Of a DNA stretch of 64,000 bases, positions 1-64,000 are shown piece by piece. Made by a program: the position numbers and the translations under genes. The notes beneath the pieces are model-generated. The model saw only the letters and a program-made list of their open reading frames with translations, was not told where the DNA came from and ran no database searches. The first letter of the stretch is position 1, and the number at the start of each line of letters is the position of its first letter. Source of the stretch: Dehalococcoidia bacterium (GTDB lineage: Bacteria; Chloroflexota; Dehalococcoidia; Lucifugimonadales; Australimonadaceae); NCBI GenBank assembly GCA_022820645.1, contig JAJEFD010000006.1, forward strand, positions 79,537 through 143,536, written 5' to 3'.

Positions 1-1238
1 TCGAAACGCTTCTCGTAGTACGTGAGGTGGTAGCGCCAGGCGTAACGAGCATACTCGGGCCATTCGTACCCCAGTTCCAGCGCGCGATGCACTCCCAGGT
101 AATATGCGTTCGCTTCTTCGTAGGCCTCCTGGTCGGGGAGGCCCAGCTCCACTTTCGCGGTAGCGAACACCTGGGCGTACACGTGCGCCTCCCGGTACGG
201 GTCCTCCCACCGCAGCGTGATCGCCCGGCTGTGCGCGTCCACGTACGCCGTGGCGAACGCTGCCGTCCAGCTCGGGATCTGGTCCTCTTCGACGTCGCCC
301 CGTTCCGCCCAACGTTTCGCGTCCACGTAGCCGTGACGGTAGGCGATGGCATACAGGAGACGTTGCCGTGTCGCCCTGTAGCCGCCGTACGGGCGGGAGC
401 GTTCGTAGCCCTCAAGGAAGATGTCGGACAGTTCGACGCCCTCGTCGTCGGAATACTCGTCGTCGATGCGGTAACCGGCGAAGACGGATGCGTATGCATG
501 GACGCCCACACGGCTGGCGTCGCTGCGGGCGAACGCTTCCGCGTAGTCCGTCGCATAGGTCGTTGCGGACGTGTCCTCGTGGAACGGCCAGTGCTCCGAG
601 TTCTTCCGCGCAGCCTCGCTTGCGCGGCCGAGCGCCAGCGCGACCGGGGCTGAGTCTCCGACCGCCTCCGCGAAGGCCGCCTCGTAGTCCGGCATGAAGT
701 CCGGGAGGTCATCGGGATAGTGGACGTCGATGCTGGTGCCCACGTAGAAGTGATAGAGGTAACCGGCGGCGTAGTCCTGCGCATCGTCGTCCGGCAGACC
801 CAGGGATTTCGCAACCGCGAACGCCCCCGCGAAGATGTCCACGTTCTTCCCCGTCAGGTCCTCATCGGCGGCGTACACGACCCCTTCTTCGTACCCCTCC
901 GGGAGCGGCGTGGGCGTAGCAGGTGGCGCGGGAGTTGGAGTCGCCGTAGGTTCAGGTGTCGGAGTGGCCGTCGGTTCAGGGATAGACGTGGCTGTTGCCG
1001 TCGGCGCAGGCACACGGGTTGGCGTTGCTGTCGACGTGGGCGTGGGCGTCGCCGTGGGTACCGGAGTCGGCGTAGCCGTCGGTTCCGGCGTGGGCGTTGC
1101 CGTCGGCGCAGGGGCCGGGGTTGCCGTCGGCTGTGGAGGCGGGACAGGGGTCGGGGTGGGGTCGTCGCCGTTGCAGGCGCTGAGCACGAGCGCGGCGGAC
1201 AGCATCGCCGCGAGGAACAGGCCGAGCCGTCGTTGCAT
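1..1238 (-). CDS. Secreted lipoprotein with a Pro/Thr-rich linker, function unknown (3' end runs off the window start)
   Basis: Absent from the ORF track because there is no stop inside the window. Reverse complement from ATG (comp. 1236-1238) reads MQRRLGLFLAAMLSAALVLSAC-NGDD (signal peptide plus lipobox LSAC). A ~75-aa (A/P)TPTP linker follows, then a Tyr/Ala/Asp-rich body ending ...YLGVHRALELGYEWPEYARYAWRYHLTYYEKRF, open to base 1. Plus-strand ORFs 27..653, 720..1352 and 835..1398 are its antisense shadows. Confidence 0.7.
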   Translation of the reverse strand, partial: MQRRLGLFLAAMLSAALVLSACNGDDPTPTPVPPPQPTATPAPAPTATPTPEPTATPTPVPTATPTPTSTATPTRVPAPTATATSIPEPTATPTPEPTATPTPAPPATPTPLPEGYEEGVVYAADEDLTGKNVDIFAGAFAVAKSLGLPDDDAQDYAAGYLYHFYVGTSIDVHYPDDLPDFMPDYEAAFAEAVGDSAPVALALGRASEAARKNSEHWPFHEDTSATTYATDYAEAFARSDASRVGVHAYASVFAGYRIDDEYSDDEGVELSDIFLEGYERSRPYGGYRATRQRLLYAIAYRHGYVDAKRWAERGDVEEDQIPSWTAAFATAYVDAHSRAITLRWEDPYREAHVYAQVFATAKVELGLPDQEAYEEANAYYLGVHRALELGYEWPEYARYAWRYHLTYYEKRF

Positions 1239-1263
1239 CTGGTGTCTACCTTCCCTGTGGATC

Positions 1264-1338
1264 TGGTCGGGGCGGCCAGGATCGAACTGGCGACCTCCTG
1301 CTCCCAAAGCAGGCGCGCTTCCGCTGCGCTACGCCCCG
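1264..1338 (-). tRNA. tRNA-Pro (anticodon TGG), CCA encoded
   Basis: Reverse complement folds as a cloverleaf. Acceptor CGGGGCG/CGCCCCG; D arm GCGC-AGCGGAA-GCGC; anticodon arm CCTGC-TTTGGGA-GCAGG (anticodon TGG); T arm GCCAG-TTCGATC-CTGGC; discriminator A plus CCA. Length 75 nt. Confidence 0.93.
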
Positions 1339-1407
1339 GCGCTGCCTCTTAGTGTAGCGCAATGGGATGGAGGGCTTGCGTCGTTGCGCAAAGTATGATA
1401 TTCGTTC

Positions 1408-1421
1408 GGAACATTAGTTCT
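1408..1421 (+). promoter_or_regulatory. Candidate LexA (Cheo-box type) operator GGAACATTAGTTCT
   Basis: Perfect GAAC-N4-GTTC palindrome about 20 nt upstream of the ATG at 1441. It sits between an AT-rich -10-like stretch (TATGATATT, 1394-1402) and the RBS AGAGGAGG. Confidence 0.45.
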
Positions 1422-1440
1422 ATTCAGAGGAGGTCAGACC

Positions 1441-2823
1441 ATGCTCATCCAGCGCGCTCCGGACGTATACGAGAAGCTGCGCCACCTCGGCGGGATGGCG
1501 ACGGACGACGTGCTCTCGCCTGCCGAGCGCTCGGACGGTATGGCGCGTCCGAGCGAGGGCTGGGAGCGCGTGGGGCCGCGCGGCGGGGTGACGCCGCACG
1601 CCGGCGTCTACAGGGCCGCGATGCCGAACGGCAAGCGGATCTCCCTGATGCGCGTGATGTTCACGGACCACTGCATCATGGACTGCCACTACTGCCCCAA
1701 CTCCTACTGGGTGCCCCGCAGGCGCTACGGGTTCAAGGTAGACGAGCTCGCGAGGCTGTTCGACGAGATGCACAGCCGCCACATGGTGGAAGGGCTCTTC
1801 CTCAGCTCCGGCATCTTCAAGGACCCGAACGCCACGCAGGAACGGCTGCTGGACGTGGTGGAGGCGATACGCTCGCGCTACGGGTTCAGCGGCTACGTCC
1901 ACCTCAAGGTGATGCCCGGCACGAGCACGGACGCGCTGCTCGAGCAGAGCCAGAGGCTCGGCGCGCGGCTCTCCGTCAACATGGAATCCCCATCCGCGGA
2001 GCACCTGCGGAAGGTCAGCACGATGAAGGACTTCGACAACGGTATCGTCGCGCCGATGAAGCGCATCAGCGAGCTCATGCAGGAGCGCTACGGCGGCGCG
2101 GTCGGCCAGGCGACGCAGCTCGTGGTCGGCGCGGCTGACGAGTCGGACTGGGACATCTACGCGCGGATGCGCAGCCTCTACGGGGAGTACGGTTTCAAGC
2201 GCGTCTACTACTCCGCCTTCCGCCCCGTGCAGTACACGCCGCTGGAGGAACACCCCGCGACGCCGCCCGCTCGCGAGCACCGCCTCTACCAGCTGGACTG
2301 GCTGTCCCGTATCTACGGCTACGACACGGAGGAACTGCGTCCCGCCTTCGACACGGGCGGCTTCCTAGAATTGCGCGCCGACCCGAAGCTGATGATCGCG
2401 GTGAACAACTTCGAGCGCTTCCCCGTCGACGTCAACCACGCGAGCGAGCGCGAACTGCTGCGCGTTCCCGGCGTTGGGCCGCTGGCCGCGAACCGCATCG
2501 TGAAGCAGCGGGCGCAGCACACCATCACGCAGCGGCAGGAGCTGCAGGCGATGGGAGTGGTGCTGAAGCGTGCGATGCCTTTCCTGCGCTTCCCGGGCCA
2601 CAAGCCCGTGGCCGCGAAGCAGGGCGAACTGGCGCTCTTTCCGGAGCAGAGCACGGTCCGCTCGCAGCCGGCGCCCTTTCCCCGTCATTCCCGCTTCTCC
2701 CGTCATTCCCGCGAAGGCGGGAACCCAGACGCGCGCCGAACGGTTGAGCTGCACGCGGCGCACGCGGCGTCCGGCTGCGCGTCGTGTCCGCTCAATCCCG
2801 GGACCTGCGGGATGGCCGCATGA
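1441..2823 (+). CDS. Radical SAM protein of the 'putative DNA modification/repair radical SAM' type with a C-terminal helix-hairpin-helix
   Basis: CxxxCxxC cluster motif (DHCIMDCHYCPNS). Family-typical blocks GLFLSSGIFKDPNATQERLL, GYVHLKVMPGTS, ARLSVNMESPS. HhH motif LLRVPGVGPLAANRIVKQR. Strong RBS AGAGGAGG. The last ~45 aa are encoded by a repeat element plus read-through. Confidence 0.8.
   Translation: MLIQRAPDVYEKLRHLGGMATDDVLSPAERSDGMARPSEGWERVGPRGGVTPHAGVYRAAMPNGKRISLMRVMFTDHCIMDCHYCPNSYWVPRRRYGFKVDELARLFDEMHSRHMVEGLFLSSGIFKDPNATQERLLDVVEAIRSRYGFSGYVHLKVMPGTSTDALLEQSQRLGARLSVNMESPSAEHLRKVSTMKDFDNGIVAPMKRISELMQERYGGAVGQATQLVVGAADESDWDIYARMRSLYGEYGFKRVYYSAFRPVQYTPLEEHPATPPAREHRLYQLDWLSRIYGYDTEELRPAFDTGGFLELRADPKLMIAVNNFERFPVDVNHASERELLRVPGVGPLAANRIVKQRAQHTITQRQELQAMGVVLKRAMPFLRFPGHKPVAAKQGELALFPEQSTVRSQPAPFPRHSRFSRHSREGGNPDARRTVELHAAHAASGCASCPLNPGTCGMAA
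2684..2730 (+). repeat. Family A palindromic repeat (GTCATTCCCGCGAAGGCGGGAAyCCAG), 1.5 tandem copies, inside the 3' end of the radical SAM ORF
   Basis: gtcattcccgcttctcc + cgtcattcccgcgaaggcgggaacccagac. Hairpin ATTCCCGC-GAAG-GCGGGAA. The same element recurs at 10716..10745 and, inverted, at 39710..39738. Confidence 0.8.
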
Positions 2824-2905
2824 GCGCCGCAGGCCGGATCGAGGTTCTACGCCGCGCCGCAGGGGTGCTACTATCCACGCGAACGAACGAGGACGGACGG
2901 GAACG

Positions 2906-3367
2906 ATGCTCAGCGTCGGCACACAGGCCCCCGACTTCACCCTGCCGCTCAACACCGGTGACCTCTTCACCCTCTCGGAGCAGCGCGGGCGGAACGTCGT
3001 GCTCTTCTTCTTCCCGCGCGCAGGCACCCCGGGGTGAACCTGGGAGGCCGCGGAGTTCCGCGACAATCACGAGCGTATCGCCGCCGCAGACGCGGTTGTG
3101 GTGGGCATCAGCACGGACGGCTCCGACGCGCTTACCGACTTCGCTCAGAGCATCGGCCTGCCCTACTACTTGGCGTCCGACCGCTCCGGCGAGGTGCGGC
3201 GTCTGTACGACGTGCGGCGCCGCTTCGGGCTGGGCACCTCCCGGTTCACCTACGTCGTGGACGCTGCCGGAGTGATCCGGAGGGTGTACCACAACGAGTT
3301 CGTCATGAAGAGCCACGCCCGCAGCGCGCTCGAGGCGCTGGAAGCGCTCCGCAACGGCCGGGCATAG
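2906..3367 (+). CDS. bcp: Bcp/PrxQ-type thiol peroxidase with in-frame TGA (3035..3037) at the peroxidatic Cys position; probable selenocysteine
   Basis: The tail of ORF 2570..3037 and ORF 3098..3367 are in the same frame. Joined, they read MLSVGTQAPDFTLPLNTGDLFTLSEQRGRNVVLFFFPRAGTPG-[TGA]-TWEAAEFRDNHERIAAADAVVVGISTDGSDALTDFAQS... This is collinear with E. coli Bcp ...YFYPKAMTPGCTVQACGLRD...GISTD. Total length 153 codons, normal for Bcp. Confidence 0.75.
3049..3062 (+). promoter_or_regulatory. Candidate bacterial SECIS-like hairpin downstream of the in-frame TGA
   Basis: CGCGG-AGUU-CCGCG stem-loop. The loop begins 19 nt after the U of UGA and contains GU. Confidence 0.4.
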
Positions 3368-3401
3368 CCGGGCAGCCCCGCGACACCGCGACCTCCGGCA
3401 G

Positions 3402-3902
3402 ATGCGGTATCATCGTCTCGTGTACAAGGTAGGCGTTCTCACGAGCAGCGACATGGGCGCGCGCGGCGAGCGCGAGGACACCAGTGGGGCATTGATCCGC
3501 GAGACTCTCACGCCGCCGGACTACGAGCACGCCGAGTACGCCGTCGTCCCCGACGACCGCGCGACCATCGAGCAGACGCTGCGGACGTGGGCCGACGAGC
3601 GCGGGCTCGACCTCATCCTCACGACCGGCGGCACCGGCCTTACCGACCGTGACGTCGCGCCGGAAGCGACTCTCGCGGTGATCGACCGGCTCGCGCCCGG
3701 CCTGCCGGAGGCGATGCGCGCCTACGGCCTGACCAAGACCCCGATGGCGATGCTCAGCCGCGGGACGGCGGGCGTACGCGGGCGTACGCTCATCGTGAAC
3801 CTGCCCGGCAGCCCGAAGGGCGTGCGCGAGGGGTTGGAAGTGCTCGCGCCCATCCTGCCGCACGCCCTCGGCCAGTTGACGGGCGCCGACCGCGGACACT
3901 GA
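3402..3902 (+). CDS. Molybdenum cofactor biosynthesis protein, MogA/MoaB family
   Basis: VGVLTSSDMGARGEREDTSG, LILTTGGTGLTDRDVAPEAT and IVNLPGSPKGV blocks are typical of MogA/MoaB. The start is uncertain (ATG 3402 or GTG 3420). Confidence 0.8.
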   Translation: MRYHRLVYKVGVLTSSDMGARGEREDTSGALIRETLTPPDYEHAEYAVVPDDRATIEQTLRTWADERGLDLILTTGGTGLTDRDVAPEATLAVIDRLAPGLPEAMRAYGLTKTPMAMLSRGTAGVRGRTLIVNLPGSPKGVREGLEVLAPILPHALGQLTGADRGH

Positions 3903-3908
3903 CCCACG

Positions 3909-4667
3909 ATGCGCATAGACGTCCTCACCGTGTTCCCGGGGATGTTCGGTCCGGTGCTCGACGCCGGCATCGTCGGCAAGGCCGTACGGAACGGCATCGC
4001 GGACGTGCGCGTCCACGACCTGCGCGACTTTGCGCACGACCGGCACCGCTCCACGGACGACTCGCCGTTCGGCGGAGGTCCGGGGATGGTGATGCTGCCA
4101 GGGCCGCTATTCGAGGCCGTGCGCTCGCTGGAAGCCGGTCCGGATGCGGCCATCGTCGCGCTGACGCCGCAGGGCAGGCCGTTCGATCAGCGGGCGGCTG
4201 AGCGGCTCGCAGGGCTGGAGCACGTCGTCATCATCTGCGGGCGGTACGAGGGCATCGACGAGCGTGTCATCGAGGGGCTGGCGACGGACGAGATCAGCAC
4301 CGGCGACTACGTGGTGAGCGGCGGCGAGATCCCCGCGATGCTCATCGTCGACGCGCTCGTGCGGCTGCTGCCCGATGCGCTGGGGCACAGCGAGGAGGCG
4401 CTGGCCGACGATTCGCACACGTCAGGACTGCTGCAGCATCCGCAATACACGCGCCCTGCCGATTTCGAGGGGCTTGCCGTGCCGGAGGTGCTGCTCTCCG
4501 GCAATCACGCAGCCATCGCGCGATGGCGCAGGCACGAAGCGCTGCGGAGAACGCTCGAGCGGCGCCCCGACATGCTCGACGAGGCCGGGCTGAGCGCGGA
4601 AGACGTCGAGACCCTCCGCGCGCTGGGCTGGCAGCCGCCTACGCAGGCACCTGGGCCGCAGGAGTAA
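3909..4667 (+). CDS. trmD: tRNA (guanine37-N1)-methyltransferase
   Basis: [13 protein letters not shown]...[13 protein letters not shown]...[12 protein letters not shown]...SIGDYVLSGGE-type motifs throughout; 252 aa. Confidence 0.93.
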
Positions 4668-5586
4668 CCACGGGCTCGGACGCCGCCGGGACGGCTGGGG
4701 CTGCTTTGCGGGCCGGAGCCGCCACGCGGCGGGTTTTGGTGGGTTCGGGCAGCGCCGTCCTGCCGATGCTGAATGCCTCGAGGCTCTCCAACTGGCTGGC
4801 GCGCACCCATTCGTCGCGCCCCACCGGAGCGACAAGCCAGCTCTCCAGCACGGCCTGGCGCTTCACCTCGACCTTCGTGCGGGCGGTGGCCTCCGGGTTC
4901 CAGTCGTACGCCGCGTTGACCGTCGGCGAGAGATGCATGGAGGTGGGCACGAGCATGCCAAGGAACGCATACGTCGCCTTCCCCTGCTGGCAGAGGACGA
5001 TCTGGTGGCCGGGAGTCGGGCCTGCGGCAGGCTCGACCCAGACGCCGGAGCAGACCTCGGTGGTGCTGTCGACCAGTTCGAGCTGGCCGCTGTCCAGCAG
5101 AGGCTCGACGTCGTCCGCGCGGTACTGCTTGCGGTTCCTTCTGCTGGGCCGCATCGCCTCTTCCAACGCGTCCTTGTGGACGATATAGCGAGCATTCGGG
5201 AATGTGGGGAGAACACGCCCTGAGGAAGTGAAGTGAGTGCACCCTCCCGCGTATTCGGAGAAGAGGTCCGTCTGGATGACGACCGCGATGTCCTTCGGCA
5301 TGAGGCCGATCTGCTTCAGCTCCCTTGCCATCGACGATCTGCTGCGGGTCCGGACAAGGTCGACGGAGAGCGGGGGTTTGTCGCCGGGGCCCGTGTTCAC
5401 GAGCACCCAGCCGTCCGGGTGATCGATGAGCAGGCTGTAGTTGCCGATGGACACCCGGTTCTGGCGGTCCGGGGAAACGAACCGCTCCCAGAGCTGCTTG
5501 GCGGTTGCCCCGAACACGGTGCCGCCGTCCAGACGGGTGGTGCTGACGCGGAGAAGACGTATGTACGGTTTGGTTGCCTTACCCAT
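4639..5586 (-). CDS. Metallo-beta-lactamase-fold protein with a degenerate HxHxDH motif and an Ala/Pro-rich C-terminal tail
   Basis: Start reassigned to MGKATKPYI (comp. 5584-5586), which has RBS AAGGAG 7 nt upstream. MBL-like blocks [17 protein letters not shown] and TPGHQIV are present. The HxHxDH position reads [10 protein letters not shown]. Confidence 0.6.
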
Positions 5587-5632
5587 CGGATTCTCCTTAG
5601 GCGCAGGAGCGCTTGCAGGAACAATGGCGGCT

Positions 5633-5660
5633 ATTATGTCCAAGTTTTCGGTTTTGTCAA
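5633..5660 (-). promoter_or_regulatory. Sigma70-like promoter for the MBL-fold gene
   Basis: On the minus strand: TTGACA-16 nt-CATAAT, in an unusually AT-rich 150-bp spacer, about 45 nt upstream of the ATG at 5586. Confidence 0.5.
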
Positions 5661-5791
5661 TACTTTGTTTAGATTTCGGTCTATGAATTCAACCAAAGTC
5701 TTACACACAGTCGGACACCGGCCGTGCGAGTCCGGTCCGGTCTGCCTTGCCGGAAGCATGGAATCGATATTGAACGAAGTTTAGGAAATAG

Positions 5792-6133
5792 TCAGGACGC
5801 GGCTGAACGGCGGGCGCTCGCACCGCCGAGCGCAGCGCCGACCGTGCCCCCTGCGAACACCCACAGCACTGCCGCTCCGGCTACCACCAGTACGAAGTTC
5901 GCCGACAACTGCGCGAACAGGGCTACCCCCGTGACGGCTACAGCCGCGGGGAACAGCAGCAACGCCGCCATGAGCAGGCCGATGAGCAGCGCCTCTCCCT
6001 GGGTGCAGGCGCTCCTCGTGCCCGCCATGTACCCCCCGATGAGGGGGGACGGGACCGCCGTCACGAAATGCACGATGGGGATCAGGATGCAACCAAGGGT
6101 GACGGCTGCCCCCACGAGGGCGGCTTTGAACAC
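5792..6133 (-). CDS. Small integral membrane protein (about 4 TM), function unknown
   Basis: Hydrophobic segments FKAALVGAAVTLGCILIPIVHFV, ALLIGLLMAALLLFPAAVAVTGVALF and FVLVVAGAAVLWVFAGG. Start placed at GTG (comp. 6131-6133), which follows RBS-like GAGAGGA. The longer ORF to 6331 would overlap the divergent gene. Confidence 0.45.
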   Translation of the reverse strand: MFKAALVGAAVTLGCILIPIVHFVTAVPSPLIGGYMAGTRSACTQGEALLIGLLMAALLLFPAAVAVTGVALFAQLSANFVLVVAGAAVLWVFAGGTVGAALGGASARRSAAS

Positions 6134-6266
6134 GGCTGGTCCTCTCAGGCGCAGGAAGTCGTGGGAAGTGTACGGATGGGCGGCAGGGACTGTCCAACGC
6201 ACGCGGCACGTACAATGACCGCCGTGAGCGTCCAACGCACAAACGACCGCCGGAGCCGCGACAGCC

Positions 6267-6794
6267 GTGCGGGTTGACGACGCGTTCCGCCGTGCGCTGA
6301 GCACGAGCTTCGTCATCCGTGTGACCCACACGGGACGGAGGAGCGGCCTGCCCCGCGTGCTGGAGACGACCTACTACTGGGACGGAGCGGGAAAGGTCTA
6401 CCTCTCCGGCTATCCCGGCAAGCGGGACTGGGTGGCGAACATGGGAGCGCACCCGGACGCGACCGTCTACACCGTGGAACGCGGGCAGTGGTTCGCCGTT
6501 CCGGCGGCCGCGCGTGTGCTGCGGGTCCGCGAAGAGCGTACGCCCTACGTCATGGCGTACGTACGCCACTGGCTGCGCCTGGGCGGGGGTCAACGCCGCC
6601 TCGTCCGGTGGGCGCTGGCGGCGGTACGCGTCAACCGGGCGCTGCGTCTGCCGTGGTGGGGACCGTTCTACTGCATCCGCCGGGTGTTCGACTCCATGCC
6701 GTGCGTCGAGCTGACGCTCACCGGCGAGCCCGTCCCTCTGGACGCACCGCCGCCCGAGCCTACCCTGCCGCGCTCAACCGGGGAGGCTCCGTAA
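6267..6794 (+). CDS. Deazaflavin (F420)-dependent nitroreductase-family oxidoreductase (DUF385/Ddn-like)
   Basis: THTGRRSGLPRVLETTYYWDG...KVYLSGYPGKRDWVANMGAHPDATV matches the TGRKSG-PR...W..N....P signature of this family. GTG start. Confidence 0.6.
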   Translation: MRVDDAFRRALSTSFVIRVTHTGRRSGLPRVLETTYYWDGAGKVYLSGYPGKRDWVANMGAHPDATVYTVERGQWFAVPAAARVLRVREERTPYVMAYVRHWLRLGGGQRRLVRWALAAVRVNRALRLPWWGPFYCIRRVFDSMPCVELTLTGEPVPLDAPPPEPTLPRSTGEAP

Positions 6795-7037
6795 TTCGCC
6801 ATAAACTCGTTAACGTGGCGTTGACACCGCCCTAACCCACCGCGTACAGTGCCGCCCTGTAGCATGGCCGTGTATAATGCTCGGAATACATCCATGCATC
6901 TGCCCCGATCCGACAAGAAGGCCGGCGTCGAACTACCGCAACATCAGGGTACTCGCCAACGCTATGATGCATAGCCCATCCAGCCGTCGTATCGGTTCAC
7001 CCCGCAGGACATTCCCCCTGACCAGGAGCACTTTGCC

Positions 7038-8123
7038 ATGAGCGCCTCCGTCGGATTCCACTTGCCGCCCAGAGCCGTATCCCGGCTGGACACGCTGGTG
7101 GACGGCATCGAAGCGAACCCGGGCCCGCTGCTGAACCCCGCCGCACTGCGCGAGGCATCCGAAGATTTGGATATCCGCAGCGCGATTGAACAATTGCCGG
7201 ACGGCATGTCTCTCGAAGACTTCGTCGGCATCCTCAAACTGGCGATGCTCACCGAGTGCGCTACCGACTCGTACTCAGCCGTCTTCCAGGACGGCGCGGA
7301 GCGGTTCGACTCCCCCTGGCTGGCCCGGTTCAACGAGCGCATCTGGACCCCGGACGAGCACACCCACTACACGCCGTACAAGCTCATGCTGCAGTCGCTC
7401 GGCTACTCCGATGAGGAGTTGGACCGCGAGATGCGCGAGGTGCAGGAGCGCAACTACGAGCACTGCTGCGGCCGCACCCCCATCGAACTGACCACCTACG
7501 GCATCATCCAGGAGTACCTCACCGACAACTGGCACGGCATGATCAGCCAGCTGCTGAAGCCGTCCGCGCCCTACGCAGCCAGGTGCGCTTCCATGGTGAA
7601 GCGGCGCGAGACGCTCCACACCACCTGGTACCGGGAGATGACCGCCATACAGGTGGAAGAGAACCCGGAGATGCTTCACCTGGTGGCCGACACTGTGCTC
7701 ACGTTCCAGATGCCGGGGACGCGGCTCGTTCCCGAGTTCGGCACCCGATCGCTCGAATGGATGAGCAAGGCGAACGTGGACTTCCCCCGCGTCGCGAGGG
7801 ACTTCGTACGCAACTTCCAGCAGGTCGCGGGGACGATGAAGCGCGCCGGCCAGCTCTTCGTGGAACTCGCGGCGAGGCGCGGCGTGAAGCTCGGCCCGAT
7901 GCCGCTGAGCGCCGCCCGCCGGGTGCTGGACAAGATTGGCGGGCCCGGCTACGGACTTCTCGGCGAGGCGCTGCTGGACAAGTTCGGCATCCCCCGTCCG
8001 ACTACCGAGAGCCAGACCGGGCCTGTCAGCCTGCCGCCCCGGATGTACGAGGCGTTCCGCGCCCGTGTACGGGGCATGATCATCCGACGGATAGAAACAG
8101 CCGCCATCATCGGCGAGGTCTAA
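7038..8123 (+). CDS. Ferritin-like diiron-carboxylate protein, acyl-ACP desaturase family
   Basis: Four-helix diiron ligand pattern E...ExxH...E...ExxH: LTECATDSY, WTPDEHTHY, IIQEYLTDNW, KRRETLHTTWY. RBS-like CAGGAGC precedes the ATG. Confidence 0.55.
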   Translation: MSASVGFHLPPRAVSRLDTLVDGIEANPGPLLNPAALREASEDLDIRSAIEQLPDGMSLEDFVGILKLAMLTECATDSYSAVFQDGAERFDSPWLARFNERIWTPDEHTHYTPYKLMLQSLGYSDEELDREMREVQERNYEHCCGRTPIELTTYGIIQEYLTDNWHGMISQLLKPSAPYAARCASMVKRRETLHTTWYREMTAIQVEENPEMLHLVADTVLTFQMPGTRLVPEFGTRSLEWMSKANVDFPRVARDFVRNFQQVAGTMKRAGQLFVELAARRGVKLGPMPLSAARRVLDKIGGPGYGLLGEALLDKFGIPRPTTESQTGPVSLPPRMYEAFRARVRGMIIRRIETAAIIGEV

Positions 8124-8218
8124 CGGCCATTCCTCGACTGCCACGTCTGCCACTGCGGCCCGCGGTTCGCGCCGCCAAGCGCGCAGGCACGCCTGCAACC
8201 GACCTCCTCGCGCGCAAA

Positions 8219-9391
8219 GTGTTCCTCTCCGCCGTCGGCAGGATCAAGATAGGCTCCCTCCGCATCGAGACGCCCGACGGCGGCAGGTCCTACTCCTTCG
8301 AGACGACCGCCCCCGGCCCGCAGGGTGAGCTCCGGATACACGACGATTCGTTCTACCGGCGCGTGCTCACGGGGGGCGAGGTCGGCTTCGGCGAGGCGTA
8401 CCAGGACGGCATCTGCGATTCGCCGAACCTCGAGCAGCTGATCAGGCTGGCGATACTCAACCGGCAGGCGGTGGACTTGAACAAGGGAGCGATGCGCCTC
8501 CTCTCCAAGCGCTCCAACCTCCGGCTCCACCGCTCCCGCGCCAACACGAAGGAGCAGAGCAAGGACAACATCCACGCGCACTACGACATCGGCAACGCGT
8601 TCTTCCAGCTCTTCCTGGACTCGACCCTCACCTACTCCAGCGCGGTCTTCGCGTTCGAGGGACAGCTGCTCGCCGACGCACAGGCCAACAAGTACCAGCG
8701 CATGTGCGAGTTCGCGGGCATCACGGCTGAGAGCCGCGTGCTGGAGATCGGCAGCGGCTGGGGCGGATTCGCCATGCACGCGGCGCGCGAGTTCGGCTGC
8801 CACGTCACGACCGTCACCATCTCGCAGGAGCAGTTCGACCTCGCCTCGGAGCGTATCGCGGAAGCGGGGCTGAGCGACCGCATCGACATCCGCCTCATGG
8901 ACTACCGGGACGTCCAGGGCACGTTCGACAGCATCGTCTCCATCGAGATGTTCGAGGCCGTCGGCGCAGAGTTCTTCGAGACGTTCTTCCTCAAGAGCGC
9001 GTCGCTGCTGAAGCCGGGCGGCAAGCTGGCGATGCAGGTCATCACCGTGCCGGACCGGAACTTCGAGGCCCAGAAGCGCGGCGTGAACTGGATACAGAAG
9101 TACATCTTCCCCGGCGGCGTGCTGCCGTCGCTCGCCGCGATGGAGCAGGCGAACGCCCGCACGGGGCTCATCATCGCGTCCGTCGACCACATCGGAAAGC
9201 ACTACGCCGTGACGCTGCGGCAGTGGCGCAAGACGTTCTGGGACCGCATCGAGGAGGTGCGCGCCCTGGGCTACGACGAACGCTTCGTCAGGACGTGGGA
9301 CTACTACCTCGCGGCCTGCGAGGCCGGTTTCCTCACGAGCACCACGGACGACATCCAGATCGTCTTCGAGAAGCCCGCCCTCGCCGCCTGA
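8219..9391 (+). CDS. cfa: Cyclopropane-fatty-acyl-phospholipid synthase
   Basis: AHYDIGNAFFQLFLDSTLTYSSAVF, SAM motif VLEIGSGWGGFAMHAA and a C-terminal YYLAACEAGF block. There is no ATG before the conserved core. Start set at the first in-frame GTG after the upstream stop; the true start lies somewhere in 8126-8219. Confidence 0.8.
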   Translation: MFLSAVGRIKIGSLRIETPDGGRSYSFETTAPGPQGELRIHDDSFYRRVLTGGEVGFGEAYQDGICDSPNLEQLIRLAILNRQAVDLNKGAMRLLSKRSNLRLHRSRANTKEQSKDNIHAHYDIGNAFFQLFLDSTLTYSSAVFAFEGQLLADAQANKYQRMCEFAGITAESRVLEIGSGWGGFAMHAAREFGCHVTTVTISQEQFDLASERIAEAGLSDRIDIRLMDYRDVQGTFDSIVSIEMFEAVGAEFFETFFLKSASLLKPGGKLAMQVITVPDRNFEAQKRGVNWIQKYIFPGGVLPSLAAMEQANARTGLIIASVDHIGKHYAVTLRQWRKTFWDRIEEVRALGYDERFVRTWDYYLAACEAGFLTSTTDDIQIVFEKPALAA

Positions 9392-9405
9392 CCACGACTT
9401 GCCTC

Positions 9406-10356
9406 CTAGGTTGTGCCGCCTGGCGCGGGTAGTTCATAACGTTGCGTGAGCCTCCGCAGCCAATCGCCCCGGGAACGGCTGCTTAGGAACTCGCGTCCCC
9501 CGAAGTATCCCCACCGGTTCGGAGGACGGTACAAGCTCCATGGTGGCTCCATGCGACCGGTGTGGACCCCGAGGCTTTCTTCGACCCAAGATGCGGGCGG
9601 GTCCCAGGCAGAGAAGTCCCATTGGCCGAGCCTGCTCTGGAGGAGTTCTCCTCCGTTCTCTTCGAGCCACGAGCGTTCCGGTTCAGACATACCAAGCACC
9701 TGTGAGTCAGTAGCGCCCGGGACCACGGCCGCTGAGAACTCAGTTGCCAGGCATTCGTCGAGGAATCGCTCTGCCAGCGGCAGCCTGTTCAGGGTCGCCC
9801 AGAATGACCAAGGCTCAATGCTTGAACAGACCCTTGGGACTGGGCTGCTGGTTCCAGGAGTGGAGTAGCGCAGGGCGTGAGCGATCTCATGGCCTAGCCA
9901 CACTGGTATCGAATCGACGCCCATGTCCAGATAGCCCGAACGCGAACCGGGCTTCAGGAAGTGTTCTAACCACAGGAAGGCCAATCCCCTCTCACGCCAG
10001 AGGCCTTGTGAGGCATTGCTCATCCCCAGACCAACCGAGACGACGATATCCACTTGGTCGATATGGACGCCAAGCAAACCCTCGGTACGCTGAATGGCCC
10101 ACGTCACTAGTCGCCTCCAAGTTCCCTCCTCGACGAGCGCCAATAGGGGCTTTCGGATATCTTGCAACGCTGCGAGGCGAGGCCCCACCAGCTCATGCCA
10201 TCTGTTGTCTTGCGGAGTCGACCCGAGTCCCGAAAACCCGACCTGCACCCAAGGCGGGGCATCTCGGACCCATCTGGTGAAGGCCTGTAATGGATCAGGA
10301 GCGTTCAGCCAGGACATGGCCTGATCTGTGTAGTCGAAGAGATTCATGGTATACAT
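9406..10356 (-). CDS. Putative Zn-metalloprotease (HExxH = HEIAH), possibly DUF2268-like; lower-GC gene
   Basis: 316-aa ORF with WLGHEIAHALRY. Hand-counted GC is about 57-63%, against about 68% in the flanks. The family assignment is a guess. Confidence 0.45.
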   Translation of the reverse strand: MYTMNLFDYTDQAMSWLNAPDPLQAFTRWVRDAPPWVQVGFSGLGSTPQDNRWHELVGPRLAALQDIRKPLLALVEEGTWRRLVTWAIQRTEGLLGVHIDQVDIVVSVGLGMSNASQGLWRERGLAFLWLEHFLKPGSRSGYLDMGVDSIPVWLGHEIAHALRYSTPGTSSPVPRVCSSIEPWSFWATLNRLPLAERFLDECLATEFSAAVVPGATDSQVLGMSEPERSWLEENGGELLQSRLGQWDFSAWDPPASWVEESLGVHTGRMEPPWSLYRPPNRWGYFGGREFLSSRSRGDWLRRLTQRYELPAPGGTT

Positions 10357-10715
10357 GCGTATCAGGTGTATCGCTAACCAACCAGTGGTGGCAAGACTTG
10401 ATTCATCGCGAAGCTTCCATTGAGCCCACCTTGGGATTCTGGTGACATCTGCCCCTTACGCCGACGCCCCGCGACTCCGTACGCTGTCTCCGGAGGACAG
10501 CGCAATGCCGGCGCCACGCAAACCCCGCCGAAGGACTACTCCGCACGAGCGGACCGGAATGAGCGGTTATGGACCGGTTTCGACCCTGAATGGGCTGCCG
10601 ATAGGCTGCTTTGGGCCGCCGGACAGCCCATTCCTGAGCCGTATCCAGAGGTGAGATCAAGCGGAGGGGCCGTTTTGGACCGCATTTCCCCCCGGGACTT
10701 CGCTACCTGCTCCCC

Positions 10716-10745
10716 CATCATTCCCGCGAAGGCGGGAATCCAGAG
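10716..10745 (+). repeat. Family A palindromic repeat copy
   Basis: catcattcccgcgaaggcgggaatccagag. Same core as 2701..2730. Confidence 0.8.
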
Positions 10746-10900
10746 GTGCGCATAGCGCACACGGCCGCGCGGTGAGGGTGGCAAAGCACATGCCGCCGAC
10801 CAGTGACACGCGGCCCTTGCGCGGTTCCATGCGGCACGCAGACCATGCCGAAGAGGCGGACGCGCACTCGTAGGCACTCGTGAATGGATGCCCTGAGTGA

Positions 10901-10945
10901 TACCATATCTAGTGGGGAATCTATGGAAATCCACTAGATATGGGT
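10901..10945 (+). promoter_or_regulatory. Tandem NrdR-box-like operators
   Basis: taCCATATCTAGTGGg (10901-10916) and tCCACTAGATATGGgt (10930-10945) are exact 13-bp inverted copies with centres about 29 bp apart. They resemble the NrdR consensus acaCwAtATaTwGtgt and overlap the -35 of the nrdA promoter. Confidence 0.6.
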
Positions 10946-10973
10946 TGACGGGCGGCTATCGACGGCGCATACT
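10945..10973 (+). promoter_or_regulatory. Putative nrdAB promoter
   Basis: TTGACG-17 nt-CATACT, about 70 nt upstream of ATG 11042. Confidence 0.4.
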
Positions 10974-11041
10974 TGCCGTCCGTCGCACTGGAACGAGGGC
11001 AGTCAGACGCCGCTGGGAGGGCGGCTTCGGAGGCTTTTGAA

Positions 11042-13441
11042 ATGACTTACGTGGTGAGTACCGACCAGTTCAGCGCGGGAACGCCGGAGCAGACGTCAGC
11101 GGACGCAGCAGTGTCTACAACCATGCACGTCCGCAAACGGAACGGTGGGCTCGAGCCCGCCGACGTGATGAAGATCGTGCGCGCGGTGGAGCGCTCCTCC
11201 GGAGAACTGGAGAGTGTCGACCCGCTGCGCGTCGCCACCCGCACCATCAGCGGACTGTACGACGGCGCGACCACCAGTGAGTTGGACGAACTCTCCATCC
11301 GCACCGCCGCGTCGCTCATCGCAGAGGAGCCGGAGTACTCCAAGCTCGCCGCGCGTCTCCTTGCCGTCTTCATAGACAAGGAAGTGCGCAACCAGGACAT
11401 CCACTCCTTCTCGCAGTCGGTGAAGGCGGGGCACGCCCTCGGCCTCATCGACGACCGCGTCGCGGAGTTCGCCGCGGTCAACGCGCGCAAGCTGGACGAC
11501 GCCATCACCCCGGAGCGGGACAAGCTCTTCGAGTACTTCGGCATCCGCACGCTGTACGACCGCTACCTGCTCAAGCACCCGGAGAGCAGGCACAGCATCG
11601 AGACGCCGCAGCACTTCTTCCTGCGCATCGCCTGCGGGCTCGCGGAGAGCCCCGCCGACGCTATCGAGTTCTACGAGCTGATCTCCCGGCTGGACTACAT
11701 GCCGAGCTCGCCCACGCTGTTCAACTCCGGCACGCGCCACTCCCAGATGTCGTCCTGCTACCTCCTCGACTCCCCCGAAGACGACCTGGAGGCCATCTAC
11801 AACCGCTACACGGACATCGCCAAGCTCTCCAAGTTCGCGGGCGGCATCGGCGTCTCCTTCTCGCGCGTACGCTCGCAGGGCTCCCTCATCAAGGGGACGA
11901 ACGGCACGTCCAACGGCATCGTGCCGTGGCTCAAGACGCTCGACTCCTCCGTCGCCGCCGTCAACCAGGGCGGCAAGCGCAAGGGCGCGGCGTGCGTCTA
12001 CGTGGAGAGTTGGCACGCGGACATCGAGGACTTCCTCGAGTTGAAGAACAACACCGGCGACGAGTCCCGCCGCGCGCACAACCTCAACCTCGCCAACTGG
12101 GTGCCGGACCTGTTCATGAAGCGCGTCGAGGAGGACGGCGTCTGGTCGCTCTTCGACCCGAAGGCGCTGCCCGAGCTCGTGGACACCTACGGCGACGAGT
12201 TCGAGCGCATCTACATGCAGGCCGAGGCCGAGGAGCGGTACGAGCGGCAACTCCCCGCGCGTGAACTGTACGCACGCATGATGCGCACACTCGCGCAGAC
12301 GGGCAACGGCTGGATGACCTTCAAGGACACCTCCAACCGCAAGTCCAACCAGACGCTGCGGGGCGAGAACGTCATCCACCTCTCCAACCTCTGCACGGAG
12401 ATCCTCGAGGTCACCAACAAGGACGAGACCGCGGTCTGCAACCTCGGCTCGCTCAACCTCGGCCACTTCGTCACCGACGAGGGCACGTTCGACTACGAGC
12501 GCCTGAACCGCGCCGTGAAGACCGCCGTGCGCTACCTGGACCGCGTCGTGGACATCAACTTCTACCCCACCGACGCTGCCGCTTACTCCAACAGCAAGTG
12601 GCGGCCCGTCGGTCTCGGCGTCATGGGACTGCAGGACGTCCTCTTCAAGATGCGGATGCCATTCGACAGCAACGAAGCGGTGAACCTCGCCGCGCGCATC
12701 CAGGAGGAGGTCTACTTCGGCGCGCTCGACACCTCCTGCGCACTGGCGGAGGAGCGCGGGGCGCACGAGACGTTCAAGGACACGCGCGCGGCCAACGGCG
12801 AACTCCAGTTCGACTTCTGGGGCGTCGCGCCCAGCAAGCCGGAGTGGCCGGATCTGCGGGAGCGCATCAAGCGCTTCGGGCTGCGCAACTCGCTGCTCAT
12901 CGCCATCGCGCCCACGGCCACCATCGCCTCCATCTGCGGCGCCTACGAGTGCATCGAGCCCCAGGTCTCCAACCTGTTCAAGCGCGAGACGCTCTCCGGC
13001 GAGTTCCTCCAGATCAACCACTACCTCGTCAACGACCTGAAGGAGCGTGGGCTCTGGACGGAAGCGATACGCAACCGCATCAAGCTCAGCGACGGCTCCG
13101 TGCAGTACGTCGACGACATCCCCGACGACCTGAAGCGGCTCTACCAGACCGCTTGGGAGCTGCCGCAGAAGGCGCTCATAGACATGGCCGCCGCCCGCGG
13201 CCCTTACATCGACCAGAGCCAGTCCCTCAACCTCTTCATGGCTGCGCCGACCATCGGCAAGCTCTCCTCCATGTACCTCTACGCCTGGAAGACCGGCCTG
13301 AAGACCACCTACTACCTCCGCTCCCGCCCGGCGACGCGCATCACCCAGACGACCATCGCCGTCGCCGAGAAGGAGTACGCGGACCAGGATGCGATCGCCT
13401 GCTCCCTGGAGAACCCGGAGACCTGCGAAGCCTGTCAATAG
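11042..13441 (+). CDS. nrdA: Ribonucleoside-diphosphate reductase, large (alpha) subunit, class I
   Basis: Degenerate ATP-cone (VRKRNGGLEPADVMKIVRAV), catalytic blocks SSCYLL, NLCTEI and PTATIAS, and a C-terminal Cys pair (CSLENPETCEACQ). Start moved to ATG 11042 (RBS GGAGG 8 nt upstream), because the track's TTG at 10973 lies inside the predicted -10. Confidence 0.9.
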   Translation: MTYVVSTDQFSAGTPEQTSADAAVSTTMHVRKRNGGLEPADVMKIVRAVERSSGELESVDPLRVATRTISGLYDGATTSELDELSIRTAASLIAEEPEYSKLAARLLAVFIDKEVRNQDIHSFSQSVKAGHALGLIDDRVAEFAAVNARKLDDAITPERDKLFEYFGIRTLYDRYLLKHPESRHSIETPQHFFLRIACGLAESPADAIEFYELISRLDYMPSSPTLFNSGTRHSQMSSCYLLDSPEDDLEAIYNRYTDIAKLSKFAGGIGVSFSRVRSQGSLIKGTNGTSNGIVPWLKTLDSSVAAVNQGGKRKGAACVYVESWHADIEDFLELKNNTGDESRRAHNLNLANWVPDLFMKRVEEDGVWSLFDPKALPELVDTYGDEFERIYMQAEAEERYERQLPARELYARMMRTLAQTGNGWMTFKDTSNRKSNQTLRGENVIHLSNLCTEILEVTNKDETAVCNLGSLNLGHFVTDEGTFDYERLNRAVKTAVRYLDRVVDINFYPTDAAAYSNSKWRPVGLGVMGLQDVLFKMRMPFDSNEAVNLAARIQEEVYFGALDTSCALAEERGAHETFKDTRAANGELQFDFWGVAPSKPEWPDLRERIKRFGLRNSLLIAIAPTATIASICGAYECIEPQVSNLFKRETLSGEFLQINHYLVNDLKERGLWTEAIRNRIKLSDGSVQYVDDIPDDLKRLYQTAWELPQKALIDMAAARGPYIDQSQSLNLFMAAPTIGKLSSMYLYAWKTGLKTTYYLRSRPATRITQTTIAVAEKEYADQDAIACSLENPETCEACQ

Positions 13442-13582
13442 GCAGGCCCCACCGGACGAGCCCGCCCTGCGGTCAGCGGCGCGGGCTCGTTCGCGACGAT
13501 ACGTCCGCACCCTGCAGGGACGTGCCGCTCCCGCAGGAGTGCAGCAGATGCGGCATACGCGAACAGAACACGGAGACACGCG

Positions 13583-14581
13583 ATGATCCTCGAACCAGGA
13601 CTCAACCTCACGCTCCGGCCCATGCGCTACCCGGACTTCTACGAGATGTACAAGAACGGGATACGCAACACGTGGACCGTCGACGAGGTTGACTGGTCGG
13701 ACGACATCAAGGATCTGACCGGGAAGCTCTCCCCACCGGAGCAGCACCTCATCCAGCGGCTCGTCGCGTTCTTCGCCACCGGCGACTCCATCGTCGCCAA
13801 TAACCTCGTGCTCAACCTCTACAAGCACATCAACGCGCCGGAGGCGCGCCTCTACCTCTCACGCCAGCTCTTCGAGGAGGCCCTCCACGTCCAGTTCTAC
13901 CTGACCCTCCTCGACACCTACATCCCGGACGTGGACGAGCGGCACGAGATGTTCCGCGCCATCGAGACCATCCCCTCCATCAAGCAGAAGGCCGACTTCT
14001 GCTTCAAATGGATCGACTCCATCCACGAGCTCGACACGCTGGACACGGACGAGCAGAAGCGCCAGTTCCTGCTGAACCTCATCTGCTTCGCCACCTGCAT
14101 CGAGGGGCTCTTCTTCTACGCCGCATTCGCCTACGTCTACTTCATGCGCTCCAAGGGGCTGCTGAACGGGCTGGCGTCCGGCACCAACTGGGTGTTCCGC
14201 GACGAGTCCGCACACATGGAGTTCGGACTGCAGGTCGTCCGCACGGCGCGCGAGGAGTACCCGCACCTGTTCGATGAGCGCATGGAGGAGCAGGTCACGC
14301 AGATGATCCAGGAGGCCGTCGACTGCGAGACGCAGTTCGCCGAGGACCTGCTGGAGGGCGGCGTCGCCGGTCTCACCGTGGTGGAGGTGCGCCAGTACCT
14401 CCAGTACGTCGCCGACCAGCGCCTCACCAACCTCGGCCTGCCGACCTACTTCGGCACGCGCAACCCGCTCACGTTCATGGAGCTGCAGGACGTGCAGGAG
14501 CTCTCCAACTTCTTCGAGCGCCGCGTCTCCGCCTACCAAGTCGCCGTCACCGGCCAGGTCGCCTTCAACGAAGAGTTCTAG
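13583..14581 (+). CDS. nrdB: Ribonucleoside-diphosphate reductase, small (beta) subunit
   Basis: Diiron/tyrosyl-radical R2 signature: FFATGDSIVANNL, EEALHVQFY, FYAAFAYVYF, RDESAHMEF. 332 aa, directly downstream of nrdA. Confidence 0.9.
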   Translation: MILEPGLNLTLRPMRYPDFYEMYKNGIRNTWTVDEVDWSDDIKDLTGKLSPPEQHLIQRLVAFFATGDSIVANNLVLNLYKHINAPEARLYLSRQLFEEALHVQFYLTLLDTYIPDVDERHEMFRAIETIPSIKQKADFCFKWIDSIHELDTLDTDEQKRQFLLNLICFATCIEGLFFYAAFAYVYFMRSKGLLNGLASGTNWVFRDESAHMEFGLQVVRTAREEYPHLFDERMEEQVTQMIQEAVDCETQFAEDLLEGGVAGLTVVEVRQYLQYVADQRLTNLGLPTYFGTRNPLTFMELQDVQELSNFFERRVSAYQVAVTGQVAFNEEF

Positions 14582-14587
14582 AGGCCC

Positions 14588-15946
14588 TCACTCCAGGTCC
14601 ACCAGCCCGTCCGCGTCGCCGACGCCGCTCTCGACCGCCGCCTTACCCACGGCGTACGCCACCCTCCGGTGCACCTCCGGGTCGAGCGCAGTGGGACTGA
14701 GGTCGCCGTGGGGGGTCACTTCCATGAGCGCCTCGCCCGCCGCGATGAGCATCGAGCGGTTGATCTCGCTGGCCTGCGTGCTGAGCGCCCCGCGCCAGAT
14801 GCCCGGGTAGCCCAGCAGGTTATTCACCGTCGTTCCGTCGGCTGCGAGCGCCGCGCCCGCTTCGATCGCATGCGCAGGCCGTATCTCCGGGTCCGGGTTG
14901 GAGAGCGCGAACACCACCTGCCCGCTCCGCACGGCTTCCGGTGCGATGAGGCCCGGCACGCCGGTCGTCGATATCACCACGTCTGCTGTCGCCATGATCT
15001 CGTCCAGCGAGGCCACGCGTCCGCCCTGCTGTTCATGGCGGGTGATGCAGTCCTCGTTCACGTCCGCACCCAGCACCGGCCTGCCGGTGGCGTGCATCAG
15101 GAGCGACGCCACGGACTGCCCCGCCGCGCCGAGGCCCACCTGACCTATCGTCACGTCGGACAGGCGCTTGCCGGTCGTCCGCATGGCGCTCATCAGCGCA
15201 CCGAGCACGACCGCTGCAGTGCCGTCCTGGTCGTCCTGCATCACGGGGATGCTGAGCCGCTCGCGCAGCTTCGCCACGATGTCGAAACAGGCGGGCGCGG
15301 CAACGTCCTCCACGTGGATGCCGCTGTACGTCGGCGCGACGCGCACGACGGCCTCGACGAACTCGTCGGCGTTCGAGGCTTCGATGAGGAGCGGTGCGCC
15401 GTTCACCCCCGCGAACTGCTGCAGCAGCGCAGCCTTACCCTCCATGACCGGCATCGCGGGCGCGAGCCCGATCCGCCCGAGGCCCAGCACCGCAGTGCCG
15501 TCCGTCACGATGGCGACCGTGCTGCCGATGGACGTGAAGCGCCGCGCGAGGCTCGGCTGCGCATGGATGGCGCGGCATATCTCCGCCACCCCGGGCGTGT
15601 AGACCTTTCGCAGCATCGCGATGTCCGCGACCGGCTGGCGGCTCACGATGGCGATCTTGCCGCCCTGATGCAGGTCCATCACCTCGTCGCGCGTCTCGGT
15701 GACGCGCACGCCCTTCACCTGCCCTACCGCGCGCAGCACCTCCAGCAGGTGTGTCTCGTCCTCCACGTGCACGTCGATATCGCGGAGCACGTAGCTCTGG
15801 CTGAGGTGGACGGTCTGGATGTTGCCGATATTCGCGCCCGCGCTGCCGATAGCCGACGCAAGCGCGCCCAGCACGCCGGGGATGTTCTCGTTGCGCACCT
15901 GCACGGTGCGGATCAGGCCGTAGTTCGTCGTGTTGGTCGCGACCAT
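14588..15946 (-). CDS. NAD(P)-dependent malic enzyme with an N-terminal ACT domain
   Basis: ACT-like N-terminus (VQVRNENIPGVLGALASAIGSAGANIGNIQ) followed by malic-enzyme blocks VYTPGVAEIC, VTDGTAVLGLG, MEGKAALL and GLGAAG. Start at MVATNT, which has RBS AGGAGG. Confidence 0.8.
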   Translation of the reverse strand: MVATNTTNYGLIRTVQVRNENIPGVLGALASAIGSAGANIGNIQTVHLSQSYVLRDIDVHVEDETHLLEVLRAVGQVKGVRVTETRDEVMDLHQGGKIAIVSRQPVADIAMLRKVYTPGVAEICRAIHAQPSLARRFTSIGSTVAIVTDGTAVLGLGRIGLAPAMPVMEGKAALLQQFAGVNGAPLLIEASNADEFVEAVVRVAPTYSGIHVEDVAAPACFDIVAKLRERLSIPVMQDDQDGTAAVVLGALMSAMRTTGKRLSDVTIGQVGLGAAGQSVASLLMHATGRPVLGADVNEDCITRHEQQGGRVASLDEIMATADVVISTTGVPGLIAPEAVRSGQVVFALSNPDPEIRPAHAIEAGAALAADGTTVNNLLGYPGIWRGALSTQASEINRSMLIAAGEALMEVTPHGDLSPTALDPEVHRRVAYAVGKAAVESGVGDADGLVDLE

Positions 15947-16032
15947 GCTGCGCCTCCTGTCGTGGGGGAGAAAGCCAGTATCGCACCGACGCGCTAGAAT
16001 CGCTGCCACCTACGGATGCACGGAGTTGCGCG

Positions 16033-16905
16033 ATGCCGAACGTTACAGTGGACGGAGCCGCCATCGAGTACGCGGAGGCAGGCAGCGGCCTGCCCCTCGT
16101 CTTCTGCCACGAGTTCGCGGGCAGCATGGAGAGCTGGGAGCAGCAGGTGAACTACTTCTCCCGCCGCTACCGCACGGTGACCTACAACGCGAAGGGCTAC
16201 CCGCCCTCCGAGGTCCCGGCGGACTGGGAGGAGTACACGTGGGACCACCAGGTGGCCGTGCTGCTGGGACTGCTCGACGCGCTGGGCATCGAGCGTGCTC
16301 ACGTCTGCGGGCTCTCGATGGGCGCGTACACGGCGGTGCAGTTCATGCTCGCGCACCCGGAACGCTGCCTCAGCGTCGTCGCAGCAGGCGTCGGCACCGG
16401 CAGCGACGACCCGGCGTCGTTCCTGACCGAGTCCGAGGAGCGCGCAGGGCTGCTGGAGGCGAACGGCATGGCGGGTATGGAAGCGTACCTTTCAGGCTCG
16501 ACACGCATCCGTTTCCGTGAGAAGGACCCCGCGGGCTGGGAGCGGTTCGCCGCGCTCTTCCTCGCGCACTCGGCCACGGGCTCGGCCAACACACTGCGCG
16601 GCTTCCAGGGCAGGCGTCCCAGCCTCTACACCCGCGAGGCCGACCTGGCGGCGCTCGACGTGCCGCTGCTCATCGTCTGCGGCGACGAGGACGACCCATG
16701 CGTGGGGCCGTCACTCTTCCTCAACCGCACGGTGCCGAACTCCGGGCTCGCGATGCTGCCCCACACGGGCCACGCCTGCAACCTCGAGGAGCCTGCCGCA
16801 TTCAACGCAGCCGTCGCCGAGTTCCTCGCGCAGGCCGAGGCAGGGAAGTGGGGACCGCGCCCCGAAGACAGCGGCGACAACTGGGCCGCGTCGCCCGCCC
16901 GGTAG
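16033..16905 (+). CDS. Alpha/beta-fold hydrolase
   Basis: Nucleophile elbow GLSMG, an HE-type oxyanion region (VFCHEFAG) and a C-terminal His (PHTGHACNLE). Confidence 0.75.
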   Translation: MPNVTVDGAAIEYAEAGSGLPLVFCHEFAGSMESWEQQVNYFSRRYRTVTYNAKGYPPSEVPADWEEYTWDHQVAVLLGLLDALGIERAHVCGLSMGAYTAVQFMLAHPERCLSVVAAGVGTGSDDPASFLTESEERAGLLEANGMAGMEAYLSGSTRIRFREKDPAGWERFAALFLAHSATGSANTLRGFQGRRPSLYTREADLAALDVPLLIVCGDEDDPCVGPSLFLNRTVPNSGLAMLPHTGHACNLEEPAAFNAAVAEFLAQAEAGKWGPRPEDSGDNWAASPAR

Positions 16906-16912
16906 AAGCGCG

Positions 16913-17311
16913 CTAGTCGTCGAGAACGGCGAACGCCTCGATCTCGATGAGGTACTCAGGCTGCGCCAGCGCGCGTACGATGACCATCGAACTCGCTGGC
17001 GTCGGAGCGTCGCCCCAGCACTCGTTCTGCGCGGCGCGCGCCGCCGGCAGGTACGCCTCCGACGTGACGAAGATGGTCACCTTCACGATGTTGGCGAACG
17101 TCCCGCCGACCGACTCGATGGCGGTCCGCAGGTTCTCATAGACCTGCCGGCACTGCGCAGGCGCGCTGTCGAGTCCGATCACCTTGCCGTCCGGCCCGCG
17201 CGATGTCTGCCCCGCTATCCAGACGAGGTTCCCCCATCGCACGACGTGGGAGTAGCGCCCGCCCGGCGGCGGCGCAAGCGCCTCCGGGTTGGTTCGTTGG
17301 ATATCAGGCAT
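16913..17311 (-). CDS. RidA/YjgF-family (Rid) protein
   Basis: MPDIQRTNPEAL...YSHVVRWGNLVWIAGQT...NIVKVTIFV...IEIEAFAV. Start has RBS AGGAGG. Confidence 0.75.
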   Translation of the reverse strand: MPDIQRTNPEALAPPPGGRYSHVVRWGNLVWIAGQTSRGPDGKVIGLDSAPAQCRQVYENLRTAIESVGGTFANIVKVTIFVTSEAYLPAARAAQNECWGDAPTPASSMVIVRALAQPEYLIEIEAFAVLDD

Positions 17312-17325
17312 CGGGACCTCCTGCC

Positions 17326-18012
17326 TCACGCCTTGTAGTAGACCGGCACCGCCGCGCCAGAGACGGCGCGCGCCTCCTCCGATGCGAGGAACAGCAACAC
17401 ATTCGCCAGGTCGTCGGGCTGCACCCATCGCTCCGCCTTCGCGTCCGGCATCGCTGCGCGGTTCGCGGGCGTGTCGATGATGCTCGGCAGCACCGCGTTC
17501 ACGGTGATGTCGTGCGCCTTGACCTCGGCCGCGACGGACTGCGTGAGCAGGATGACGCCGCCCTTGCTCACCGAGTAGTGCGCGACCATCGGGTCGCCAT
17601 GCAGACCGCTGCGCGCCGCGATGCTCACGATACGCCCGTAGTCTTGCGCCTTCATGTACGGCAGCACGTTCTTGATGGTGAGGAACGCGGACTTGAGGTT
17701 CAGTTGCAGCAGCCCGTCCCAGTCCGACTCGTCCATCTCCTCGACGGATGGACCGAACCGGAAGCCGCCCGCGATATTCACGAGCACGTGCGGCCCTCCG
17801 TACTCCGACGCGACACGCTCGAACAACCCCCGCACCGACGCCTCATCGAGCACGTCGGTCTCGTGGTAGACCACGGCACCTGCCTCGTCGGGCAGCGGCG
17901 CCGTGTCGGCGACTACCACCTGCGCGCCTGCCTCCGCGAACCTGCGCGAGGCCACGCGCCCCACCGCCCCGCTGCCGCCCGTCACCACCACCGTCTTGCC
18001 TGAGAAGCTCAT
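17326..18012 (-). CDS. Short-chain dehydrogenase/reductase
   Basis: TGGSGAVG Rossmann motif, NIAG, and YSVSK (YxxxK). Confidence 0.8.
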   Translation of the reverse strand: MSFSGKTVVVTGGSGAVGRVASRRFAEAGAQVVVADTAPLPDEAGAVVYHETDVLDEASVRGLFERVASEYGGPHVLVNIAGGFRFGPSVEEMDESDWDGLLQLNLKSAFLTIKNVLPYMKAQDYGRIVSIAARSGLHGDPMVAHYSVSKGGVILLTQSVAAEVKAHDITVNAVLPSIIDTPANRAAMPDAKAERWVQPDDLANVLLFLASEEARAVSGAAVPVYYKA

Positions 18013-18446
18013 GCCTGCTCCTCGATGAGCCGTCCGATGTGCGCCTTGCCCGCTTGCACGATCTCCTCGTCCTCCTCCGCGGTGCGTCCGCTGACGCCGA
18101 GCCCGCCGAGTATCGTGCCGTCCGGCGCGACGACCACCGCGCCGCCCCCGCCGATGGTGAAGTTCGGATTGCCGAAACCCGCGAGTCCCTGCGGCGACGC
18201 CTGCGCCCGCTCCGCGAAGTCGAGCGTGTCCGCGCGCATGCAGGCCGACGTGTACGCCTTCTTGATGGCGTTCTGACGGGCAAGCGCGGCGTTCACTCCG
18301 GCCTGTGCCGCGAAGCAGATCAGCTCACCACGGTCGTCCATCACGGCGATGGCGATCGGTCGTCCGCCCATCTCTTCCGCCTTGCGCAGCATCTCCGTGA
18401 GCGCCTCCCGGGACTCGGCAAGTCCCAGCGTCGTACGTGTCTTCAC
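18009..18446 (-). CDS. GlcG/HbpS-like (DUF336) heme-binding-family protein
   Basis: IAIAVMDDRGELICFAAQAG...AIKKAYTS...GGGAVVV..DGTILGGLGVSG. Overlaps both neighbours by 4 nt. Confidence 0.7.
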   Translation of the reverse strand: MKTRTTLGLAESREALTEMLRKAEEMGGRPIAIAVMDDRGELICFAAQAGVNAALARQNAIKKAYTSACMRADTLDFAERAQASPQGLAGFGNPNFTIGGGGAVVVAPDGTILGGLGVSGRTAEEDEEIVQAGKAHIGRLIEEQA

Positions 18447-18871
18447 GACAGCCCTCCCTGCAACGCAGCCAGCGCAGCTCGGGCAAGGCGCTCGTCGAGT
18501 TCGCGATCGGAGCCCTGGACGCCGATAGCGCCCACGACGGCCCCTTGCCCTGCCGCACGCACGACAACACCGCCATGCGCAGCGCCCACGAACCCATCGT
18601 CGAACTCGGCGGCGCTCATCCCGCGTCCGGCACGGTAGGCGGCGAACTCGCTCAGGTCCGCGCCCACACGCGACGCCGTGTACGCCTTCCGGATAGCGTG
18701 ACGCCGCTGGAAGATGGGCGTGCCGTCCGCGCGGGCGAACGCCACGAGGTCTCCGTTGTCGTCAACGACAGCAACGGCCAGTGGCCCCGCGCCCTCTGCA
18801 GAACCCGCCTCGATCGCGGCGTCCACGGCACGCAGCGCGTCCTCCACGTCCATCACCTGCCGGTCGTACAT
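18443..18871 (-). CDS. GlcG/HbpS-like (DUF336) protein, second paralogue
   Basis: LAVAVVDDNGDLVAFARADG...AIRKAYTAS...GAIGVQG. Confidence 0.7.
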   Translation of the reverse strand: MYDRQVMDVEDALRAVDAAIEAGSAEGAGPLAVAVVDDNGDLVAFARADGTPIFQRRHAIRKAYTASRVGADLSEFAAYRAGRGMSAAEFDDGFVGAAHGGVVVRAAGQGAVVGAIGVQGSDRELDERLARAALAALQGGLS

Positions 18872-18927
18872 CTCTCCTCCACCGGTTGTCGTGCCTGCGC
18901 AGTGTAGTCGAGGAACCGCTCAACGCA

Positions 18928-18955
18928 AGAGGAGCGCCCGCTTGGGCGCTCCTCT
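18928..18955 (-). terminator. Stem-loop downstream of the TctC-like gene
   Basis: Perfect 12-bp stem AGAGGAGCGCCC / GGGCGCTCCTCT with a 4-nt loop. On the minus strand it is followed by TTGCGTTG. Confidence 0.55.
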
Positions 18956-18978
18956 GTACATGGTCTACTACCCGGGAC

Positions 18979-20265
18979 CTAGCTCGGGAAGAGGCCGCGG
19001 ATGATGTCCAGGGTCTCATCCGGAAGGCCTGCGAACGATTCCACCTGCGCCTGGTACTGGTCGCCGGTGCGCAAGCCAACGTCGTATCGCCGGGACTTCA
19101 TGTCCGCCACGAAGTCGTCGCTCGACACCACGCGCTCGAACGCGGCGCGCATCTCGTTCACGATGTTGCCCGGCGTCTGCGCCGGCATGGCGTAGATGCG
19201 GCTGGACGCCGCTGCGGCCATCAACGCGTCGAAAGCGTTCAGGTAGTCGTTACCCGTGCCGAAACGCTCTTCCGCGATCTCCCTGATGGACTTGACCCAC
19301 CCGTACTTGCCTTCCGCCTTGCCGGCCTTGATCCACTCCGGCTCCATGATCGTGTAGAAGAGCGGGGTCGCGTAGCCCTCGGCCCATTCCGGGTTCTGCG
19401 CGACCTGAGAGTCGCGGCAGGTAGGCGTTACGTCGATCTCGCGCCGGTTGAAGGCCGCGTCCATGTCGGACGTGCCCGTGTAGCCGAACACGCGCTCGAA
19501 CGGGAAGCCGACCTGCACGGCCCACTCGGAAGAGGTCGCGTACGTGTCCACCCGGCCGATCTGGCCGAGGGTGAAGTTGCCCGCGAGGTAGTCGTCAAGG
19601 TTGTCCGCAAGGTCGGAGCGGATGCACCACGTCTGGTCGCTGGGAGTGTAGTCCGGAGCGCCGAGGTAGACGAGGTCGTTCGCCGCGTCGAACTCGGACA
19701 CACCGCCGAGGATGGACTGCTGGATCAGGGTGGAGATGACCACTACGATGTCCACCTGGTTGTCCCTGTAGTCCTTGTCGATAACGGAGCGGACGGCAAC
19801 GAGCGTGTTAGCGCCGGGCTTGTTGCTCACAAAGACGTTGGGGTTGCCCCTGAGCTCGTCCGAGAGATGGTGCGCGAAGATGCGGGCGAACGTATCGAAC
19901 CCGCCGCCGGGTGCATAACCGACGGTGATCTGCACCGTCTTGCCGGAGAAGTCCACCTGCTCCTCAACCGGGATGGGCGTCGGAGTCGGCCGCGGCGTCG
20001 GTGTGGGGTCCGCCGTCTCCGTCATCGCTTCCGGAGTGGGGGTCGCCTCGTCCTCCATCATCGCCTCGGCGGTGGGAGTTGGCTCCTCCGCCATCATTGC
20101 AGCGGTGGGGGTCGCGGTTGGGGCGGCAGGCTGGGCGGGAGTGTCCGGCTGGGGAGTCGGAGTGGGGTCCTCCTCACCTCCGCAGGCCACGACGAGCATC
20201 GCCATCACGGCTGCAAGCGCGAACAGGCCGACTGCCCGTTTAGCTGTCATCAATGCAGTGCGCAT
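18979..20265 (-). CDS. tctC: Tripartite tricarboxylate transporter substrate-binding lipoprotein (TctC/Bug family) with a long Pro/Thr/Ala linker
   Basis: Start at MRTALMTAKR (RBS GAGGAGG). Lipobox VVAC, about 80-aa PT-rich linker, then a TctC-like core: VGYAPGGGFDTFARIFAHHLSDELRGNPNVFVSNKPGANT. Confidence 0.7.
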   Translation of the reverse strand: MRTALMTAKRAVGLFALAAVMAMLVVACGGEEDPTPTPQPDTPAQPAAPTATPTAAMMAEEPTPTAEAMMEDEATPTPEAMTETADPTPTPRPTPTPIPVEEQVDFSGKTVQITVGYAPGGGFDTFARIFAHHLSDELRGNPNVFVSNKPGANTLVAVRSVIDKDYRDNQVDIVVVISTLIQQSILGGVSEFDAANDLVYLGAPDYTPSDQTWCIRSDLADNLDDYLAGNFTLGQIGRVDTYATSSEWAVQVGFPFERVFGYTGTSDMDAAFNRREIDVTPTCRDSQVAQNPEWAEGYATPLFYTIMEPEWIKAGKAEGKYGWVKSIREIAEERFGTGNDYLNAFDALMAAAASSRIYAMPAQTPGNIVNEMRAAFERVVSSDDFVADMKSRRYDVGLRTGDQYQAQVESFAGLPDETLDIIRGLFPS

Positions 20266-20389
20266 CTGTCCTCCTCGGAACGCTGTTCTTCCCAAGATCG
20301 CGTCTACGCGCGTTGACGCAAAATGCTAGCACGACAGGTGCCATCCGTCTACGCGCAACCCTCTAACCGAAGAGTGGGTCGAAGATCGG

Positions 20390-22597
20390 TCAGATAAGCC
20401 GGTCCCAGAACTGCGTGATCGTCTCCCTGCCCTTCAGGATGTCCGGGATGAAGTCCCCCAGCACCGGGTCTATCCACGGGATGTGGATGATGAGATCGAA
20501 GAAGCCGTAGATCAGCACGAGGAAGACGATGAGCCACCCCAGGGCGACCCACCAGCGAACGCGCCCGAAGATGAGCAGGTAGAGGAAGACGTATCCGGGC
20601 AGGGCGATCTGGAAGCCGATGAGCCATATCGCCAGAACGAGCCCGAACGTAGTGCCGATGGCCTTCGCCGTGCGGCGCATGAGGACGCGGCGGTCGTCGT
20701 CGGTGCGGGTCCTCCCGATGTCCATGATGCGGCCCCCTCCGGACGAGGGAAAGGCAAAGTGGAACACAGTGTAGATGCCGGTGAGCACGAGCCCCACTAC
20801 GGTAATCACGCGGGGGAGACGGGCCGCCTCGTTCGTCCATCCGAACGATTGCCAGAGTGTAAACGCGAAAGCGAACACCAGAAGTGCGATGAACACGCCA
20901 CTTGGAGTCGGCTGCAGCAGCTCCGACAGCAACGGGCGCTTTCGCGTCCGCACAGGTTCGGCCTGGGCGGCCTCCGTCGCGTCATCGCTGGCGCCTGCGG
21001 GTGGAGGCTGAGCAGCCTCCGTGCGGGTTGCGAACTCGGCTTCCTGCCTCGCCATGGTGCGGTTCACACTGCGTTGCATACGCACCGTGTAGGCGGCGGT
21101 GCCCACGGCGATGGCGATGATGATGATGACGGCCGGGCGTGTGAAGACCCCCTCCGTCGGATTGGAGAAGTTCACCCAGTCGAACGCGCCGCTGGAAATA
21201 CCGTAGAAGCGCTCGATGATGCCCCCAAGGATGACGGCGATGATGATGGGCGGACGCGGCCATCCATAGGACTTCATGAAGTAGCCGAGAGCGCCGAACG
21301 CCAGCATCACGACGAGATCGTAGATCGAGCGGTTCGCCTGGAACGCGGCAATCGTCATCACGGCAAGGATGATTGGGACAAGGATGTTCGGTCGAACGAA
21401 AGCGATACGCGTGAGCAGCGGCGTGAATCCAAGCGCCATTCCGGTGGCAAGTACGTTCGCCATCACCAGCGATATCGCTATCGTCATGGTGAGCGGGAGC
21501 TGGTTGTTCAACATGTCCGGACCGGGACGCACGTCCAGGATGATGAGCAGGCCGAGGAAGAGCGCCATACCGACCGAACCCGGCACCCCGAAGAAGAGCG
21601 TCGGCACCAGCTGGCCTCCGTCCACGGCGTTATTCGCCGACTCGGGCGCGATGACGCCCCGTATATCCCCTGTTCCGAACGTCTCCGTGCCGCCGCGCAC
21701 GGTCTGACGCGCCGAGGCGTATGACAACCATTGCGCCAGCGAGCCACCGATGCCCGGCAGCAGCCCGACGAACACACCCATGGCGGCGGAGCGTATGACG
21801 AGGAGCCAGTTCCGCAGTACGGAGGTCATCCCCTCGCGGCGCTGCGCGGACGCGTCGATCGTGGAAGTCTCCGCACGGCGGGCGATGGACACGTCGCTGA
21901 CCACCATGTCGAAGAACTCGGGGATGGCGAAGAGGCCGATGACCACCGGGATGATGTGGATGCCGTCCCAGAGGTAGTTCTGCCCGAACGTCAGGCGGTG
22001 CGCGCCCGTGGCGTCGTCATAGCCGACGCTGGCGATGAGCAGGCCGAACGCGCCCGCGATGAGGCCCCGCAGCAGCGCCCCACTGCTGACAACGCCGACC
22101 ACGGCGATGGCGACGAGGCCGAGGACGAAGAACTCCGCCGCGCTGAACGTGTTGACGACAGGCCGGGCAACGGGAATGGTCATGAACAGGAATATCGCGC
22201 CGATGATGCCGCCCAGCAGCGACGCGAAGTAGGCCGCGGAGAGCGCCACGCCTGCCCTGCCCCGTCGAGCGAGCGGGTTGCCGTCCAGGATCGTCGCCTG
22301 GCCGGAGGTTGAGCCGGGCATGCCGAGCAGCACGGCGGGCAGCGTGTCGCCCGTCGGCACTGTCGCCACCATCCCGATGGCGAGTGGCAACGCGATGTAC
22401 GGGTCGAGCCCGTAGGCGAAGCCAAGGAGCACGATGAGGCTGGGCACGGCACCGCCGGGCATCGCGCCGTTCAGTACGCCAACGACCACCCCCACGATGA
22501 GCGCGAGGATGGGCCTCCAGTCGGCGAGGTTGCCAATGGCCTCCCCGCCCGCATCGAACATCGCGGGAAAGCCTTCCAGGATCGAATCTATGAACAT
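20390..22597 (-). CDS. tctA: TTT large permease TctA with a fused C-terminal 4-TM module (TctB-like)
   Basis: The N-terminal ~500 aa are TctA-like (LIVLLGFAYGLDP, LLGMPGSTSGQATILDG). A hydrophilic linker follows (EAAQPPPAGASDDATEAAQAEP), then about 190 aa with 4 predicted TM helices. Total 735 aa. Confidence 0.75.
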   Translation of the reverse strand: MFIDSILEGFPAMFDAGGEAIGNLADWRPILALIVGVVVGVLNGAMPGGAVPSLIVLLGFAYGLDPYIALPLAIGMVATVPTGDTLPAVLLGMPGSTSGQATILDGNPLARRGRAGVALSAAYFASLLGGIIGAIFLFMTIPVARPVVNTFSAAEFFVLGLVAIAVVGVVSSGALLRGLIAGAFGLLIASVGYDDATGAHRLTFGQNYLWDGIHIIPVVIGLFAIPEFFDMVVSDVSIARRAETSTIDASAQRREGMTSVLRNWLLVIRSAAMGVFVGLLPGIGGSLAQWLSYASARQTVRGGTETFGTGDIRGVIAPESANNAVDGGQLVPTLFFGVPGSVGMALFLGLLIILDVRPGPDMLNNQLPLTMTIAISLVMANVLATGMALGFTPLLTRIAFVRPNILVPIILAVMTIAAFQANRSIYDLVVMLAFGALGYFMKSYGWPRPPIIIAVILGGIIERFYGISSGAFDWVNFSNPTEGVFTRPAVIIIIAIAVGTAAYTVRMQRSVNRTMARQEAEFATRTEAAQPPPAGASDDATEAAQAEPVRTRKRPLLSELLQPTPSGVFIALLVFAFAFTLWQSFGWTNEAARLPRVITVVGLVLTGIYTVFHFAFPSSGGGRIMDIGRTRTDDDRRVLMRRTAKAIGTTFGLVLAIWLIGFQIALPGYVFLYLLIFGRVRWWVALGWLIVFLVLIYGFFDLIIHIPWIDPVLGDFIPDILKGRETITQFWDRLI

Positions 22598-22603
22598 GCC
22601 GGA

Positions 22604-23971
22604 CTATGCTCGCTGTAGCCGCACCTCTTCGTAGCGGCGGTAGATCTCCAGTATCTGGTTCAGCGCGGGACTGTACCTGTCCATGTGGTAGTGGCTCAAC
22701 TTGAATCCTGCGTTGTCTCCCACCACGGCAGTCATGTCCCCCATCTCTGTCAGGCTCATCCGGTGGTCATCCTTCTCAGAGAATGCAGAGCGGGTGACCG
22801 GCCCCGGCAGTACGTTGACCGGCAGGTCTATCCGTTCATTCACAGCGGGGTCCCGGAACACGTTTATCGGGTCGCCGCCGTCCTGCACGATCTTCATCTG
22901 GTCCATCAGCAGTTTGCGGAACATGATGACGCCGCGGTCGGAGACGCCGAGGCGTTCGTTCTCGCGGTCGGCGATGGCTCCCTGGCTCCACCATGCCGCC
23001 AGGTCCTGCGCGAGGACGTAGTCGGCGATGGGGCGCCCCGCCTCATCGAACAGCGGATGCTCGAAGTAGGGTACGTAGTCCTGCTCCGGCACCTCCACGT
23101 CCGGCCCGGGGCAGTACGCCATGTAGTCCAGGTGCAGCGTGTGCTCGTCGTCCATCGGCACTCGTATCTGCAGCTCGCTGCGTATCTTCCCGCCGAGGCG
23201 GACGAAGTACGGGAACACGAGCGGGTGGCCTATCGTCCAGTCCGGTGTGTCTTCGGCTTCACCCTCACGGAGACGGTACTTCTGGATACCCCACTCGTTC
23301 ACTTCCCACTCCGTTTTCAGGTGGCGGACCTTGAACGAGTCTGCATGCTCCTGTGCGATCGCATCGTGCTCCGGATTGCCGGTGCCGCCGCCGCGGTCCA
23401 GAACGTGGTACTCGAACCACCAGCCGTGCGTGTACTCGGTGTGCGAGGTGTCGACCGAGTTCTCCATGCACTGGAGCCAGTTGGCGTTCAGCACGGAGGC
23501 GCCGACGTGCCGGTACGTGTTGTCCCAGACGAGCACGTCCCAGCGCGGGAGGAGCGGCACGGGCTCCGGGCCCAGGTAGGCGAATATCAGCCCGCCCAGC
23601 TCCTGCACCGGGTACGACTTGATGCGCACCTTCTCGTTGAAGTGCGAGCCTTCCGGCTCCGTCGGCTGGTCTACGCACTGGCCGTTCACGTCGTACATCC
23701 AGCCGTGATACATGCAGCGCAGACCCTCCTCGGTGGGGATCCCGATGGAGAGGTCGACGCGCCGGTGCGCGCAGCGCCGGTCCACGAGGCCGATCCTGCC
23801 GCTCTTGTCCTTGAAGAGCGTCAGATCCTCGCCGAGCAGACGCACGGATATGACGGGGTCGCGAAGCAGCCGTCCGTTGCTGGTGACAGGCCACCAGTAG
23901 CGGCGGAGCAGTTCGCCCATGGGCGTGCCCGCGCCGGTCTGCGTCAGCAGTACGTTCTCTTCCGCACGCAT
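22604..23971 (-). CDS. Rieske [2Fe-2S] non-heme-iron oxygenase, alpha subunit (phthalate-family, alpha-only type) - R0
   Basis: Rieske motif CAHRRVDLSIGIPTEEGLRCMYHGW, mononuclear-iron motif NSVDTSHTEYTH, strong RBS AAGGAGGAG. Confidence 0.85.
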   Translation of the reverse strand: MRAEENVLLTQTGAGTPMGELLRRYWWPVTSNGRLLRDPVISVRLLGEDLTLFKDKSGRIGLVDRRCAHRRVDLSIGIPTEEGLRCMYHGWMYDVNGQCVDQPTEPEGSHFNEKVRIKSYPVQELGGLIFAYLGPEPVPLLPRWDVLVWDNTYRHVGASVLNANWLQCMENSVDTSHTEYTHGWWFEYHVLDRGGGTGNPEHDAIAQEHADSFKVRHLKTEWEVNEWGIQKYRLREGEAEDTPDWTIGHPLVFPYFVRLGGKIRSELQIRVPMDDEHTLHLDYMAYCPGPDVEVPEQDYVPYFEHPLFDEAGRPIADYVLAQDLAAWWSQGAIADRENERLGVSDRGVIMFRKLLMDQMKIVQDGGDPINVFRDPAVNERIDLPVNVLPGPVTRSAFSEKDDHRMSLTEMGDMTAVVGDNAGFKLSHYHMDRYSPALNQILEIYRRYEEVRLQRA

Positions 23972-24012
23972 CGGTGCTCCTCCTTACGCAGGCGTCGCGC
24001 AGGCAGCGCGGC

Positions 24013-25005
24013 CTACTGGTCCATCGTGTTCTTGGCGAACACGTCCTCCAGATTCGCAAGCTTCGGCGTGAGTCCCTGCTCGAACGAGTACTGCGCCGCC
24101 GTCTCGAGCACGAGCCGGTTCGCGCGGATGCCGTGCTGCACCAGCGGCTGCTTGAGCGCTGCGCCGCCTTCCGCGTTCACGAGTCCGGTCTCGACGTAGT
24201 AGTCGACGTGCTCGGCCCGCTCGCGGTTGCAGATGTCGTTCGCCCGGTTGAACGCCTTCATCAGGTTGAGCAGCACCCACGGGTGGTCCTCGGCGATCTC
24301 CCGCTTCACGACCATGCCGTGGTTGATGGGGTAAAGGCCTGTCTTCTGGTAGAAGCGGATGCCCTCGGCCCGCGCGTCCGGGAACAATGGCGCGATGTCC
24401 GGGTGACTCCAGAGGTCGGCGGTGCTGCGGTCGATGAGGTTGGGGTCGACGATGTAGAGCAGCGTCGCCTCCAGCTCGCCGGAGAGCATCATGGAGCCGA
24501 TGTTCTTCTCCAGCGGGATCTGGTTGACCGTGACGCCTTCCGGGGGCTTGAAGCCGGTGGAGCCGCCATGGCTCTGCTCCGGCACACGCTCCATGAAGAA
24601 CTCCATGTCCTTCGGCTCGACACCGAACTCGTGCTGGAGCACGCCGCGCGTCCAGAGCGCCGCGGTCTGCTGGTACTCGGGCACGCCTACGCGCTTGCCC
24701 TTCAGGTCGGCGGGCGACTGGATGCCGGAGTCCTTGCGGATGAGGACGCCGGTGTGGAAGAACCGGCGCGTCGTGAAGACCGGCAGGCCCACCCAGCGAT
24801 CGTCGCCCGCCGCCATCGCCATGATGAGCGACGAGAACGACATCTCCGAGACGTCGAAGTCGCCGAACTTCAACTGGCGCCAGAAGAGCTCCGACGCGTG
24901 CACCGGGCTCGGGATGAGCTCGATGCCGTCCGGCTTGATGCGGCCGTCGTGGATCGCCCACGTCCGGGGGTTGGATGCCATGCCTATGCTGAGCTGAATA
25001 TCCAT
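24013..25005 (-). CDS. 4,5-dihydroxyphthalate decarboxylase-like protein (cytosolic periplasmic-binding-protein fold)
   Basis: No signal peptide. IKPDGIELIPSPVHASELFWRQLKFGDFDVSEMSFSS...LPVFTTRRFFH...DLKGKRVGVPEYQQTAALWTRGVLQHEFGV matches my memory of Pht5/PhtD-type decarboxylases. Confidence 0.6.
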   Translation of the reverse strand: MDIQLSIGMASNPRTWAIHDGRIKPDGIELIPSPVHASELFWRQLKFGDFDVSEMSFSSLIMAMAAGDDRWVGLPVFTTRRFFHTGVLIRKDSGIQSPADLKGKRVGVPEYQQTAALWTRGVLQHEFGVEPKDMEFFMERVPEQSHGGSTGFKPPEGVTVNQIPLEKNIGSMMLSGELEATLLYIVDPNLIDRSTADLWSHPDIAPLFPDARAEGIRFYQKTGLYPINHGMVVKREIAEDHPWVLLNLMKAFNRANDICNRERAEHVDYYVETGLVNAEGGAALKQPLVQHGIRANRLVLETAAQYSFEQGLTPKLANLEDVFAKNTMDQ

Positions 25006-25035
25006 CTGTTTGTGCCTCCTCCGGCTGATTGTGGC

Positions 25036-26085
25036 CTACAGGCCCGATATGAACTGCTCTTCCTGGTCCCACTTCCCAACGTTGGAGCGCCACACCATGT
25101 CGAGACGCGCCATGTCTTCATCGCTTATCGGCGGCGCTCCGGAGCAGCCTGCCGCCTCCTCCAGGTGCGACATCTCCGAGAACCCGCCCAGCACCGTCGT
25201 AACCGCGTCGTCCTGCAGGATGAAGCGGTACGCGGCTTGCGAGAGCGTCTGTCCGGGGCGGGAGAGGAACGCGAACGGGCGGGCGCGCTCCACCATCGCC
25301 TGGTACATGTCCGCGTTGCGCGTGAGCCCGCCGCCTGCGAGGGCGTGCCTGCCGCCTCCGCTCACCGCGTGGTCGGTCAGCACGCCGCCTCCGAGCGGAC
25401 GTATCACCGCCGTGCCTATGCCCAACTCCTGTGCCCGGCGCAGGAACTGCCCGTAGTCGTGCTGCACGTCCAGACCGTCGGGCGTCGGCAGCCCGGCGGT
25501 CGGGTTCAGGAGGTCGTACCACACGTTCAGCATGTGGAACTCGCCCGTCTCCATGAGCGCCATCACCGCGTCAGCATTCGCGTCCTCGTTTGCGAAGCCG
25601 AAAAAGCGCGTCTTGCCCGCGCGGCGCAGCCGCTCCATCCCCTCGAGCGCACCACCGGGGCCGAGGTAGTCGTCGAGTCCAAGGTGCAGCCAGCCGGGGA
25701 CGGTGGTGTCGGTCTCGATGCTCGGGGGGTTGTGGATCTGGAGCACGTCTACGTAGTCCACCTGCAGGCGCTCCAGCGACTCCTCCAGCGATTCGACGAC
25801 CGCATCCGCGATGTGGTCGAGCTCGTCGGGCATGACCTCGACCTTCGTGGCGAGGACCGGGCGGAACCCGATCTCGCGCATCGCCTTACCGATGTTCGTC
25901 TCGGCGAGGCCCTTGCCGTAGTCGGGTGAGGTGTCGAAGTAGTTGATGCCGAGTTCGAGCGCTCGTTCGATGGCCTCGAGCTGCTCTCGCGGTTCGCCCT
26001 TCACGAGCAGACCGGCGTTGTCGCCCGAGCCGAAACCGACCTCGGAGACGCGGATGCCGGTAGCCCCCATCATGCGGTATCGCAA
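25036..26085 (-). CDS. Aldo/keto reductase
   Basis: MRYRMMGATGIRVSEVGFG...INYFDTSPDYGKG... TTG start preceded by GGAGGTGAGG. Confidence 0.8.
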   Translation of the reverse strand: MRYRMMGATGIRVSEVGFGSGDNAGLLVKGEPREQLEAIERALELGINYFDTSPDYGKGLAETNIGKAMREIGFRPVLATKVEVMPDELDHIADAVVESLEESLERLQVDYVDVLQIHNPPSIETDTTVPGWLHLGLDDYLGPGGALEGMERLRRAGKTRFFGFANEDANADAVMALMETGEFHMLNVWYDLLNPTAGLPTPDGLDVQHDYGQFLRRAQELGIGTAVIRPLGGGVLTDHAVSGGGRHALAGGGLTRNADMYQAMVERARPFAFLSRPGQTLSQAAYRFILQDDAVTTVLGGFSEMSHLEEAAGCSGAPPISDEDMARLDMVWRSNVGKWDQEEQFISGL

Positions 26086-26168
26086 GCCTCACCTCCGAAG
26101 CCGCGGCTCGGAGGCCATACGGCGGCGTTATCTAACGCTGTCGCGCGAGTGCGTGTCAAGGGCGCACC

Positions 26169-27209
26169 CTACCCGTCCACGAGCCGCAGCGACTCGGCGG
26201 ACGGCGTGACGTCTCCCGACTCCACGCGGTGCACGAGCGCAGTGATGGCGTCGCAGTATGGCGTCGCGATACCGTGCGCCGCGCCCTTCTGTGAGACGAG
26301 GCCGCTGAAGTAGTCCACCTCGGTCTTCCGCCCGCGACGAACGTCCTGGTACATGGAGGTCATCGCGCCCGGCCCGACGTTCGCGGCGCGCGCCTCCAGT
26401 CCCCGCTCCACCACGTCCGATTCCCCTGCCGCGCTGGCATACACGTCCGGCGCGTCGTAGTCGCCCATGATGCGCGCCAGCGGGTGGCCCTCCGCCTCGG
26501 CGACGCGCATCGTCTCCGCCGCGAGCCGCACCGCGATACGCCGCGCGTCGGCGTTCGCCAGCAGCTCTGCCGACCGCAGCCCGCCGACCGCTGAGACGGG
26601 GTTGAGCATCGTGTTGTTCACCATCTTGGACCAGCGCTCGTGCAGCAGGTCGTCGACCGGCTCGGCGGGCCAGACGTTTCCGAGCACGTCCGCCACGCGT
26701 CGGGCGTTCGCTCCGGCGGGCGCGCCGTACTCGCCGACGTACACCCCCGGGAGTGTCGCGGCAGCAGACGCCCTGCTGACCGACCCCGCCGCCTGTACGC
26801 GCCCCGGCTCCAGGAACGAGCCGTTGACGAGGATGACGCCTCCCACCGTCCGCTCCGCGCCGACCTCCGGCGCTATCCACTCCTCGTTGATGCTGTTCTG
26901 CATCGAGACGAGCAAGCCGTCGTCCGCCAGCCGCGGCTTGCTCACTGCGAGCGCCTCCAGCGTGTCGTACGACTTCACGCAGAGGAAGAGCAGCGAGACT
27001 TCCTCGGCCAGTTCGTGCGGAGCGATGGTCGTGGGTGTGGCATGCTCCTCGCCGCCGCCCTCCGTCTGCATCGTCAGTCCGCGGGCCTGTATCGCCTCAC
27101 GCTGCGCGTCCCACGGCTCGACCACGAGCGGATCGAGCCCCGCGTTGGCGAGCCGCACCGCGATCTGACCGCCGATCGCCCCGGCCCCATAGACGACGAG
27201 GCGGCTCAC
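26169..27209 (-). CDS. 2-dehydropantoate 2-reductase (ketopantoate reductase/ApbA) family oxidoreductase
   Basis: VVYGAGAIGG Rossmann motif, LCVKSYD, and ERWSKMVNNTMLNPVSA. The GTG start overlaps the upstream stop (GTGA). Confidence 0.7.
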   Translation of the reverse strand: MSRLVVYGAGAIGGQIAVRLANAGLDPLVVEPWDAQREAIQARGLTMQTEGGGEEHATPTTIAPHELAEEVSLLFLCVKSYDTLEALAVSKPRLADDGLLVSMQNSINEEWIAPEVGAERTVGGVILVNGSFLEPGRVQAAGSVSRASAAATLPGVYVGEYGAPAGANARRVADVLGNVWPAEPVDDLLHERWSKMVNNTMLNPVSAVGGLRSAELLANADARRIAVRLAAETMRVAEAEGHPLARIMGDYDAPDVYASAAGESDVVERGLEARAANVGPGAMTSMYQDVRRGRKTEVDYFSGLVSQKGAAHGIATPYCDAITALVHRVESGDVTPSAESLRLVDG

Positions 27210-28882
27210 AGCCCGCCCCCGAACTTCCGGCTGTTCACGACGGCCTGCGCGCGCGGGCTGATCTGGCTCTGCACGCGGATGTTCAGCAGCGCCGGCCCGT
27301 CGACCTCGAGTGCGCGGTCGAGCGCGGGGCCGAGCTCCTCCGGACGCTCCACGAGTTCCGCGTACGCGCCCAGCCCCTGCGCGACGAGGTCGTAGCGGGA
27401 CGGCACGAGGTCCGTGATCACGGCCTTCCCGTACAGCCCCTCCTGCAGGTTCTTGTCGATGCCCCACGCCGCGTCGTTCCCCACGAGGAAGACCACCTTG
27501 AGCCCGTGGCGGACGGCAGTGTCGACCTCCATCGCGTTGAACCCGAACGCCCCGTCGCCGGTGATGCAGAACACGCGCGACTCCGGCCTCGCGACCTTCG
27601 CCGCGATGGACATCGGCACCGCCTGCCCCAGCATGCCGAGGTTCGGCAGGTAGTACCACGAGCGCGGCGCGAGCGCAGGCAGATACGCACGCCCGTAGTA
27701 GGCGTAGTCGCCTCCGTCGAACACGAGCACGTCGTCGCGCCGCAAGCGCTGCGCCAGCGTGTGGTGCACCCACATCGAGCGCAGCGGCGTCTCGTCCAGC
27801 ACGTACTGTTCGAGGTACACCTTGTGCTCCGCGACCGCCGTGCGGAAGCGCTCCACCCACGGGCGCTCCGGCCAGTCGCTCTTCGCCGCCTCGTCCGCGA
27901 GCTGCGCCGCGATGGGCCCGACGTCTCCTACGAGTGCGAGGTCGACGCCGCGGTTGCGCCCCGCCTGCGTCGCCTCCGGCTCGACCTGGATGACCGTCGC
28001 GTCGTTCGGGATGACCGGCCCGAAGCCGAAGCCGATGGTGAAGTCGAGCAGCTTGCCGAGGAAGAGGACGGCGTCCGCTTCCCGCACGAGGTTCGCGGCG
28101 GTGTGCTGGCTCAGGTCGAAGAAGCCGAAGCAGTACGGGTGGTCGTCCGGCACGATGCCGCGCGCCGCCTCCTCCGTCAGGAACGGTATCTTCGTCGTCT
28201 CGATGAGCCGCTCGTAGATATGGCCCCAGTCGCCGTAGGCGGCAGGCGTGCTCGCGACGATGATGGGGCGCTCTGCGTTGCGCAGCAGACGCACCGCTTC
28301 CTCGACCGCCTCTGCCGACGCGACGATGGGGTGCGTCCGCCGGTACGACTCCGCGCCGAAGAAGCGGACCTCCTCCTCTTCGACGACGGCGCTCTGCACG
28401 TCGACAGGGACGGTCAGGTGCGCGGGGCCGCGTCTGCCCTCGAACGCAGCCCGGATGGCGGTCGACATCAGATCGGGGATCCGGCGCGGGTCGTGGGCGA
28501 GCCACGCGCCCTTCGTGACCGTGCGCGCGATGCCGACCTGGTCTATCTCCTGCATGATGCCTCGGTGGTAGTTCCGCAGATCGGACGACCCCGCGATGTT
28601 CAGGATGGGGCTCTCCGTCGACTGCGCGTTGATGAGCCCAGGCAGCGCGTTCGCGTGCCCGGGAGTCGTGACCGCCACCACCCCCAGCCTGCCGGTCATG
28701 CGCGCCCACGACTCCGCCATGTGCACCGCGGCCTGCTCGTGGCGGCAGTCGATGAGCCGGAAGTCCTCGTCGTACAGCACGTCCAGCAGCGGAAGGATGT
28801 GGTCGCCCGCGAGGGTGAAGATCGTATCGACGCCTTCCTCCCGCAACGCCCGCGTGATGATCTGCGCTCCGCTTACCGGCAT
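27206..28882 (-). CDS. Thiamine-pyrophosphate-dependent enzyme (acetolactate synthase-like family)
   Basis: Start reassigned to MPVSGAQIITRALREEGVDTIFTLAGDHILPLLD. Carries the TPP-binding motif GDGAFGFNAMEVDTAVRHGLKVVFLVGNDAAW. The track's 764-aa ORF reads through an upstream MITE. Confidence 0.8.
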   Translation of the reverse strand: MPVSGAQIITRALREEGVDTIFTLAGDHILPLLDVLYDEDFRLIDCRHEQAAVHMAESWARMTGRLGVVAVTTPGHANALPGLINAQSTESPILNIAGSSDLRNYHRGIMQEIDQVGIARTVTKGAWLAHDPRRIPDLMSTAIRAAFEGRRGPAHLTVPVDVQSAVVEEEEVRFFGAESYRRTHPIVASAEAVEEAVRLLRNAERPIIVASTPAAYGDWGHIYERLIETTKIPFLTEEAARGIVPDDHPYCFGFFDLSQHTAANLVREADAVLFLGKLLDFTIGFGFGPVIPNDATVIQVEPEATQAGRNRGVDLALVGDVGPIAAQLADEAAKSDWPERPWVERFRTAVAEHKVYLEQYVLDETPLRSMWVHHTLAQRLRRDDVLVFDGGDYAYYGRAYLPALAPRSWYYLPNLGMLGQAVPMSIAAKVARPESRVFCITGDGAFGFNAMEVDTAVRHGLKVVFLVGNDAAWGIDKNLQEGLYGKAVITDLVPSRYDLVAQGLGAYAELVERPEELGPALDRALEVDGPALLNIRVQSQISPRAQAVVNSRKFGGGL

Positions 28883-28954
28883 GTGCGTCCCGCTCCGAAC
28901 CGTGAGGATGCCCGCGATGCTAGCACACGCCAGGAGCAAGGCGACGATAGATCT

Positions 28955-29085
28955 GTCATTCCGAGCGAAGCGCAGCGGAGCCGAGGAATCTCTCGGGTGG
29001 AGACCCCTTGTAGACGAACGCTCCCCGAGAGATGTTTCGACTTCGCTCAACATGACAAGGGGGAAGCTCCGCTCAACATGACAAG
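28955..29085 (+). mobile_element. Family B MITE-like structured repeat (about 105 bp) with a duplicated 3' terminus
   Basis: GTCATTCCGAGCGAAGCGCAGCGGAGCCGAGGAATCTCTCGGG...CCCCGAGAGATG...CGCTCAACATGACAAG. The outer and inner arms are mutually complementary. gctcaacatgacaag is repeated at 29045-29059 and 29071-29085. A second copy lies at 33447..33548. Confidence 0.7.
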
Positions 29086-29131
29086 AGCGGCCTGCTTGCG
29101 CGCCCACACCTCTACCCCCGAAACTCCCCGC

Positions 29132-29479
29132 ATGGCGCTTGCAGACGAACAGTGCGTGGAGCTGAACGCGCAGTCGACGCTCGCGACGGCCAACGATGCC
29201 GCCGCGATGCTGGCGGACCTGCCGGAGTGGAGCGTCGCGAACGAGGGCGGCATCGATCAGCTCGTGCGCGCGTTCCGGTTCGAGACGTTCGCGCGGGCGC
29301 TGGCGTTCACGAACGCCGTCGGCGAGGCGGCTGAGGCGCAGGGCCACCACCCGCGCATCGTCACCGAGTACGGCAGGGTGACGGTGTCGTGGTGGACGCA
29401 CTTCCTCGGCGGGCTGCACCGCAACGACTTCATCATGGCCGCGCGCACGGACGCGCTTGCGCGGGAGATACGGGGGTAA
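29132..29479 (+). CDS. phhB: Pterin-4a-carbinolamine dehydratase
   Basis: LPEWSV...LVRAFRFETFARALAFTNAVGEAAEAQGHHPRIVTEYGRVTVSWWTH...GLHRNDFIMAARTD is the canonical PCD signature. The start is uncertain. Confidence 0.8.
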   Translation: MALADEQCVELNAQSTLATANDAAAMLADLPEWSVANEGGIDQLVRAFRFETFARALAFTNAVGEAAEAQGHHPRIVTEYGRVTVSWWTHFLGGLHRNDFIMAARTDALAREIRG

Positions 29480-29482
29480 CGC

Positions 29483-29854
29483 ATGGGCAGACCGGTCCAC
29501 TTCGAGATACTCGGCGACGACCCGGCAAAGCTGGCCGAGTTCTACAGCGACGTGCTCGGCTGGGAGTTCCAGTCATGGTCGGGCTCCGAGGAGTTCCAGC
29601 AGGAGTACTGGCTCGCCACGACCGGCCCGAAGGAGCAGGTCGGCATCGACGGCGCCATCATGAAGCGCCACTTCCCGCAGCCCGTCATCAACACGACGCT
29701 GGTCGACTCGCTGGACGAGACGCTGGCGAAGGTGGCTGCGGCGGGCGGCAAGCTGGTCTTCGGCCCGAACGAGATCCCCTACGTCGGCACGCACGCCTAC
29801 TGCGAGGACCCGCAGGGCAACCTCTTCGGCGTCATCGAAGAACCCAAGGCGTAG
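29483..29854 (+). CDS. VOC (glyoxalase/bleomycin-resistance) family protein
   Basis: MGRPVHFEILGDDPAKLAEFYSDVLGWEF...GTHAYCEDPQGNLFGV. Confidence 0.7.
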   Translation: MGRPVHFEILGDDPAKLAEFYSDVLGWEFQSWSGSEEFQQEYWLATTGPKEQVGIDGAIMKRHFPQPVINTTLVDSLDETLAKVAAAGGKLVFGPNEIPYVGTHAYCEDPQGNLFGVIEEPKA

Positions 29855-29880
29855 GTCTCCGACTCCCCATCCGCAGTACC

Positions 29881-29916
29881 CTCACCCTAACCCTCTCCCC
29901 TTGTAGGGAGAGGGGA
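29881..29916 (+). repeat. Family C palindromic repeat (CCCTCACCCTnnCCCTCTCCCC..GGGAGAG)
   Basis: ctcaccctaaccctctccccttgtagggagagggga, with a 9-bp stem CCCTCTCCC/GGGAGAGGG. A second copy lies at 37011..37047. Confidence 0.7.
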
Positions 29917-29928
29917 TGACGCAGAAGA

Positions 29929-29946
29929 GGCGCCCCGAAGGGCGCC
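29929..29946. terminator. GC hairpin between convergent genes
   Basis: GGCGCCC-CGAA-GGGCGCC, immediately after the Family C hairpin, between the VOC stop (29854) and the amidohydrolase stop (29974). Confidence 0.4.
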
Positions 29947-29973
29947 CCTGTACGGATGCGGCACTCCCTCCTC

Positions 29974-31068
29974 CTACAGCCCGTAGAGCGCCACGGAGTT
30001 GTCGACGAGCACCTTGCGCTTCGACTCCTCGCTGATGGTGTCGAGATTGCGGAAGGTTTCGATGGCGTCGACCTCGCTGGACGTGTCCGTGTGGCCGTAG
30101 TCCGTGCCGATGACGATGTTCTCGTCGCCGACGTAGTCGAACACGTACGGGAAGTCGTCGTCGGTCTGGGCGGAGACGTAGATGTTGTATTCCTTGAACG
30201 GGTTGTCCGGGTAGTACCAGCCGGCCTGCTTCGCGCGGCGGGAGGACTCGTGGATGATCCACGGCACCCACTGGCACGACGACTCGATGAAGCCCCAGCG
30301 CAGTTCGGGGTAGCGCTTCGGGACGTCGCTCAGGATGAGGCCGTTGCAGGCGTGGACGGTCGGCATCCGGAAGGTGGGCAGGCCGCCGCTGGGGTCGTAG
30401 GCGGACGCGATCGCGCTGACGTACGCCTCGTTCGCGTTCGCGATATGGATGGTCATCGCAAGGTCGTTCTCCTGCGCCGCCTCGAAGTACGGGAAGAAGT
30501 ACGGGTCGAGCATGAAGCGGTGCCCCTCGAACGGCTTCGTCACCACGCCCACCGCACCGTTCTCCTTCACCCACGGCATCCAGTCGATGGCGGTGTCGAG
30601 GTCAGTCAGCGGGAGGACGGCGGCCCAGCGCAGGCGTCCGCCGGACTCCTTCCAGGCCTCGGCCATCCAGCGGTTCCACGCCTTGCAGAGGGCGCGGTCC
30701 ACTTCCGGGCGCTGCGACACGTCGCGGATCCAGAGCGTGTTATGGAGGATCTGGATGTCCACCCCGAGCCTGTCCATGTGCGCGAGGCGCAGCGAGATAT
30801 CGTCGAGGGAGCGTGCCTCCTCGGACGTGACGAGGTCGCGCCCGGCGCGCTCGGACATCGCCTTCAATTCGCGCTCGACCGGCGACGCGGGGCGGAGCCC
30901 TGCGATGCGTCCGTCGATCACCCAGTAGCGGCTCGCGGGCCTCTCCGGGTTCGTGAAGAGGAACGGGCGGAACTGCTTGTCCGCCTCGTCGAGGTAGTCC
31001 CACGTCTGCTCGCTCTCGATGACGTGCGCGTCCGCGTCGATAGCCTTGTACTTCACCGCCGTGGTCAT
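29974..31068 (-). CDS. Amidohydrolase-2 (ACMSD-like metal-dependent hydrolase/decarboxylase) family protein
   Basis: Start at MTTAVKYKAIDADAHV (RBS AAGGAG). HxH-type N-terminal metal motif (DADAHV); MTIHIANA; C-terminal GTDYGHTD. Confidence 0.75.
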   Translation of the reverse strand: MTTAVKYKAIDADAHVIESEQTWDYLDEADKQFRPFLFTNPERPASRYWVIDGRIAGLRPASPVERELKAMSERAGRDLVTSEEARSLDDISLRLAHMDRLGVDIQILHNTLWIRDVSQRPEVDRALCKAWNRWMAEAWKESGGRLRWAAVLPLTDLDTAIDWMPWVKENGAVGVVTKPFEGHRFMLDPYFFPYFEAAQENDLAMTIHIANANEAYVSAIASAYDPSGGLPTFRMPTVHACNGLILSDVPKRYPELRWGFIESSCQWVPWIIHESSRRAKQAGWYYPDNPFKEYNIYVSAQTDDDFPYVFDYVGDENIVIGTDYGHTDTSSEVDAIETFRNLDTISEESKRKVLVDNSVALYGL

Positions 31069-31199
31069 GTCCTCACTCCTTTGGCGTATCGCTGCCTTCA
31101 GAACGCCCGTAGTATCCCGCACCCACGCCCCGCTGACAACAGCGCCCTTACTCCGTCGTCCCGCCTACCCCAGCCGCAGCGAAGTTTCCGGGGGAAACG

Positions 31200-31335
31200 C
31201 TGCTCATTTCTGCTCATCCGCTCGAGTTTCACTTCTGGGATCGGCCTTCCGCGCGAGCAGTCCAACTGCTCATAACTGCTCATCCGTTGCTCATTCACTC
31301 CGCACGACTGCTCATTTCCCCTCAGAACTGCTCAC
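31200..31335 (+). repeat. Array of seven direct (C)TGCTCA(T/C) repeats with about 10-11-bp phasing
   Basis: TGCTCAT begins at 31201, 31211, 31267, 31277, 31288 and 31309, and TGCTCAC at 31329. Spacings are 10, 56, 10, 11, 21 and 20 nt. The array is intergenic. Confidence 0.75.
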
Positions 31336-31518
31336 CTGCCTACGGGGGCTTGGGGAGCACTCAGCGCCGTCAGCGACCAGCGTATGCAATCGGGGCGCGA
31401 CCGCGAAAGGGGCCGGTGTCACAGTGAGGTGACACGAGGTTCTTACGCGATTGCGAATGGCGCGTCTACGCTTGGGGAAATCACGAGAAAGGAGAGAACG
31501 CCGTCGTTGTCATGGTAA

Positions 31519-31686
31519 GCAAGGCTGGATACGCTGCGAACGTTGCCGAGCAATCGGCTGGAAGCACTCAAGGGCGACAGGGAAGGACAGTACTCCATCC
31601 GCATCAACCGTCAATGGCGTATCTGCTTCAGTTGGCCTCGCGGCAACCCTGGCCCTACCGAAGTCGAGATTGTGGACTACCATTAG
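31519..31686 (+). pseudogene. higB: higB (RelE-fold toxin, PF05015-type) remnant: C-terminal ~55 codons only
   Basis: [55 protein letters not shown] matches the C-terminal half of HigB toxins (...LKGDR.G.YSIRIN.QWRI.F......DYH). An in-frame TAA lies at 31516-31518, and no HigB-like N-terminus is found in any frame. Confidence 0.55.
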
Positions 31687-31698
31687 CAAGAGGGGGAT

Positions 31699-31989
31699 AT
31701 GTTCAAGCGCGCCGTGCACCCCGGCGAGATACTGAGGGACGAACTGGACGAGTTAGGCGTCAGCCCGACGGCGTTCGCGCGCGCCATCGACGTGCCTCCC
31801 AACCGCATCAGCCAGATCATCGCTGGCAAACGCTCGGTAACCGGAGACACCGCCCTTCGTTTTGGGCACTGGTTCGGCGTCGACCCGCAGTTCTGGATGA
31901 ACCTCCAAGGGCAGTTCGACCTCGCGATCGCGGAAGAACACGCCGGAGCGGCGGTGCGCGGACTGCCGGTCGCGCCGCGGAGCGTGTAG
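31699..31989 (+). CDS. higA: HigA antitoxin (XRE-type HTH)
   Basis: HPGEILRDELDELGVSPTAFARAIDVPPNRISQIIAGKRSVTGDTALRFGHWFGVDPQFWMNLQ is the canonical HigA/VapI signature. Confidence 0.85.
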   Translation: MFKRAVHPGEILRDELDELGVSPTAFARAIDVPPNRISQIIAGKRSVTGDTALRFGHWFGVDPQFWMNLQGQFDLAIAEEHAGAAVRGLPVAPRSV

Positions 31990-31992
31990 GCC

Positions 31993-32802
31993 TTGCGAAC
32001 ACTCGCCCTCCTTGCCCTGACGCTCCTCGCGCTGGGGCTCGCGGCATGCTCGGAGGCGACTCCGACGCCTGCTCCGACCGCAACGCCCACTCCCGTGCCC
32101 ACGGCAACGCCTACTCCCGCTCCTGCTCCCACCGATATCCCGCTGCCCACGCCGACCGTCGCCTCCGATCCGATCGAGTTCAGCTTCACTTTCGACGATG
32201 ACGCCGAGGGTTGGACCGTCGGGTTTGCGGACCTGCCCGCCGATTACGACCAGTCGATCTTCGAGCTCGACCACGGGCATCGTCCGCTTCCGGACGGACT
32301 GGAAGGCAGCGGCGTCTACGTCCAGGGGCACAACCGCAGCGACGACCTTTTCATCTTCCTCAAGAGACGGGTCGGAGGCCTGGAGCCGGATGCAACGTAC
32401 ACGGTCGAGGCCTCGGTCGACCTGGCAACCAACGTCCCCACGGGCCTCGTTGGCATCGGCGGCGCTCCCGGAGAGAGCGTCTACGTGAAGGCGGGTGCGT
32501 CGGACGTTGAACCCGATACGGTGCTGGACAACATCGGGTACTCCAGGATGAACGTCGACAAGGGCAACCAGTCCCGGGGAGGCGAGGCGATGGTCGTGCT
32601 CGGCAACGTCGCTCACCCTGACGTGACTGACCGGGAGTACCGCATCAAGACGCTGGACAACGACGGGCGGACAATGACCGTCGAGGCGGACAGTGAAGGC
32701 CGGGTGTGGCTCATCGTCGGCACCGATTCCGGGTTCGAGGGCTTCACCGCCCTCTACTACGACCGCATCTCCTACCGCCTGCGGCTGGCGGACGAAGGCT
32801 GA
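31993..32802 (+). CDS. Lipoprotein with a Pro/Thr linker, function unknown
   Basis: MRTLALLALTLLALGLAAC (lipobox), then TPTPAPTATPTPVPTATPTPAPAPT, then a beta-rich domain. TTG start right after the higA stop. Confidence 0.55.
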   Translation: MRTLALLALTLLALGLAACSEATPTPAPTATPTPVPTATPTPAPAPTDIPLPTPTVASDPIEFSFTFDDDAEGWTVGFADLPADYDQSIFELDHGHRPLPDGLEGSGVYVQGHNRSDDLFIFLKRRVGGLEPDATYTVEASVDLATNVPTGLVGIGGAPGESVYVKAGASDVEPDTVLDNIGYSRMNVDKGNQSRGGEAMVVLGNVAHPDVTDREYRIKTLDNDGRTMTVEADSEGRVWLIVGTDSGFEGFTALYYDRISYRLRLADEG

Positions 32803-32993
32803 ACAAAGCCCACAGTGACACCCGCCCCTTACGCAGTCGCCTCTGCCTGCCCTACCATGGTTCCAGTCGCGGGAGCCCGCCGATCGTCAGGAGTGCCGTG
32901 GCCGACTTTGGCTCACAATGGCTCACTTTTCGCGAGACGGGCCATTCCGCGCGGAGACCAGTAGGTAACCATGAGCGAGAAGAAGGAGGCCCC

Positions 32994-33437
32994 ATGTCCG
33001 ACGTCAAGCCCATCCCGGACGGCTACACCGCCATCACGCCCTACCTCGTTGTCGAGGGCGCGAGCGGCTACATCGACTTCCTAGCGAACGCGTTCGGCGC
33101 GGTGGAGCGCATGCGTATCCCCCTGCCTGAGGACCTCGTGGCGCACGCCGAGGTCACGATCGACGGCGCCATCGTCATGCTCTCCGACGCGATGCCGCCC
33201 GATTCCCCCGCCCAGACGGCGCACATCCACCTCTACACCGCGGACGTGGACGCCGCCTACGCCAGAGCGGTGAGCGCGGGCGCAACCTCGGACGCCGAGC
33301 CCGAGACCCACTTCTACGGCGAGCGCATGGCAAGCGTGACCGACCCCCGCGGCATCCACTGGACGCTCGCCACCCACGTCGAGGACGTGGACATGGACAC
33401 GCTCATGCAGCGCATGGCGGAGATGGAACAGGGGTAA
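32994..33437 (+). CDS. VOC-fold protein (PhnB/YjdN-like)
   Basis: IPDGYTAITPYLVVEGASGYIDFLANAFGA...AHAEVTIDGAIVMLSDA...FYGERMASVTDPRGIHWTLATH. RBS GAAGGAGG. Confidence 0.7.
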   Translation: MSDVKPIPDGYTAITPYLVVEGASGYIDFLANAFGAVERMRIPLPEDLVAHAEVTIDGAIVMLSDAMPPDSPAQTAHIHLYTADVDAAYARAVSAGATSDAEPETHFYGERMASVTDPRGIHWTLATHVEDVDMDTLMQRMAEMEQG

Positions 33438-33446
33438 GTGGGGAAT

Positions 33447-33548
33447 GTCATTCCGAGCGGAGTGCAGCGGAGTCGAGGAATCTCTCAGGGGCGCTCCTCC
33501 CAGGCCGACCTTCCCCGAGAGATGCCTCGGCTACGCTCGGCATGACAA
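33447..33548 (+). mobile_element. Family B MITE-like structured repeat, second copy
   Basis: GTCATTCCGAGCGGAGTGCAGCGGAGTCGAGGAATCTCTCAGGG...CCCCGAGAGATGCCTCGGCTACGCTCGGCATGAC. The termini GTCATTCCGAGCG / CGCTCGGCATGAC are inverted repeats with one mismatch. Confidence 0.7.
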
Positions 33549-33573
33549 CACGCCGATACGCTAGACTCACGCC

Positions 33574-34716
33574 ATGACGAACACCTCGAAAGCAGCAGCC
33601 ATCGTCGGCGTCGCCGAGTCCGACGAGATCGGACTCGTGCCGCACAAGTCGGCGCTCGCCCATCACGCCGAGGCCGCGCACAACGCGCTGGAGGACGCAG
33701 GGCTGACCCGCAACGACGTCGACGGCCTCCTCACCGCGGGCTACGTCAACTACGACCTCGCCGACTACCTCGGCCTCGCGCCGCGCTACACGGACACCAC
33801 CACGGTCGGCGGAGCGTCGTTCGTGATCCACGTCGGGCACGCGGTCAACGCCATCGCCAACGGCCTCTGCGAGGTCGCGCTCATCACCCACGGCCAGGCC
33901 GGACGCAGCAGCCGCGTCCCCATCCCGCGCGACCCCAACCTGCCCTCCGCCATGTACGAGATGCCGTACGGCATGATCGGCATGCCCATCAACTACTCGA
34001 TGGCCGCCACCCGGTACATGCACCAGTACGGCGAGGACCGGACGCGCCAGGCGATGGCCGAGATCGCCGTCTCCACGCGCAAGTGGGCGCAACTGAACCC
34101 GAAAGCGATGATGCGCGACCCGATGTCGTTCGACGACTACCACGACTCGCGCTGGATTTGCTGGCCGTTCCACCTGCTGGACTGCTGCCTCGTGACGGAC
34201 GCGGGCGCGGCCATCGTCGTCACGACCCCCGAGCGCGCGCGCAGCCTGCCGAAGCCGCCTGTGTGGGTGCTCGGCCACGCGGAGCACCACGACCACGCGG
34301 GCATCACCACGATGCCGGACCTCACGTCGACGCCCGCCCGCGTCACCGGCCCCGCCGCGCTCGGCATGGCCGGCGTCACGCATGGCGACATCGACCTCAC
34401 GATGATCTACGACTCGTTCACGTACACGGTGCTGGTCACGCTGGAGTCGCTCGGCTACTGCGGGCCGGGCGAGGGGCCGGACTTCGTGGCGGGGCAGCGC
34501 ACCGCTCCCGGCCGCGACTTCCCGCTCAACACGAGCGGCGGCGGCCTCTCCTACACGCACCCCGGCATGTACGGCATCTTCCCGGTCGTCGAGGCGGTGC
34601 GGCAGCTGCGCGGCGAGTGCGGCGACCGCCAGGCGCCGGACGTGTCGCTGGCGCTCGTGAACGGCACCGGCGGGGCGCTGTCGGCCACCGGCACCATCGT
34701 CCTGGGGGTGGAGTGA
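33574..34716 (+). CDS. Thiolase-like (SCP-x/lipid-transfer type) protein
   Basis: AAIVGVAESD...GGASFVIHVGHAVNAIANGLCEVALI...YMHQYG...LNTSGGGLSYTHPGMYG. Confidence 0.75.
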   Translation: MTNTSKAAAIVGVAESDEIGLVPHKSALAHHAEAAHNALEDAGLTRNDVDGLLTAGYVNYDLADYLGLAPRYTDTTTVGGASFVIHVGHAVNAIANGLCEVALITHGQAGRSSRVPIPRDPNLPSAMYEMPYGMIGMPINYSMAATRYMHQYGEDRTRQAMAEIAVSTRKWAQLNPKAMMRDPMSFDDYHDSRWICWPFHLLDCCLVTDAGAAIVVTTPERARSLPKPPVWVLGHAEHHDHAGITTMPDLTSTPARVTGPAALGMAGVTHGDIDLTMIYDSFTYTVLVTLESLGYCGPGEGPDFVAGQRTAPGRDFPLNTSGGGLSYTHPGMYGIFPVVEAVRQLRGECGDRQAPDVSLALVNGTGGALSATGTIVLGVE

Positions 34717-35135
34717 TGACGAGCGGCGCGTACCAGGGCCCCCTGCCCGTCAAGCAGCCGGAGTCCGACTTCTACTGGGAGAAGGCGCAGGCGCACGAGC
34801 TGTGGCTGCGCCGGTGCAACGCCTGTGAGCACGCCTACTTCTACCCGCGCGACTTCTGCCCGGACTGCGGCTCGCGCGACGTGTCGTGGGTGCAGGCGAG
34901 CGGCAAGGGGACGCTGCACACGTTCGCCATCGTGCACCGGGCCCCGGTGCCCGCCTTCCGCGACCACGTGCCGTTCGTCGTCGCGATGGTCGACCTCGAG
35001 GAGGGGCCCCGCATCCCCACCAACCTCGTCGACGTCGAGCCCGACCCCGCGCACATCCACGTCGGCATGGCGGTCGAGGTCGCCTTCGCAGACCTCACCG
35101 ACGAGATCACGCTGCCGGTGTTCCGGCCCTCGTGA
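34716..35135 (+). CDS. Zn-ribbon/OB-fold protein (DUF35), partner of the thiolase-like protein
   Basis: FYWEKAQAHELWLRRCNACEHAYFYPRDFCPDCGS...W..ASGKGTLHTFAIV. ATG overlaps the upstream stop (TGATG). Confidence 0.75.
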   Translation: MTSGAYQGPLPVKQPESDFYWEKAQAHELWLRRCNACEHAYFYPRDFCPDCGSRDVSWVQASGKGTLHTFAIVHRAPVPAFRDHVPFVVAMVDLEEGPRIPTNLVDVEPDPAHIHVGMAVEVAFADLTDEITLPVFRPS

Positions 35136-35143
35136 GAGACGGG

Positions 35144-35151
35144 TGTATAAT
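35144..35151 (+). promoter_or_regulatory. Extended -10 element TGTATAAT, implying a leaderless transcript
   Basis: A perfect TGnTATAAT ends 6 nt before the A of ATG 35158. There is no room for a Shine-Dalgarno sequence. Confidence 0.45.
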
Positions 35152-35157
35152 TCCGAC

Positions 35158-35361
35158 ATGAGCACGGACTACGCCAAGCGCATCACCATCGAGCCGGGCA
35201 AGCGCGGCGGCAAGCCCTGCATCCGCGGGCTGCGCATCACGGTCGCCGACGTACTCGGCTACCTCGAATCCGGCATGTCGGAGAGCGACATCCTCACCGA
35301 TTTCCCCGAACTGACACACGAGGATATCGAGGCGTGCCGCGCGTACGCTGCTGAACACTGA
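35158..35361 (+). CDS. DUF433-family antitoxin-like protein
   Basis: ITIEPGKRGGKPCIRGLRITVADVLGYLESGMSESDILTDFPELTHEDIEAC is the DUF433 signature. Confidence 0.75.
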   Translation: MSTDYAKRITIEPGKRGGKPCIRGLRITVADVLGYLESGMSESDILTDFPELTHEDIEACRAYAAEH

Positions 35362-35382
35362 CCTTCCTCTTCCCTTGACTGG

Positions 35383-35718
35383 ATGAAACTCCTGTTCGAC
35401 CAGAACCTCTCCTCACGCCTCGTTCAAGCACTGCATGACCTCTATCCCGATTCGGCCCACCTCAAGGACGTTGGGCTCGAATCCGCAGACGACGCGGCCG
35501 TATGGGAATACGCAAAGGAGCACGGGTTCACCATCACGTCCAAGGACTTCGACTTCTGGCAGTTCAGCTTCACGCTTGGACAGCCGCCCAAGGTGATATG
35601 GGTCCAACTCGGCAATTGCACGACATCGGACGTGGAGGCTGCGCTTCGCCGCCGCTACAACGATCTCACCGCCTTCGACCAAGACGAGCGCGAGTCTTTC
35701 CTGACGCTACGCCCCTAG
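35383..35718 (+). CDS. DUF5615 (PIN-like/Mut7-C-like) toxin-like protein
   Basis: MKLLFDQNLSSRLVQAL...DAAVWEYAKEHGFTITSKDFDF, typical of DUF5615 partners of DUF433. Confidence 0.65.
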   Translation: MKLLFDQNLSSRLVQALHDLYPDSAHLKDVGLESADDAAVWEYAKEHGFTITSKDFDFWQFSFTLGQPPKVIWVQLGNCTTSDVEAALRRRYNDLTAFDQDERESFLTLRP

Positions 35719-35730
35719 TGCGCTCTCCAT

Positions 35731-36225
35731 TCACTCCGTGAGCTTGAGCAGTTCCCAGATCTCGTCGCGGGCGGCGCGGGCACGAGCGTAGTCGACACCG
35801 AAGTAGGCCATCGTGCGGCAGCCCACGCTCTCCGGGATGGCGAGCAGCCCCAGCAAGATGTGCTCGGTGCCGATGGGATAGGCCGAGTGGAACTGCTCCG
35901 CCTCGGCCAGCGACAGCTCCATCGTCCGGAGCGCCTCCGGCGTGTGGGGCTTGTCCCACAGCGTGAAGACGCGCTCCTCATGGTCGGGCAGCGGACGCCC
36001 GTGCAGCAACTCGAACTCGGTGATCGAGGCGGCGAGCGCCATGTCCACGCCCAGCCGGCGGAGCATCAGCCCACCCGCGCACTCCGGGTGTCGGATGACG
36101 CCGAGGAGCAGGTGGCCCGTCATCAGCGCCGACCGGGGCCTCGACGCGCTCTCGAACGACTCGACGCCATGCTCCCACGCCAGTCGGGCGCACCGTCCCA
36201 TGCGCTCCCAGGTCAGCTCGGCCAT
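35731..36225 (-). CDS. Stand-alone Clp N-terminal (double Clp_N repeat) domain protein
   Basis: Two repeats: MTGHLLLGVIRHPECAGGLMLRRLGVD and IGTEHILLGLLAIPESVGCRTMAYFGVD. Start at MAELTW. Confidence 0.65.
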   Translation of the reverse strand: MAELTWERMGRCARLAWEHGVESFESASRPRSALMTGHLLLGVIRHPECAGGLMLRRLGVDMALAASITEFELLHGRPLPDHEERVFTLWDKPHTPEALRTMELSLAEAEQFHSAYPIGTEHILLGLLAIPESVGCRTMAYFGVDYARARAARDEIWELLKLTE

Positions 36226-36230
36226 GACGG

Positions 36231-36986
36231 CTAGTGCACTTCCCTGCCGCCGTTGACGACGATCATCTGGCCGGAGATGAAGCGCGCGTCGTCGGTGAAG
36301 AGGAACGTCATCACGCCGGTCAGGTCCTCGGGTACGCCGCGCCGGACGAGCGACGCCTCCGGCTCCGGGTAGGCCTCGTCCGCGCCGATAGGCTCCTCCG
36401 TGTCGGAGGTCGTCGAGCCCGGCGCGACCGTGACGACGTTGATGTTGTACTGGCCGAGCTCGCGGGCAACTGCCCGAGTGATGCCGATGATGGCCGACTT
36501 CGACGAGACGTAGTGCGGGTTCATGTCTGTCGGCCCGCGCGCGATGCGGAGCGTACTGCCGGAGCTGACGTTGACGATGGTGCCAGAGCGCTGTTCCCGC
36601 ATGTAGGGGAAGACTGCGCGCACGCCCAGGAACGTGCCGCGTGCGTTGACCGCGAAGACGCGGTCCCACGTCTCCATGTCCACGTCCAGGATGGACTTCA
36701 CCCCCAGCCCGCGCATCATCCCCGCGTTGTTCAGCAGGCCGTCGATGCGCCCGTACTGCTCGTGCGTGCGGCGGGCCATCTCCTGCGTCTCGTCCTCGGA
36801 GGAGACGTCGACGCGCAGCGGGATGACCTCGGCGCCCTCGGCCCGGCAGAGCTCCGCCGTCCTGCTCACGTCCTGCACGTCGGCGATGGTGAGCCTCGCG
36901 CCTTCCTTCGCGAAGCGGATGGCGTACTGCCGCCCGAGTCCGCCTGCCGCGCCCGTCACGATGATGGCCTTGTCCTGCAATCGCAT
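36231..36986 (-). CDS. Short-chain dehydrogenase/reductase
   Basis: TGAAGGLG, NNAG, YVSSK (YxxxK). Confidence 0.8.
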   Translation of the reverse strand: MRLQDKAIIVTGAAGGLGRQYAIRFAKEGARLTIADVQDVSRTAELCRAEGAEVIPLRVDVSSEDETQEMARRTHEQYGRIDGLLNNAGMMRGLGVKSILDVDMETWDRVFAVNARGTFLGVRAVFPYMREQRSGTIVNVSSGSTLRIARGPTDMNPHYVSSKSAIIGITRAVARELGQYNINVVTVAPGSTTSDTEEPIGADEAYPEPEASLVRRGVPEDLTGVMTFLFTDDARFISGQMIVVNGGREVH

Positions 36987-37010
36987 CTCGCGCCCTCCTT
37001 ACGTCTGAAA

Positions 37011-37047
37011 CCCTCACCCTGGCCCTCTCCCCAAGGGAGAGAGAACC
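37011..37047 (+). repeat. Family C palindromic repeat, second copy
   Basis: ccctcaccctggccctctccccaagggagagagaacc. Same orientation as the copy at 29881. Confidence 0.65.
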
Positions 37048-37052
37048 ACAGC

Positions 37053-37982
37053 CTACCCGCCGCCCGCCACCGCGTCCACGACCCGGCGCAAGGCCGCGAT
37101 GTGCGCCGGGCCCGTACCGCAGCAGCCGCCCACGATGCGGCAGCCGTCGGCCAGCCAGCGCTCCGCGCCCGCGGCGAGTACCTCCGGCGTGAAGTCGTCG
37201 TCGAACTCCCAGTTGGGGCGCGCATAGGTCCCCCCGTGGGGATAGGCGCCCAGCGGGCCGTCCCAGACGCTCCGCAGCACGGCGAGCGATGGCTCCACCT
37301 CGGGGGTCCGCGTGTGCATGATGAACGCGACCTCGACGCCGGAGAGATCGATGCGCCGCAGCGACTCCTCCAGCGGCTCGTCGGGCTCGTTCAAGAGTGT
37401 GAGGCTGCTCTTCTCGTCCACCGCGCTGGAGAACCCGGCCCACACCGGCAGACCCGCCGTCGCCGCAGCAGCGAGTTCGACCCTGGCGCGCTCGACGTGC
37501 GACAGCATCTCCACCATGAGGAAGTCCACGCCCGCATCCGCGAGTATGCGCGCCTGCGAAGCGAGCGCCCAATCTTCCTCTGCGGGGGCCACCTTACCCT
37601 CCGGGCCCCGGTAGCTGGTGGTCGTCATGCAGCCAGCCACGAGTAGCGGGCGTTCTGCTCCGGCGTGTTCGCGCGCCTCCAGCGCGAGCGTCACGGCCGC
37701 GCGGTTCAGCTCCTCCTCGCGCCCGTGTATCCCGTGCGCGGCCAGACTCAGCTCCACGCAGCCGAACGTATTGGTGCTGATGATGTCCGCGCCCGCGGCG
37801 ATGAAGTCGGCATGGATGGCGCGGAGCGTGTCCGGCATCTCGGCGTTCGCAAGGTTCGCCCACGCCCCAAGCGAGCCACCCCGCCGCGCCACCTCGGAGC
37901 CGATGCCGCCGTCGAGCACGGCAAACCCGCCTTCGGCGAGCCGCCCCATCACCGTTTCGTATGCCGCGCTGCGCTGAGTCAT
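37053..37982 (-). CDS. Homocysteine S-methyltransferase-domain protein
   Basis: LDGGIGSE, ISTNTFG, and C-terminal GGCCGTGPAHI (Zn-binding Cys pair). Confidence 0.75.
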   Translation of the reverse strand: MTQRSAAYETVMGRLAEGGFAVLDGGIGSEVARRGGSLGAWANLANAEMPDTLRAIHADFIAAGADIISTNTFGCVELSLAAHGIHGREEELNRAAVTLALEAREHAGAERPLLVAGCMTTTSYRGPEGKVAPAEEDWALASQARILADAGVDFLMVEMLSHVERARVELAAAATAGLPVWAGFSSAVDEKSSLTLLNEPDEPLEESLRRIDLSGVEVAFIMHTRTPEVEPSLAVLRSVWDGPLGAYPHGGTYARPNWEFDDDFTPEVLAAGAERWLADGCRIVGGCCGTGPAHIAALRRVVDAVAGGG

Positions 37983-38061
37983 GGGAAGAGCCTATCACCG
38001 TCAGTCCAAGGGAGCGTCGTATACTACGAAGAGCCGCCTGAGCGGCGAGGAGGAAGCAGCG

Positions 38062-38844
38062 ATGACCACGGAGTCCCAGGAGATCAAGCGGCTGGTGAGC
38101 GAGCGCTACGCGAAGGACGCGAAGGTGGTCATCGGGCTGACCGCCGTCGAGGCAACATCCGCCGAGGCCGACGCCTGTTGCGCCCCTTCAGGCCAGGAGC
38201 GCGCGATGACGCTGTACGAGGAGGCGCAGTTGTCCGGGCTGCCCGCCGAGTCGATCGCCATCTCGCTCGGGTGCGGCAACCCGACGGCGCTCGCGGACCT
38301 CAAGGAAGGTGAGCGCGTGCTCGACCTGGGGTCCGGCGGGGGCATCGACTGCTTCCTCGCAGCGCAGCAGGTGGGCGAATCCGGGCGCGTCACCGGGCTC
38401 GACATGACGCCCGACATGCTGGACCTCGCGCGGAGCAACCAGGCCAAGCTCGGACTGACAAACGTGGAGTTCGTGAAGGGCGAGATCGAGAACATCCCGC
38501 TGCCGGACGCGTCGGTGGACGTAGTCATCTCCAACTGCGTCGTCTGCCTGTCGCCGGACAAGGATGCGGTCTTCCGCGAAGCGTTCCGCGTGCTTTCGCC
38601 GGGCGGCAGGCTGCACATCTCCGACATGATGGCACTCAACGACGACGGTCCCGCACAGAAGGACGTAGAGGCGTGGGTGTCGTGCACCGCCGGGGCGGAG
38701 CCGAAGGACACGTACCTCGGACGGCTGCGCGACGCGGGTTTCGAGGGCATAGCCATCACCGAGGAGTCGGCGCATGTCGAGAACGACGCCCCGGCGGACG
38801 TCTCCAGCGTGAAGGTCGTGGCGCGCAAGCCGGGTCAGGCGTAG
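38062..38844 (+). CDS. arsM: Arsenite S-adenosylmethionine methyltransferase-like protein
   Basis: LGCGNP, VLDLGSGGGIDCF, VISNCVVCLS, WVSCTAGA and an N-terminal CC pair are in the positions of the ArsM catalytic cysteines. RBS GAGGAGG. Confidence 0.65.
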   Translation: MTTESQEIKRLVSERYAKDAKVVIGLTAVEATSAEADACCAPSGQERAMTLYEEAQLSGLPAESIAISLGCGNPTALADLKEGERVLDLGSGGGIDCFLAAQQVGESGRVTGLDMTPDMLDLARSNQAKLGLTNVEFVKGEIENIPLPDASVDVVISNCVVCLSPDKDAVFREAFRVLSPGGRLHISDMMALNDDGPAQKDVEAWVSCTAGAEPKDTYLGRLRDAGFEGIAITEESAHVENDAPADVSSVKVVARKPGQA

Positions 38845-39002
38845 AAGGCGAAGCCCAATAGCCGAAATGGAGGTATTACGCCTCTCTCCTTGATTCCAGC
38901 GGCAGCCGTGACAACGGTAGAATTCGCAGTGAAACAGAAGCCGTCCAACTCGTGTTGCCAGTTGCACCCGCCTTCGAGATGAGGAACGGATAGGAGACCA
39001 GT

Positions 39003-39242
39003 ATGCGCCCAAGCTTGATACTGATACCCGCCACCGCCGCGGCAGCCGCAGGCTTCCTGGTGAAGGACCGGGCGGCCAAGCTCGCTGTCGGTGCGGCAAA
39101 AGCCGCGACCCGCAAAGTGCGGGAGGCGACCGCGCAAGAGGGTTCGATCAGAATGGATACGGCCGCCGACTGGTTCGGAGCGGCGGCGAAAGAGCGCTAC
39201 GGCGAGGTGGACGCCGCCAAGCCGGAGCGCAGGTCAGAGTAG
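39003..39242 (+). CDS. Small Ala-rich protein with an N-terminal hydrophobic segment (YtxH-like?)
   Basis: 79 aa, with RBS-like TAGGAGA. Shares ...R(M)D/E..AADWF..AAK.RY with the next gene. Low-GC islet (about 54% by hand count). Confidence 0.4.
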   Translation: MRPSLILIPATAAAAAGFLVKDRAAKLAVGAAKAATRKVREATAQEGSIRMDTAADWFGAAAKERYGEVDAAKPERRSE

Positions 39243-39271
39243 TCGGAGCTATAGCCCCGACGGGAGACTTC

Positions 39272-39685
39272 ATGCCCTTCCCCGTGATCCCAATGGCCGC
39301 TGTGGCGGTAGTAGGTTCTGTAGCAAAGCAGAAGGCAGCCCAACTCGCATTCTCGATAGCGATAGCTACGGCCAGTAAAGTACTCGCGCCGACCGCAAAG
39401 GCGGCTGCGAGGGCAGGAGTGGATAGGATGGAGAAGGCCGCCGACTGGTTCGAAGAGGCAGCCAAGCGCTATGAGTTTGCCGCAGCCGAATCGGAGGGCA
39501 AGAAGCGTCTCTATCTCAGTGCTGAAGCCGCAGGCGCGAAGGGGATGGCGGCAGGACTCAGAGAAATCGCGACGTTGATCGAGCAAAACGCAGACGATGC
39601 CGCCGTGAGATCAGCCGTGACCAAGGCTGAGGGCAAGCTGAAGGAACTTGCAGCCCGCAGACGAACACCTCCGGCAACCGAGTAA
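39272..39685 (+). CDS. Small Ala-rich protein, paralogue of the preceding gene with a helical C-terminal extension
   Basis: 137 aa. VDRMEKAADWFEEAAKRYEF aligns with IRMDTAADWFGAAAKERYGE of the upstream ORF. RBS GGGAGA. Confidence 0.4.
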   Translation: MPFPVIPMAAVAVVGSVAKQKAAQLAFSIAIATASKVLAPTAKAAARAGVDRMEKAADWFEEAAKRYEFAAAESEGKKRLYLSAEAAGAKGMAAGLREIATLIEQNADDAAVRSAVTKAEGKLKELAARRRTPPATE

Positions 39686-39709
39686 CCCCACCGTAGCCTA
39701 GTGGCCACT

Positions 39710-39738
39710 CTGGATTCCCGCTTTCGCGGGAATGACGG
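39710..39738 (-). repeat. Family A palindromic repeat copy (inverted orientation)
   Basis: ctggattcccgctttcgcgggaatgacgg is the reverse complement of the GTCATTCCCGCGAAnGCGGGAATCCAG core. Confidence 0.75.
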
Positions 39739-39748
39739 AGTCGGTAGC

Positions 39749-40915
39749 CTACCCGCTGATCCCCGCGCCTGCGGGGACAGGCAGGCCGTAGAGCTTGGTG
39801 GTGCCCTTCCAGAGGATGCGCGATTTCTGTTCGTCGCTGAGGTCGGGGCGGTTGTAGATGTAGCGCGGCGAGTCCGGCACCCGGTGCGCGTGGGGGATGT
39901 CGCTCGCGTACACCCAGCAGTCCGTCCCGTACTTGTTCACCATGTAGGGCAGCAGGTCGTCGTCGACCTCGAAGCCGATGAAGATGCGGCCATCCCTGAT
40001 GTACTCCAGCGGCGTCGCCTCCGGCAGACCGCGCTCCACGATGGCCTTGTGCTCGGAGCGTATCGTGCCGAGCTCCAGCCGGTCCTTCACGTTGTCGAGC
40101 GTGAAGTCCATCACGGCGACGGCGAAGTCCACCCAGGTGCAGCCCGTCTCGAGGAACGACACCTTCACCTTCGGGTAGCGGTCGAGGATGCCGGAGCCGC
40201 AGATCGTCTTGAAGCCGCGCACCACCGACATGAGGAACTGGTCGCCCGCGATGTTGCGGTAGGTCTTCATCGCGTCGCGCGCGCCGGTGCCGGGGTGCAC
40301 GTTCACCGGCATCTCGAGGTCCTGCGCCGCGGCCCAGAAGCACTCGAGACTGGGGTGGTCCAGCGCCTTGTCGGAGTAGTCGCCGAACACCATCACGCCG
40401 ACCGAGCCCATCTTCTTCGTGCGTTCCATCTCGCGGACGGCCTCGGCGGGGTCGCGCGGGTCGATCGCCGTCACCCACTTCAGCCGGTCGGGCGACTGGT
40501 TGGAGACGTCGGCGACCCAGCTGTTGTAGGAGCGGGTGAGGGCGGCGTTCAGCGCCGGATCGCTGGCGATGGGCCAGCTCAAGAGCAGCGTGGGGTAGTT
40601 GACGGAGAGGTACGTGTTCTCCGCGTCCATCACCGCGAGCCGCGCCTCGGCGGAGTGGAACTCGCCGCTCTCGTGCGGGCCGCGCCACTTCGCCATCTTC
40701 TCGTACTCGGTGGAGACGACGCCGTCCTTGCTGGAGGGCGAGCCGCCGATGCGGATGCGCTCGCCGTCGATCTCCCAGATGAAGTCGTGCTCGAACTCGC
40801 CGGTCTCGACCACCTTCGGGCGGCGATCGCGGAACCCGGGCTCCAGGTAGTCGTCGGACCAGGTGGCCTCCCACTCCTCGACGTGCCCGTCGCCGTCCAC
40901 CGCCAGGATGTCCAT
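39749..40915 (-). CDS. Amidohydrolase-2 family protein
   Basis: Start at MDILAVDGDGHV (RBS GAGGAG). Further blocks VNVHPGTG and ASDIPHAH. Confidence 0.7.
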   Translation of the reverse strand: MDILAVDGDGHVEEWEATWSDDYLEPGFRDRRPKVVETGEFEHDFIWEIDGERIRIGGSPSSKDGVVSTEYEKMAKWRGPHESGEFHSAEARLAVMDAENTYLSVNYPTLLLSWPIASDPALNAALTRSYNSWVADVSNQSPDRLKWVTAIDPRDPAEAVREMERTKKMGSVGVMVFGDYSDKALDHPSLECFWAAAQDLEMPVNVHPGTGARDAMKTYRNIAGDQFLMSVVRGFKTICGSGILDRYPKVKVSFLETGCTWVDFAVAVMDFTLDNVKDRLELGTIRSEHKAIVERGLPEATPLEYIRDGRIFIGFEVDDDLLPYMVNKYGTDCWVYASDIPHAHRVPDSPRYIYNRPDLSDEQKSRILWKGTTKLYGLPVPAGAGISG

Positions 40916-41038
40916 CGCCCCTGCTCCTCGTTCCAAGATGGCGCAATCCTACCACGCGAGAGGGTGCCCGGCGCGCCCTACCCCTGTGCCACGGTATCTA
41001 GTAGAGTCCTTCCTGATACCAGCAGGAGGACCAGAACA

Positions 41039-41839
41039 ATGCCGAGAGAATGGGACGAGGTCAAATACGAGGTGGCGGTCGCGAACCGCGTACTCGCCGA
41101 AGTGGGACTCGCGACCGGCTTCCGGGCGTCGCTGGGGCACGCCAGCATGCGCCTGCCGAACGACCCGGACAAGTTCGTGGTGAAGGGCCGCGGTTACGCC
41201 GTCGACGCGCTGCACTCCATGCGCCCGCAGGACATGATCGTCGTGGACATCGAGGGCTACAAGGTGGACGGGCCGGTCGGCTCCTCCCAGCCGTTCGAGG
41301 TCATCATGCACTCCTCCATCATGAAGGCGCGCCCGGAGGTCAACTCCGTGGTGCACGTGCATCCGCACTACACCATCCTCGCCACGACGCTCGGGAGACG
41401 CCTCCGCCCCATGAACCAGGAGGGCGCACAACTGGTGCAGAAGGAACTGCCCGTGTGGAACCACGTCAAGACCGTGCAGACGGAGGAGGAGGGCGCCGAA
41501 GTCGCCACGCTGATGGGCGACTCTCCCGTCATCCTGCTGCGCGGCCACGGCGCGACGAGCGCGGGCAGCAGCCTGGAAGACGCGGTGATGACGATGATGC
41601 AGCTGGAGGAGCAGGCCAAGATGAACTACTGGGCCTACTCCGCCGCCGGACCGGACCACCCCTACCTCGAGGACGAGTTGGTCAATGAGATGTCCGGGCG
41701 CACGCCGTTGCCGCAACTGCCGCACTTCGCGCAGGTGCTCCCTTCCGGCTGGCGCCCGAGGGTCGGCGGCGTCTGGCAGTACTACACACGCGTCGTCACC
41801 GACAACCCGGAGGCGAAGCCGGACATCAGCAGACCGTAG
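41039..41839 (+). CDS. Class II aldolase/adducin-domain protein
   Basis: LGHASMRLP...FVVKGRG...VVHVHPHYT...LLRGHGATSAGSSLEDAV. RBS AGGAGGA. Confidence 0.75.
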   Translation: MPREWDEVKYEVAVANRVLAEVGLATGFRASLGHASMRLPNDPDKFVVKGRGYAVDALHSMRPQDMIVVDIEGYKVDGPVGSSQPFEVIMHSSIMKARPEVNSVVHVHPHYTILATTLGRRLRPMNQEGAQLVQKELPVWNHVKTVQTEEEGAEVATLMGDSPVILLRGHGATSAGSSLEDAVMTMMQLEEQAKMNYWAYSAAGPDHPYLEDELVNEMSGRTPLPQLPHFAQVLPSGWRPRVGGVWQYYTRVVTDNPEAKPDISRP

Positions 41840-41883
41840 GCGCTGGGCGCGGCGCATCCCGCTCTAAACCGCCCGCGCCGCGC

Positions 41884-41912
41884 TTGACCCGTGTCTACTC
41901 CCGCCCTACTCT
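41884..41912 (+). promoter_or_regulatory. Putative promoter of Rieske gene R1 (TTGACC-17-TACTCT)
   Basis: Lies 40 nt upstream of ATG 41952. The whole ~70-bp leader is duplicated in front of R3. Confidence 0.4.
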
Positions 41913-41951
41913 TACGCTACGCAAATCTGCGCACGCGAGGTGAACGCACGC

Positions 41952-43280
41952 ATGCTCAGCGTCAAAGCGAACCAGGAACTCACGCAGGTCAGCGCAGGCA
42001 CGCCGATGGGCGAACTGATGCGACGCTACTGGCACCCCATCGCAGGAGCGGCGGAGCTCGACGAGCGCCCCACCAAGGCCGTCCGCCTGCTCGGTGAGGA
42101 CCTCGTCCTCTACAAGGACAAGTCAGGCACGCTGGGCCTCATCGACCGCTTCTGCCCGCATCGCAGGGTCGACCTCTCCTACGGCATCCCCGAGGAGCAT
42201 GGGCTCCGGTGCATGTACCACGGCTGGATGATGGACGAGACCGGCCAGTGCATCGAGCAGCCGTTCGAGGAGACCGTCCACCCGGACGGACGCTTCAAGG
42301 AGAAGGTCAAGGTCGCCGGCTACCCGGTCGAGGTCGCAGGCGGACTCGTGTTCGCGTACCTCGGGCCGCAGCCCGTCCCGTTCCTGCCGCTGTGGGAGCC
42401 GCTCGTGTGGGACAACGCGGTGCGCGACATCGCCATCTCCCACCTGCCCTGCAACTGGCTCCAGTGCCAGGAGAACTCGCTCGACCCTGTGCACGTCGAG
42501 TGGGCGCACTCCTACTGGGGGCAGTACGTGCAACAGGGCCCCGGTTTCAAAGGCGCGCTGCTCGACCTGCCGACCCACCAGAAGATCGGGTTCGACATCT
42601 TCGAGCACGGCGTCGTGAAGCGCCGCGTGTTCAAGGGCTACACCGAGGAGGACGACGACTGGAAGCACGGCCACCCGGTCTTCGTGCCGAACATCCTGCT
42701 CGTCGGCTCCGAGGTCTCGGTGACGATGCAGTTCCGCGTCCCGATAGACGACGAGAACACGCTGCACGTTTCCCTCTACACGTGGAGGGGCGCTCCCGGC
42801 CAGCCCGTGCCTAAACAGGAGTCCGTCCCCTACCGGGAGGTGCCGCTGCTCGACGAGAACGGCCGCTGGATCGTGGACGTGGTGTTCAACCAGGACTACA
42901 CGATGTGGGTGACGCAGGGGCCCATCGCCAAGCGGAACCTCGAGCATCTCGGCGAGTCCGACCGCGGCCTCATCCTCTACCGGAAGCTGCTCCGCGAGCA
43001 GATGGACATCGTCGCCGACGGCGGGGATCCGATGAACGTCTTCCGCACCCCCGCGCCGGAGGGCGGCATCGTCGCGCCGCTGGAGCGGGTCAAGTTCGGG
43101 ATGAAGCGCGCCAAGAAGTACATCCCCGGCGAGGCCGGATACTCCCGCGACGGTGAACTCATCAACCAGGTGCTCCAGACGTGGGAGGAGTTGCCGGATC
43201 GCGCGCCCGCTGCTTCCGAGGACGAACTCAAGGAGGCCGCAGGCGCCGTGGATGGCATCAAGGACAACTGGCCGCTGTAG
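41952..43280 (+). CDS. Rieske non-heme-iron oxygenase alpha subunit - R1
   Basis: CPHRRVDLSYGIPEEHGLRCMYHGW and NSLDPVHVEWAH. ATG with RBS GAGGTG, chosen by analogy with R3 (both start MLSVKANQELTQVSAGTP). Confidence 0.85.
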   Translation: MLSVKANQELTQVSAGTPMGELMRRYWHPIAGAAELDERPTKAVRLLGEDLVLYKDKSGTLGLIDRFCPHRRVDLSYGIPEEHGLRCMYHGWMMDETGQCIEQPFEETVHPDGRFKEKVKVAGYPVEVAGGLVFAYLGPQPVPFLPLWEPLVWDNAVRDIAISHLPCNWLQCQENSLDPVHVEWAHSYWGQYVQQGPGFKGALLDLPTHQKIGFDIFEHGVVKRRVFKGYTEEDDDWKHGHPVFVPNILLVGSEVSVTMQFRVPIDDENTLHVSLYTWRGAPGQPVPKQESVPYREVPLLDENGRWIVDVVFNQDYTMWVTQGPIAKRNLEHLGESDRGLILYRKLLREQMDIVADGGDPMNVFRTPAPEGGIVAPLERVKFGMKRAKKYIPGEAGYSRDGELINQVLQTWEELPDRAPAASEDELKEAAGAVDGIKDNWPL

Positions 43281-43318
43281 CTTGGGGCACCGGTGAACGA
43301 ATACGAGGAGGCCACGCG

Positions 43319-44587
43319 ATGCTGAGCGTACAGGAGAATGAGCAACTGACGCAGGTCGGCCCCGGAACGCCGATGGGCGAACTCATGCGACGCTACTGGC
43401 ACCCCATCGCAGCCAGCGCCGAACTGATCGAGCGTCCCACCAAGGCCGTCCGCCTGCTCGGTGAGGACCTCGTCCTCTACAAGGACAAGTCCGGCACACT
43501 CGGCCTCATCGACCGCTTCTGCCCCCACCGTAGAGTCGACCTCTCCTACGGCATCCCCGAGGAGAACGGCCTGCGCTGTATGTACCACGGCTGGATGATG
43601 GACGAGACCGGACAGTGCATCGAGCAGCCCTTCGAGGAGACGGTCCACCCGGACGGTCGCTTCAAGGAGAAGGTGAAGATCGCAGGCTACCCGGTCCGCG
43701 AGATGGCGGGGCTGGTGTTCGCCTACCTCGGCCCGCAGCCCGTGCCGCTGCTCCCGCGTTGGGAGCACCTGCTCTGGGAGAACGCCGTCCGCGACATCGC
43801 CATCACGGAGATCCCCTGCAACTGGCTGCAGTGCCAGGAGAACTCGCTCGACCCCGTCCACGTCGAGTGGCTGCACGCCTACATGGGCGCGTACCGCAAC
43901 ACGGACCGCATCGCCACGCAGCAGCGCGGCTCGTCGCGCAGGCACCAGAGGATCGGGTTCGACGAGTTCGAGTTCGGCATCATCAAGCGCCGCATCCTCG
44001 AGGGCAAGGACGAGACCGACGATGAGTGGGCTGAGGGCCACCCCGTCCTCTTCCCGAACATCCTGCTCGTCGGCAACGAGGCGCGCGCCACGTTCCAGTT
44101 CCGCGTGCCCGTGGACGACACGAACACACTGCACGTCTCCATCTACAACTACCGCGCCGCGCCCGGCGCAAGCGCACCGACGCAGGATGCCATCCCCTAC
44201 CGCTACGTCCCGCTGAAGGACGACGAAGGACGCTACATCGTCGACTGGACGTTCAACCAGGACTACATGGCCTGGGCGACGCAGGGCCCCATCGCCAAGC
44301 GCCACCTGGAGATGCTGGGGCAGTCGGACGTCGGCATCATCCTCTTCCGCAAGCAGTTGAAGCGGAACATCGCGGTGATGGAGGACGGGGGCGACCCGAT
44401 GAACGTCTTCCGCGGAGACGAGCTCGGACTATTGCACGCGCCGGTGGAGAAGGTGAAGTTCGGTGTGCGGGCGCAGGCGCGCTACGTCCGGCCCGAAGCC
44501 GGCGACACCCCGGCGGTGCCGCAGATCGAAGAGGTCATGAGCACCTGGGTCGACTACCTCGGCGAGGAGGCCACGCTGGGGCGGTAG
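43319..44587 (+). CDS. Rieske non-heme-iron oxygenase alpha subunit - R2
   Basis: Start reassigned to MLSVQENEQLTQ (RBS GAGGAGG). CPHRRVDLSYGIPEENGLRCMYHGW and NSLDPVHVEWLH. Confidence 0.85.
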   Translation: MLSVQENEQLTQVGPGTPMGELMRRYWHPIAASAELIERPTKAVRLLGEDLVLYKDKSGTLGLIDRFCPHRRVDLSYGIPEENGLRCMYHGWMMDETGQCIEQPFEETVHPDGRFKEKVKIAGYPVREMAGLVFAYLGPQPVPLLPRWEHLLWENAVRDIAITEIPCNWLQCQENSLDPVHVEWLHAYMGAYRNTDRIATQQRGSSRRHQRIGFDEFEFGIIKRRILEGKDETDDEWAEGHPVLFPNILLVGNEARATFQFRVPVDDTNTLHVSIYNYRAAPGASAPTQDAIPYRYVPLKDDEGRYIVDWTFNQDYMAWATQGPIAKRHLEMLGQSDVGIILFRKQLKRNIAVMEDGGDPMNVFRGDELGLLHAPVEKVKFGVRAQARYVRPEAGDTPAVPQIEEVMSTWVDYLGEEATLGR

Positions 44588-44651
44588 GGACGCCCCACTT
44601 CTCGCTGCCAAGCCGCCAGAGAAAGCTAACGCGGTTAACCTCGCGTCGCGC

Positions 44652-44680
44652 TTGACCGGCGCACACGTCCGCCCTACCCT
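44652..44680 (+). promoter_or_regulatory. Putative promoter of Rieske gene R3 (TTGACC-17-TACCCT)
   Basis: Paralogous to 41884..41912, with the same 40-nt distance to the ATG. Confidence 0.4.
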
Positions 44681-44719
44681 TACGCCACGCACACCCACGT
44701 ACGCGAGGAGAATGCACGC

Positions 44720-45997
44720 ATGCTCAGCGTCAAGGCCAACCAGGAACTCACGCAGGTCAGCGCAGGGACGCCGGGGGGCGAGCTCATGCGCCGCTACTGG
44801 CACCCCATCGCCGCGACGGCGGAGCTCGACGAGCGCCCCACCAAGCCGGTGCGGCTGCTCGGCGAGGACCTCGTCCTCTACCGCGACAGATCCGGCACCC
44901 TGGGCCTCATCGAACGCTTCTGCCCCCACCGTCGGGTCGACCTCTCCTACGGCATACCGGAGGAGAACGGCCTCCGATGCATGTACCACGGCTGGATGAT
45001 GGACGAGACCGGCCAGTGCATCGAGCAGCCCTTCGAGGAGACGGTCCATCCGGACGGACGCTTCAAGGAGAAGGTCAAGATCGCGGGCTATCCTGTGGAG
45101 GAACTCGGCGGCCTCATCTTCGCGTACATGGGCCCGCAGCCCATGCCGCTGCTGCCGCGATGGGAGCAGCTGACGTGGGACAACGCGGTGCGCGAGATCT
45201 GCATCTCCGAACTGCCGTGCAACTGGCTGCAGTGCCAGGAGAACTCACTCGACCCCGTCCACAACGAGTGGCTCCACGCCTACTACGGCAACGTCGTCCG
45301 CAACGGCGTCCACGCGCTGCCCGAACTGCGCGGCACACACCTCAAGATCGGGTTCGACGTCTTCGAGCACGGCATCATCAAGCGCCGCGTCGAGGCCGGA
45401 TACACCGAGGAGGACGACGACTGGAAGGAAGGCCACCCCATCATGTTCCCCAACATCCTCCTGGTGGGCGACGAGGTGCGCTCCACGTTCCAGTTCCACG
45501 TGCCCGTGGACGACGAGAACACATACCACGTCTCCTACTACGTGTGGCGTCCCGCGCCCGGAGCACAGGCCCCGCGTCAGGAGAGCGTCCCCTACCGCTA
45601 CGTGCCGCTGAAGGACGAGAACGACCGCTACATCAACGACATCCTCTTCAACCAGGACTACCTCGCGTGGGTCACGCAGGGCCCCGTCGCCAAGCGCCAC
45701 CTGGAGAAGCTCGGCGAGTCCGACAAGGGCACCATCCTCTTCAGGAAGCTGCTGCAGGAGCAGGCGCAACTCGTCGCCGACGGCGGCGACCCGATGAACA
45801 CGTTCCGCGACCCCGAGCAGAACGAGGCGATCAGCCTGCCGCTGGAGCACGTGAAGTTCGGCAACCGCCGCCGCATGGGCTACACGCTCGTCGAGGCCGG
45901 TGAGCCGGTCGTAGCCGACGTCGTGAACGAGACGCTGGAAAGCTGGGAGGGCATGCGCAGCCTGCCGCGCACCGCAGGGGCCGCGCACGGGGCGTAG
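44720..45997 (+). CDS. Rieske non-heme-iron oxygenase alpha subunit - R3
   Basis: CPHRRVDLSYGIPEENGLRCMYHGW and NSLDPVHNEWLH. Confidence 0.85.
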   Translation: MLSVKANQELTQVSAGTPGGELMRRYWHPIAATAELDERPTKPVRLLGEDLVLYRDRSGTLGLIERFCPHRRVDLSYGIPEENGLRCMYHGWMMDETGQCIEQPFEETVHPDGRFKEKVKIAGYPVEELGGLIFAYMGPQPMPLLPRWEQLTWDNAVREICISELPCNWLQCQENSLDPVHNEWLHAYYGNVVRNGVHALPELRGTHLKIGFDVFEHGIIKRRVEAGYTEEDDDWKEGHPIMFPNILLVGDEVRSTFQFHVPVDDENTYHVSYYVWRPAPGAQAPRQESVPYRYVPLKDENDRYINDILFNQDYLAWVTQGPVAKRHLEKLGESDKGTILFRKLLQEQAQLVADGGDPMNTFRDPEQNEAISLPLEHVKFGNRRRMGYTLVEAGEPVVADVVNETLESWEGMRSLPRTAGAAHGA

Positions 45998-46140
45998 CAG
46001 CCATTCAGAGCGACGTGTGACCGCCAGCACGGCGCAGGGGTTGACGACGGTCATCGCCCGATAGCGCTTGACGTTGCGCGGCTTGCTATAATCCCGTCGC
46101 AGGACAGCGCGAAATCCAGCAGCACAAGGAGAGAGACCTC

Positions 46141-47424
46141 ATGCTGACGCAGGAAGCGAACGACCGCTACACCCGGGTAGGCCCCGGCACCCCGATGGGC
46201 GAGCTGATGCGACGCTACTGGCACCCCGTAGCCGCCGTCTCCCAGATGAACGACAAGTGGACGATGAAGGTGCGCCTCTTGGGCGAGGACCTCATCCTCT
46301 ACAAGGACCGCTCCGGCACGTTCGGCCTCATGGAGCCGCACTGCGCCCACCGGCGCATGAACATGATTTACGGCATCCCTGAGGAGCACGGCCTCCGCTG
46401 CCCATACCACGGCTGGCTGTACGATGAGACGGGCCAGTGCACCGAGCAGCCGTACGAGGAGACAGAGGACCCGGAGGCGCGGTTCAAGGACAAGATCCAG
46501 ATGAAGGCGTACCCGGTGGAGCAGAAGGCCGGGCTGCTGTTCGCCTACCTCGGCCCGACGCCCGTGCCCCTCATCCCCAACTACGACGTCTTCTCCGCGA
46601 CCGGCGTCCTGCGCGACATCGGCTACGCGATGCTCCCGTGCAACTGGCTGCAGTGCCAGGAGAACTCGCTGGACCCGGTGCACCTCGAGTGGCTGCACGT
46701 CGCGTGGGCCAACTTCATCCGCGAGATGAACGGCGACAAGGAACGCCGCACCCGCTGGCCGCACAAGACCATCCGCTTCGACGCCTTCGAGCACGGCATC
46801 ATCAAGCGCCGCATCTGGGAGGGCGGTTCCGAAGAGGACACCGAGTGGAAGGACGGCCACCCCATCGTCTTCCCCAACTACCTGCGACAGGGCGGCGACG
46901 GCTACAACGTTGCCGACGGCAGGTACCGGGGCAGCTTCTCGATGGGCCCCGCCTTCCAGATCCGCACCCCCATCGACGACTACAACACCGCCCACTGGTG
47001 GGTCGCCTGCTACCCGATGATCGAGGGCGACGTCGAGCAGGCGCCGGAGGAGATCCCCTTCTACCTCCCGCCCGTGCCGACGCTGGACGAGAACGACCAG
47101 CCCATCTATCCCGAACTGCGCAGCAACTCCTCGCAGGACCCGGCGGCATGGATAACGCAGGGCGGCATCGCCGACCGCACGGGCGAGCACCTCGGCCGCT
47201 CCGACAAGGGCATCATCATGTTCCGCCAGATGCTGGAGGACAACATGCGCATCGTCGAGGACGGCGGCGACCCGATGGAGGTCTACCGAGACCCCGCGGA
47301 GAACGTCTACATCCCGTTCATGACGGAGCAGCACAACTACGTGGACACCTCGTCCCGCCAGGGGGCGGCGACGATGTACTCGCCCATCCTGGATAGGCGG
47401 GAAGCCGCAGCTGCGGCCAAGTAG
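46141..47424 (+). CDS. Rieske non-heme-iron oxygenase alpha subunit - R4 (more divergent)
   Basis: CAHRRMNMIYGIPEEHGLRCPYHGW and NSLDPVHLEWLH. RBS AAGGAGAG. A perfect TATAAT lies at 46087-46092. Confidence 0.85.
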   Translation: MLTQEANDRYTRVGPGTPMGELMRRYWHPVAAVSQMNDKWTMKVRLLGEDLILYKDRSGTFGLMEPHCAHRRMNMIYGIPEEHGLRCPYHGWLYDETGQCTEQPYEETEDPEARFKDKIQMKAYPVEQKAGLLFAYLGPTPVPLIPNYDVFSATGVLRDIGYAMLPCNWLQCQENSLDPVHLEWLHVAWANFIREMNGDKERRTRWPHKTIRFDAFEHGIIKRRIWEGGSEEDTEWKDGHPIVFPNYLRQGGDGYNVADGRYRGSFSMGPAFQIRTPIDDYNTAHWWVACYPMIEGDVEQAPEEIPFYLPPVPTLDENDQPIYPELRSNSSQDPAAWITQGGIADRTGEHLGRSDKGIIMFRQMLEDNMRIVEDGGDPMEVYRDPAENVYIPFMTEQHNYVDTSSRQGAATMYSPILDRREAAAAAK

Positions 47425-47435
47425 AAGACCCGACG

Positions 47436-47460
47436 GAGGGGGCAGCGAGGCTGCCCCCTC
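47436..47460 (+). terminator. Stem-loop after the Rieske array
   Basis: Perfect 11-bp stem GAGGGGGCAGC / GCTGCCCCCTC with loop GAG, 12 nt after the R4 stop. It is followed by TCTCGCTATCC, so there is no clean U-tract. Confidence 0.55.
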
Positions 47461-47568
47461 TCGCTATCCCGACCTCACCACTCTATGATTGCGGCGGCAG
47501 CGCGCCCGTTCTGCTCGACGTGGGGAGTGTTGCCGAACCTGAACACGACACATCGCAGGAGGCGCAAC

Positions 47569-48678
47569 ATGACCCTCATCCTGAATAACGACGACATCGC
47601 ATCCGTGCTGACGATGGAGGAGACGATAGGCGCGCTGCGGAACGCGTACGAGGAGCTCGCGCGCACCGAGGCCGTCTGCCGCCCGCGCATCGACATCCGC
47701 ATCCCCACGTCCGACCCCGCGAAGATGTATCAGTGGGGCACGATGGAGGGCGGCTCCGCGTCCGGCTACTTCGCCATCCGCATGAAATCGGACGTCGTCT
47801 ACGAGCAGGAGTACGGCGGCACGCGCACCCAGGAGAAGTACTGCCTGCGCCCCGGCCTCTTCTGCGGCCTCATCCTGCTGATGAGCGTCGATAACGGCGA
47901 GCCGCTCGCCATCATCAACGACGGCTACCTCCAGCACATGCGCGTCGGGGCCGACTCCGGCATCGGCGCGGGCTACATGGCGCGCGAGGACGCGTCGGTC
48001 GTCGCCATGATCGGCTCCGGCGGCATGGCGCGCTCGCACGCCGAGTCGTTCGCCGCCGTACGCGACATCAAGCGCATCCAGGTCTACAGTCCCACGAAGG
48101 CGAACCGCGAGGCCTACGCCGCCGAGATACAGGCGAAGATGGGCATCGAGGTCGTCCCGGTCGGGTCCGCTGCCGAGGCGTGCAAGGGCGCGCACATCGT
48201 CGCGGGGTGTACTGACGCGGTGGAGCCGGTCATCTTCGGCAAGGACATCGAGGACGGCGCGCACATGACCTGCGTCGGCGGCAGCATCGACGGCGAAGCG
48301 TTCGAGCGCATCGACCGCTCGCTCCGCCTCGGCTCGGCGCCTGCGCCGGTCGGCATACCGGAGATGCGGCTCCACGACGAGAACATCGCCTACGAGGCCA
48401 ACGCGCCGGACGGTACGCCCGCATCCGCGAGCCAGACGCGCGAGCGCGCCGGCAGGGGGCACGGCGTCGTCGCCGAGGACCGCGTCGTCTTCCTGGAAGA
48501 AGTGCTGCAGGGAGCACAGGCACGTCCCGGCCCCAGCGCCGTCACCTACTCGGAGCGCGGCAACATCCAGGGCGCGCAGTTCTTCTCCGTCGCGGGCCGC
48601 GCCTACGAACTCGCAAAGGCGAAGGGTCTCGGCCACGAACTCCCCACCGAGTGGTTCCTGCAGGACATCCGCGACTGA
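47569..48678 (+). CDS. Ornithine cyclodeaminase/mu-crystallin family protein
   Basis: Start at MTLILNNDDIASVLTMEETIGALRNAY (RBS CAGGAGG). Rossmann motif MIGSGGMARSHA. Confidence 0.7.
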   Translation: MTLILNNDDIASVLTMEETIGALRNAYEELARTEAVCRPRIDIRIPTSDPAKMYQWGTMEGGSASGYFAIRMKSDVVYEQEYGGTRTQEKYCLRPGLFCGLILLMSVDNGEPLAIINDGYLQHMRVGADSGIGAGYMAREDASVVAMIGSGGMARSHAESFAAVRDIKRIQVYSPTKANREAYAAEIQAKMGIEVVPVGSAAEACKGAHIVAGCTDAVEPVIFGKDIEDGAHMTCVGGSIDGEAFERIDRSLRLGSAPAPVGIPEMRLHDENIAYEANAPDGTPASASQTRERAGRGHGVVAEDRVVFLEEVLQGAQARPGPSAVTYSERGNIQGAQFFSVAGRAYELAKAKGLGHELPTEWFLQDIRD

Positions 48679-48766
48679 GGCGGGCGACGCGTCACACACC
48701 CGCCCCCTACCCCACACTCCCATCTCGGAGTAAGATGCGGCCATCCGGAACCGACGGAGGCTTGGC

Positions 48767-49867
48767 ATGGCGCGACGTTTCACCTACGACGACTGGATGG
48801 AGTCCCAGGGCATCCCCATCCACCGGGGCTACTACGTGGAAGACCTCCGCACCGCCGAGCTCGGCTGGTGGGAGGACCGCCAGGTGGACGCCGCGTTCAT
48901 GCAGTTGCGCGGCATGGAGGGCGTGGTCGAGGGCCGCATCGAGGAGATACCGCCGGGACACACGCTCCCACCGCTGAAACTCTCCGTCGACGAGCAGGTC
49001 TACGTCCTCGGCGGACGCGGTGTCGCCACCGTCTGGACGGACGACGTCCGCCCGAAGAAGACGTTCGAGTGGGCGACGCGCAGCCTCTTCCTCGTGCCGC
49101 GCAACTCGTACTGCCAGTTGACGAACATGGACGGCAACAACCCGGCGCGGCTGCTCCACTACAACTACCTCCCCATCGCCATGTCCGCCACACCGGACCC
49201 GGACTTCTTCGTCAACAACCCGTACTCCACCAACTCCTTCCTGCACAGCACGGAGGAGTTCTACTCCGAGGCGAAGGCCGTCATGGAGGAGGGCGAGGGC
49301 GCCTTCGCCGGACGCGGACGGCAGGTGTGGCACGGCAACTTCTTCCCGGACATGGCCGCCTGGGACAAGCTCGTCCCGTTCTGGGGGCGCGGCGCCGGCG
49401 GACACGTCGTCTTCATCCAGTCGCCCGGGTCGGAGATGCACGCGCACATGTCCGTCTTCCCCGCCCGCACCTACAAGAAGGGCCACCGCCACGGGCCGGG
49501 GCGCGTCATCGTCATCCCCGGCGGCGAGGGCTACTCCGTCATGTGGGAGGAGGGGAAGGAGAAGATCGTCATTCACTGGCACGAGGCGAGTTGCTTCGTA
49601 CCCCCGGACCGCTGGTTCCACCAGCACTTCAACCTCGGCCGGGCCGACGGGCGCTACCTCGCGCTCCATCCGCCGAACCAGTTCATGGGCATGTCCGAGA
49701 AGGTCACCGACCGCGGCCGCGACCAGATCGAGTACCCGAACGAGGACCCGTGGATACGCGAGTACTTCGAGAGCCAGCTGGCCGAGCGCGGCATGACGTC
49801 CGAGATACCGGCGGAAGCCTATGAGGACCCCACCTACGAGTGGGACTACTCGAAGTCCGCGGGCTGA
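48767..49867 (+). CDS. Bicupin protein, gentisate-1,2-dioxygenase-like (3-His site only in the C-terminal cupin) - cupin 1
   Basis: C-terminal barrel: YKKGHRHGPGRVIVIPGGEGYS...CFVPPDRWFHQHFNLG (HxH...H). The N-terminal barrel has G..YVLGGRG...LFLVPRN but no His ligands. RBS GGAGG. Confidence 0.7.
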   Translation: MARRFTYDDWMESQGIPIHRGYYVEDLRTAELGWWEDRQVDAAFMQLRGMEGVVEGRIEEIPPGHTLPPLKLSVDEQVYVLGGRGVATVWTDDVRPKKTFEWATRSLFLVPRNSYCQLTNMDGNNPARLLHYNYLPIAMSATPDPDFFVNNPYSTNSFLHSTEEFYSEAKAVMEEGEGAFAGRGRQVWHGNFFPDMAAWDKLVPFWGRGAGGHVVFIQSPGSEMHAHMSVFPARTYKKGHRHGPGRVIVIPGGEGYSVMWEEGKEKIVIHWHEASCFVPPDRWFHQHFNLGRADGRYLALHPPNQFMGMSEKVTDRGRDQIEYPNEDPWIREYFESQLAERGMTSEIPAEAYEDPTYEWDYSKSAG

Positions 49868-49963
49868 TGTCCGGCGCGGCACGCGCTCGCGCGATACGGT
49901 AAGATAGGGCGACGCCGGGCATAGTCCCGGCGTTGCGCTGCAATCTCTCTCTGGGGACGCCAC

Positions 49964-51487
49964 ATGCACGACGACGACGATCTCGACCATTCACACGTAT
50001 TCGACCTGCTGAACGACGAGGAAGCCGAGGATATCGAGGGGATCGAGAAGTTCACGCTCTACAGCGTGGGCATAGACATCGGCTCCTCCACCACCCACAC
50101 CATCTTCTCCCGGCTGGTGCTTCGCCGCGAGGGCGCCGGGCTCTCCGCCAAGTTCGTCGTCACCAACCGCGACGTGCTCTACCGCTCGCCCATCATGCTC
50201 ACGCCCTACTCCTCCGGCACCGCCATCGACACGGACAGCGTGCAGGAGTTCATCGAGCGCTCCTACAGCGAGGCGGGTTTCACGCCGGACGACGTTGACA
50301 CCGGCGCGGTCGTCATCACGGGCGAGGCGCTCAAGAAGGAGAACGCGCAGCCCATCCTCGAGTACTTCTCCGAGGAGTCCGGGCGTTTCATCTGCGCGTC
50401 CGCAGGCCCGATGCACGAGGCGCTGCTGGCGGCGTTCGGCTCCGGCGCAGTCGCCATCTCCAAGAGCAATTCCAACACCGTGCTGGACGTGGACATGGGC
50501 GGCGGCACGACCAAGATATCCCTCATCCGCAACGGCGAGATCGCCCAGATGGTCGCCATCGAGGTCGGCGCGCGTCTCATCGCCTACGACGACGACATGA
50601 CCATCACCCGCGTCGAGCAGCCCGCCCGCACCATCCTCGGCTCACTCGGCCAGACGGTCGAGGTCGGCGAGAAGCTCACGGACGAGAAGCGCGAGCTGTT
50701 CGCCGCCAAGATGACCGACATCCTCTTCGACGCCATCAGCGGCGGCGAGATGGACCCGCTCACCGATTCGCTCCTGCTCACCGACAGCCTCGACATCGAC
50801 TCGCTGGAGGACGTCGACCACGTCGTCTTCTCCGGCGGCGTGTCCGAGTACGTGTACGACCGCACGAGCGAGTCGTACGGCGACATCGGCCCGTGGCTCG
50901 GTAAGAACGTGCGCGAGCGCTGTCAGCAGACGTTGCGTCCCGGCATGCTGGTGATGCCCGCCGAGGGCATCCGCGCCACCGTTATCGGCGCGGGCGAGTA
51001 CACCCTGCAGGCGAGCGGGAGCACCTCGTACATCTCCACGCACGACGTGCTTCCGGTGCGCGGCATACAGGTCGCTCGGGCGTTCATTAACAAGGAGCAG
51101 ACCGCGGAAGAGATGGAGGCTGCGCTGGCGACAGGCGTCGGCAAGTACGACCTGGCGAAGCTGCCATCCACCATGGCGCTCGCCATGTCCATAGCCGGAC
51201 AGCCGGACTACTGGTACATCCGGCGCCTGGCAGAATCCATCGTCAAGACCGTGGACGACGAGCCCCCGGAAGCTCCGGTCTTCGTCGTCGTGGACGTGGA
51301 CGTGGCCAAGTCGCTCGGCGGCATCATCCGCGAGGAGTTGCACCTGGACCGGGCCGTCATCGCGATAGACGGCATCGAGGTGGGTGACCTGGACTACGTG
51401 GACGTGGGCAAGCCGATGGGCGCGAGCGAGGTCATCCCCGTCACCGTCAAGTCGCTCGTATTCTCCATCCGCTCGCAGTCCGGATAG
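49964..51487 (+). CDS. EutA-family ASKHA ATPase (homologue of the ethanolamine ammonia-lyase reactivating factor) with an acidic/His-rich N-terminal tail - EutA-like 1
   Basis: Collinear with E. coli EutA as I recall it: VGIDIGSSTTH, VDTGAVVITGEALKKENA, ICASAGPMHEALLAAFGSGA, VLDVDMGGGTTK, VFSGGVSEYVY, IRATVIGAGEYTLQASGSTS, VIPVTVKSLVF. Confidence 0.8.
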   Translation: MHDDDDLDHSHVFDLLNDEEAEDIEGIEKFTLYSVGIDIGSSTTHTIFSRLVLRREGAGLSAKFVVTNRDVLYRSPIMLTPYSSGTAIDTDSVQEFIERSYSEAGFTPDDVDTGAVVITGEALKKENAQPILEYFSEESGRFICASAGPMHEALLAAFGSGAVAISKSNSNTVLDVDMGGGTTKISLIRNGEIAQMVAIEVGARLIAYDDDMTITRVEQPARTILGSLGQTVEVGEKLTDEKRELFAAKMTDILFDAISGGEMDPLTDSLLLTDSLDIDSLEDVDHVVFSGGVSEYVYDRTSESYGDIGPWLGKNVRERCQQTLRPGMLVMPAEGIRATVIGAGEYTLQASGSTSYISTHDVLPVRGIQVARAFINKEQTAEEMEAALATGVGKYDLAKLPSTMALAMSIAGQPDYWYIRRLAESIVKTVDDEPPEAPVFVVVDVDVAKSLGGIIREELHLDRAVIAIDGIEVGDLDYVDVGKPMGASEVIPVTVKSLVFSIRSQSG

Positions 51488-51511
51488 CAGGAGCATTCGG
51501 AGTCTGGCGCC

Positions 51512-51835
51512 ATGCTCATCGCGGCACTCGTCTTTGGACTCCTGGGCGGGGTCGTCGGCCTCTTCATCGGGACGCTCGTATTCATCGGCGATCTGGTGGA
51601 CTTCGCGTTCCGCGGGGGAGATACCAACACCGCCGGACTGCTGGTGCTGTTCTTCGCCCTCCTGGCCATCGCGGGCTCGATCATGTCCCTCAAGAAACCG
51701 TGGCAGGCTGCGGCGCTCCTGCTCGTCTCCGGCATCGGCCCCATGATCGTCGTCAACATATTCGGAGCGCCCATCTTTTTCCTCACGCTCCTTGCGGCCT
51801 TCTCGGCTGTACGCGGACGCCGCGAGATCCGCTAG
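51512..51835 (+). CDS. Small 4-TM membrane protein
   Basis: 107 aa, almost entirely hydrophobic (LIAALVFGLLGGVVGLFIGTLVFIG, LLVLFFALLAIAGSI, AALLLVSGIGPMIVV, IFFLTLLAAF). Starts 24 nt after EutA-like 1. Confidence 0.55.
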   Translation: MLIAALVFGLLGGVVGLFIGTLVFIGDLVDFAFRGGDTNTAGLLVLFFALLAIAGSIMSLKKPWQAAALLLVSGIGPMIVVNIFGAPIFFLTLLAAFSAVRGRREIR

Positions 51836-51848
51836 CGCAGACACGAAA

Positions 51849-51877
51849 GGGCCGGAACGCGACTTGCGTTCCGGCCC
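51849..51877. terminator. Bidirectional stem-loop terminator
   Basis: Perfect 12-bp stem GGGCCGGAACGC / GCGTTCCGGCCC with a 5-nt loop, followed by CTCTTTCTC. Lies between convergent genes ending at 51835 and 51902. Confidence 0.65.
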
Positions 51878-51901
51878 CTCTTTCTCGTCGTTCCTGCCGC
51901 T

Positions 51902-52636
51902 TTACTTCAAGTGCGCCCCGAAGAACGCCAGCGTCTTCGGCCACGAGTCGGCGGATGCCGCCTCGTGGTAGCTGCCTCGCTCGGTGCAGAAGAAACCGTG
52001 GCCCGCGCCCTCGTAGACGTGGTTCTCTATCGACTTGCCCTTCTCCTTCAGCACCCGCTCGATCTCCTCGACGTTGGAGACCGGTATGCCGCCGTCCTCG
52101 GTGCCCCAGAAGCCGATGATAGGGGCCTGCACCGCGTCGGCGGTGGCGTCGAGCAGGCGCGGCGCGTCCGCCGGTGCGTCGGGGCGCGGCAGGATGCCGC
52201 CGCCGTAGTAGACCGCAGCCGCCTTGATGCCGCTCATCGTGGAACCGAGGTAGGAGACCATCCCGCCGAAGCAGAAGCCCACGATGCCGATGTTGTCTGC
52301 ATCCACGTCCGGGTTGCTGCGCAGGTAGTCGATCGTCGCCTGCACGTCCGCCGTGATGTCGTCGTTGCTCAGCTTGCCGCGCTCCGCGAACGCCGCCTGC
52401 ATCTCGGAGAACGGGATGTCGACGCCCTTGCCGGAGCGGTGGAACATCTCCGGCGCAGCCGCGAAGTAGCCCGCGTCGGCGAACCGGTCCGCGATGCTGC
52501 GAACGTCGTTGTTCACGCCGAAGATCTCCTGGATCACGATCACCGCCGCGCTCTTTCCGCCGCCGTCCGGGCGCGCCGTATAGATAGGCATCGGGCTGCC
52601 GCCCACATTCACTTCCGCAACGTCAGATGTTGCCAT
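51902..52636 (-). CDS. Dienelactone hydrolase (carboxymethylenebutenolidase) family protein
   Basis: AVIVIQEIFGVNN, Cys-nucleophile elbow GFCFGG, C-terminal GAGHGF. Confidence 0.8.
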   Translation of the reverse strand: MATSDVAEVNVGGSPMPIYTARPDGGGKSAAVIVIQEIFGVNNDVRSIADRFADAGYFAAAPEMFHRSGKGVDIPFSEMQAAFAERGKLSNDDITADVQATIDYLRSNPDVDADNIGIVGFCFGGMVSYLGSTMSGIKAAAVYYGGGILPRPDAPADAPRLLDATADAVQAPIIGFWGTEDGGIPVSNVEEIERVLKEKGKSIENHVYEGAGHGFFCTERGSYHEAASADSWPKTLAFFGAHLK

Positions 52637-52797
52637 GCTCTCCCTCCGTGTATATGTGATGAGCCGGCCGCGTCACCGGCCGCCGCCATCCTACACCAAC
52701 GCGCCCCGCCCTGCCGCCCGCCGGAGGTTAACGTGTGACACCGGCCTCTTACGCCTACCCCTAGCCGCCACGAGTCTGCCTGTGTGAGAATCGCACC

Positions 52798-54096
52798 ATG
52801 AGCAACACCAACCGCACCCCGGAAGAACAGGCCCTGATGACCAAAGCCGCCGCCGTCCTCCCCGGCGGCTCGCTCGGCAACCTGCGCCTCGATGAGGAGC
52901 ACGCGTTCGTCGTGCGCGAGGGCCACGGCTCCCGCGTCATCGATGTGAGCGGGAACGAGTACATCGACTACCTGCTCGGCTCCGGTCCCATGGTGCTGGG
53001 ACACGCCCACCCGAAGGTGATCGCCGCGGCCACCGAGGCGATGATGAAGGGCACGACCTTCTTCACCCAGAACGCCTACGCTATCGAACTCGCCGAGCGC
53101 ATCGTCGAGGCCATGCCGTGCGCCGAGCAGGTGCGGTTCGTCAGCAGCGGCTCCGAGGCCACCTACAACGCGCTCAAGGTCGCCCGCGCGTTCCGCAAGC
53201 GCGAGAAGATCCTGAAGTTCGAGGGCGGCTACCATGGCTCGCACGACTACTCCCTGATGAGCCTCGCTCCGTCCGGCAACACGCCCTTCCCGCAAGCCGA
53301 GCCCAGCTCCGCCGGCATCCCACGCGCCATCCAGGAGACCGTCCTCGTCGCGCCGTTCAACGACCTCAACGCCGTCGAGGACCTGCTCGACCGCTACCAC
53401 GACGAGCTCGCCGCGGTCATCGTCGAGCCGGTGCAGCGCACCATCGCGCCCCAGCCGGGCTTCCTGCCAGGGCTGCGCGAACTCACGAACCGCTACGGCG
53501 TCCTGCTGATCTACGACGAGGTCGTCACCGGCTTCCGCCTCGCCTACGGCGGAGCGCAGGAGTACTACAACGCCGTGCCGGACATCGCAGCCATCGGCAA
53601 GATCGTCGGGGGCGGCTTCCCGCTCGCGGCCATCGTGGGCAGGCGCGAGATCATGGAGTCGTACGACCAAGGCTCCGCCGCGCCGGATGTCTACGTCCCG
53701 CAAAGCGGCACGCTCAACGGCAACCCCGTCGCCGCAGCAGCCGGGCTCGCTACCCTCGAAGTGCTCCGTCAGCCCGGCACCTACGAGGCGTATCACGCCC
53801 GCGCCGCCACGCTCCGCAACACGCTCCAGCGGCTGTTCGACGAGGCGGAGATCCCGGCGCAGGTCAGCGGCATCGACATGATGTTCGACGTCTTCTTCAC
53901 CGAGCACCCCATCGTCGACTACCGGTCGACCCTCGTGGACAAGACGCTCAACCGCATCTTCGACAACACGCTGCTGGACAACGGCATCCTCAAATCACCC
54001 GGCAAGCTCTACGTGGGCGTTTGCCACTCGGACGAGGACATCGAGCGCACCATCGAGGTGTTCCGCATGGGCGTCGCCGCCGTCCGCGACGCGTGA
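52798..54096 (+). CDS. Class III aminotransferase, glutamate-1-semialdehyde 2,1-aminomutase-like
   Basis: LPGGS, IDYLLGSGPMVLGHAHP, VSSGSEATYNALKVARA, FEGGYHG, and the PLP-Lys block AIGKIVGGGFP. Confidence 0.8.
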   Translation: MSNTNRTPEEQALMTKAAAVLPGGSLGNLRLDEEHAFVVREGHGSRVIDVSGNEYIDYLLGSGPMVLGHAHPKVIAAATEAMMKGTTFFTQNAYAIELAERIVEAMPCAEQVRFVSSGSEATYNALKVARAFRKREKILKFEGGYHGSHDYSLMSLAPSGNTPFPQAEPSSAGIPRAIQETVLVAPFNDLNAVEDLLDRYHDELAAVIVEPVQRTIAPQPGFLPGLRELTNRYGVLLIYDEVVTGFRLAYGGAQEYYNAVPDIAAIGKIVGGGFPLAAIVGRREIMESYDQGSAAPDVYVPQSGTLNGNPVAAAAGLATLEVLRQPGTYEAYHARAATLRNTLQRLFDEAEIPAQVSGIDMMFDVFFTEHPIVDYRSTLVDKTLNRIFDNTLLDNGILKSPGKLYVGVCHSDEDIERTIEVFRMGVAAVRDA

Positions 54097-54692
54097 TGGT
54101 CGCAGCCACCCTTCGCCTCGTCCGCGAAGACGACGCCGAGCAGATAGCGGCTATCTACGCGCCTTACGCGAACGGCACCGCCGTCAGTTTCGCCGACCGC
54201 GCTCCGACCGCCGAGGAATACCGCGACCGCATCCGCACGACGACCGCACGCCTGCCGTGGATCGTGTGCGAACAGGATGGCATCGTGGCCGGTTACGCCT
54301 ACGCCAGCCCGCACAGGGCATCCCCGGCCTACAGATGGTCGGTCGAGGCGAGCATCTACGTCCATGCGGAGCATCAGCGCAGGGGCGTCGGCAGGGCGCT
54401 CTATGCCGCTTTGCTCGAGACGCTGCGCCTGCTCGGCTACCACCGCGCCTATGCGGGCGTCACCGACCCCAACCCCGCCAGCGTGGGGCTGCACGAGGCC
54501 GTCGGCTTCGAGCGGTTCGGCACGTTCGAGGATGTCGGCTACAAGCTCGGCGCGTGGCAGAGCGTCATCTGGCTCGTCTACCGGCTGGGCAACGACGACT
54601 ACCCGCCCACGGAGCCGCGCCTGCTCCTCGACCTGCTCGGCACGCCGGAGTGGGACGCCGCGCTCGGGGCCGGGCAGGCGCTGCTGAGCTAG
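54096..54692 (+). CDS. GNAT N-acetyltransferase (phosphinothricin/MSO acetyltransferase-like)
   Basis: VSFADRAPTAEEYRDRI...GIVAGYAYASPHR...HQRRGVGRALYAALLE...VGLHEAVGFERFG. TGATG overlap with the upstream gene. Confidence 0.7.
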   Translation: MVAATLRLVREDDAEQIAAIYAPYANGTAVSFADRAPTAEEYRDRIRTTTARLPWIVCEQDGIVAGYAYASPHRASPAYRWSVEASIYVHAEHQRRGVGRALYAALLETLRLLGYHRAYAGVTDPNPASVGLHEAVGFERFGTFEDVGYKLGAWQSVIWLVYRLGNDDYPPTEPRLLLDLLGTPEWDAALGAGQALLS

Positions 54693-54702
54693 CGCACGCT
54701 CT

Positions 54703-55626
54703 TTAGCGCGCGCCTGCGAAGAACAGCTCGTCGGCCGTGAAGCGGCGGCTGATGATGCCGAGATCGGCGGCGTACCGCACGATCGTCTCGATGGCGCGGC
54801 GGTTGTTCTCCAGCCCGTTCTCGTGCGGGAAGAGGCCGTGCTCGCGCAGCCAGCCCACCTTCAGCGCCATGTGCTCATCGTCGTCCGAGACGTTGGCGTA
54901 GTAAAGGCGGCGCGCTTCGTTGCAGGCGTCGACGACGGCCTGCCCGAGACCAGGGTTGGCGTCGAGCACATCGCTCTTCGCCACGAGCATGACGTTGACC
55001 GGAAAGACGCCGCTCTGCCGGTGGTAGGTGAGCGCCGCGTCGAGCGGGTCCTCGAACAGCCGGGCGCGATTGCCGTCCAGCGGAGGGCCTCCGCGGTCGA
55101 ACAACACGGCGTCCAGCTCGCCGCTTTCCAATTCCGCGACCTGGTCGCCGCCCTTCGCTATGCTGAAACGCGGGTCGCGGGGGTAGTCGACGCTCATCAG
55201 CGAGTTCGGCTCCGCCTCCACCCACTGCACCTTCGTCAGGTCGAGGCCGTACACGTCCGCGAGCGCGCCGCGCATCCACGTGCCGGGGTTGAACCCCCAG
55301 CCGCGCACGCCCACACGTTTGCCCTCGAGGTCCTTCGGCCCGCGGATGCCAGCGTTCACGTTCACCTGCGCCCCGACGTGTGCGAACGACACGTCCGGGA
55401 AGACAGGGATGCCCATCACCGGACACCCGATGTCCCGCGCGATGAGGTAGTTGGTGATGGGCACCACCATGATGTCGTAGGGCGGCTCGGTGAACAGCTT
55501 GCCGTAGACCGAGCCCGAGCCTCCCTCCGGCCAGTCGGTCTCAACGTCGAAGCCCTCCACCTTCACCGTGCCGTTCGCCAGGTACTCGGCGGCGTACTCG
55601 TGGTCCGCCATCAGCGTTATCGCCAT
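54703..55626 (-). CDS. Second 4,5-dihydroxyphthalate-decarboxylase-like / NMT1-type PBP-fold protein (no signal peptide)
   Basis: GIPVFPDVSFAH...DLEGKRVGVRGWGFNPGTWMRGALADVYGL parallels the 24013..25005 protein. More divergent. Confidence 0.5.
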   Translation of the reverse strand: MAITLMADHEYAAEYLANGTVKVEGFDVETDWPEGGSGSVYGKLFTEPPYDIMVVPITNYLIARDIGCPVMGIPVFPDVSFAHVGAQVNVNAGIRGPKDLEGKRVGVRGWGFNPGTWMRGALADVYGLDLTKVQWVEAEPNSLMSVDYPRDPRFSIAKGGDQVAELESGELDAVLFDRGGPPLDGNRARLFEDPLDAALTYHRQSGVFPVNVMLVAKSDVLDANPGLGQAVVDACNEARRLYYANVSDDDEHMALKVGWLREHGLFPHENGLENNRRAIETIVRYAADLGIISRRFTADELFFAGAR

Positions 55627-55632
55627 ATCGTC

Positions 55633-57282
55633 TTACTCCGGGATGGGGTAGCCGTCTGAGCGGCGGTCGGTGCCGCCGGTGTGGACGCCCCGTTCGTGGT
55701 CTATGCCTATGAGCTGTACCGCGCCGGGCGTGCCGACGCTGGGATAGGTCCTGATCTTGTGGCCCTTCGCCTCCAACGCCCGCAGCGTCTCCTCCGGGAA
55801 ACCGTCCTCGAGGCGGAGCACCATCTCCTCGTCTATCGTGCGCGGGTCGGTGCCGGGGAAGTGCGTCCAGCGCGGTGCGTCGGCCGCTTCCTGCACGTTC
55901 ATCCCGTGGTCGATCACGTTGGACACCGCCTGCGCGTTCCACTGCGGCTGGTTGTCGCCGCCCGGCGTCCCGCCGACGAGCACAGGCTTGTCGTCCTTGA
56001 ACACCATGTAGGCGTGGATCGTGTTGATCGTCTTCTTGCCGGGGGCGATGACGTTCACGTGGCCCTCGTCCAGGTAGAAGCCGCGTCCCGCACGGTCGTT
56101 GAAAAGGATGCCGGTATCTCCGGCCACGAAGCCGCTGCCCCAGTACGCCGAGAGGCTGTGGATGAACGAGACCGCGTTCCCTTCCTTGTCGATGACGTTG
56201 AAGTACGACGTGCTCGGCGTGGGCGCGGCGGAGTGCGCGAGTTCGCCCGCTGGCACGATGCCCTCGGCGGCGCGCTCCGGGTCGATGCTCTTGATGCGCT
56301 GGGCGGCGTACTCCGGCGACAGCAGTTCGTCCAGCGGCACGTCGATGAACTCCGGGTCGCCGACATACGCGAGACGGTCGGCGAACGCCAGCCGCTTCGC
56401 CTCGACCATCGTGTGGACGCTCTCGATAGTGTTGTGGCCCATCGCCGCGAGGTCGAAGCCGTCCAGCAGGCTCAGCAGCTCCAGCGTGAGCATGCCCTGC
56501 GAGGGCAGACCGGTCGCGTAGACCGTGTGGCCGTGGAAGCGCGCGGAGGGCGGGTTCTCGTAGACCAGCGTCTCCTGCCCGGCGAGGTCGGCTTCATCGA
56601 TGAGGCCGCCACCGTCCTCCATCGCCTGCGCTATCTGCCTGGCGATCGTGCCGAGGTAGAACTCGTCCGGCCCGTGCTCCGCGATGCGCCGCAGCGACCG
56701 CGCAAGGTTCGGCTGAGCGAATACGTCGCCCACCTGGTACGCGGAGCCGTCAGGCTTGATGTACGTCTTCGCGGTCGACTCGTACTTGGCGATCTTGTCG
56801 TAGTGGTCGCTGAAGTAGCTGGCGGAGCGCGGCGGCAGCGAGAAACCCTCGGACGCGAGGCTGATGGCCGGGTCGATGAGCGATGCCAACGAGCGCGTCC
56901 CGAACCGGTCGACGATCGTCTGCCATGCGCGCACCTCGCCGGGAACGGCGGGCGTCAGCGGGCCGTCGGCCGGCATCTTCACGTAACCCAGGTCAGTGAA
57001 GTATTCCCGCCGCGCGCGCATCGGCGCCTTGCCGGAGCCGGAGACGCCGTAGAGCGTACCGGACGCGGCGTGGTAGAGGAGGGCGAACACCTCGCCACCG
57101 ATGCCGCACATCATGGGCAGCGTCACGGCTTCCGCCGCCGCGACGGCGACTGCAGCGTCGAACGCGTTCCCTCCCTCGCGCATCACATGCGCTCCCACAG
57201 CGCCTGCCAGCGGCGAGGCGGAGCCGACCAGTCCACGCGTCGTGTATACGGGGCTATGCGACCTGTTGATGACGCTGCTCAC
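55633..57282 (-). CDS. ggt: Gamma-glutamyltranspeptidase-family Ntn hydrolase, apparently without a signal peptide
   Basis: ASPLAGAVGAHVMREGGNAFDAAVA, MCGIGGEVFALLY, a catalytic-Thr region PSTSYFNVIDKEGNAV, and GGTPGGDNQPQ. GTG start (MSSVINRSHSP). The upstream 440 codons of the track ORF are antisense to cupin 2. Confidence 0.8.
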   Translation of the reverse strand: MSSVINRSHSPVYTTRGLVGSASPLAGAVGAHVMREGGNAFDAAVAVAAAEAVTLPMMCGIGGEVFALLYHAASGTLYGVSGSGKAPMRARREYFTDLGYVKMPADGPLTPAVPGEVRAWQTIVDRFGTRSLASLIDPAISLASEGFSLPPRSASYFSDHYDKIAKYESTAKTYIKPDGSAYQVGDVFAQPNLARSLRRIAEHGPDEFYLGTIARQIAQAMEDGGGLIDEADLAGQETLVYENPPSARFHGHTVYATGLPSQGMLTLELLSLLDGFDLAAMGHNTIESVHTMVEAKRLAFADRLAYVGDPEFIDVPLDELLSPEYAAQRIKSIDPERAAEGIVPAGELAHSAAPTPSTSYFNVIDKEGNAVSFIHSLSAYWGSGFVAGDTGILFNDRAGRGFYLDEGHVNVIAPGKKTINTIHAYMVFKDDKPVLVGGTPGGDNQPQWNAQAVSNVIDHGMNVQEAADAPRWTHFPGTDPRTIDEEMVLRLEDGFPEETLRALEAKGHKIRTYPSVGTPGAVQLIGIDHERGVHTGGTDRRSDGYPIPE

Positions 57283-57393
57283 GATGACACACCTCTCTCG
57301 CACGAGTATCCGGGCAGCGGCATGATATGCTCCGCATCTGCCACCGGCAAACCTACCGCGCTCTGGCGCGCCACAGAAACAGGGAGGAACACC

Positions 57394-58485
57394 ATGGCCG
57401 AGGACTTCACCTATGACCGCTGGATGAACAGCCAGGGGATACCTGTACACCGCGGCTACTACATCGAGGATCTGCGCAACATCGAACTCGGCCATTGGGG
57501 CCTGCGCGATTGCGACGCCGCCTTCATCCAACTGGAGGGGATGCCCGGCGTTGTGGAGGGGCGCGTGCAGGAAGTGCCACCCGGAGGTTCCATCAAGCCG
57601 TTCAAGCAAGCGATAGACGAGATGGTCTACGTCGCCAGCGGACAGGGCACGGCGTCCGTCTGGAGCGGCGACGGCGAGCCGCACACGTTCGAGTGGTCGC
57701 CGCGCAGCCTCTTCCTCATCCCGCGCAACTCGTGGGCGCAGTTCAACAACATGCAGGGCGACAGGCCCGCGCGCCTGCTGCACTACAACTACCTCCCCAT
57801 CGCAATGTCCGCCATCCCTAACCCGGACTTCTTCTTCAATAACCCCTTTGAGGAAGACGTGCTCAGTGGGGAGGACTTCTACTCCGAGGCCGAGGCGACG
57901 ACCCAGGAGCACGTAGCCGAGGGCGCCGCGGGGCGCACGCTCTGGCTCGGCAACTTCTTCCCGGACATGGGCGTCTGGGACAAGCTGATGCACCGTCCCG
58001 GACGCGGCTCCCTGAACCGCTCCGTCTACATGCGCATACCAGGCTCGGAGCTGCGCGCGCACATGTCCGTCTTCCCAGCGGGGACGTACAAGAAAGGACA
58101 CCGCCACGGACCGGGACGCGTCATCGTCATTCCCGGCGGCGAGGGCTTCTCCATCATGTGGCAGGAGGGCCAGGAGAAGATCGTCATCCACTGGCACGAG
58201 GCGAGCTGCTTCGTGCCGCCGGACCGCTGGTTCCACCAGCACTTCAACCTCGGCGCCGCTCCCGGACGCTACCTCGCACTCCATCCGCCGAACCAGTTCA
58301 TGGGCATGTCCGAGTCGGTGCAAGACCTCTCGCGCGACCAAATTGAGTATCCCGACGAAGACCCGTGGATACGCGAGTATTTCGAGAGCCAGCTCGCCGA
58401 GCGGGGCATCGAGTCCCAGATGCCGGACGAGGCGTACCGCGACCGCAACTACCGCTGGGACTACACCGGCGTCAAGGAGAACTAG
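57394..58485 (+). CDS. Bicupin protein, paralogue of 48767..49867 - cupin 2
   Basis: MAEDFTYDRWMNSQGIPVHRGYYIEDL...YKKGHRHGPGRVIVIPGGEGFS...CFVPPDRWFHQHFNLG. RBS AGGGAGG. Start reassigned inside the track ORF 55681..58485. Confidence 0.75.
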   Translation: MAEDFTYDRWMNSQGIPVHRGYYIEDLRNIELGHWGLRDCDAAFIQLEGMPGVVEGRVQEVPPGGSIKPFKQAIDEMVYVASGQGTASVWSGDGEPHTFEWSPRSLFLIPRNSWAQFNNMQGDRPARLLHYNYLPIAMSAIPNPDFFFNNPFEEDVLSGEDFYSEAEATTQEHVAEGAAGRTLWLGNFFPDMGVWDKLMHRPGRGSLNRSVYMRIPGSELRAHMSVFPAGTYKKGHRHGPGRVIVIPGGEGFSIMWQEGQEKIVIHWHEASCFVPPDRWFHQHFNLGAAPGRYLALHPPNQFMGMSESVQDLSRDQIEYPDEDPWIREYFESQLAERGIESQMPDEAYRDRNYRWDYTGVKEN

Positions 58486-58534
58486 CGCCTCCCGCCCACC
58501 GCATAGACACCAGCCGAAAGGAAGACCAGCCCTC

Positions 58535-60097
58535 ATGCACGACGAGCCCTGGGCGCACGTCCACGATCCCGACGAAGAGCGCCTCGCCAAACTCACCATC
58601 GAACTGAACAACCCCGACCACGACTACTACCACTACGAGGTCATCGAACTCACGACGGTCGGCATCGACATCGGCTCCTCCACGTCGCACCTCATGTTCT
58701 CGAGCATCACGCTCCAGCGCGTGCAGGAGATGCACTCCAGCCGGTACGTCGTCGTGGACAGGCAGACGCTCTACAAGTCGCCCATCCTGCTCACCCCGTA
58801 CACGCATGACAACCTCATCAACACGGAGCAATTGCAACGGTTCGTCGCCGAGTCGTACGCGGAGGCAGGCTTCGAGCCGCAGGACGTCGACAGCGGCGCG
58901 ATCATCCTCACGGGCGAGGCGATCAAGCGGCGTAACGCCCACGCGATAGCCGACATCTTCGCCGACCAGGCGGGCAAGTTCGTCTGCGCCTCCGCGGGCC
59001 ACAACCTGGAGTCCGTGCTCGCAGCCAACGGGTCGGGCTCGGTGAAGCTGTCGCGCAACCCGCGCCAGACCGTACTGAACGTTGACATCGGCGGCGGCAC
59101 GACGAAGTTCGCGCTCGTCCACGGCGGACGCATCCAGCACACCGCTGCCCTCAACGTTGGCGGACGGCTAGTCGCCACGGACGACGACGGCAGGGTCACA
59201 CGCATCGAGGACGCGGCGCACACCGCCGCCGACAGCATCGCCGTGCCGCTCGCGCTCGGCGAACACCTGCCGGACGAGCACCGCACCGCCATCGCGGACG
59301 CGCTTGCGGAGTGCCTGTTGGACGTGATCCAGGGCCGCCCGCGCTCCGAGCTGACAGAGGCGCTGCTGCTGACCGCAGACATCCCGCTCGATGCCACCTT
59401 CGACGCGCTCGTCTTCTCCGGCGGCGTCTCCGAGTACGTCTACAACAACGAGACGCAGGAATTCGGCGACCTCGCGGTCGCACTCGCGGCCGCCGTCCGG
59501 CGCAAGATGGCGGAGCACGCGCTGCCCGCGCCGGTGCAGCCCGCAGCGGAGCGCATCCGCGCCACGGTCATCGGGGCGTCGCAGTTCACTGTGCAGTTGA
59601 GCGGGAACACGCTCTCCATATCGGACCCGTCGCTCCTCCCCTACCGGAACGTGCCTGTGCTCATCTCGCGGCTGCCGGAGGACCACGAGGTGCAGCCGGA
59701 GGAGGTCGCCGCGCTCGTTGGAGAAGCGTTCGAGCGGCAGGACCTCGTGGAGGGTGAGCAGCAGGTGGCGCTCGCGTTCGAGTGGGACGGCCTGCCGCGC
59801 TACGCGCAGATACGCAAGATAGCGGACGGCATCGCGTCGGCGGTGCCGCGCTCGCTGGCGAACGGCGCACCGCTCATGCTCGTCTTCACCGGCGACTTCG
59901 CCAAACTGGTGGGCGACACCATCACGAAGGACATGGGCATCCCGAACCCGGTCATCTCCATCGACAACCTCTTCCTGCAGGAGTTCGATTTCATCGATAT
60001 CGGGGAGATGATCTACCCGGCGCGGGTCGTGCCGGTAGTCGTGAAGTCGCTGCTCTTCCCGGAGATCGAGAAGCAGACCGCCGAAGTGCTGGACTGA
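58535..60097 (+). CDS. EutA-family ASKHA ATPase with a His/Asp-rich N-terminal tail - EutA-like 2
   Basis: VGIDIGSSTSH, VDSGAIILTGEAIKRRNA, VCASAGHNLESVLAANGSGS, VLNVDIGGGTTK, LNVGGRLVATDDDGRV, VFSGGVSEYVY, IRATVIGASQFTVQLSGNTL, VVPVVVKSLLFP. Start at MHDEPWAHVHD. Confidence 0.8.
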   Translation: MHDEPWAHVHDPDEERLAKLTIELNNPDHDYYHYEVIELTTVGIDIGSSTSHLMFSSITLQRVQEMHSSRYVVVDRQTLYKSPILLTPYTHDNLINTEQLQRFVAESYAEAGFEPQDVDSGAIILTGEAIKRRNAHAIADIFADQAGKFVCASAGHNLESVLAANGSGSVKLSRNPRQTVLNVDIGGGTTKFALVHGGRIQHTAALNVGGRLVATDDDGRVTRIEDAAHTAADSIAVPLALGEHLPDEHRTAIADALAECLLDVIQGRPRSELTEALLLTADIPLDATFDALVFSGGVSEYVYNNETQEFGDLAVALAAAVRRKMAEHALPAPVQPAAERIRATVIGASQFTVQLSGNTLSISDPSLLPYRNVPVLISRLPEDHEVQPEEVAALVGEAFERQDLVEGEQQVALAFEWDGLPRYAQIRKIADGIASAVPRSLANGAPLMLVFTGDFAKLVGDTITKDMGIPNPVISIDNLFLQEFDFIDIGEMIYPARVVPVVVKSLLFPEIEKQTAEVLD

Positions 60098-60136
60098 CGC
60101 CTCGACGATAGGGGGCGAGCCCACCCGTCCTGACGC

Positions 60137-60598
60137 TCAGTCTTCGTCGTTCGATAGCGAGGCTTGTCCGGCTATCTCGGGACGGCGGAGCCGCCGATAG
60201 AGCGGTGACGTGAACCAAAGCCACAGCAGGGCGAATATGCCCAGCGCTATGCCGCCCCAGAAGAGCGCTGCCGCCAACTGCCCTCCCGGCGTCGGCCCCC
60301 TCCAGGTGCGCGACGGCTCAGCAGAGTCGAACGTGACCAGGACCTCATCGCCGTTCACGTAGTAGCCGATACATTCATCCGTGAGTCGTGAGAAGTTCTT
60401 GCACTCGGTCCACGCGGAGATCGTTACGGTCTGGCCTGCCTGCGTCGTATACGTCAGGCGGCTGTCTTCGTAGACCGCGACAGCCTGCTCCGTGCGGTCT
60501 GCCAGTTCTGCCACCTCGCCTAACAAGATCCACCCCGCGAAGATTGCTATCGCGGCCACGACGAGGCCGACGAAGGATATCCGCATGTTGATCTTCAT
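60137..60598 (-). CDS. Membrane protein, TM-beta domain-TM architecture (DUF3592-like?)
   Basis: N-terminal TM (ISFVGLVVAAIAIFAGWILLG), a soluble ~80-aa segment (YVNGDEVLVTFDSAEPSRTW), and a C-terminal TM (LFWGGIALGIFALLWLWF). Lower GC. Confidence 0.4.
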   Translation of the reverse strand: MKINMRISFVGLVVAAIAIFAGWILLGEVAELADRTEQAVAVYEDSRLTYTTQAGQTVTISAWTECKNFSRLTDECIGYYVNGDEVLVTFDSAEPSRTWRGPTPGGQLAAALFWGGIALGIFALLWLWFTSPLYRRLRRPEIAGQASLSNDED

Positions 60599-60610
60599 GT
60601 CAGGGCGTGG

Positions 60611-60868
60611 TCACCCCGGGAAACGGTTCTCTCCGGAAGCCACCCACCTGGGTGCGAGCCACCGGAGCAGCAGGAACAGTCCCACGTACACGATGATGAT
60701 GGTGACGCCCACGATAGCGTAGCCAACCGGTCCCATCTCGCCGCCCACCAGCGGCTTGAGCACCTCAATGAGGAAATAGACCCCTATGAGCGCCACGGCG
60801 GCCGCGCCCAGCGCACCGACCGTGTTCCACACAGCCCGGGCCCTCGTTCCGTTCCCATCATTCTGCAC
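60611..60868 (-). CDS. Small 2-TM membrane protein
   Basis: 85 aa. TM segments VGALGAAAVALIGVYFLI and YAIVGVTIIIVYVGLFLLL. Confidence 0.4.
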   Translation of the reverse strand: MQNDGNGTRARAVWNTVGALGAAAVALIGVYFLIEVLKPLVGGEMGPVGYAIVGVTIIIVYVGLFLLLRWLAPRWVASGENRFPG

Positions 60869-60896
60869 GCCTGGGCTCCTTTCCCCTGATGCGCTT

Positions 60897-62927
60897 CTAG
60901 CTCAACCAGTCCAGGATGAACGGGGTCGGCCAGATGACGGCAAGAGCAAAGTCAAAGAAGAGCAGGTTCAGGATGAGGATGGTGACGCCGGCGACGATGC
61001 CTCCGATCACGCCTGTCCTGTTCTGCATCATCAACATCGGGCCGAGCGTGGCGATGACTATCGCGCCCCACTTCAACCCCTCCTCCATCAGGCCGGTCAT
61101 CAGGAGCATGGAAAGCAGCATGATGAGGAAGATGAGTCCGGCCGATCGGGCTCCCTCCATCCCGCGACTGCGTATGCCGATGTCCATAATCTCGCCCGTC
61201 TCTGCGCCCAATCCTTCTCGAACGAGCTGAATGACACAGAGTCCCAGACCGATGATCGCGAGGCTCATCGGGAACCACTTGCCGAAGAACGAGAAACTCG
61301 TCGCTTCCCAGATGGCGTATCCGAGGACGAATATCGCGACCAGCGTGAAGAGGTGCTCCTCCCGCCAGCGCCAGCGCCAGCGGCGTGCGGGAGCGCCCGG
61401 GGCTTCGCCTGCCGGTGGCGCGAGCCTGGTGGATGTGACTTCGTCCTCGGAGGTGCTCATCCCTCCACTCATGAACCTGGTGAAGAGCGCTCCCATCGCG
61501 ATTGCCAGGATAACGAGCACGATGAAGAGCGGGCGCGTGAATGTGCCCACCCAGTCATAGCGGGCGACGGAGTCAGTGATGTTCTTCTCAATGATGGGGC
61601 CCAGGATGAAGCCAATGAGCAGCGGGGGGCGCGGCCAGCGGTAGCGCTTCATGAGCATTCCCAGCACAGCGCCGCCGAGCACGATGGCTATTGCGCTCAC
61701 GTCCCGCGTGTCCTGGAACGCGGCCAGAAGCGATATGGGGATGATGAGGAATCCGAGCACCGGGTACGGGATGAGCGTGAGACGCGCCATCTGTCGCGTG
61801 AACCCGAACCCGAGCAGCGTCACGAACAGGTTCCCCAGCCCAAGGCTGACGATGATCATGATGGTGATGTCAGCGTGGTCCTCCAGCATCCGCGGGCCCG
61901 GAGCGATGCCATACGCAAGCATGGCGACGATAACGAACGCCCACGCCCGCCCGCCCGGTATCCCAAGTGCGAGCGTGGGGACCGCCTGTCCACCCTCTTT
62001 CGAGTTCTGGGCGGATTCGGCGAACAGCACGCCGTCCAGCGAGCCCTTGCCGAACTGGCTCTTGTCCTTGGTCCAGAAGATGCCGAAGGCGTAGGACATC
62101 CAGTCCACGACGCCGCTGCCGATGCCGGGCACCGCGCCGAGAAAAACGCCGAAGAGCGATTGCCGGATAGCCACGTGCCAGCGCGAAAAGCCGTATCGCG
62201 CACCGCTGAATATCTCGCTGTAGCTGATGCGGGCGTCCTTGGGGGCGAGTGGCTTGCGCGTCATCGTGAGGTCGATGATCTCCGGCAGAGCGAACACGCC
62301 GATGGTCGTGGCGATGAGCGGCAGGCCTGTCCAGAGCAACCATTCCTGTTCGAAGGAATACCGGAAGTCGAGACCGATCGGGCCCACCGTGCTGAGCAAC
62401 ATCCCGAAGATGCCCGCCGCGATGCCCTTGATCATCGCGCCGCCGCTCAGGGCTGCGACCATCGCGACACCGAACATCGCCATGGCGGCAATCTCGGCGA
62501 ACCCGAATGCAAGCACGAACGGTGCAATGACCGGGATGATGATGGCAAGTGCAAGCGCACCCACGACGCCGCCTATCGCCGAGACTGCGTATACGGCCCC
62601 CAGCGTATGGGCGGCGTAGCCGCGCTGAGCCAGCTGGTTCCCTTCCAGGAACGTGACCTGCGTCGCTCCGCCCGGCATGCCGAGCAGGATCGAGGGGATG
62701 GAGTCGAGCGTATTGTCGATCCCGGTCAGGGTCGCGAGCATCACGAGGCCGACCACCGGGTCCGACACCGAGATAACGATGAACGGAATCATGATGGCCA
62801 TCACGAGCGTTGCCGATATGCCCGGGATCAGGGCGATCGGCACGGTGATGAAGACAGCTACCAGGAATCCGGTCCAGTAACCTGCGGTCCCCAGATAGGA
62901 GAGTCCCGTCCAGAAGTCAGCCAGCAT
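60897..62927 (-). CDS. tctA: TTT large permease TctA with a fused C-terminal 4-TM (TctB-like) module, second locus
   Basis: TctA blocks (LLGMPGGATQVTFLEGNQLAQRG, AIGGVVGALALAIIIP). A linker follows (SGGMSTSEDEVTSTRLAPPAGEAPGAPARRWRWRWR), then about 170 aa with 4 TM helices. Total 676 aa. Confidence 0.75.
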   Translation of the reverse strand: MLADFWTGLSYLGTAGYWTGFLVAVFITVPIALIPGISATLVMAIMIPFIVISVSDPVVGLVMLATLTGIDNTLDSIPSILLGMPGGATQVTFLEGNQLAQRGYAAHTLGAVYAVSAIGGVVGALALAIIIPVIAPFVLAFGFAEIAAMAMFGVAMVAALSGGAMIKGIAAGIFGMLLSTVGPIGLDFRYSFEQEWLLWTGLPLIATTIGVFALPEIIDLTMTRKPLAPKDARISYSEIFSGARYGFSRWHVAIRQSLFGVFLGAVPGIGSGVVDWMSYAFGIFWTKDKSQFGKGSLDGVLFAESAQNSKEGGQAVPTLALGIPGGRAWAFVIVAMLAYGIAPGPRMLEDHADITIMIIVSLGLGNLFVTLLGFGFTRQMARLTLIPYPVLGFLIIPISLLAAFQDTRDVSAIAIVLGGAVLGMLMKRYRWPRPPLLIGFILGPIIEKNITDSVARYDWVGTFTRPLFIVLVILAIAMGALFTRFMSGGMSTSEDEVTSTRLAPPAGEAPGAPARRWRWRWREEHLFTLVAIFVLGYAIWEATSFSFFGKWFPMSLAIIGLGLCVIQLVREGLGAETGEIMDIGIRSRGMEGARSAGLIFLIMLLSMLLMTGLMEEGLKWGAIVIATLGPMLMMQNRTGVIGGIVAGVTILILNLLFFDFALAVIWPTPFILDWLS

Positions 62928-63058
62928 CGAAAGCTCCCATCAGGCCGTTTGACGACACGATTCTCGCGCTCCATTCGACCAGAGCGCTGAGCATTCCCTC
63001 GATCTGTGGAAAAGCGGGGCGGCGCGGAGATTCCGCGCCGCCCCTCGGAGTCAGGTGG

Positions 63059-64000
63059 CTAGCCGCCCACGTACTGGGAGAAGTACTTCGGCAGAAGTCG
63101 AGCAGCCTGCTCGTCAACGACGGCCTGTGAGCCCTCGAACAGGTCCTCGTTTTCCTTCGTCGCCGCCGTCAATTCAGCCCTGCCGATCCAGCCAGGCTCC
63201 TCACCTGCCACGCCGGCGTACTTCTGGATGAGCTCTGCGTCAGTGGTGAGCGCTTCCTCGAATGCAGAAGAGAGCGCATCCGCGATGTGGTCCGGTGTGC
63301 CCGGCGGCAGCCAGAGCGCCTTCGACGCGTAGTTCGTCGGGCCGATCAGGGAGTTGAAGATGAACGTCTGATCGTCGTTGAGGTGATCGCGTACGTCTCC
63401 GCAGTGCGGCTCTGTCTGCGCATTGGCGCGCAACTGGCCGGGTCCCATGCCTGCCATCGCACGCATCAGACCGCTCGGGATCCAGTCCGGGTTCTCTACC
63501 GGGAACCGGTACCAGAGGCTGGAACGGACCGTGCTGTTGATGTCGCCGCGCGCCCACATCAGACGAACCGCGTTGGTGTCTACCGTCGTGAAGCCGAGGT
63601 AGGTGAAGGGGACGTCCAGCTGCTCGGACGCGTAGACGGTCGCCAGCATCGTCGGGTTACCCTCGGCGATGTCGGACAGCTCGTCCGCGAGGATGAACTC
63701 GCCGTGCGCGCCACCGCCCGTGCTGCTCTGGCCGGAGTAGTCCCAGAGGCAGCTCTCAGCAGCGCTCGCGCCAAGGTTACCGACCGGGTCATACAGCATC
63801 CACGCCCGTGTGGGGTCAATGGTAGAACCGAGCGCCTGGAACGTGCTGCGCTTGATGTTGAGCGTGCTGTCCGAGAAGCCGAAGTTCAACTGCGGCGTGC
63901 TGTTCCAAGAGATGTAGGTGCCGTCCTTCGGCGCCTCGGTCGCGGAGTAGATGTACTCCAGCGGTTTGTTCGGCTGGTTGGTGAACACAACGCGGGGGTT
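63059..64000 (-). CDS. TctC-like substrate-binding protein (5' end beyond the window)
   Basis: The reading frame stays open to base 64000. The C-terminal region LWLPPGTPDHIADALSSAFEEALTTDAELIQKY resembles TctC/Bug proteins and the 18979..20265 protein. Lies immediately upstream of the TctA-like gene. Confidence 0.55.
   Translation of the reverse strand, partial: NPRVVFTNQPNKPLEYIYSATEAPKDGTYISWNSTPQLNFGFSDSTLNIKRSTFQALGSTIDPTRAWMLYDPVGNLGASAAESCLWDYSGQSSTGGGAHGEFILADELSDIAEGNPTMLATVYASEQLDVPFTYLGFTTVDTNAVRLMWARGDINSTVRSSLWYRFPVENPDWIPSGLMRAMAGMGPGQLRANAQTEPHCGDVRDHLNDDQTFIFNSLIGPTNYASKALWLPPGTPDHIADALSSAFEEALTTDAELIQKYAGVAGEEPGWIGRAELTAATKENEDLFEGSQAVVDEQAARLLPKYFSQYVGG

Follow-up and report, generated by a model that had tools for sequence, protein, structure and literature searches.

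Two gene pairs, each a bicupin followed by a EutA-like ATPase, lie 6 kb apart and in identical gene order in the window, the whole 64-kb stretch of DNA that was analyzed. Judged by its gene trees, the second pair (cassette 2) is a hybrid that arose by partner swap and not a copy of the first (cassette 1). Functional coupling between cupin and ATPase is strongly supported by the recurrence of the pairing across phyla. Coordinates are those of the window:

48767-49867, plus strand: cupin1, a 366-aa type-I bicupin, sister paralog of cupin2
49964-51487, plus strand: EutA-like1, a 507-aa clade-A EutA-family ATPase with the tail MHDDDDLDHSH
54703-55626, minus strand: NMT1/THI5-like gene
55633-57282, minus strand: GGT (PF01019)
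57283-57393, no strand: divergent intergenic region of 111 bp between GGT (minus) and cupin2 (plus)
57394-58485, plus strand: cupin2, a 363-aa type-I bicupin, with stop codon
58084-58107, plus strand: cupin motif 1, codons for T231-Y-K-K-G-H236-R-H238, aligning to KAHRH of 3bu7
58234-58248, plus strand: cupin motif 2, codons for H281-Q-H283-F-N285, aligning to HEHCN of 3bu7
58486-58534, plus strand: spacer of 49 nt from cupin2 to EutA-like2, with the ribosome-binding sequence GAAAGGAAG
58535-60097, plus strand: EutA-like2, a 520-aa clade-B EutA-family ASKHA ATPase, with stop codon
58535-58645, plus strand: N-terminal tail of EutA-like2, 37 residues rich in His, Asp and Glu, MHDEPWAHVHDPDEE...DHDYYHYE

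An earlier note on this DNA had described a second bicupin of 363 aa followed 49 nt later by a second EutA homologue of 520 aa, and this is the arrangement found in cassette 2. We looked for a terminator-like site or hairpin in the 49-nt spacer, and none was present. Cassette 2 is thus laid out as a predicted two-gene operon, and we infer co-transcription from this layout. In the 111-bp region on its other side lie the ribosome-binding site of cupin2, GGGAGG, and a single sigma-70-like match, which faces GGT. The contexts of the two cassettes differ, as had been noted: four Rieske/LigXa_C genes and one OCD gene lie upstream of cassette 1, whereas GGT and the NMT1/THI5-like gene are divergent from cassette 2. 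The module as such is found in catabolic islands rich in paralogs (Rieske, amidohydrolase, TctA, ABC), both in Dehalococcoidia/SAR202-like bacteria from the sea and from soil and in Binatia, which are thought to be degraders of recalcitrant organic matter.

The two cupins are 68% identical over 364 columns (BLASTP) and share 42 of their first 60 residues, in line with the 70% estimated earlier for the N terminus. The near-identity reported around the metal site was also observed, with YKKGHRHGPGRVIVIPGGEG and CFVPPDRWFHQHFNLG unchanged between cupin1 and cupin2. There are indeed identical nucleotide runs of more than 35 nt, namely, two of 36 nt, one of them being the quoted ccggaccgctggttccaccagcacttcaacctcggc. 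However, a simulation with the codon usage of the window yielded equally long runs (P=0.12), as expected from conserved amino acids and the codon bias of the genome. Thus, these runs are uninformative beyond protein conservation, and we rejected gene conversion between the cupins. Over 488 columns, EutA-like1 and EutA-like2 share 41% identity and 61% similarity, so the earlier figure of roughly half of positions was slightly too high. The cassettes are no recent duplication, as the note had concluded. Ortholog dN/dS was 0.07-0.18 at low to moderate divergence for both genes of both cassettes (0.09-0.18 for the ATPases); only ortholog values were used because paralog dS is distorted by a codon bias of 93% GC3. 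All four genes are under purifying selection, and these values rule out a pseudogene in either pair, a condition that the earlier note had raised.

The same note had read cassette 2 as a diverged copy of cassette 1 with its pairing kept, that is, as the duplication of a whole unit in which the ATPase merely diverged faster. The shared gene order and 6-kb separation are consistent with this reading, as are the synteny of both cassettes in relatives down to about 70% identity (L003 and L005) and the overall correlation of cupin and ATPase distances (Mantel r=0.55, P=2e-4). However, the trees (neighbor joining only, with one outgroup and 200 bootstrap replicates) do not fit it. Cupin1 and cupin2 were sisters in 180/200 replicates, whereas EutA1 and EutA2 were sisters in 0/200 and fell into two deeply separated clades, EutA1 grouping with Binatia/'delta'/alpha sequences (200/200) and EutA2 with sequences from soil Chloroflexota (198/200). 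The mirror-tree comparison that the note had suggested for co-diversification was therefore discordant exactly at the node between cassettes 1 and 2. Faster divergence of the ATPase also fits poorly with the orthologs, which indicate equal rates: cupin and ATPase identities were nearly equal in all orthologous comparisons (82/80, 79.5/77, 58.5/55, and 50.5/50%), against 64/40% between the cassettes. Moreover, EutA2 shares 50% identity with those ATPases of other Chloroflexota whose partners are type-II cupins but 40% with EutA1. Clade-A ATPases usually accompany a type-I bicupin and clade-B ATPases a divergent type-II bicupin, clade B being large and mostly type-II associated; cassette 2 combines a clade-B ATPase with a type-I cupin. 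Finally, there was a mild excess of same-codon positions in the cupins (0.727 vs 0.657, P=0.005) and none in the ATPases, which fits a younger split of the cupins. We consider duplication of the whole unit improbable and favor a partner swap. Thus, the age of the cassettes, the selection on them, and the coupling of their genes stand, whereas the common history of cupin2 and EutA-like2 does not: the discordant trees indicate that these two genes have different histories, an outcome that the note had itself named as counting against its reading. That the pairing was re-established independently in cassette 2 makes the case for functional coupling stronger, not weaker.

The coupling was examined in two samples. 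In a sample chosen by cupin (79 genome loci and the window, with 95 assessable cupin genes), an EutA-like gene was directly adjacent on the same strand in 44/95 cases, 34 downstream and 10 upstream, and among 80 metagenome loci chosen by ATPase, a bicupin adjoined the EutA-like gene in 56 of the 73 that were assessable; many paired loci come from related MAGs, and these counts are not phylogenetically independent. Reverse look-ups gave the pairing again in two of three cases. Neighboring genes were assigned by ORF clustering, and the single-linkage cluster 0 still included merged antisense ORFs. The relatedness of the MAGs would favor an adjacency due to chance or to synteny alone, without a functional tie between the genes. 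However, pairs are found in either orientation, both ATPase clades and both cupin types take part, and the pairing extends across at least five phyla in otherwise unrelated neighborhoods (ATP synthase operon, ABC transporters, GGT/TctA). It was seen in Dehalococcoidia, other Chloroflexota, Binatia/'delta', Alphaproteobacteria, and Micromonospora. Chance adjacency is thus an explanation to which we give almost no weight, and the nonrandom recurrence of the pairing across phyla argues for the functional coupling that the earlier note had proposed.

The exceptions to the pairing are informative about the role of the ATPase. No adjacent ATPase was present for 51/95 cupin genes, including about half of the type-I cupins, and at several loci one ATPase was flanked by two cupins (L009, L018, L024, L060, L061, and L080). 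These observations suggest that the role of the ATPase is accessory rather than obligate. On the Binatia chromosome OZ244621.1, one cupin is paired (L027) and at least three others of type I are not (L021 and L036), and locus L036 also holds a more divergent bicupin relative (38% identity). Where relatives of the ATPase have no cupin beside them, the neighbors are either UbiD and the Ni/Co permease NicO (PF03824, E=7e-11), in UbiD-ATPase-NicO operons, or an MBL-fold protein; the association with NicO was seen in a single lineage, on four similar contigs. We looked for metal transporters in the cupin-ATPase loci and found none.

To our knowledge, reactivation of a B12 enzyme is the only role described for EutA. 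Both ATPases align with the Pfam EutA model (PF06277) over its full length, with 427 and 421 bits over model positions 2-474/475 (E about 1e-126 to 1e-127). They share the ASKHA core and the C-terminal alpha/beta domain of EutA, and EutA-like2 retains intact phosphate motifs (GIDIGSST and DIGGGTT) and an intact SGGVSE motif. This full-length homology, together with public annotation that calls these proteins EutA, could mean that they do reactivate a cobalamin-dependent enzyme whose gene lies elsewhere, the cupin being a bystander or an EutQ-like accessory. However, tblastn with E. coli EutB and EutC gave no match in the window or in the 159 loci of the two samples (79 genome and 80 metagenome loci), nor was a eut operon found near the EutA-like genes there; their constant partner is the bicupin. 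The best scores against the NCBIfam EutA equivalogs NF007991-NF007994 were 350 and 369 bits, under cutoffs of 598-952, and identity to E. coli EutA (b2451) is 31-35%. The bicupin, with about 365 aa and two barrels, is also unlike EutQ, which is a small monocupin. Reactivation of a B12 enzyme is therefore highly improbable. What the EutA-like proteins may share with EutA is its presumed mode, that of restoring a partner enzyme as an accessory factor driven by ATP.

A second difference from EutA lies at the N terminus. The EutA-like proteins begin with a tail of 35-65 aa that is conserved across both clades, is predicted to be disordered (AF2 pLDDT <50), lies outside all Pfam and NCBIfam EutA models, and is absent from E. 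coli EutA, which has 9 residues there. His makes up 10% of its residues but 2.1% of the remaining protein, and Asp plus Glu make up 27-30% compared with 13%. At least three tail His were present in 112/117 and 30/33 sequences; MHD opens 62/120 sequences, and conservation is 90% or higher at both H2 and H10. Acidic His-rich tails can serve other roles than the one we propose below. The M-H-(D/E) start recalls, as an analogy only, the N-terminal MHE motif through which HypA binds Ni (PMC5557546, PMC7055735).

Searches of the PDB by sequence and profile found no EutA structure, and Foldseek with the AF2 model of the ATPase returned generic ASKHA matches only, with HgdC (1hux) among the top ones. 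The HgdC-type activators of 2-hydroxyacyl-CoA dehydratases and the RACo-type activators of corrinoid proteins are also ASKHA ATPases that use ATP to restore a partner's inactive metallo-cofactor. However, those proteins carry Fe-S clusters on conserved Cys, whereas C151 is the sole invariant Cys of the EutA-like ATPases, which makes ATP-coupled electron transfer unlikely. A different comparison is with the NTPases and helpers of metallocenter assembly (UreG/UreE, HypB/HypA, CooC/CooJ, and COG0523). As in those systems, a nucleotide-hydrolyzing accessory protein (here predicted) with a His-rich flexible segment is encoded beside a metalloenzyme client, and one EutA-like lineage has the adjacent NicO permease. 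Unlike them, the EutA-like proteins have the actin/Hsp70-like ASKHA fold and no P-loop of the G3E or MinD type, their client would be a cupin, and metal binding and transfer are proposals. The metallochaperone NTPases that we know of are G3E GTPases or Mrp/MinD-type ATPases, with no ASKHA precedent.

The conservation of the cupin points to its C-terminal domain as the presumed metal site. In motif 1, all 35 type-I and type-II bicupins compared share Y232, K233, K234, H236, and H238, and T231 and R237 are each present in 34/35; in motif 2, H281, Q282, H283, and N285 are invariant (35/35), and F284 is found in 33/35. H223 is likewise invariant in 35/35. By contrast, no His is invariant within residues 1-200, and the N-terminal cupin domain lacks a conserved His. 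The AF2 model (pLDDT 88) has two beta-barrels, and Foldseek matched it to generic bicupins (MncA, OxdC, and vicilins) with probability 1.0 but a TM of only about 0.45. PDB sequence and profile searches gave motif-level matches only, to gentisate 1,2-dioxygenase (3bu7, E=2e-4) and cPGI. A match to 8pjs, a designed repeat protein, was spurious, and matches of MdaB to cupin residues 263-335 (E about 0.004) are probably due to chance, as the fold is different.

Gentisate-type dioxygenases are bicupin, three-His Fe(II) ring-cleaving enzymes, and the cupin resembles the gentisate, salicylate, and 5-aminosalicylate 1,2-dioxygenases in being a bicupin of about 360 aa with an alignable HRH...HxHxN signature. 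Its genes are also often near Rieske hydroxylases or demethylases and aromatic-catabolic genes. However, the similarity stays at the level of motifs: scores against NF049978 (18.2 bits for type I, 20.9-41.8 for type II) do not reach the cutoff of 650, the match of the type-II N-terminal domain to 5-aminosalicylate dioxygenase (E=9e-11) is below cutoff, and the TM of about 0.45 applies to any solved bicupin. The catalytic HRH...H triad of those enzymes is N-terminal, whereas in cupin2 the HRH/HQH cluster belongs to the C-terminal barrel, and its counterpart in the alignment is the C-terminal domain of 3bu7 (KAHRH...WHEHCN). We know of no gentisate dioxygenase that needs an ATPase.

From these features we propose, with slightly less than an even chance of being right, that the module consists of a metal-dependent bicupin oxygenase and a dedicated ATP-driven chaperone for metal insertion or reactivation. 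The gentisate-dioxygenase-like His cluster of the C-terminal barrel (H236-R-H238...H281-Q-H283-x-N285, plus H223) would bind a metal that is most likely divalent, with Fe(II) as our default guess. The cupin would probably be an oxygenase or ring-cleaving enzyme, and candidate substrates are the hydroxylated or carboxylated products of the neighboring Rieske/LigXa_C oxygenases and other catabolic enzymes. The ATPase, with no role in the ethanolamine ammonia-lyase system, would most likely be an ATP-driven accessory factor, as EutA is for its B12 enzyme; it would interact physically with the cupin and load, exchange, or remove its metal, with the flexible His/Asp-rich tail as a putative metal-holding arm.

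It is also conceivable that the pair forms a two-component ATP-dependent enzyme, in which the ASKHA protein activates a small molecule, in a kinase-like manner or as in the hydantoinase/oxoprolinase/acetone-carboxylase type, and the cupin converts the intermediate. The tight operon and conserved pairing would fit, as would weak Pfam matches of EutA-like1 to Hydantoinase_A and BcrAD_BadFG; K233, K234, and R237, beside the His site, could bind phosphate or carboxylate. However, cupins that lack an adjacent ATPase and ATPases that can serve two cupins are not what would be expected of an obligate catalytic subunit, and the same ATPase clade pairs with the unrelated UbiD and MBL-fold enzymes. The best full-length match is to EutA, a protein-directed reactivase and no kinase, and it is not obvious what the conserved, disordered, His-rich tail would do in phosphorylating a small molecule. 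We consider a two-component enzyme unlikely and prefer the chaperone reading. Extended to the family, that reading would make the non-eut branch of EutA a hitherto unrecognized class of ATP-driven ASKHA chaperones for metal or cofactor exchange, which would mature or reactivate type-I and type-II bicupins, UbiD, and MBL-fold proteins by means of the His/Asp-rich arm, with the B12 reactivase as one specialized member of a wider family of ATPases for enzyme repair; this generalization is possible but rather doubtful.

Clustered at 90% identity, the relatives of EutA-like2 number more than 7,900 representatives and the bicupin family more than 3,600; at 50% identity, the bicupin family has 315 clusters with E<1e-30. 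We found no description of a cupin/EutA-like module in the literature, in which matches to 'EutA' were an unrelated ectoine-utilization EutA or noise. A large environmental branch of EutA is paired systematically with an uncharacterized and very conserved bicupin family and not with ethanolamine ammonia-lyase. If the ATPase matures or repairs the metal center of the cupin, it would be the first ASKHA-type metallochaperone, and this would be the first case of a cupin oxygenase served by its own ATP-dependent helper. If the non-eut chaperone class is real, the name 'EutA' would be wrong for thousands of proteins so annotated in aerobic environmental bacteria. Whatever the mechanism, the present findings correct a widespread misannotation.

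Translation and ORF listing confirmed that the second cassette consists of a gene for a 363-aa cupin and, after a 49-nt gap, one for a 520-aa EutA homologue, as an earlier note on this DNA had described. The genes of cassette 2 and its divergent neighbors are as follows.

57394-58485, plus strand, cupin2 (363 aa)
58535-60097, plus strand, EutA-like2 (520 aa), starting 49 nt past cupin2
55633-57282, minus strand, GGT, divergent from cupin2
54703-55626, minus strand, NMT1/THI5-like gene, divergent from cupin2

Each cassette 2 gene is preceded by a Shine-Dalgarno-like sequence, and we found no terminator-like hairpin between them. The contexts claimed for the two cassettes were also seen: cassette 1 (cupin1, 48767-49867, and EutA-like1, 49964-51487) is preceded by an OCD-family gene and a tandem array of four Rieske/LigXa_C genes, and cassette 2 is divergent from the GGT operon. 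TctA is downstream of cassette 2. A locus from a Dehalococcoidia MAG (L001) shares 97-99% protein identity with the window. Past the 3' end of EutA-like2 lies a convergent 153-aa ORF (60137-60598, minus strand), which is also conserved behind cassette 2 in five related loci; its only family match is a sub-threshold AmaP-like one. Directly 3' of EutA-like1 is a 107-aa ORF (51512-51835, plus strand) with a coding-like GC3 of 0.84 and no Pfam or NCBIfam match; it is conserved in close relatives only (L001 and L006) and has no cassette 2 counterpart. Elsewhere in the window are the following genes.

10949-14581, plus strand, class I ribonucleotide reductase large and small subunits
20390-22603, minus strand, second TctA transporter
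22604-23983, minus strand, fifth Rieske/LigXa_C oxygenase
29974-31164, Amidohydro_2 gene
39749-40948, Amidohydro_2 gene

The ribonucleotide reductase fits an aerobic lifestyle, and the extra Rieske/LigXa_C, TctA, and Amidohydro_2 genes belong to families that flank cupins in other genomes.

By BLASTP, the two cupins are 68% identical, and the two ATPases are 41% identical with 61% positives, so that the earlier estimate of a match at roughly half of positions was a little high for the ATPases. For the cupins the hand alignment was accurate: 42 of the first 60 residues match (about 70%), both quoted metal-site peptide blocks are the same in the two proteins, and the genes share two identical runs of 36 nt. 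These runs are uninformative: when we kept the observed protein alignment and redrew its codons according to codon usage in the window (GC3 ~0.93), 12% of simulations produced a run of 36 nt or longer. In both cassettes, ortholog dN/dS (window versus L007, L002, L003, and L008) fell between 0.07 and 0.15 for cupins and between 0.09 and 0.18 for ATPases. This is clear selection, and thus neither pair contains a pseudogene.

We then ran the mirror-tree test that the earlier note had proposed, asking whether the cupins and ATPases had co-diversified, as expected if cassette 2 were an old paralogous copy of cassette 1. From 79 genome loci fetched by cupin homology plus the window, we obtained 38 complete adjacent pairs and built neighbor-joining (NJ) trees with one outgroup, the ATPase tree being rooted on E. 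coli EutA. Across the whole set, cupin distances correlate with ATPase distances (Mantel r=0.55, P=2e-4), which is mostly shared vertical descent. At the node joining the two cassettes, the trees are discordant. The cupin1 and cupin2 lineages were sisters in 180/200 replicates (194/200 for the C-terminal half; the N-terminal half was ambiguous), whereas EutA-like1 and EutA-like2 were sisters in 0/200. Instead, cassette-1 ATPases group with those of Binatia, "delta," and Alphaproteobacteria in 200/200 NJ bootstraps, and in 198/200 the cassette-2 ATPases join those from soil Chloroflexota (L060, L061, and L066). The discordance is also visible in mean identities, independently of any tree.

Mean cupin/ATPase identity (%) within and between groups
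Within orthologous groups: 82/80, 79.5/77, 73/71, 83/77
Cassette 1 versus Binatia: 58.5/55
Cassette 2 versus the L060 group: 50.5/50
Cassette 1 versus cassette 2: 64/40

Same-codon use at identical residues was in excess in the cupins (0.727 versus 0.657 expected, P=0.005) but not in the ATPases; therefore, the common ancestor of the cupins is more recent than that of the ATPases.

A wider sample of 80 loci came from scanning metagenome contigs with the ATPase as bait, which favored clade B. We assigned each ATPase to clade A (EutA-like1-like) or clade B (EutA-like2-like) by its better match, and each neighbor by cupin type. Most adjacent bicupins in this sample were type II, only 30-38% identical to the type I proteins of the window. 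An upstream type-I cupin accompanied clade A in 23 cases. For clade B, type-II cupins were upstream in 39 cases and downstream in 10, and an upstream type-I cupin was limited to cassette-2 orthologs (14 cases). At the deepest level the families mirror each other, A with I and B with II. Cassette 2 departs from this scheme: its clade-B ATPase has acquired a type-I cupin that is a close relative of the cassette-1 cupin. This hybrid is old, since relatives that are only ~70% identical (L003 and L005) already have the two cassettes at a distance of 8-9 kb. In five loci (L060:6551-10651, L061, L100, L107, and L065), a single ATPase lies between both bicupin types, in the order type-II cupin, EutA-like gene, type-I cupin; such triplets may be the kind of intermediate behind the cassette-2 arrangement. 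The EutA-like gene is clade-A-like in L065 and clade B in the others.

Adjacency of the two genes is recurrent, and it has been re-formed, although the counts are not phylogenetically independent: an ATPase adjoined 44/95 assessable genes in the cupin-based sample (34 downstream, 10 upstream; none at 51/95), and a bicupin homolog directly adjoined the ATPase in 56/73 assessable loci of the ATPase-baited metagenome sample. In the type-I cupin tree, adjacent and nonadjacent genes fall in coherent clades (88/96 nearest-neighbor agreement), with several independent ATPase-adjacent clades. Unpaired type-I cupins most commonly lie directly 3' of a Rieske/LigXa_C gene, and locus L036 (~4800-11100) of Binatia chromosome OZ244621.1 carries three tandem Rieske/LigXa_C-cupin pairs with no EutA-like gene among them. 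The same chromosome (L021, L027, and L036) has a single paired type-I cupin, three or more unpaired ones, and a further bicupin relative that is more divergent. Other recurrent cupin neighbors are Amidohydro_2, ABC/SBP, and TctA transport genes, OCD, LigB, GFO/IDH/MocA, SDR, Mo-hydroxylase, and TPP enzymes. Cupin-ATPase-cupin triplets occur in L009, L011, L018, and L024; in L060, L061, and L065; and in L080. The pattern is that of a client family with a possibly shared helper, not of two obligate subunits. In Binatia/"delta" MAGs (L009, L011, L012, L013, L014, L018, L024, and L027), the module comes right after an F-type ATP synthase operon (alpha, gamma, beta, epsilon), which may be no more than conserved synteny.

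Members of the same ATPase clade also occur without a cupin; they are 45-53% identical to EutA-like2 and 32-37% to E. coli EutA. Tight operons of a UbiD-family decarboxylase, the ATPase, and NicO (L105:110-3944, also L102, L109, and L113) have an ATPase-NicO gap of ~10 nt, NicO matching a Ni/Co permease family (E=7e-11). Other cupin-less ATPases lie beside UbiD alone (L142 and L143) or an MBL-fold protein (L121, L150, L158, and L164). In the latter group (L158:3872-8100 and the other three), the EutA-like gene, whose product has an acidic His tail, precedes genes for MBL-fold (Lactamase_B_5), TPR, and 4Fe-4S ferredoxin-like proteins. The neighbors of cupin-less ATPases are all metal- or cofactor-dependent enzymes, and the UbiD-ATPase-NicO operon suggests that this non-eut clade serves non-cupin clients too and is linked to metal supply. 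The main rival reading, that the cupin and EutA-like protein form a two-component ATP-dependent enzyme, is unlikely in view of this variety of partner enzymes, the many unpaired cupins, and the ATPases shared between cupins.

Both EutA-like proteins cover Pfam EutA end to end. They are only 31-35% identical to E. coli EutA and score 350-369 bits against NCBIfam EutA equivalog cutoffs of 598-952. Neither the window nor the 159 loci from the cupin-based and ATPase-based scans contain an EutB or EutC homolog. The AF2 model (pLDDT 82) has an ASKHA core and a C-terminal alpha/beta domain; Foldseek returned Ppx/GppA, the HgdC activator, PilM, and MreB, and we found no EutA structure in the PDB copy searched. 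Matches to every canonical EutA model begin near residue 38 in EutA-like2 and near residue 31 in EutA-like1. In E. coli EutA, only nine residues precede the GIDIG motif; the tail of the cupin-associated proteins is 35-65 residues long.

N-terminal tails of EutA-like proteins
Cassette 2: MHDEPWAHVHDPDEE...DHDYYHYE
Cassette 1: MHDDDDLDHSH
Binatia: MHDDIYDHDHPD
Micromonospora: MSEHHHQGHHHDHGHHHHCHHDDHGHSH

The tail, predicted by AF2 to be disordered, is 10% His versus 2.1% in the remaining protein and 27-30% Asp+Glu versus 13%. At least three His were present in 112/117 and 30/33 sequences, 62/120 tails start with MHD, and conservation of H2 and H10 is at least 90% between clades whose identity is otherwise 40%. 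By analogy, the tail recalls metallochaperones, whose hallmarks include flexible His-rich stretches and, in HypA, an N-terminal M-H-E nickel site (PMC5557546, PMC7055735).

The cupins gave only a weak Pfam Cupin_2 match, in the N-terminal domain. The AF2 model (pLDDT 88) has two beta-barrels, and Foldseek found generic bicupins only (TM ~0.45). All 35 type-I and type-II sequences compared share H223, Y232-K-K, H236, H238, H281-Q-H283, N285, and W256/W267. Their N-terminal barrel has F99, E100, W101, N119, G83, and G85 in every sequence but no invariant His. The family profile aligns the C-terminal barrel to gentisate 1,2-dioxygenase 3bu7 ("...KAHRH...GQGYSI...WHEHCN," E=2e-4), and the N-terminal barrel of a type-II member matches 5-aminosalicylate 1,2-dioxygenase (E=9e-11, far below cutoff). 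Judged from these two alignments, the cupin is distantly related to the 3-His ring-cleaving bicupin dioxygenases; compared with them, it has its His cluster in the C-terminal barrel and lies outside the family by every cutoff. Residues 263-335 of cupin2 (58180-58400) show local similarity to the C-terminal part of three structures of the NADPH quinone reductase MdaB (E 0.004-0.012). The folds differ, and this unexplained similarity is probably chance.

We tentatively propose, as a reading that is quite possible, that the cupin is a metal-dependent oxygenase, probably Fe(II) and of the 3-His type, acting in catabolic pathways that Rieske oxygenases supply. Its ATP-driven maturation or reactivation factor would be the EutA-like protein, whose His/Asp-rich arm would deliver or exchange the cupin metal, by analogy with EutA, which carries out ATP-dependent exchange of damaged cobalamin. 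We found no description of the cupin/EutA-like module or of tailed EutA homologs in full-text literature searching; in public annotation, "EutA" is the name given to the ATPases and "cupin domain-containing protein" that given to the cupins. Both families are large, with >3,600 bicupin and >7,900 ATPase cluster representatives at 90% identity, and 315 bicupin clusters at 50% identity with E<1e-30. The module would represent an accessory NTPase with its metalloenzyme, or an EutA-type reactivase with a new client.
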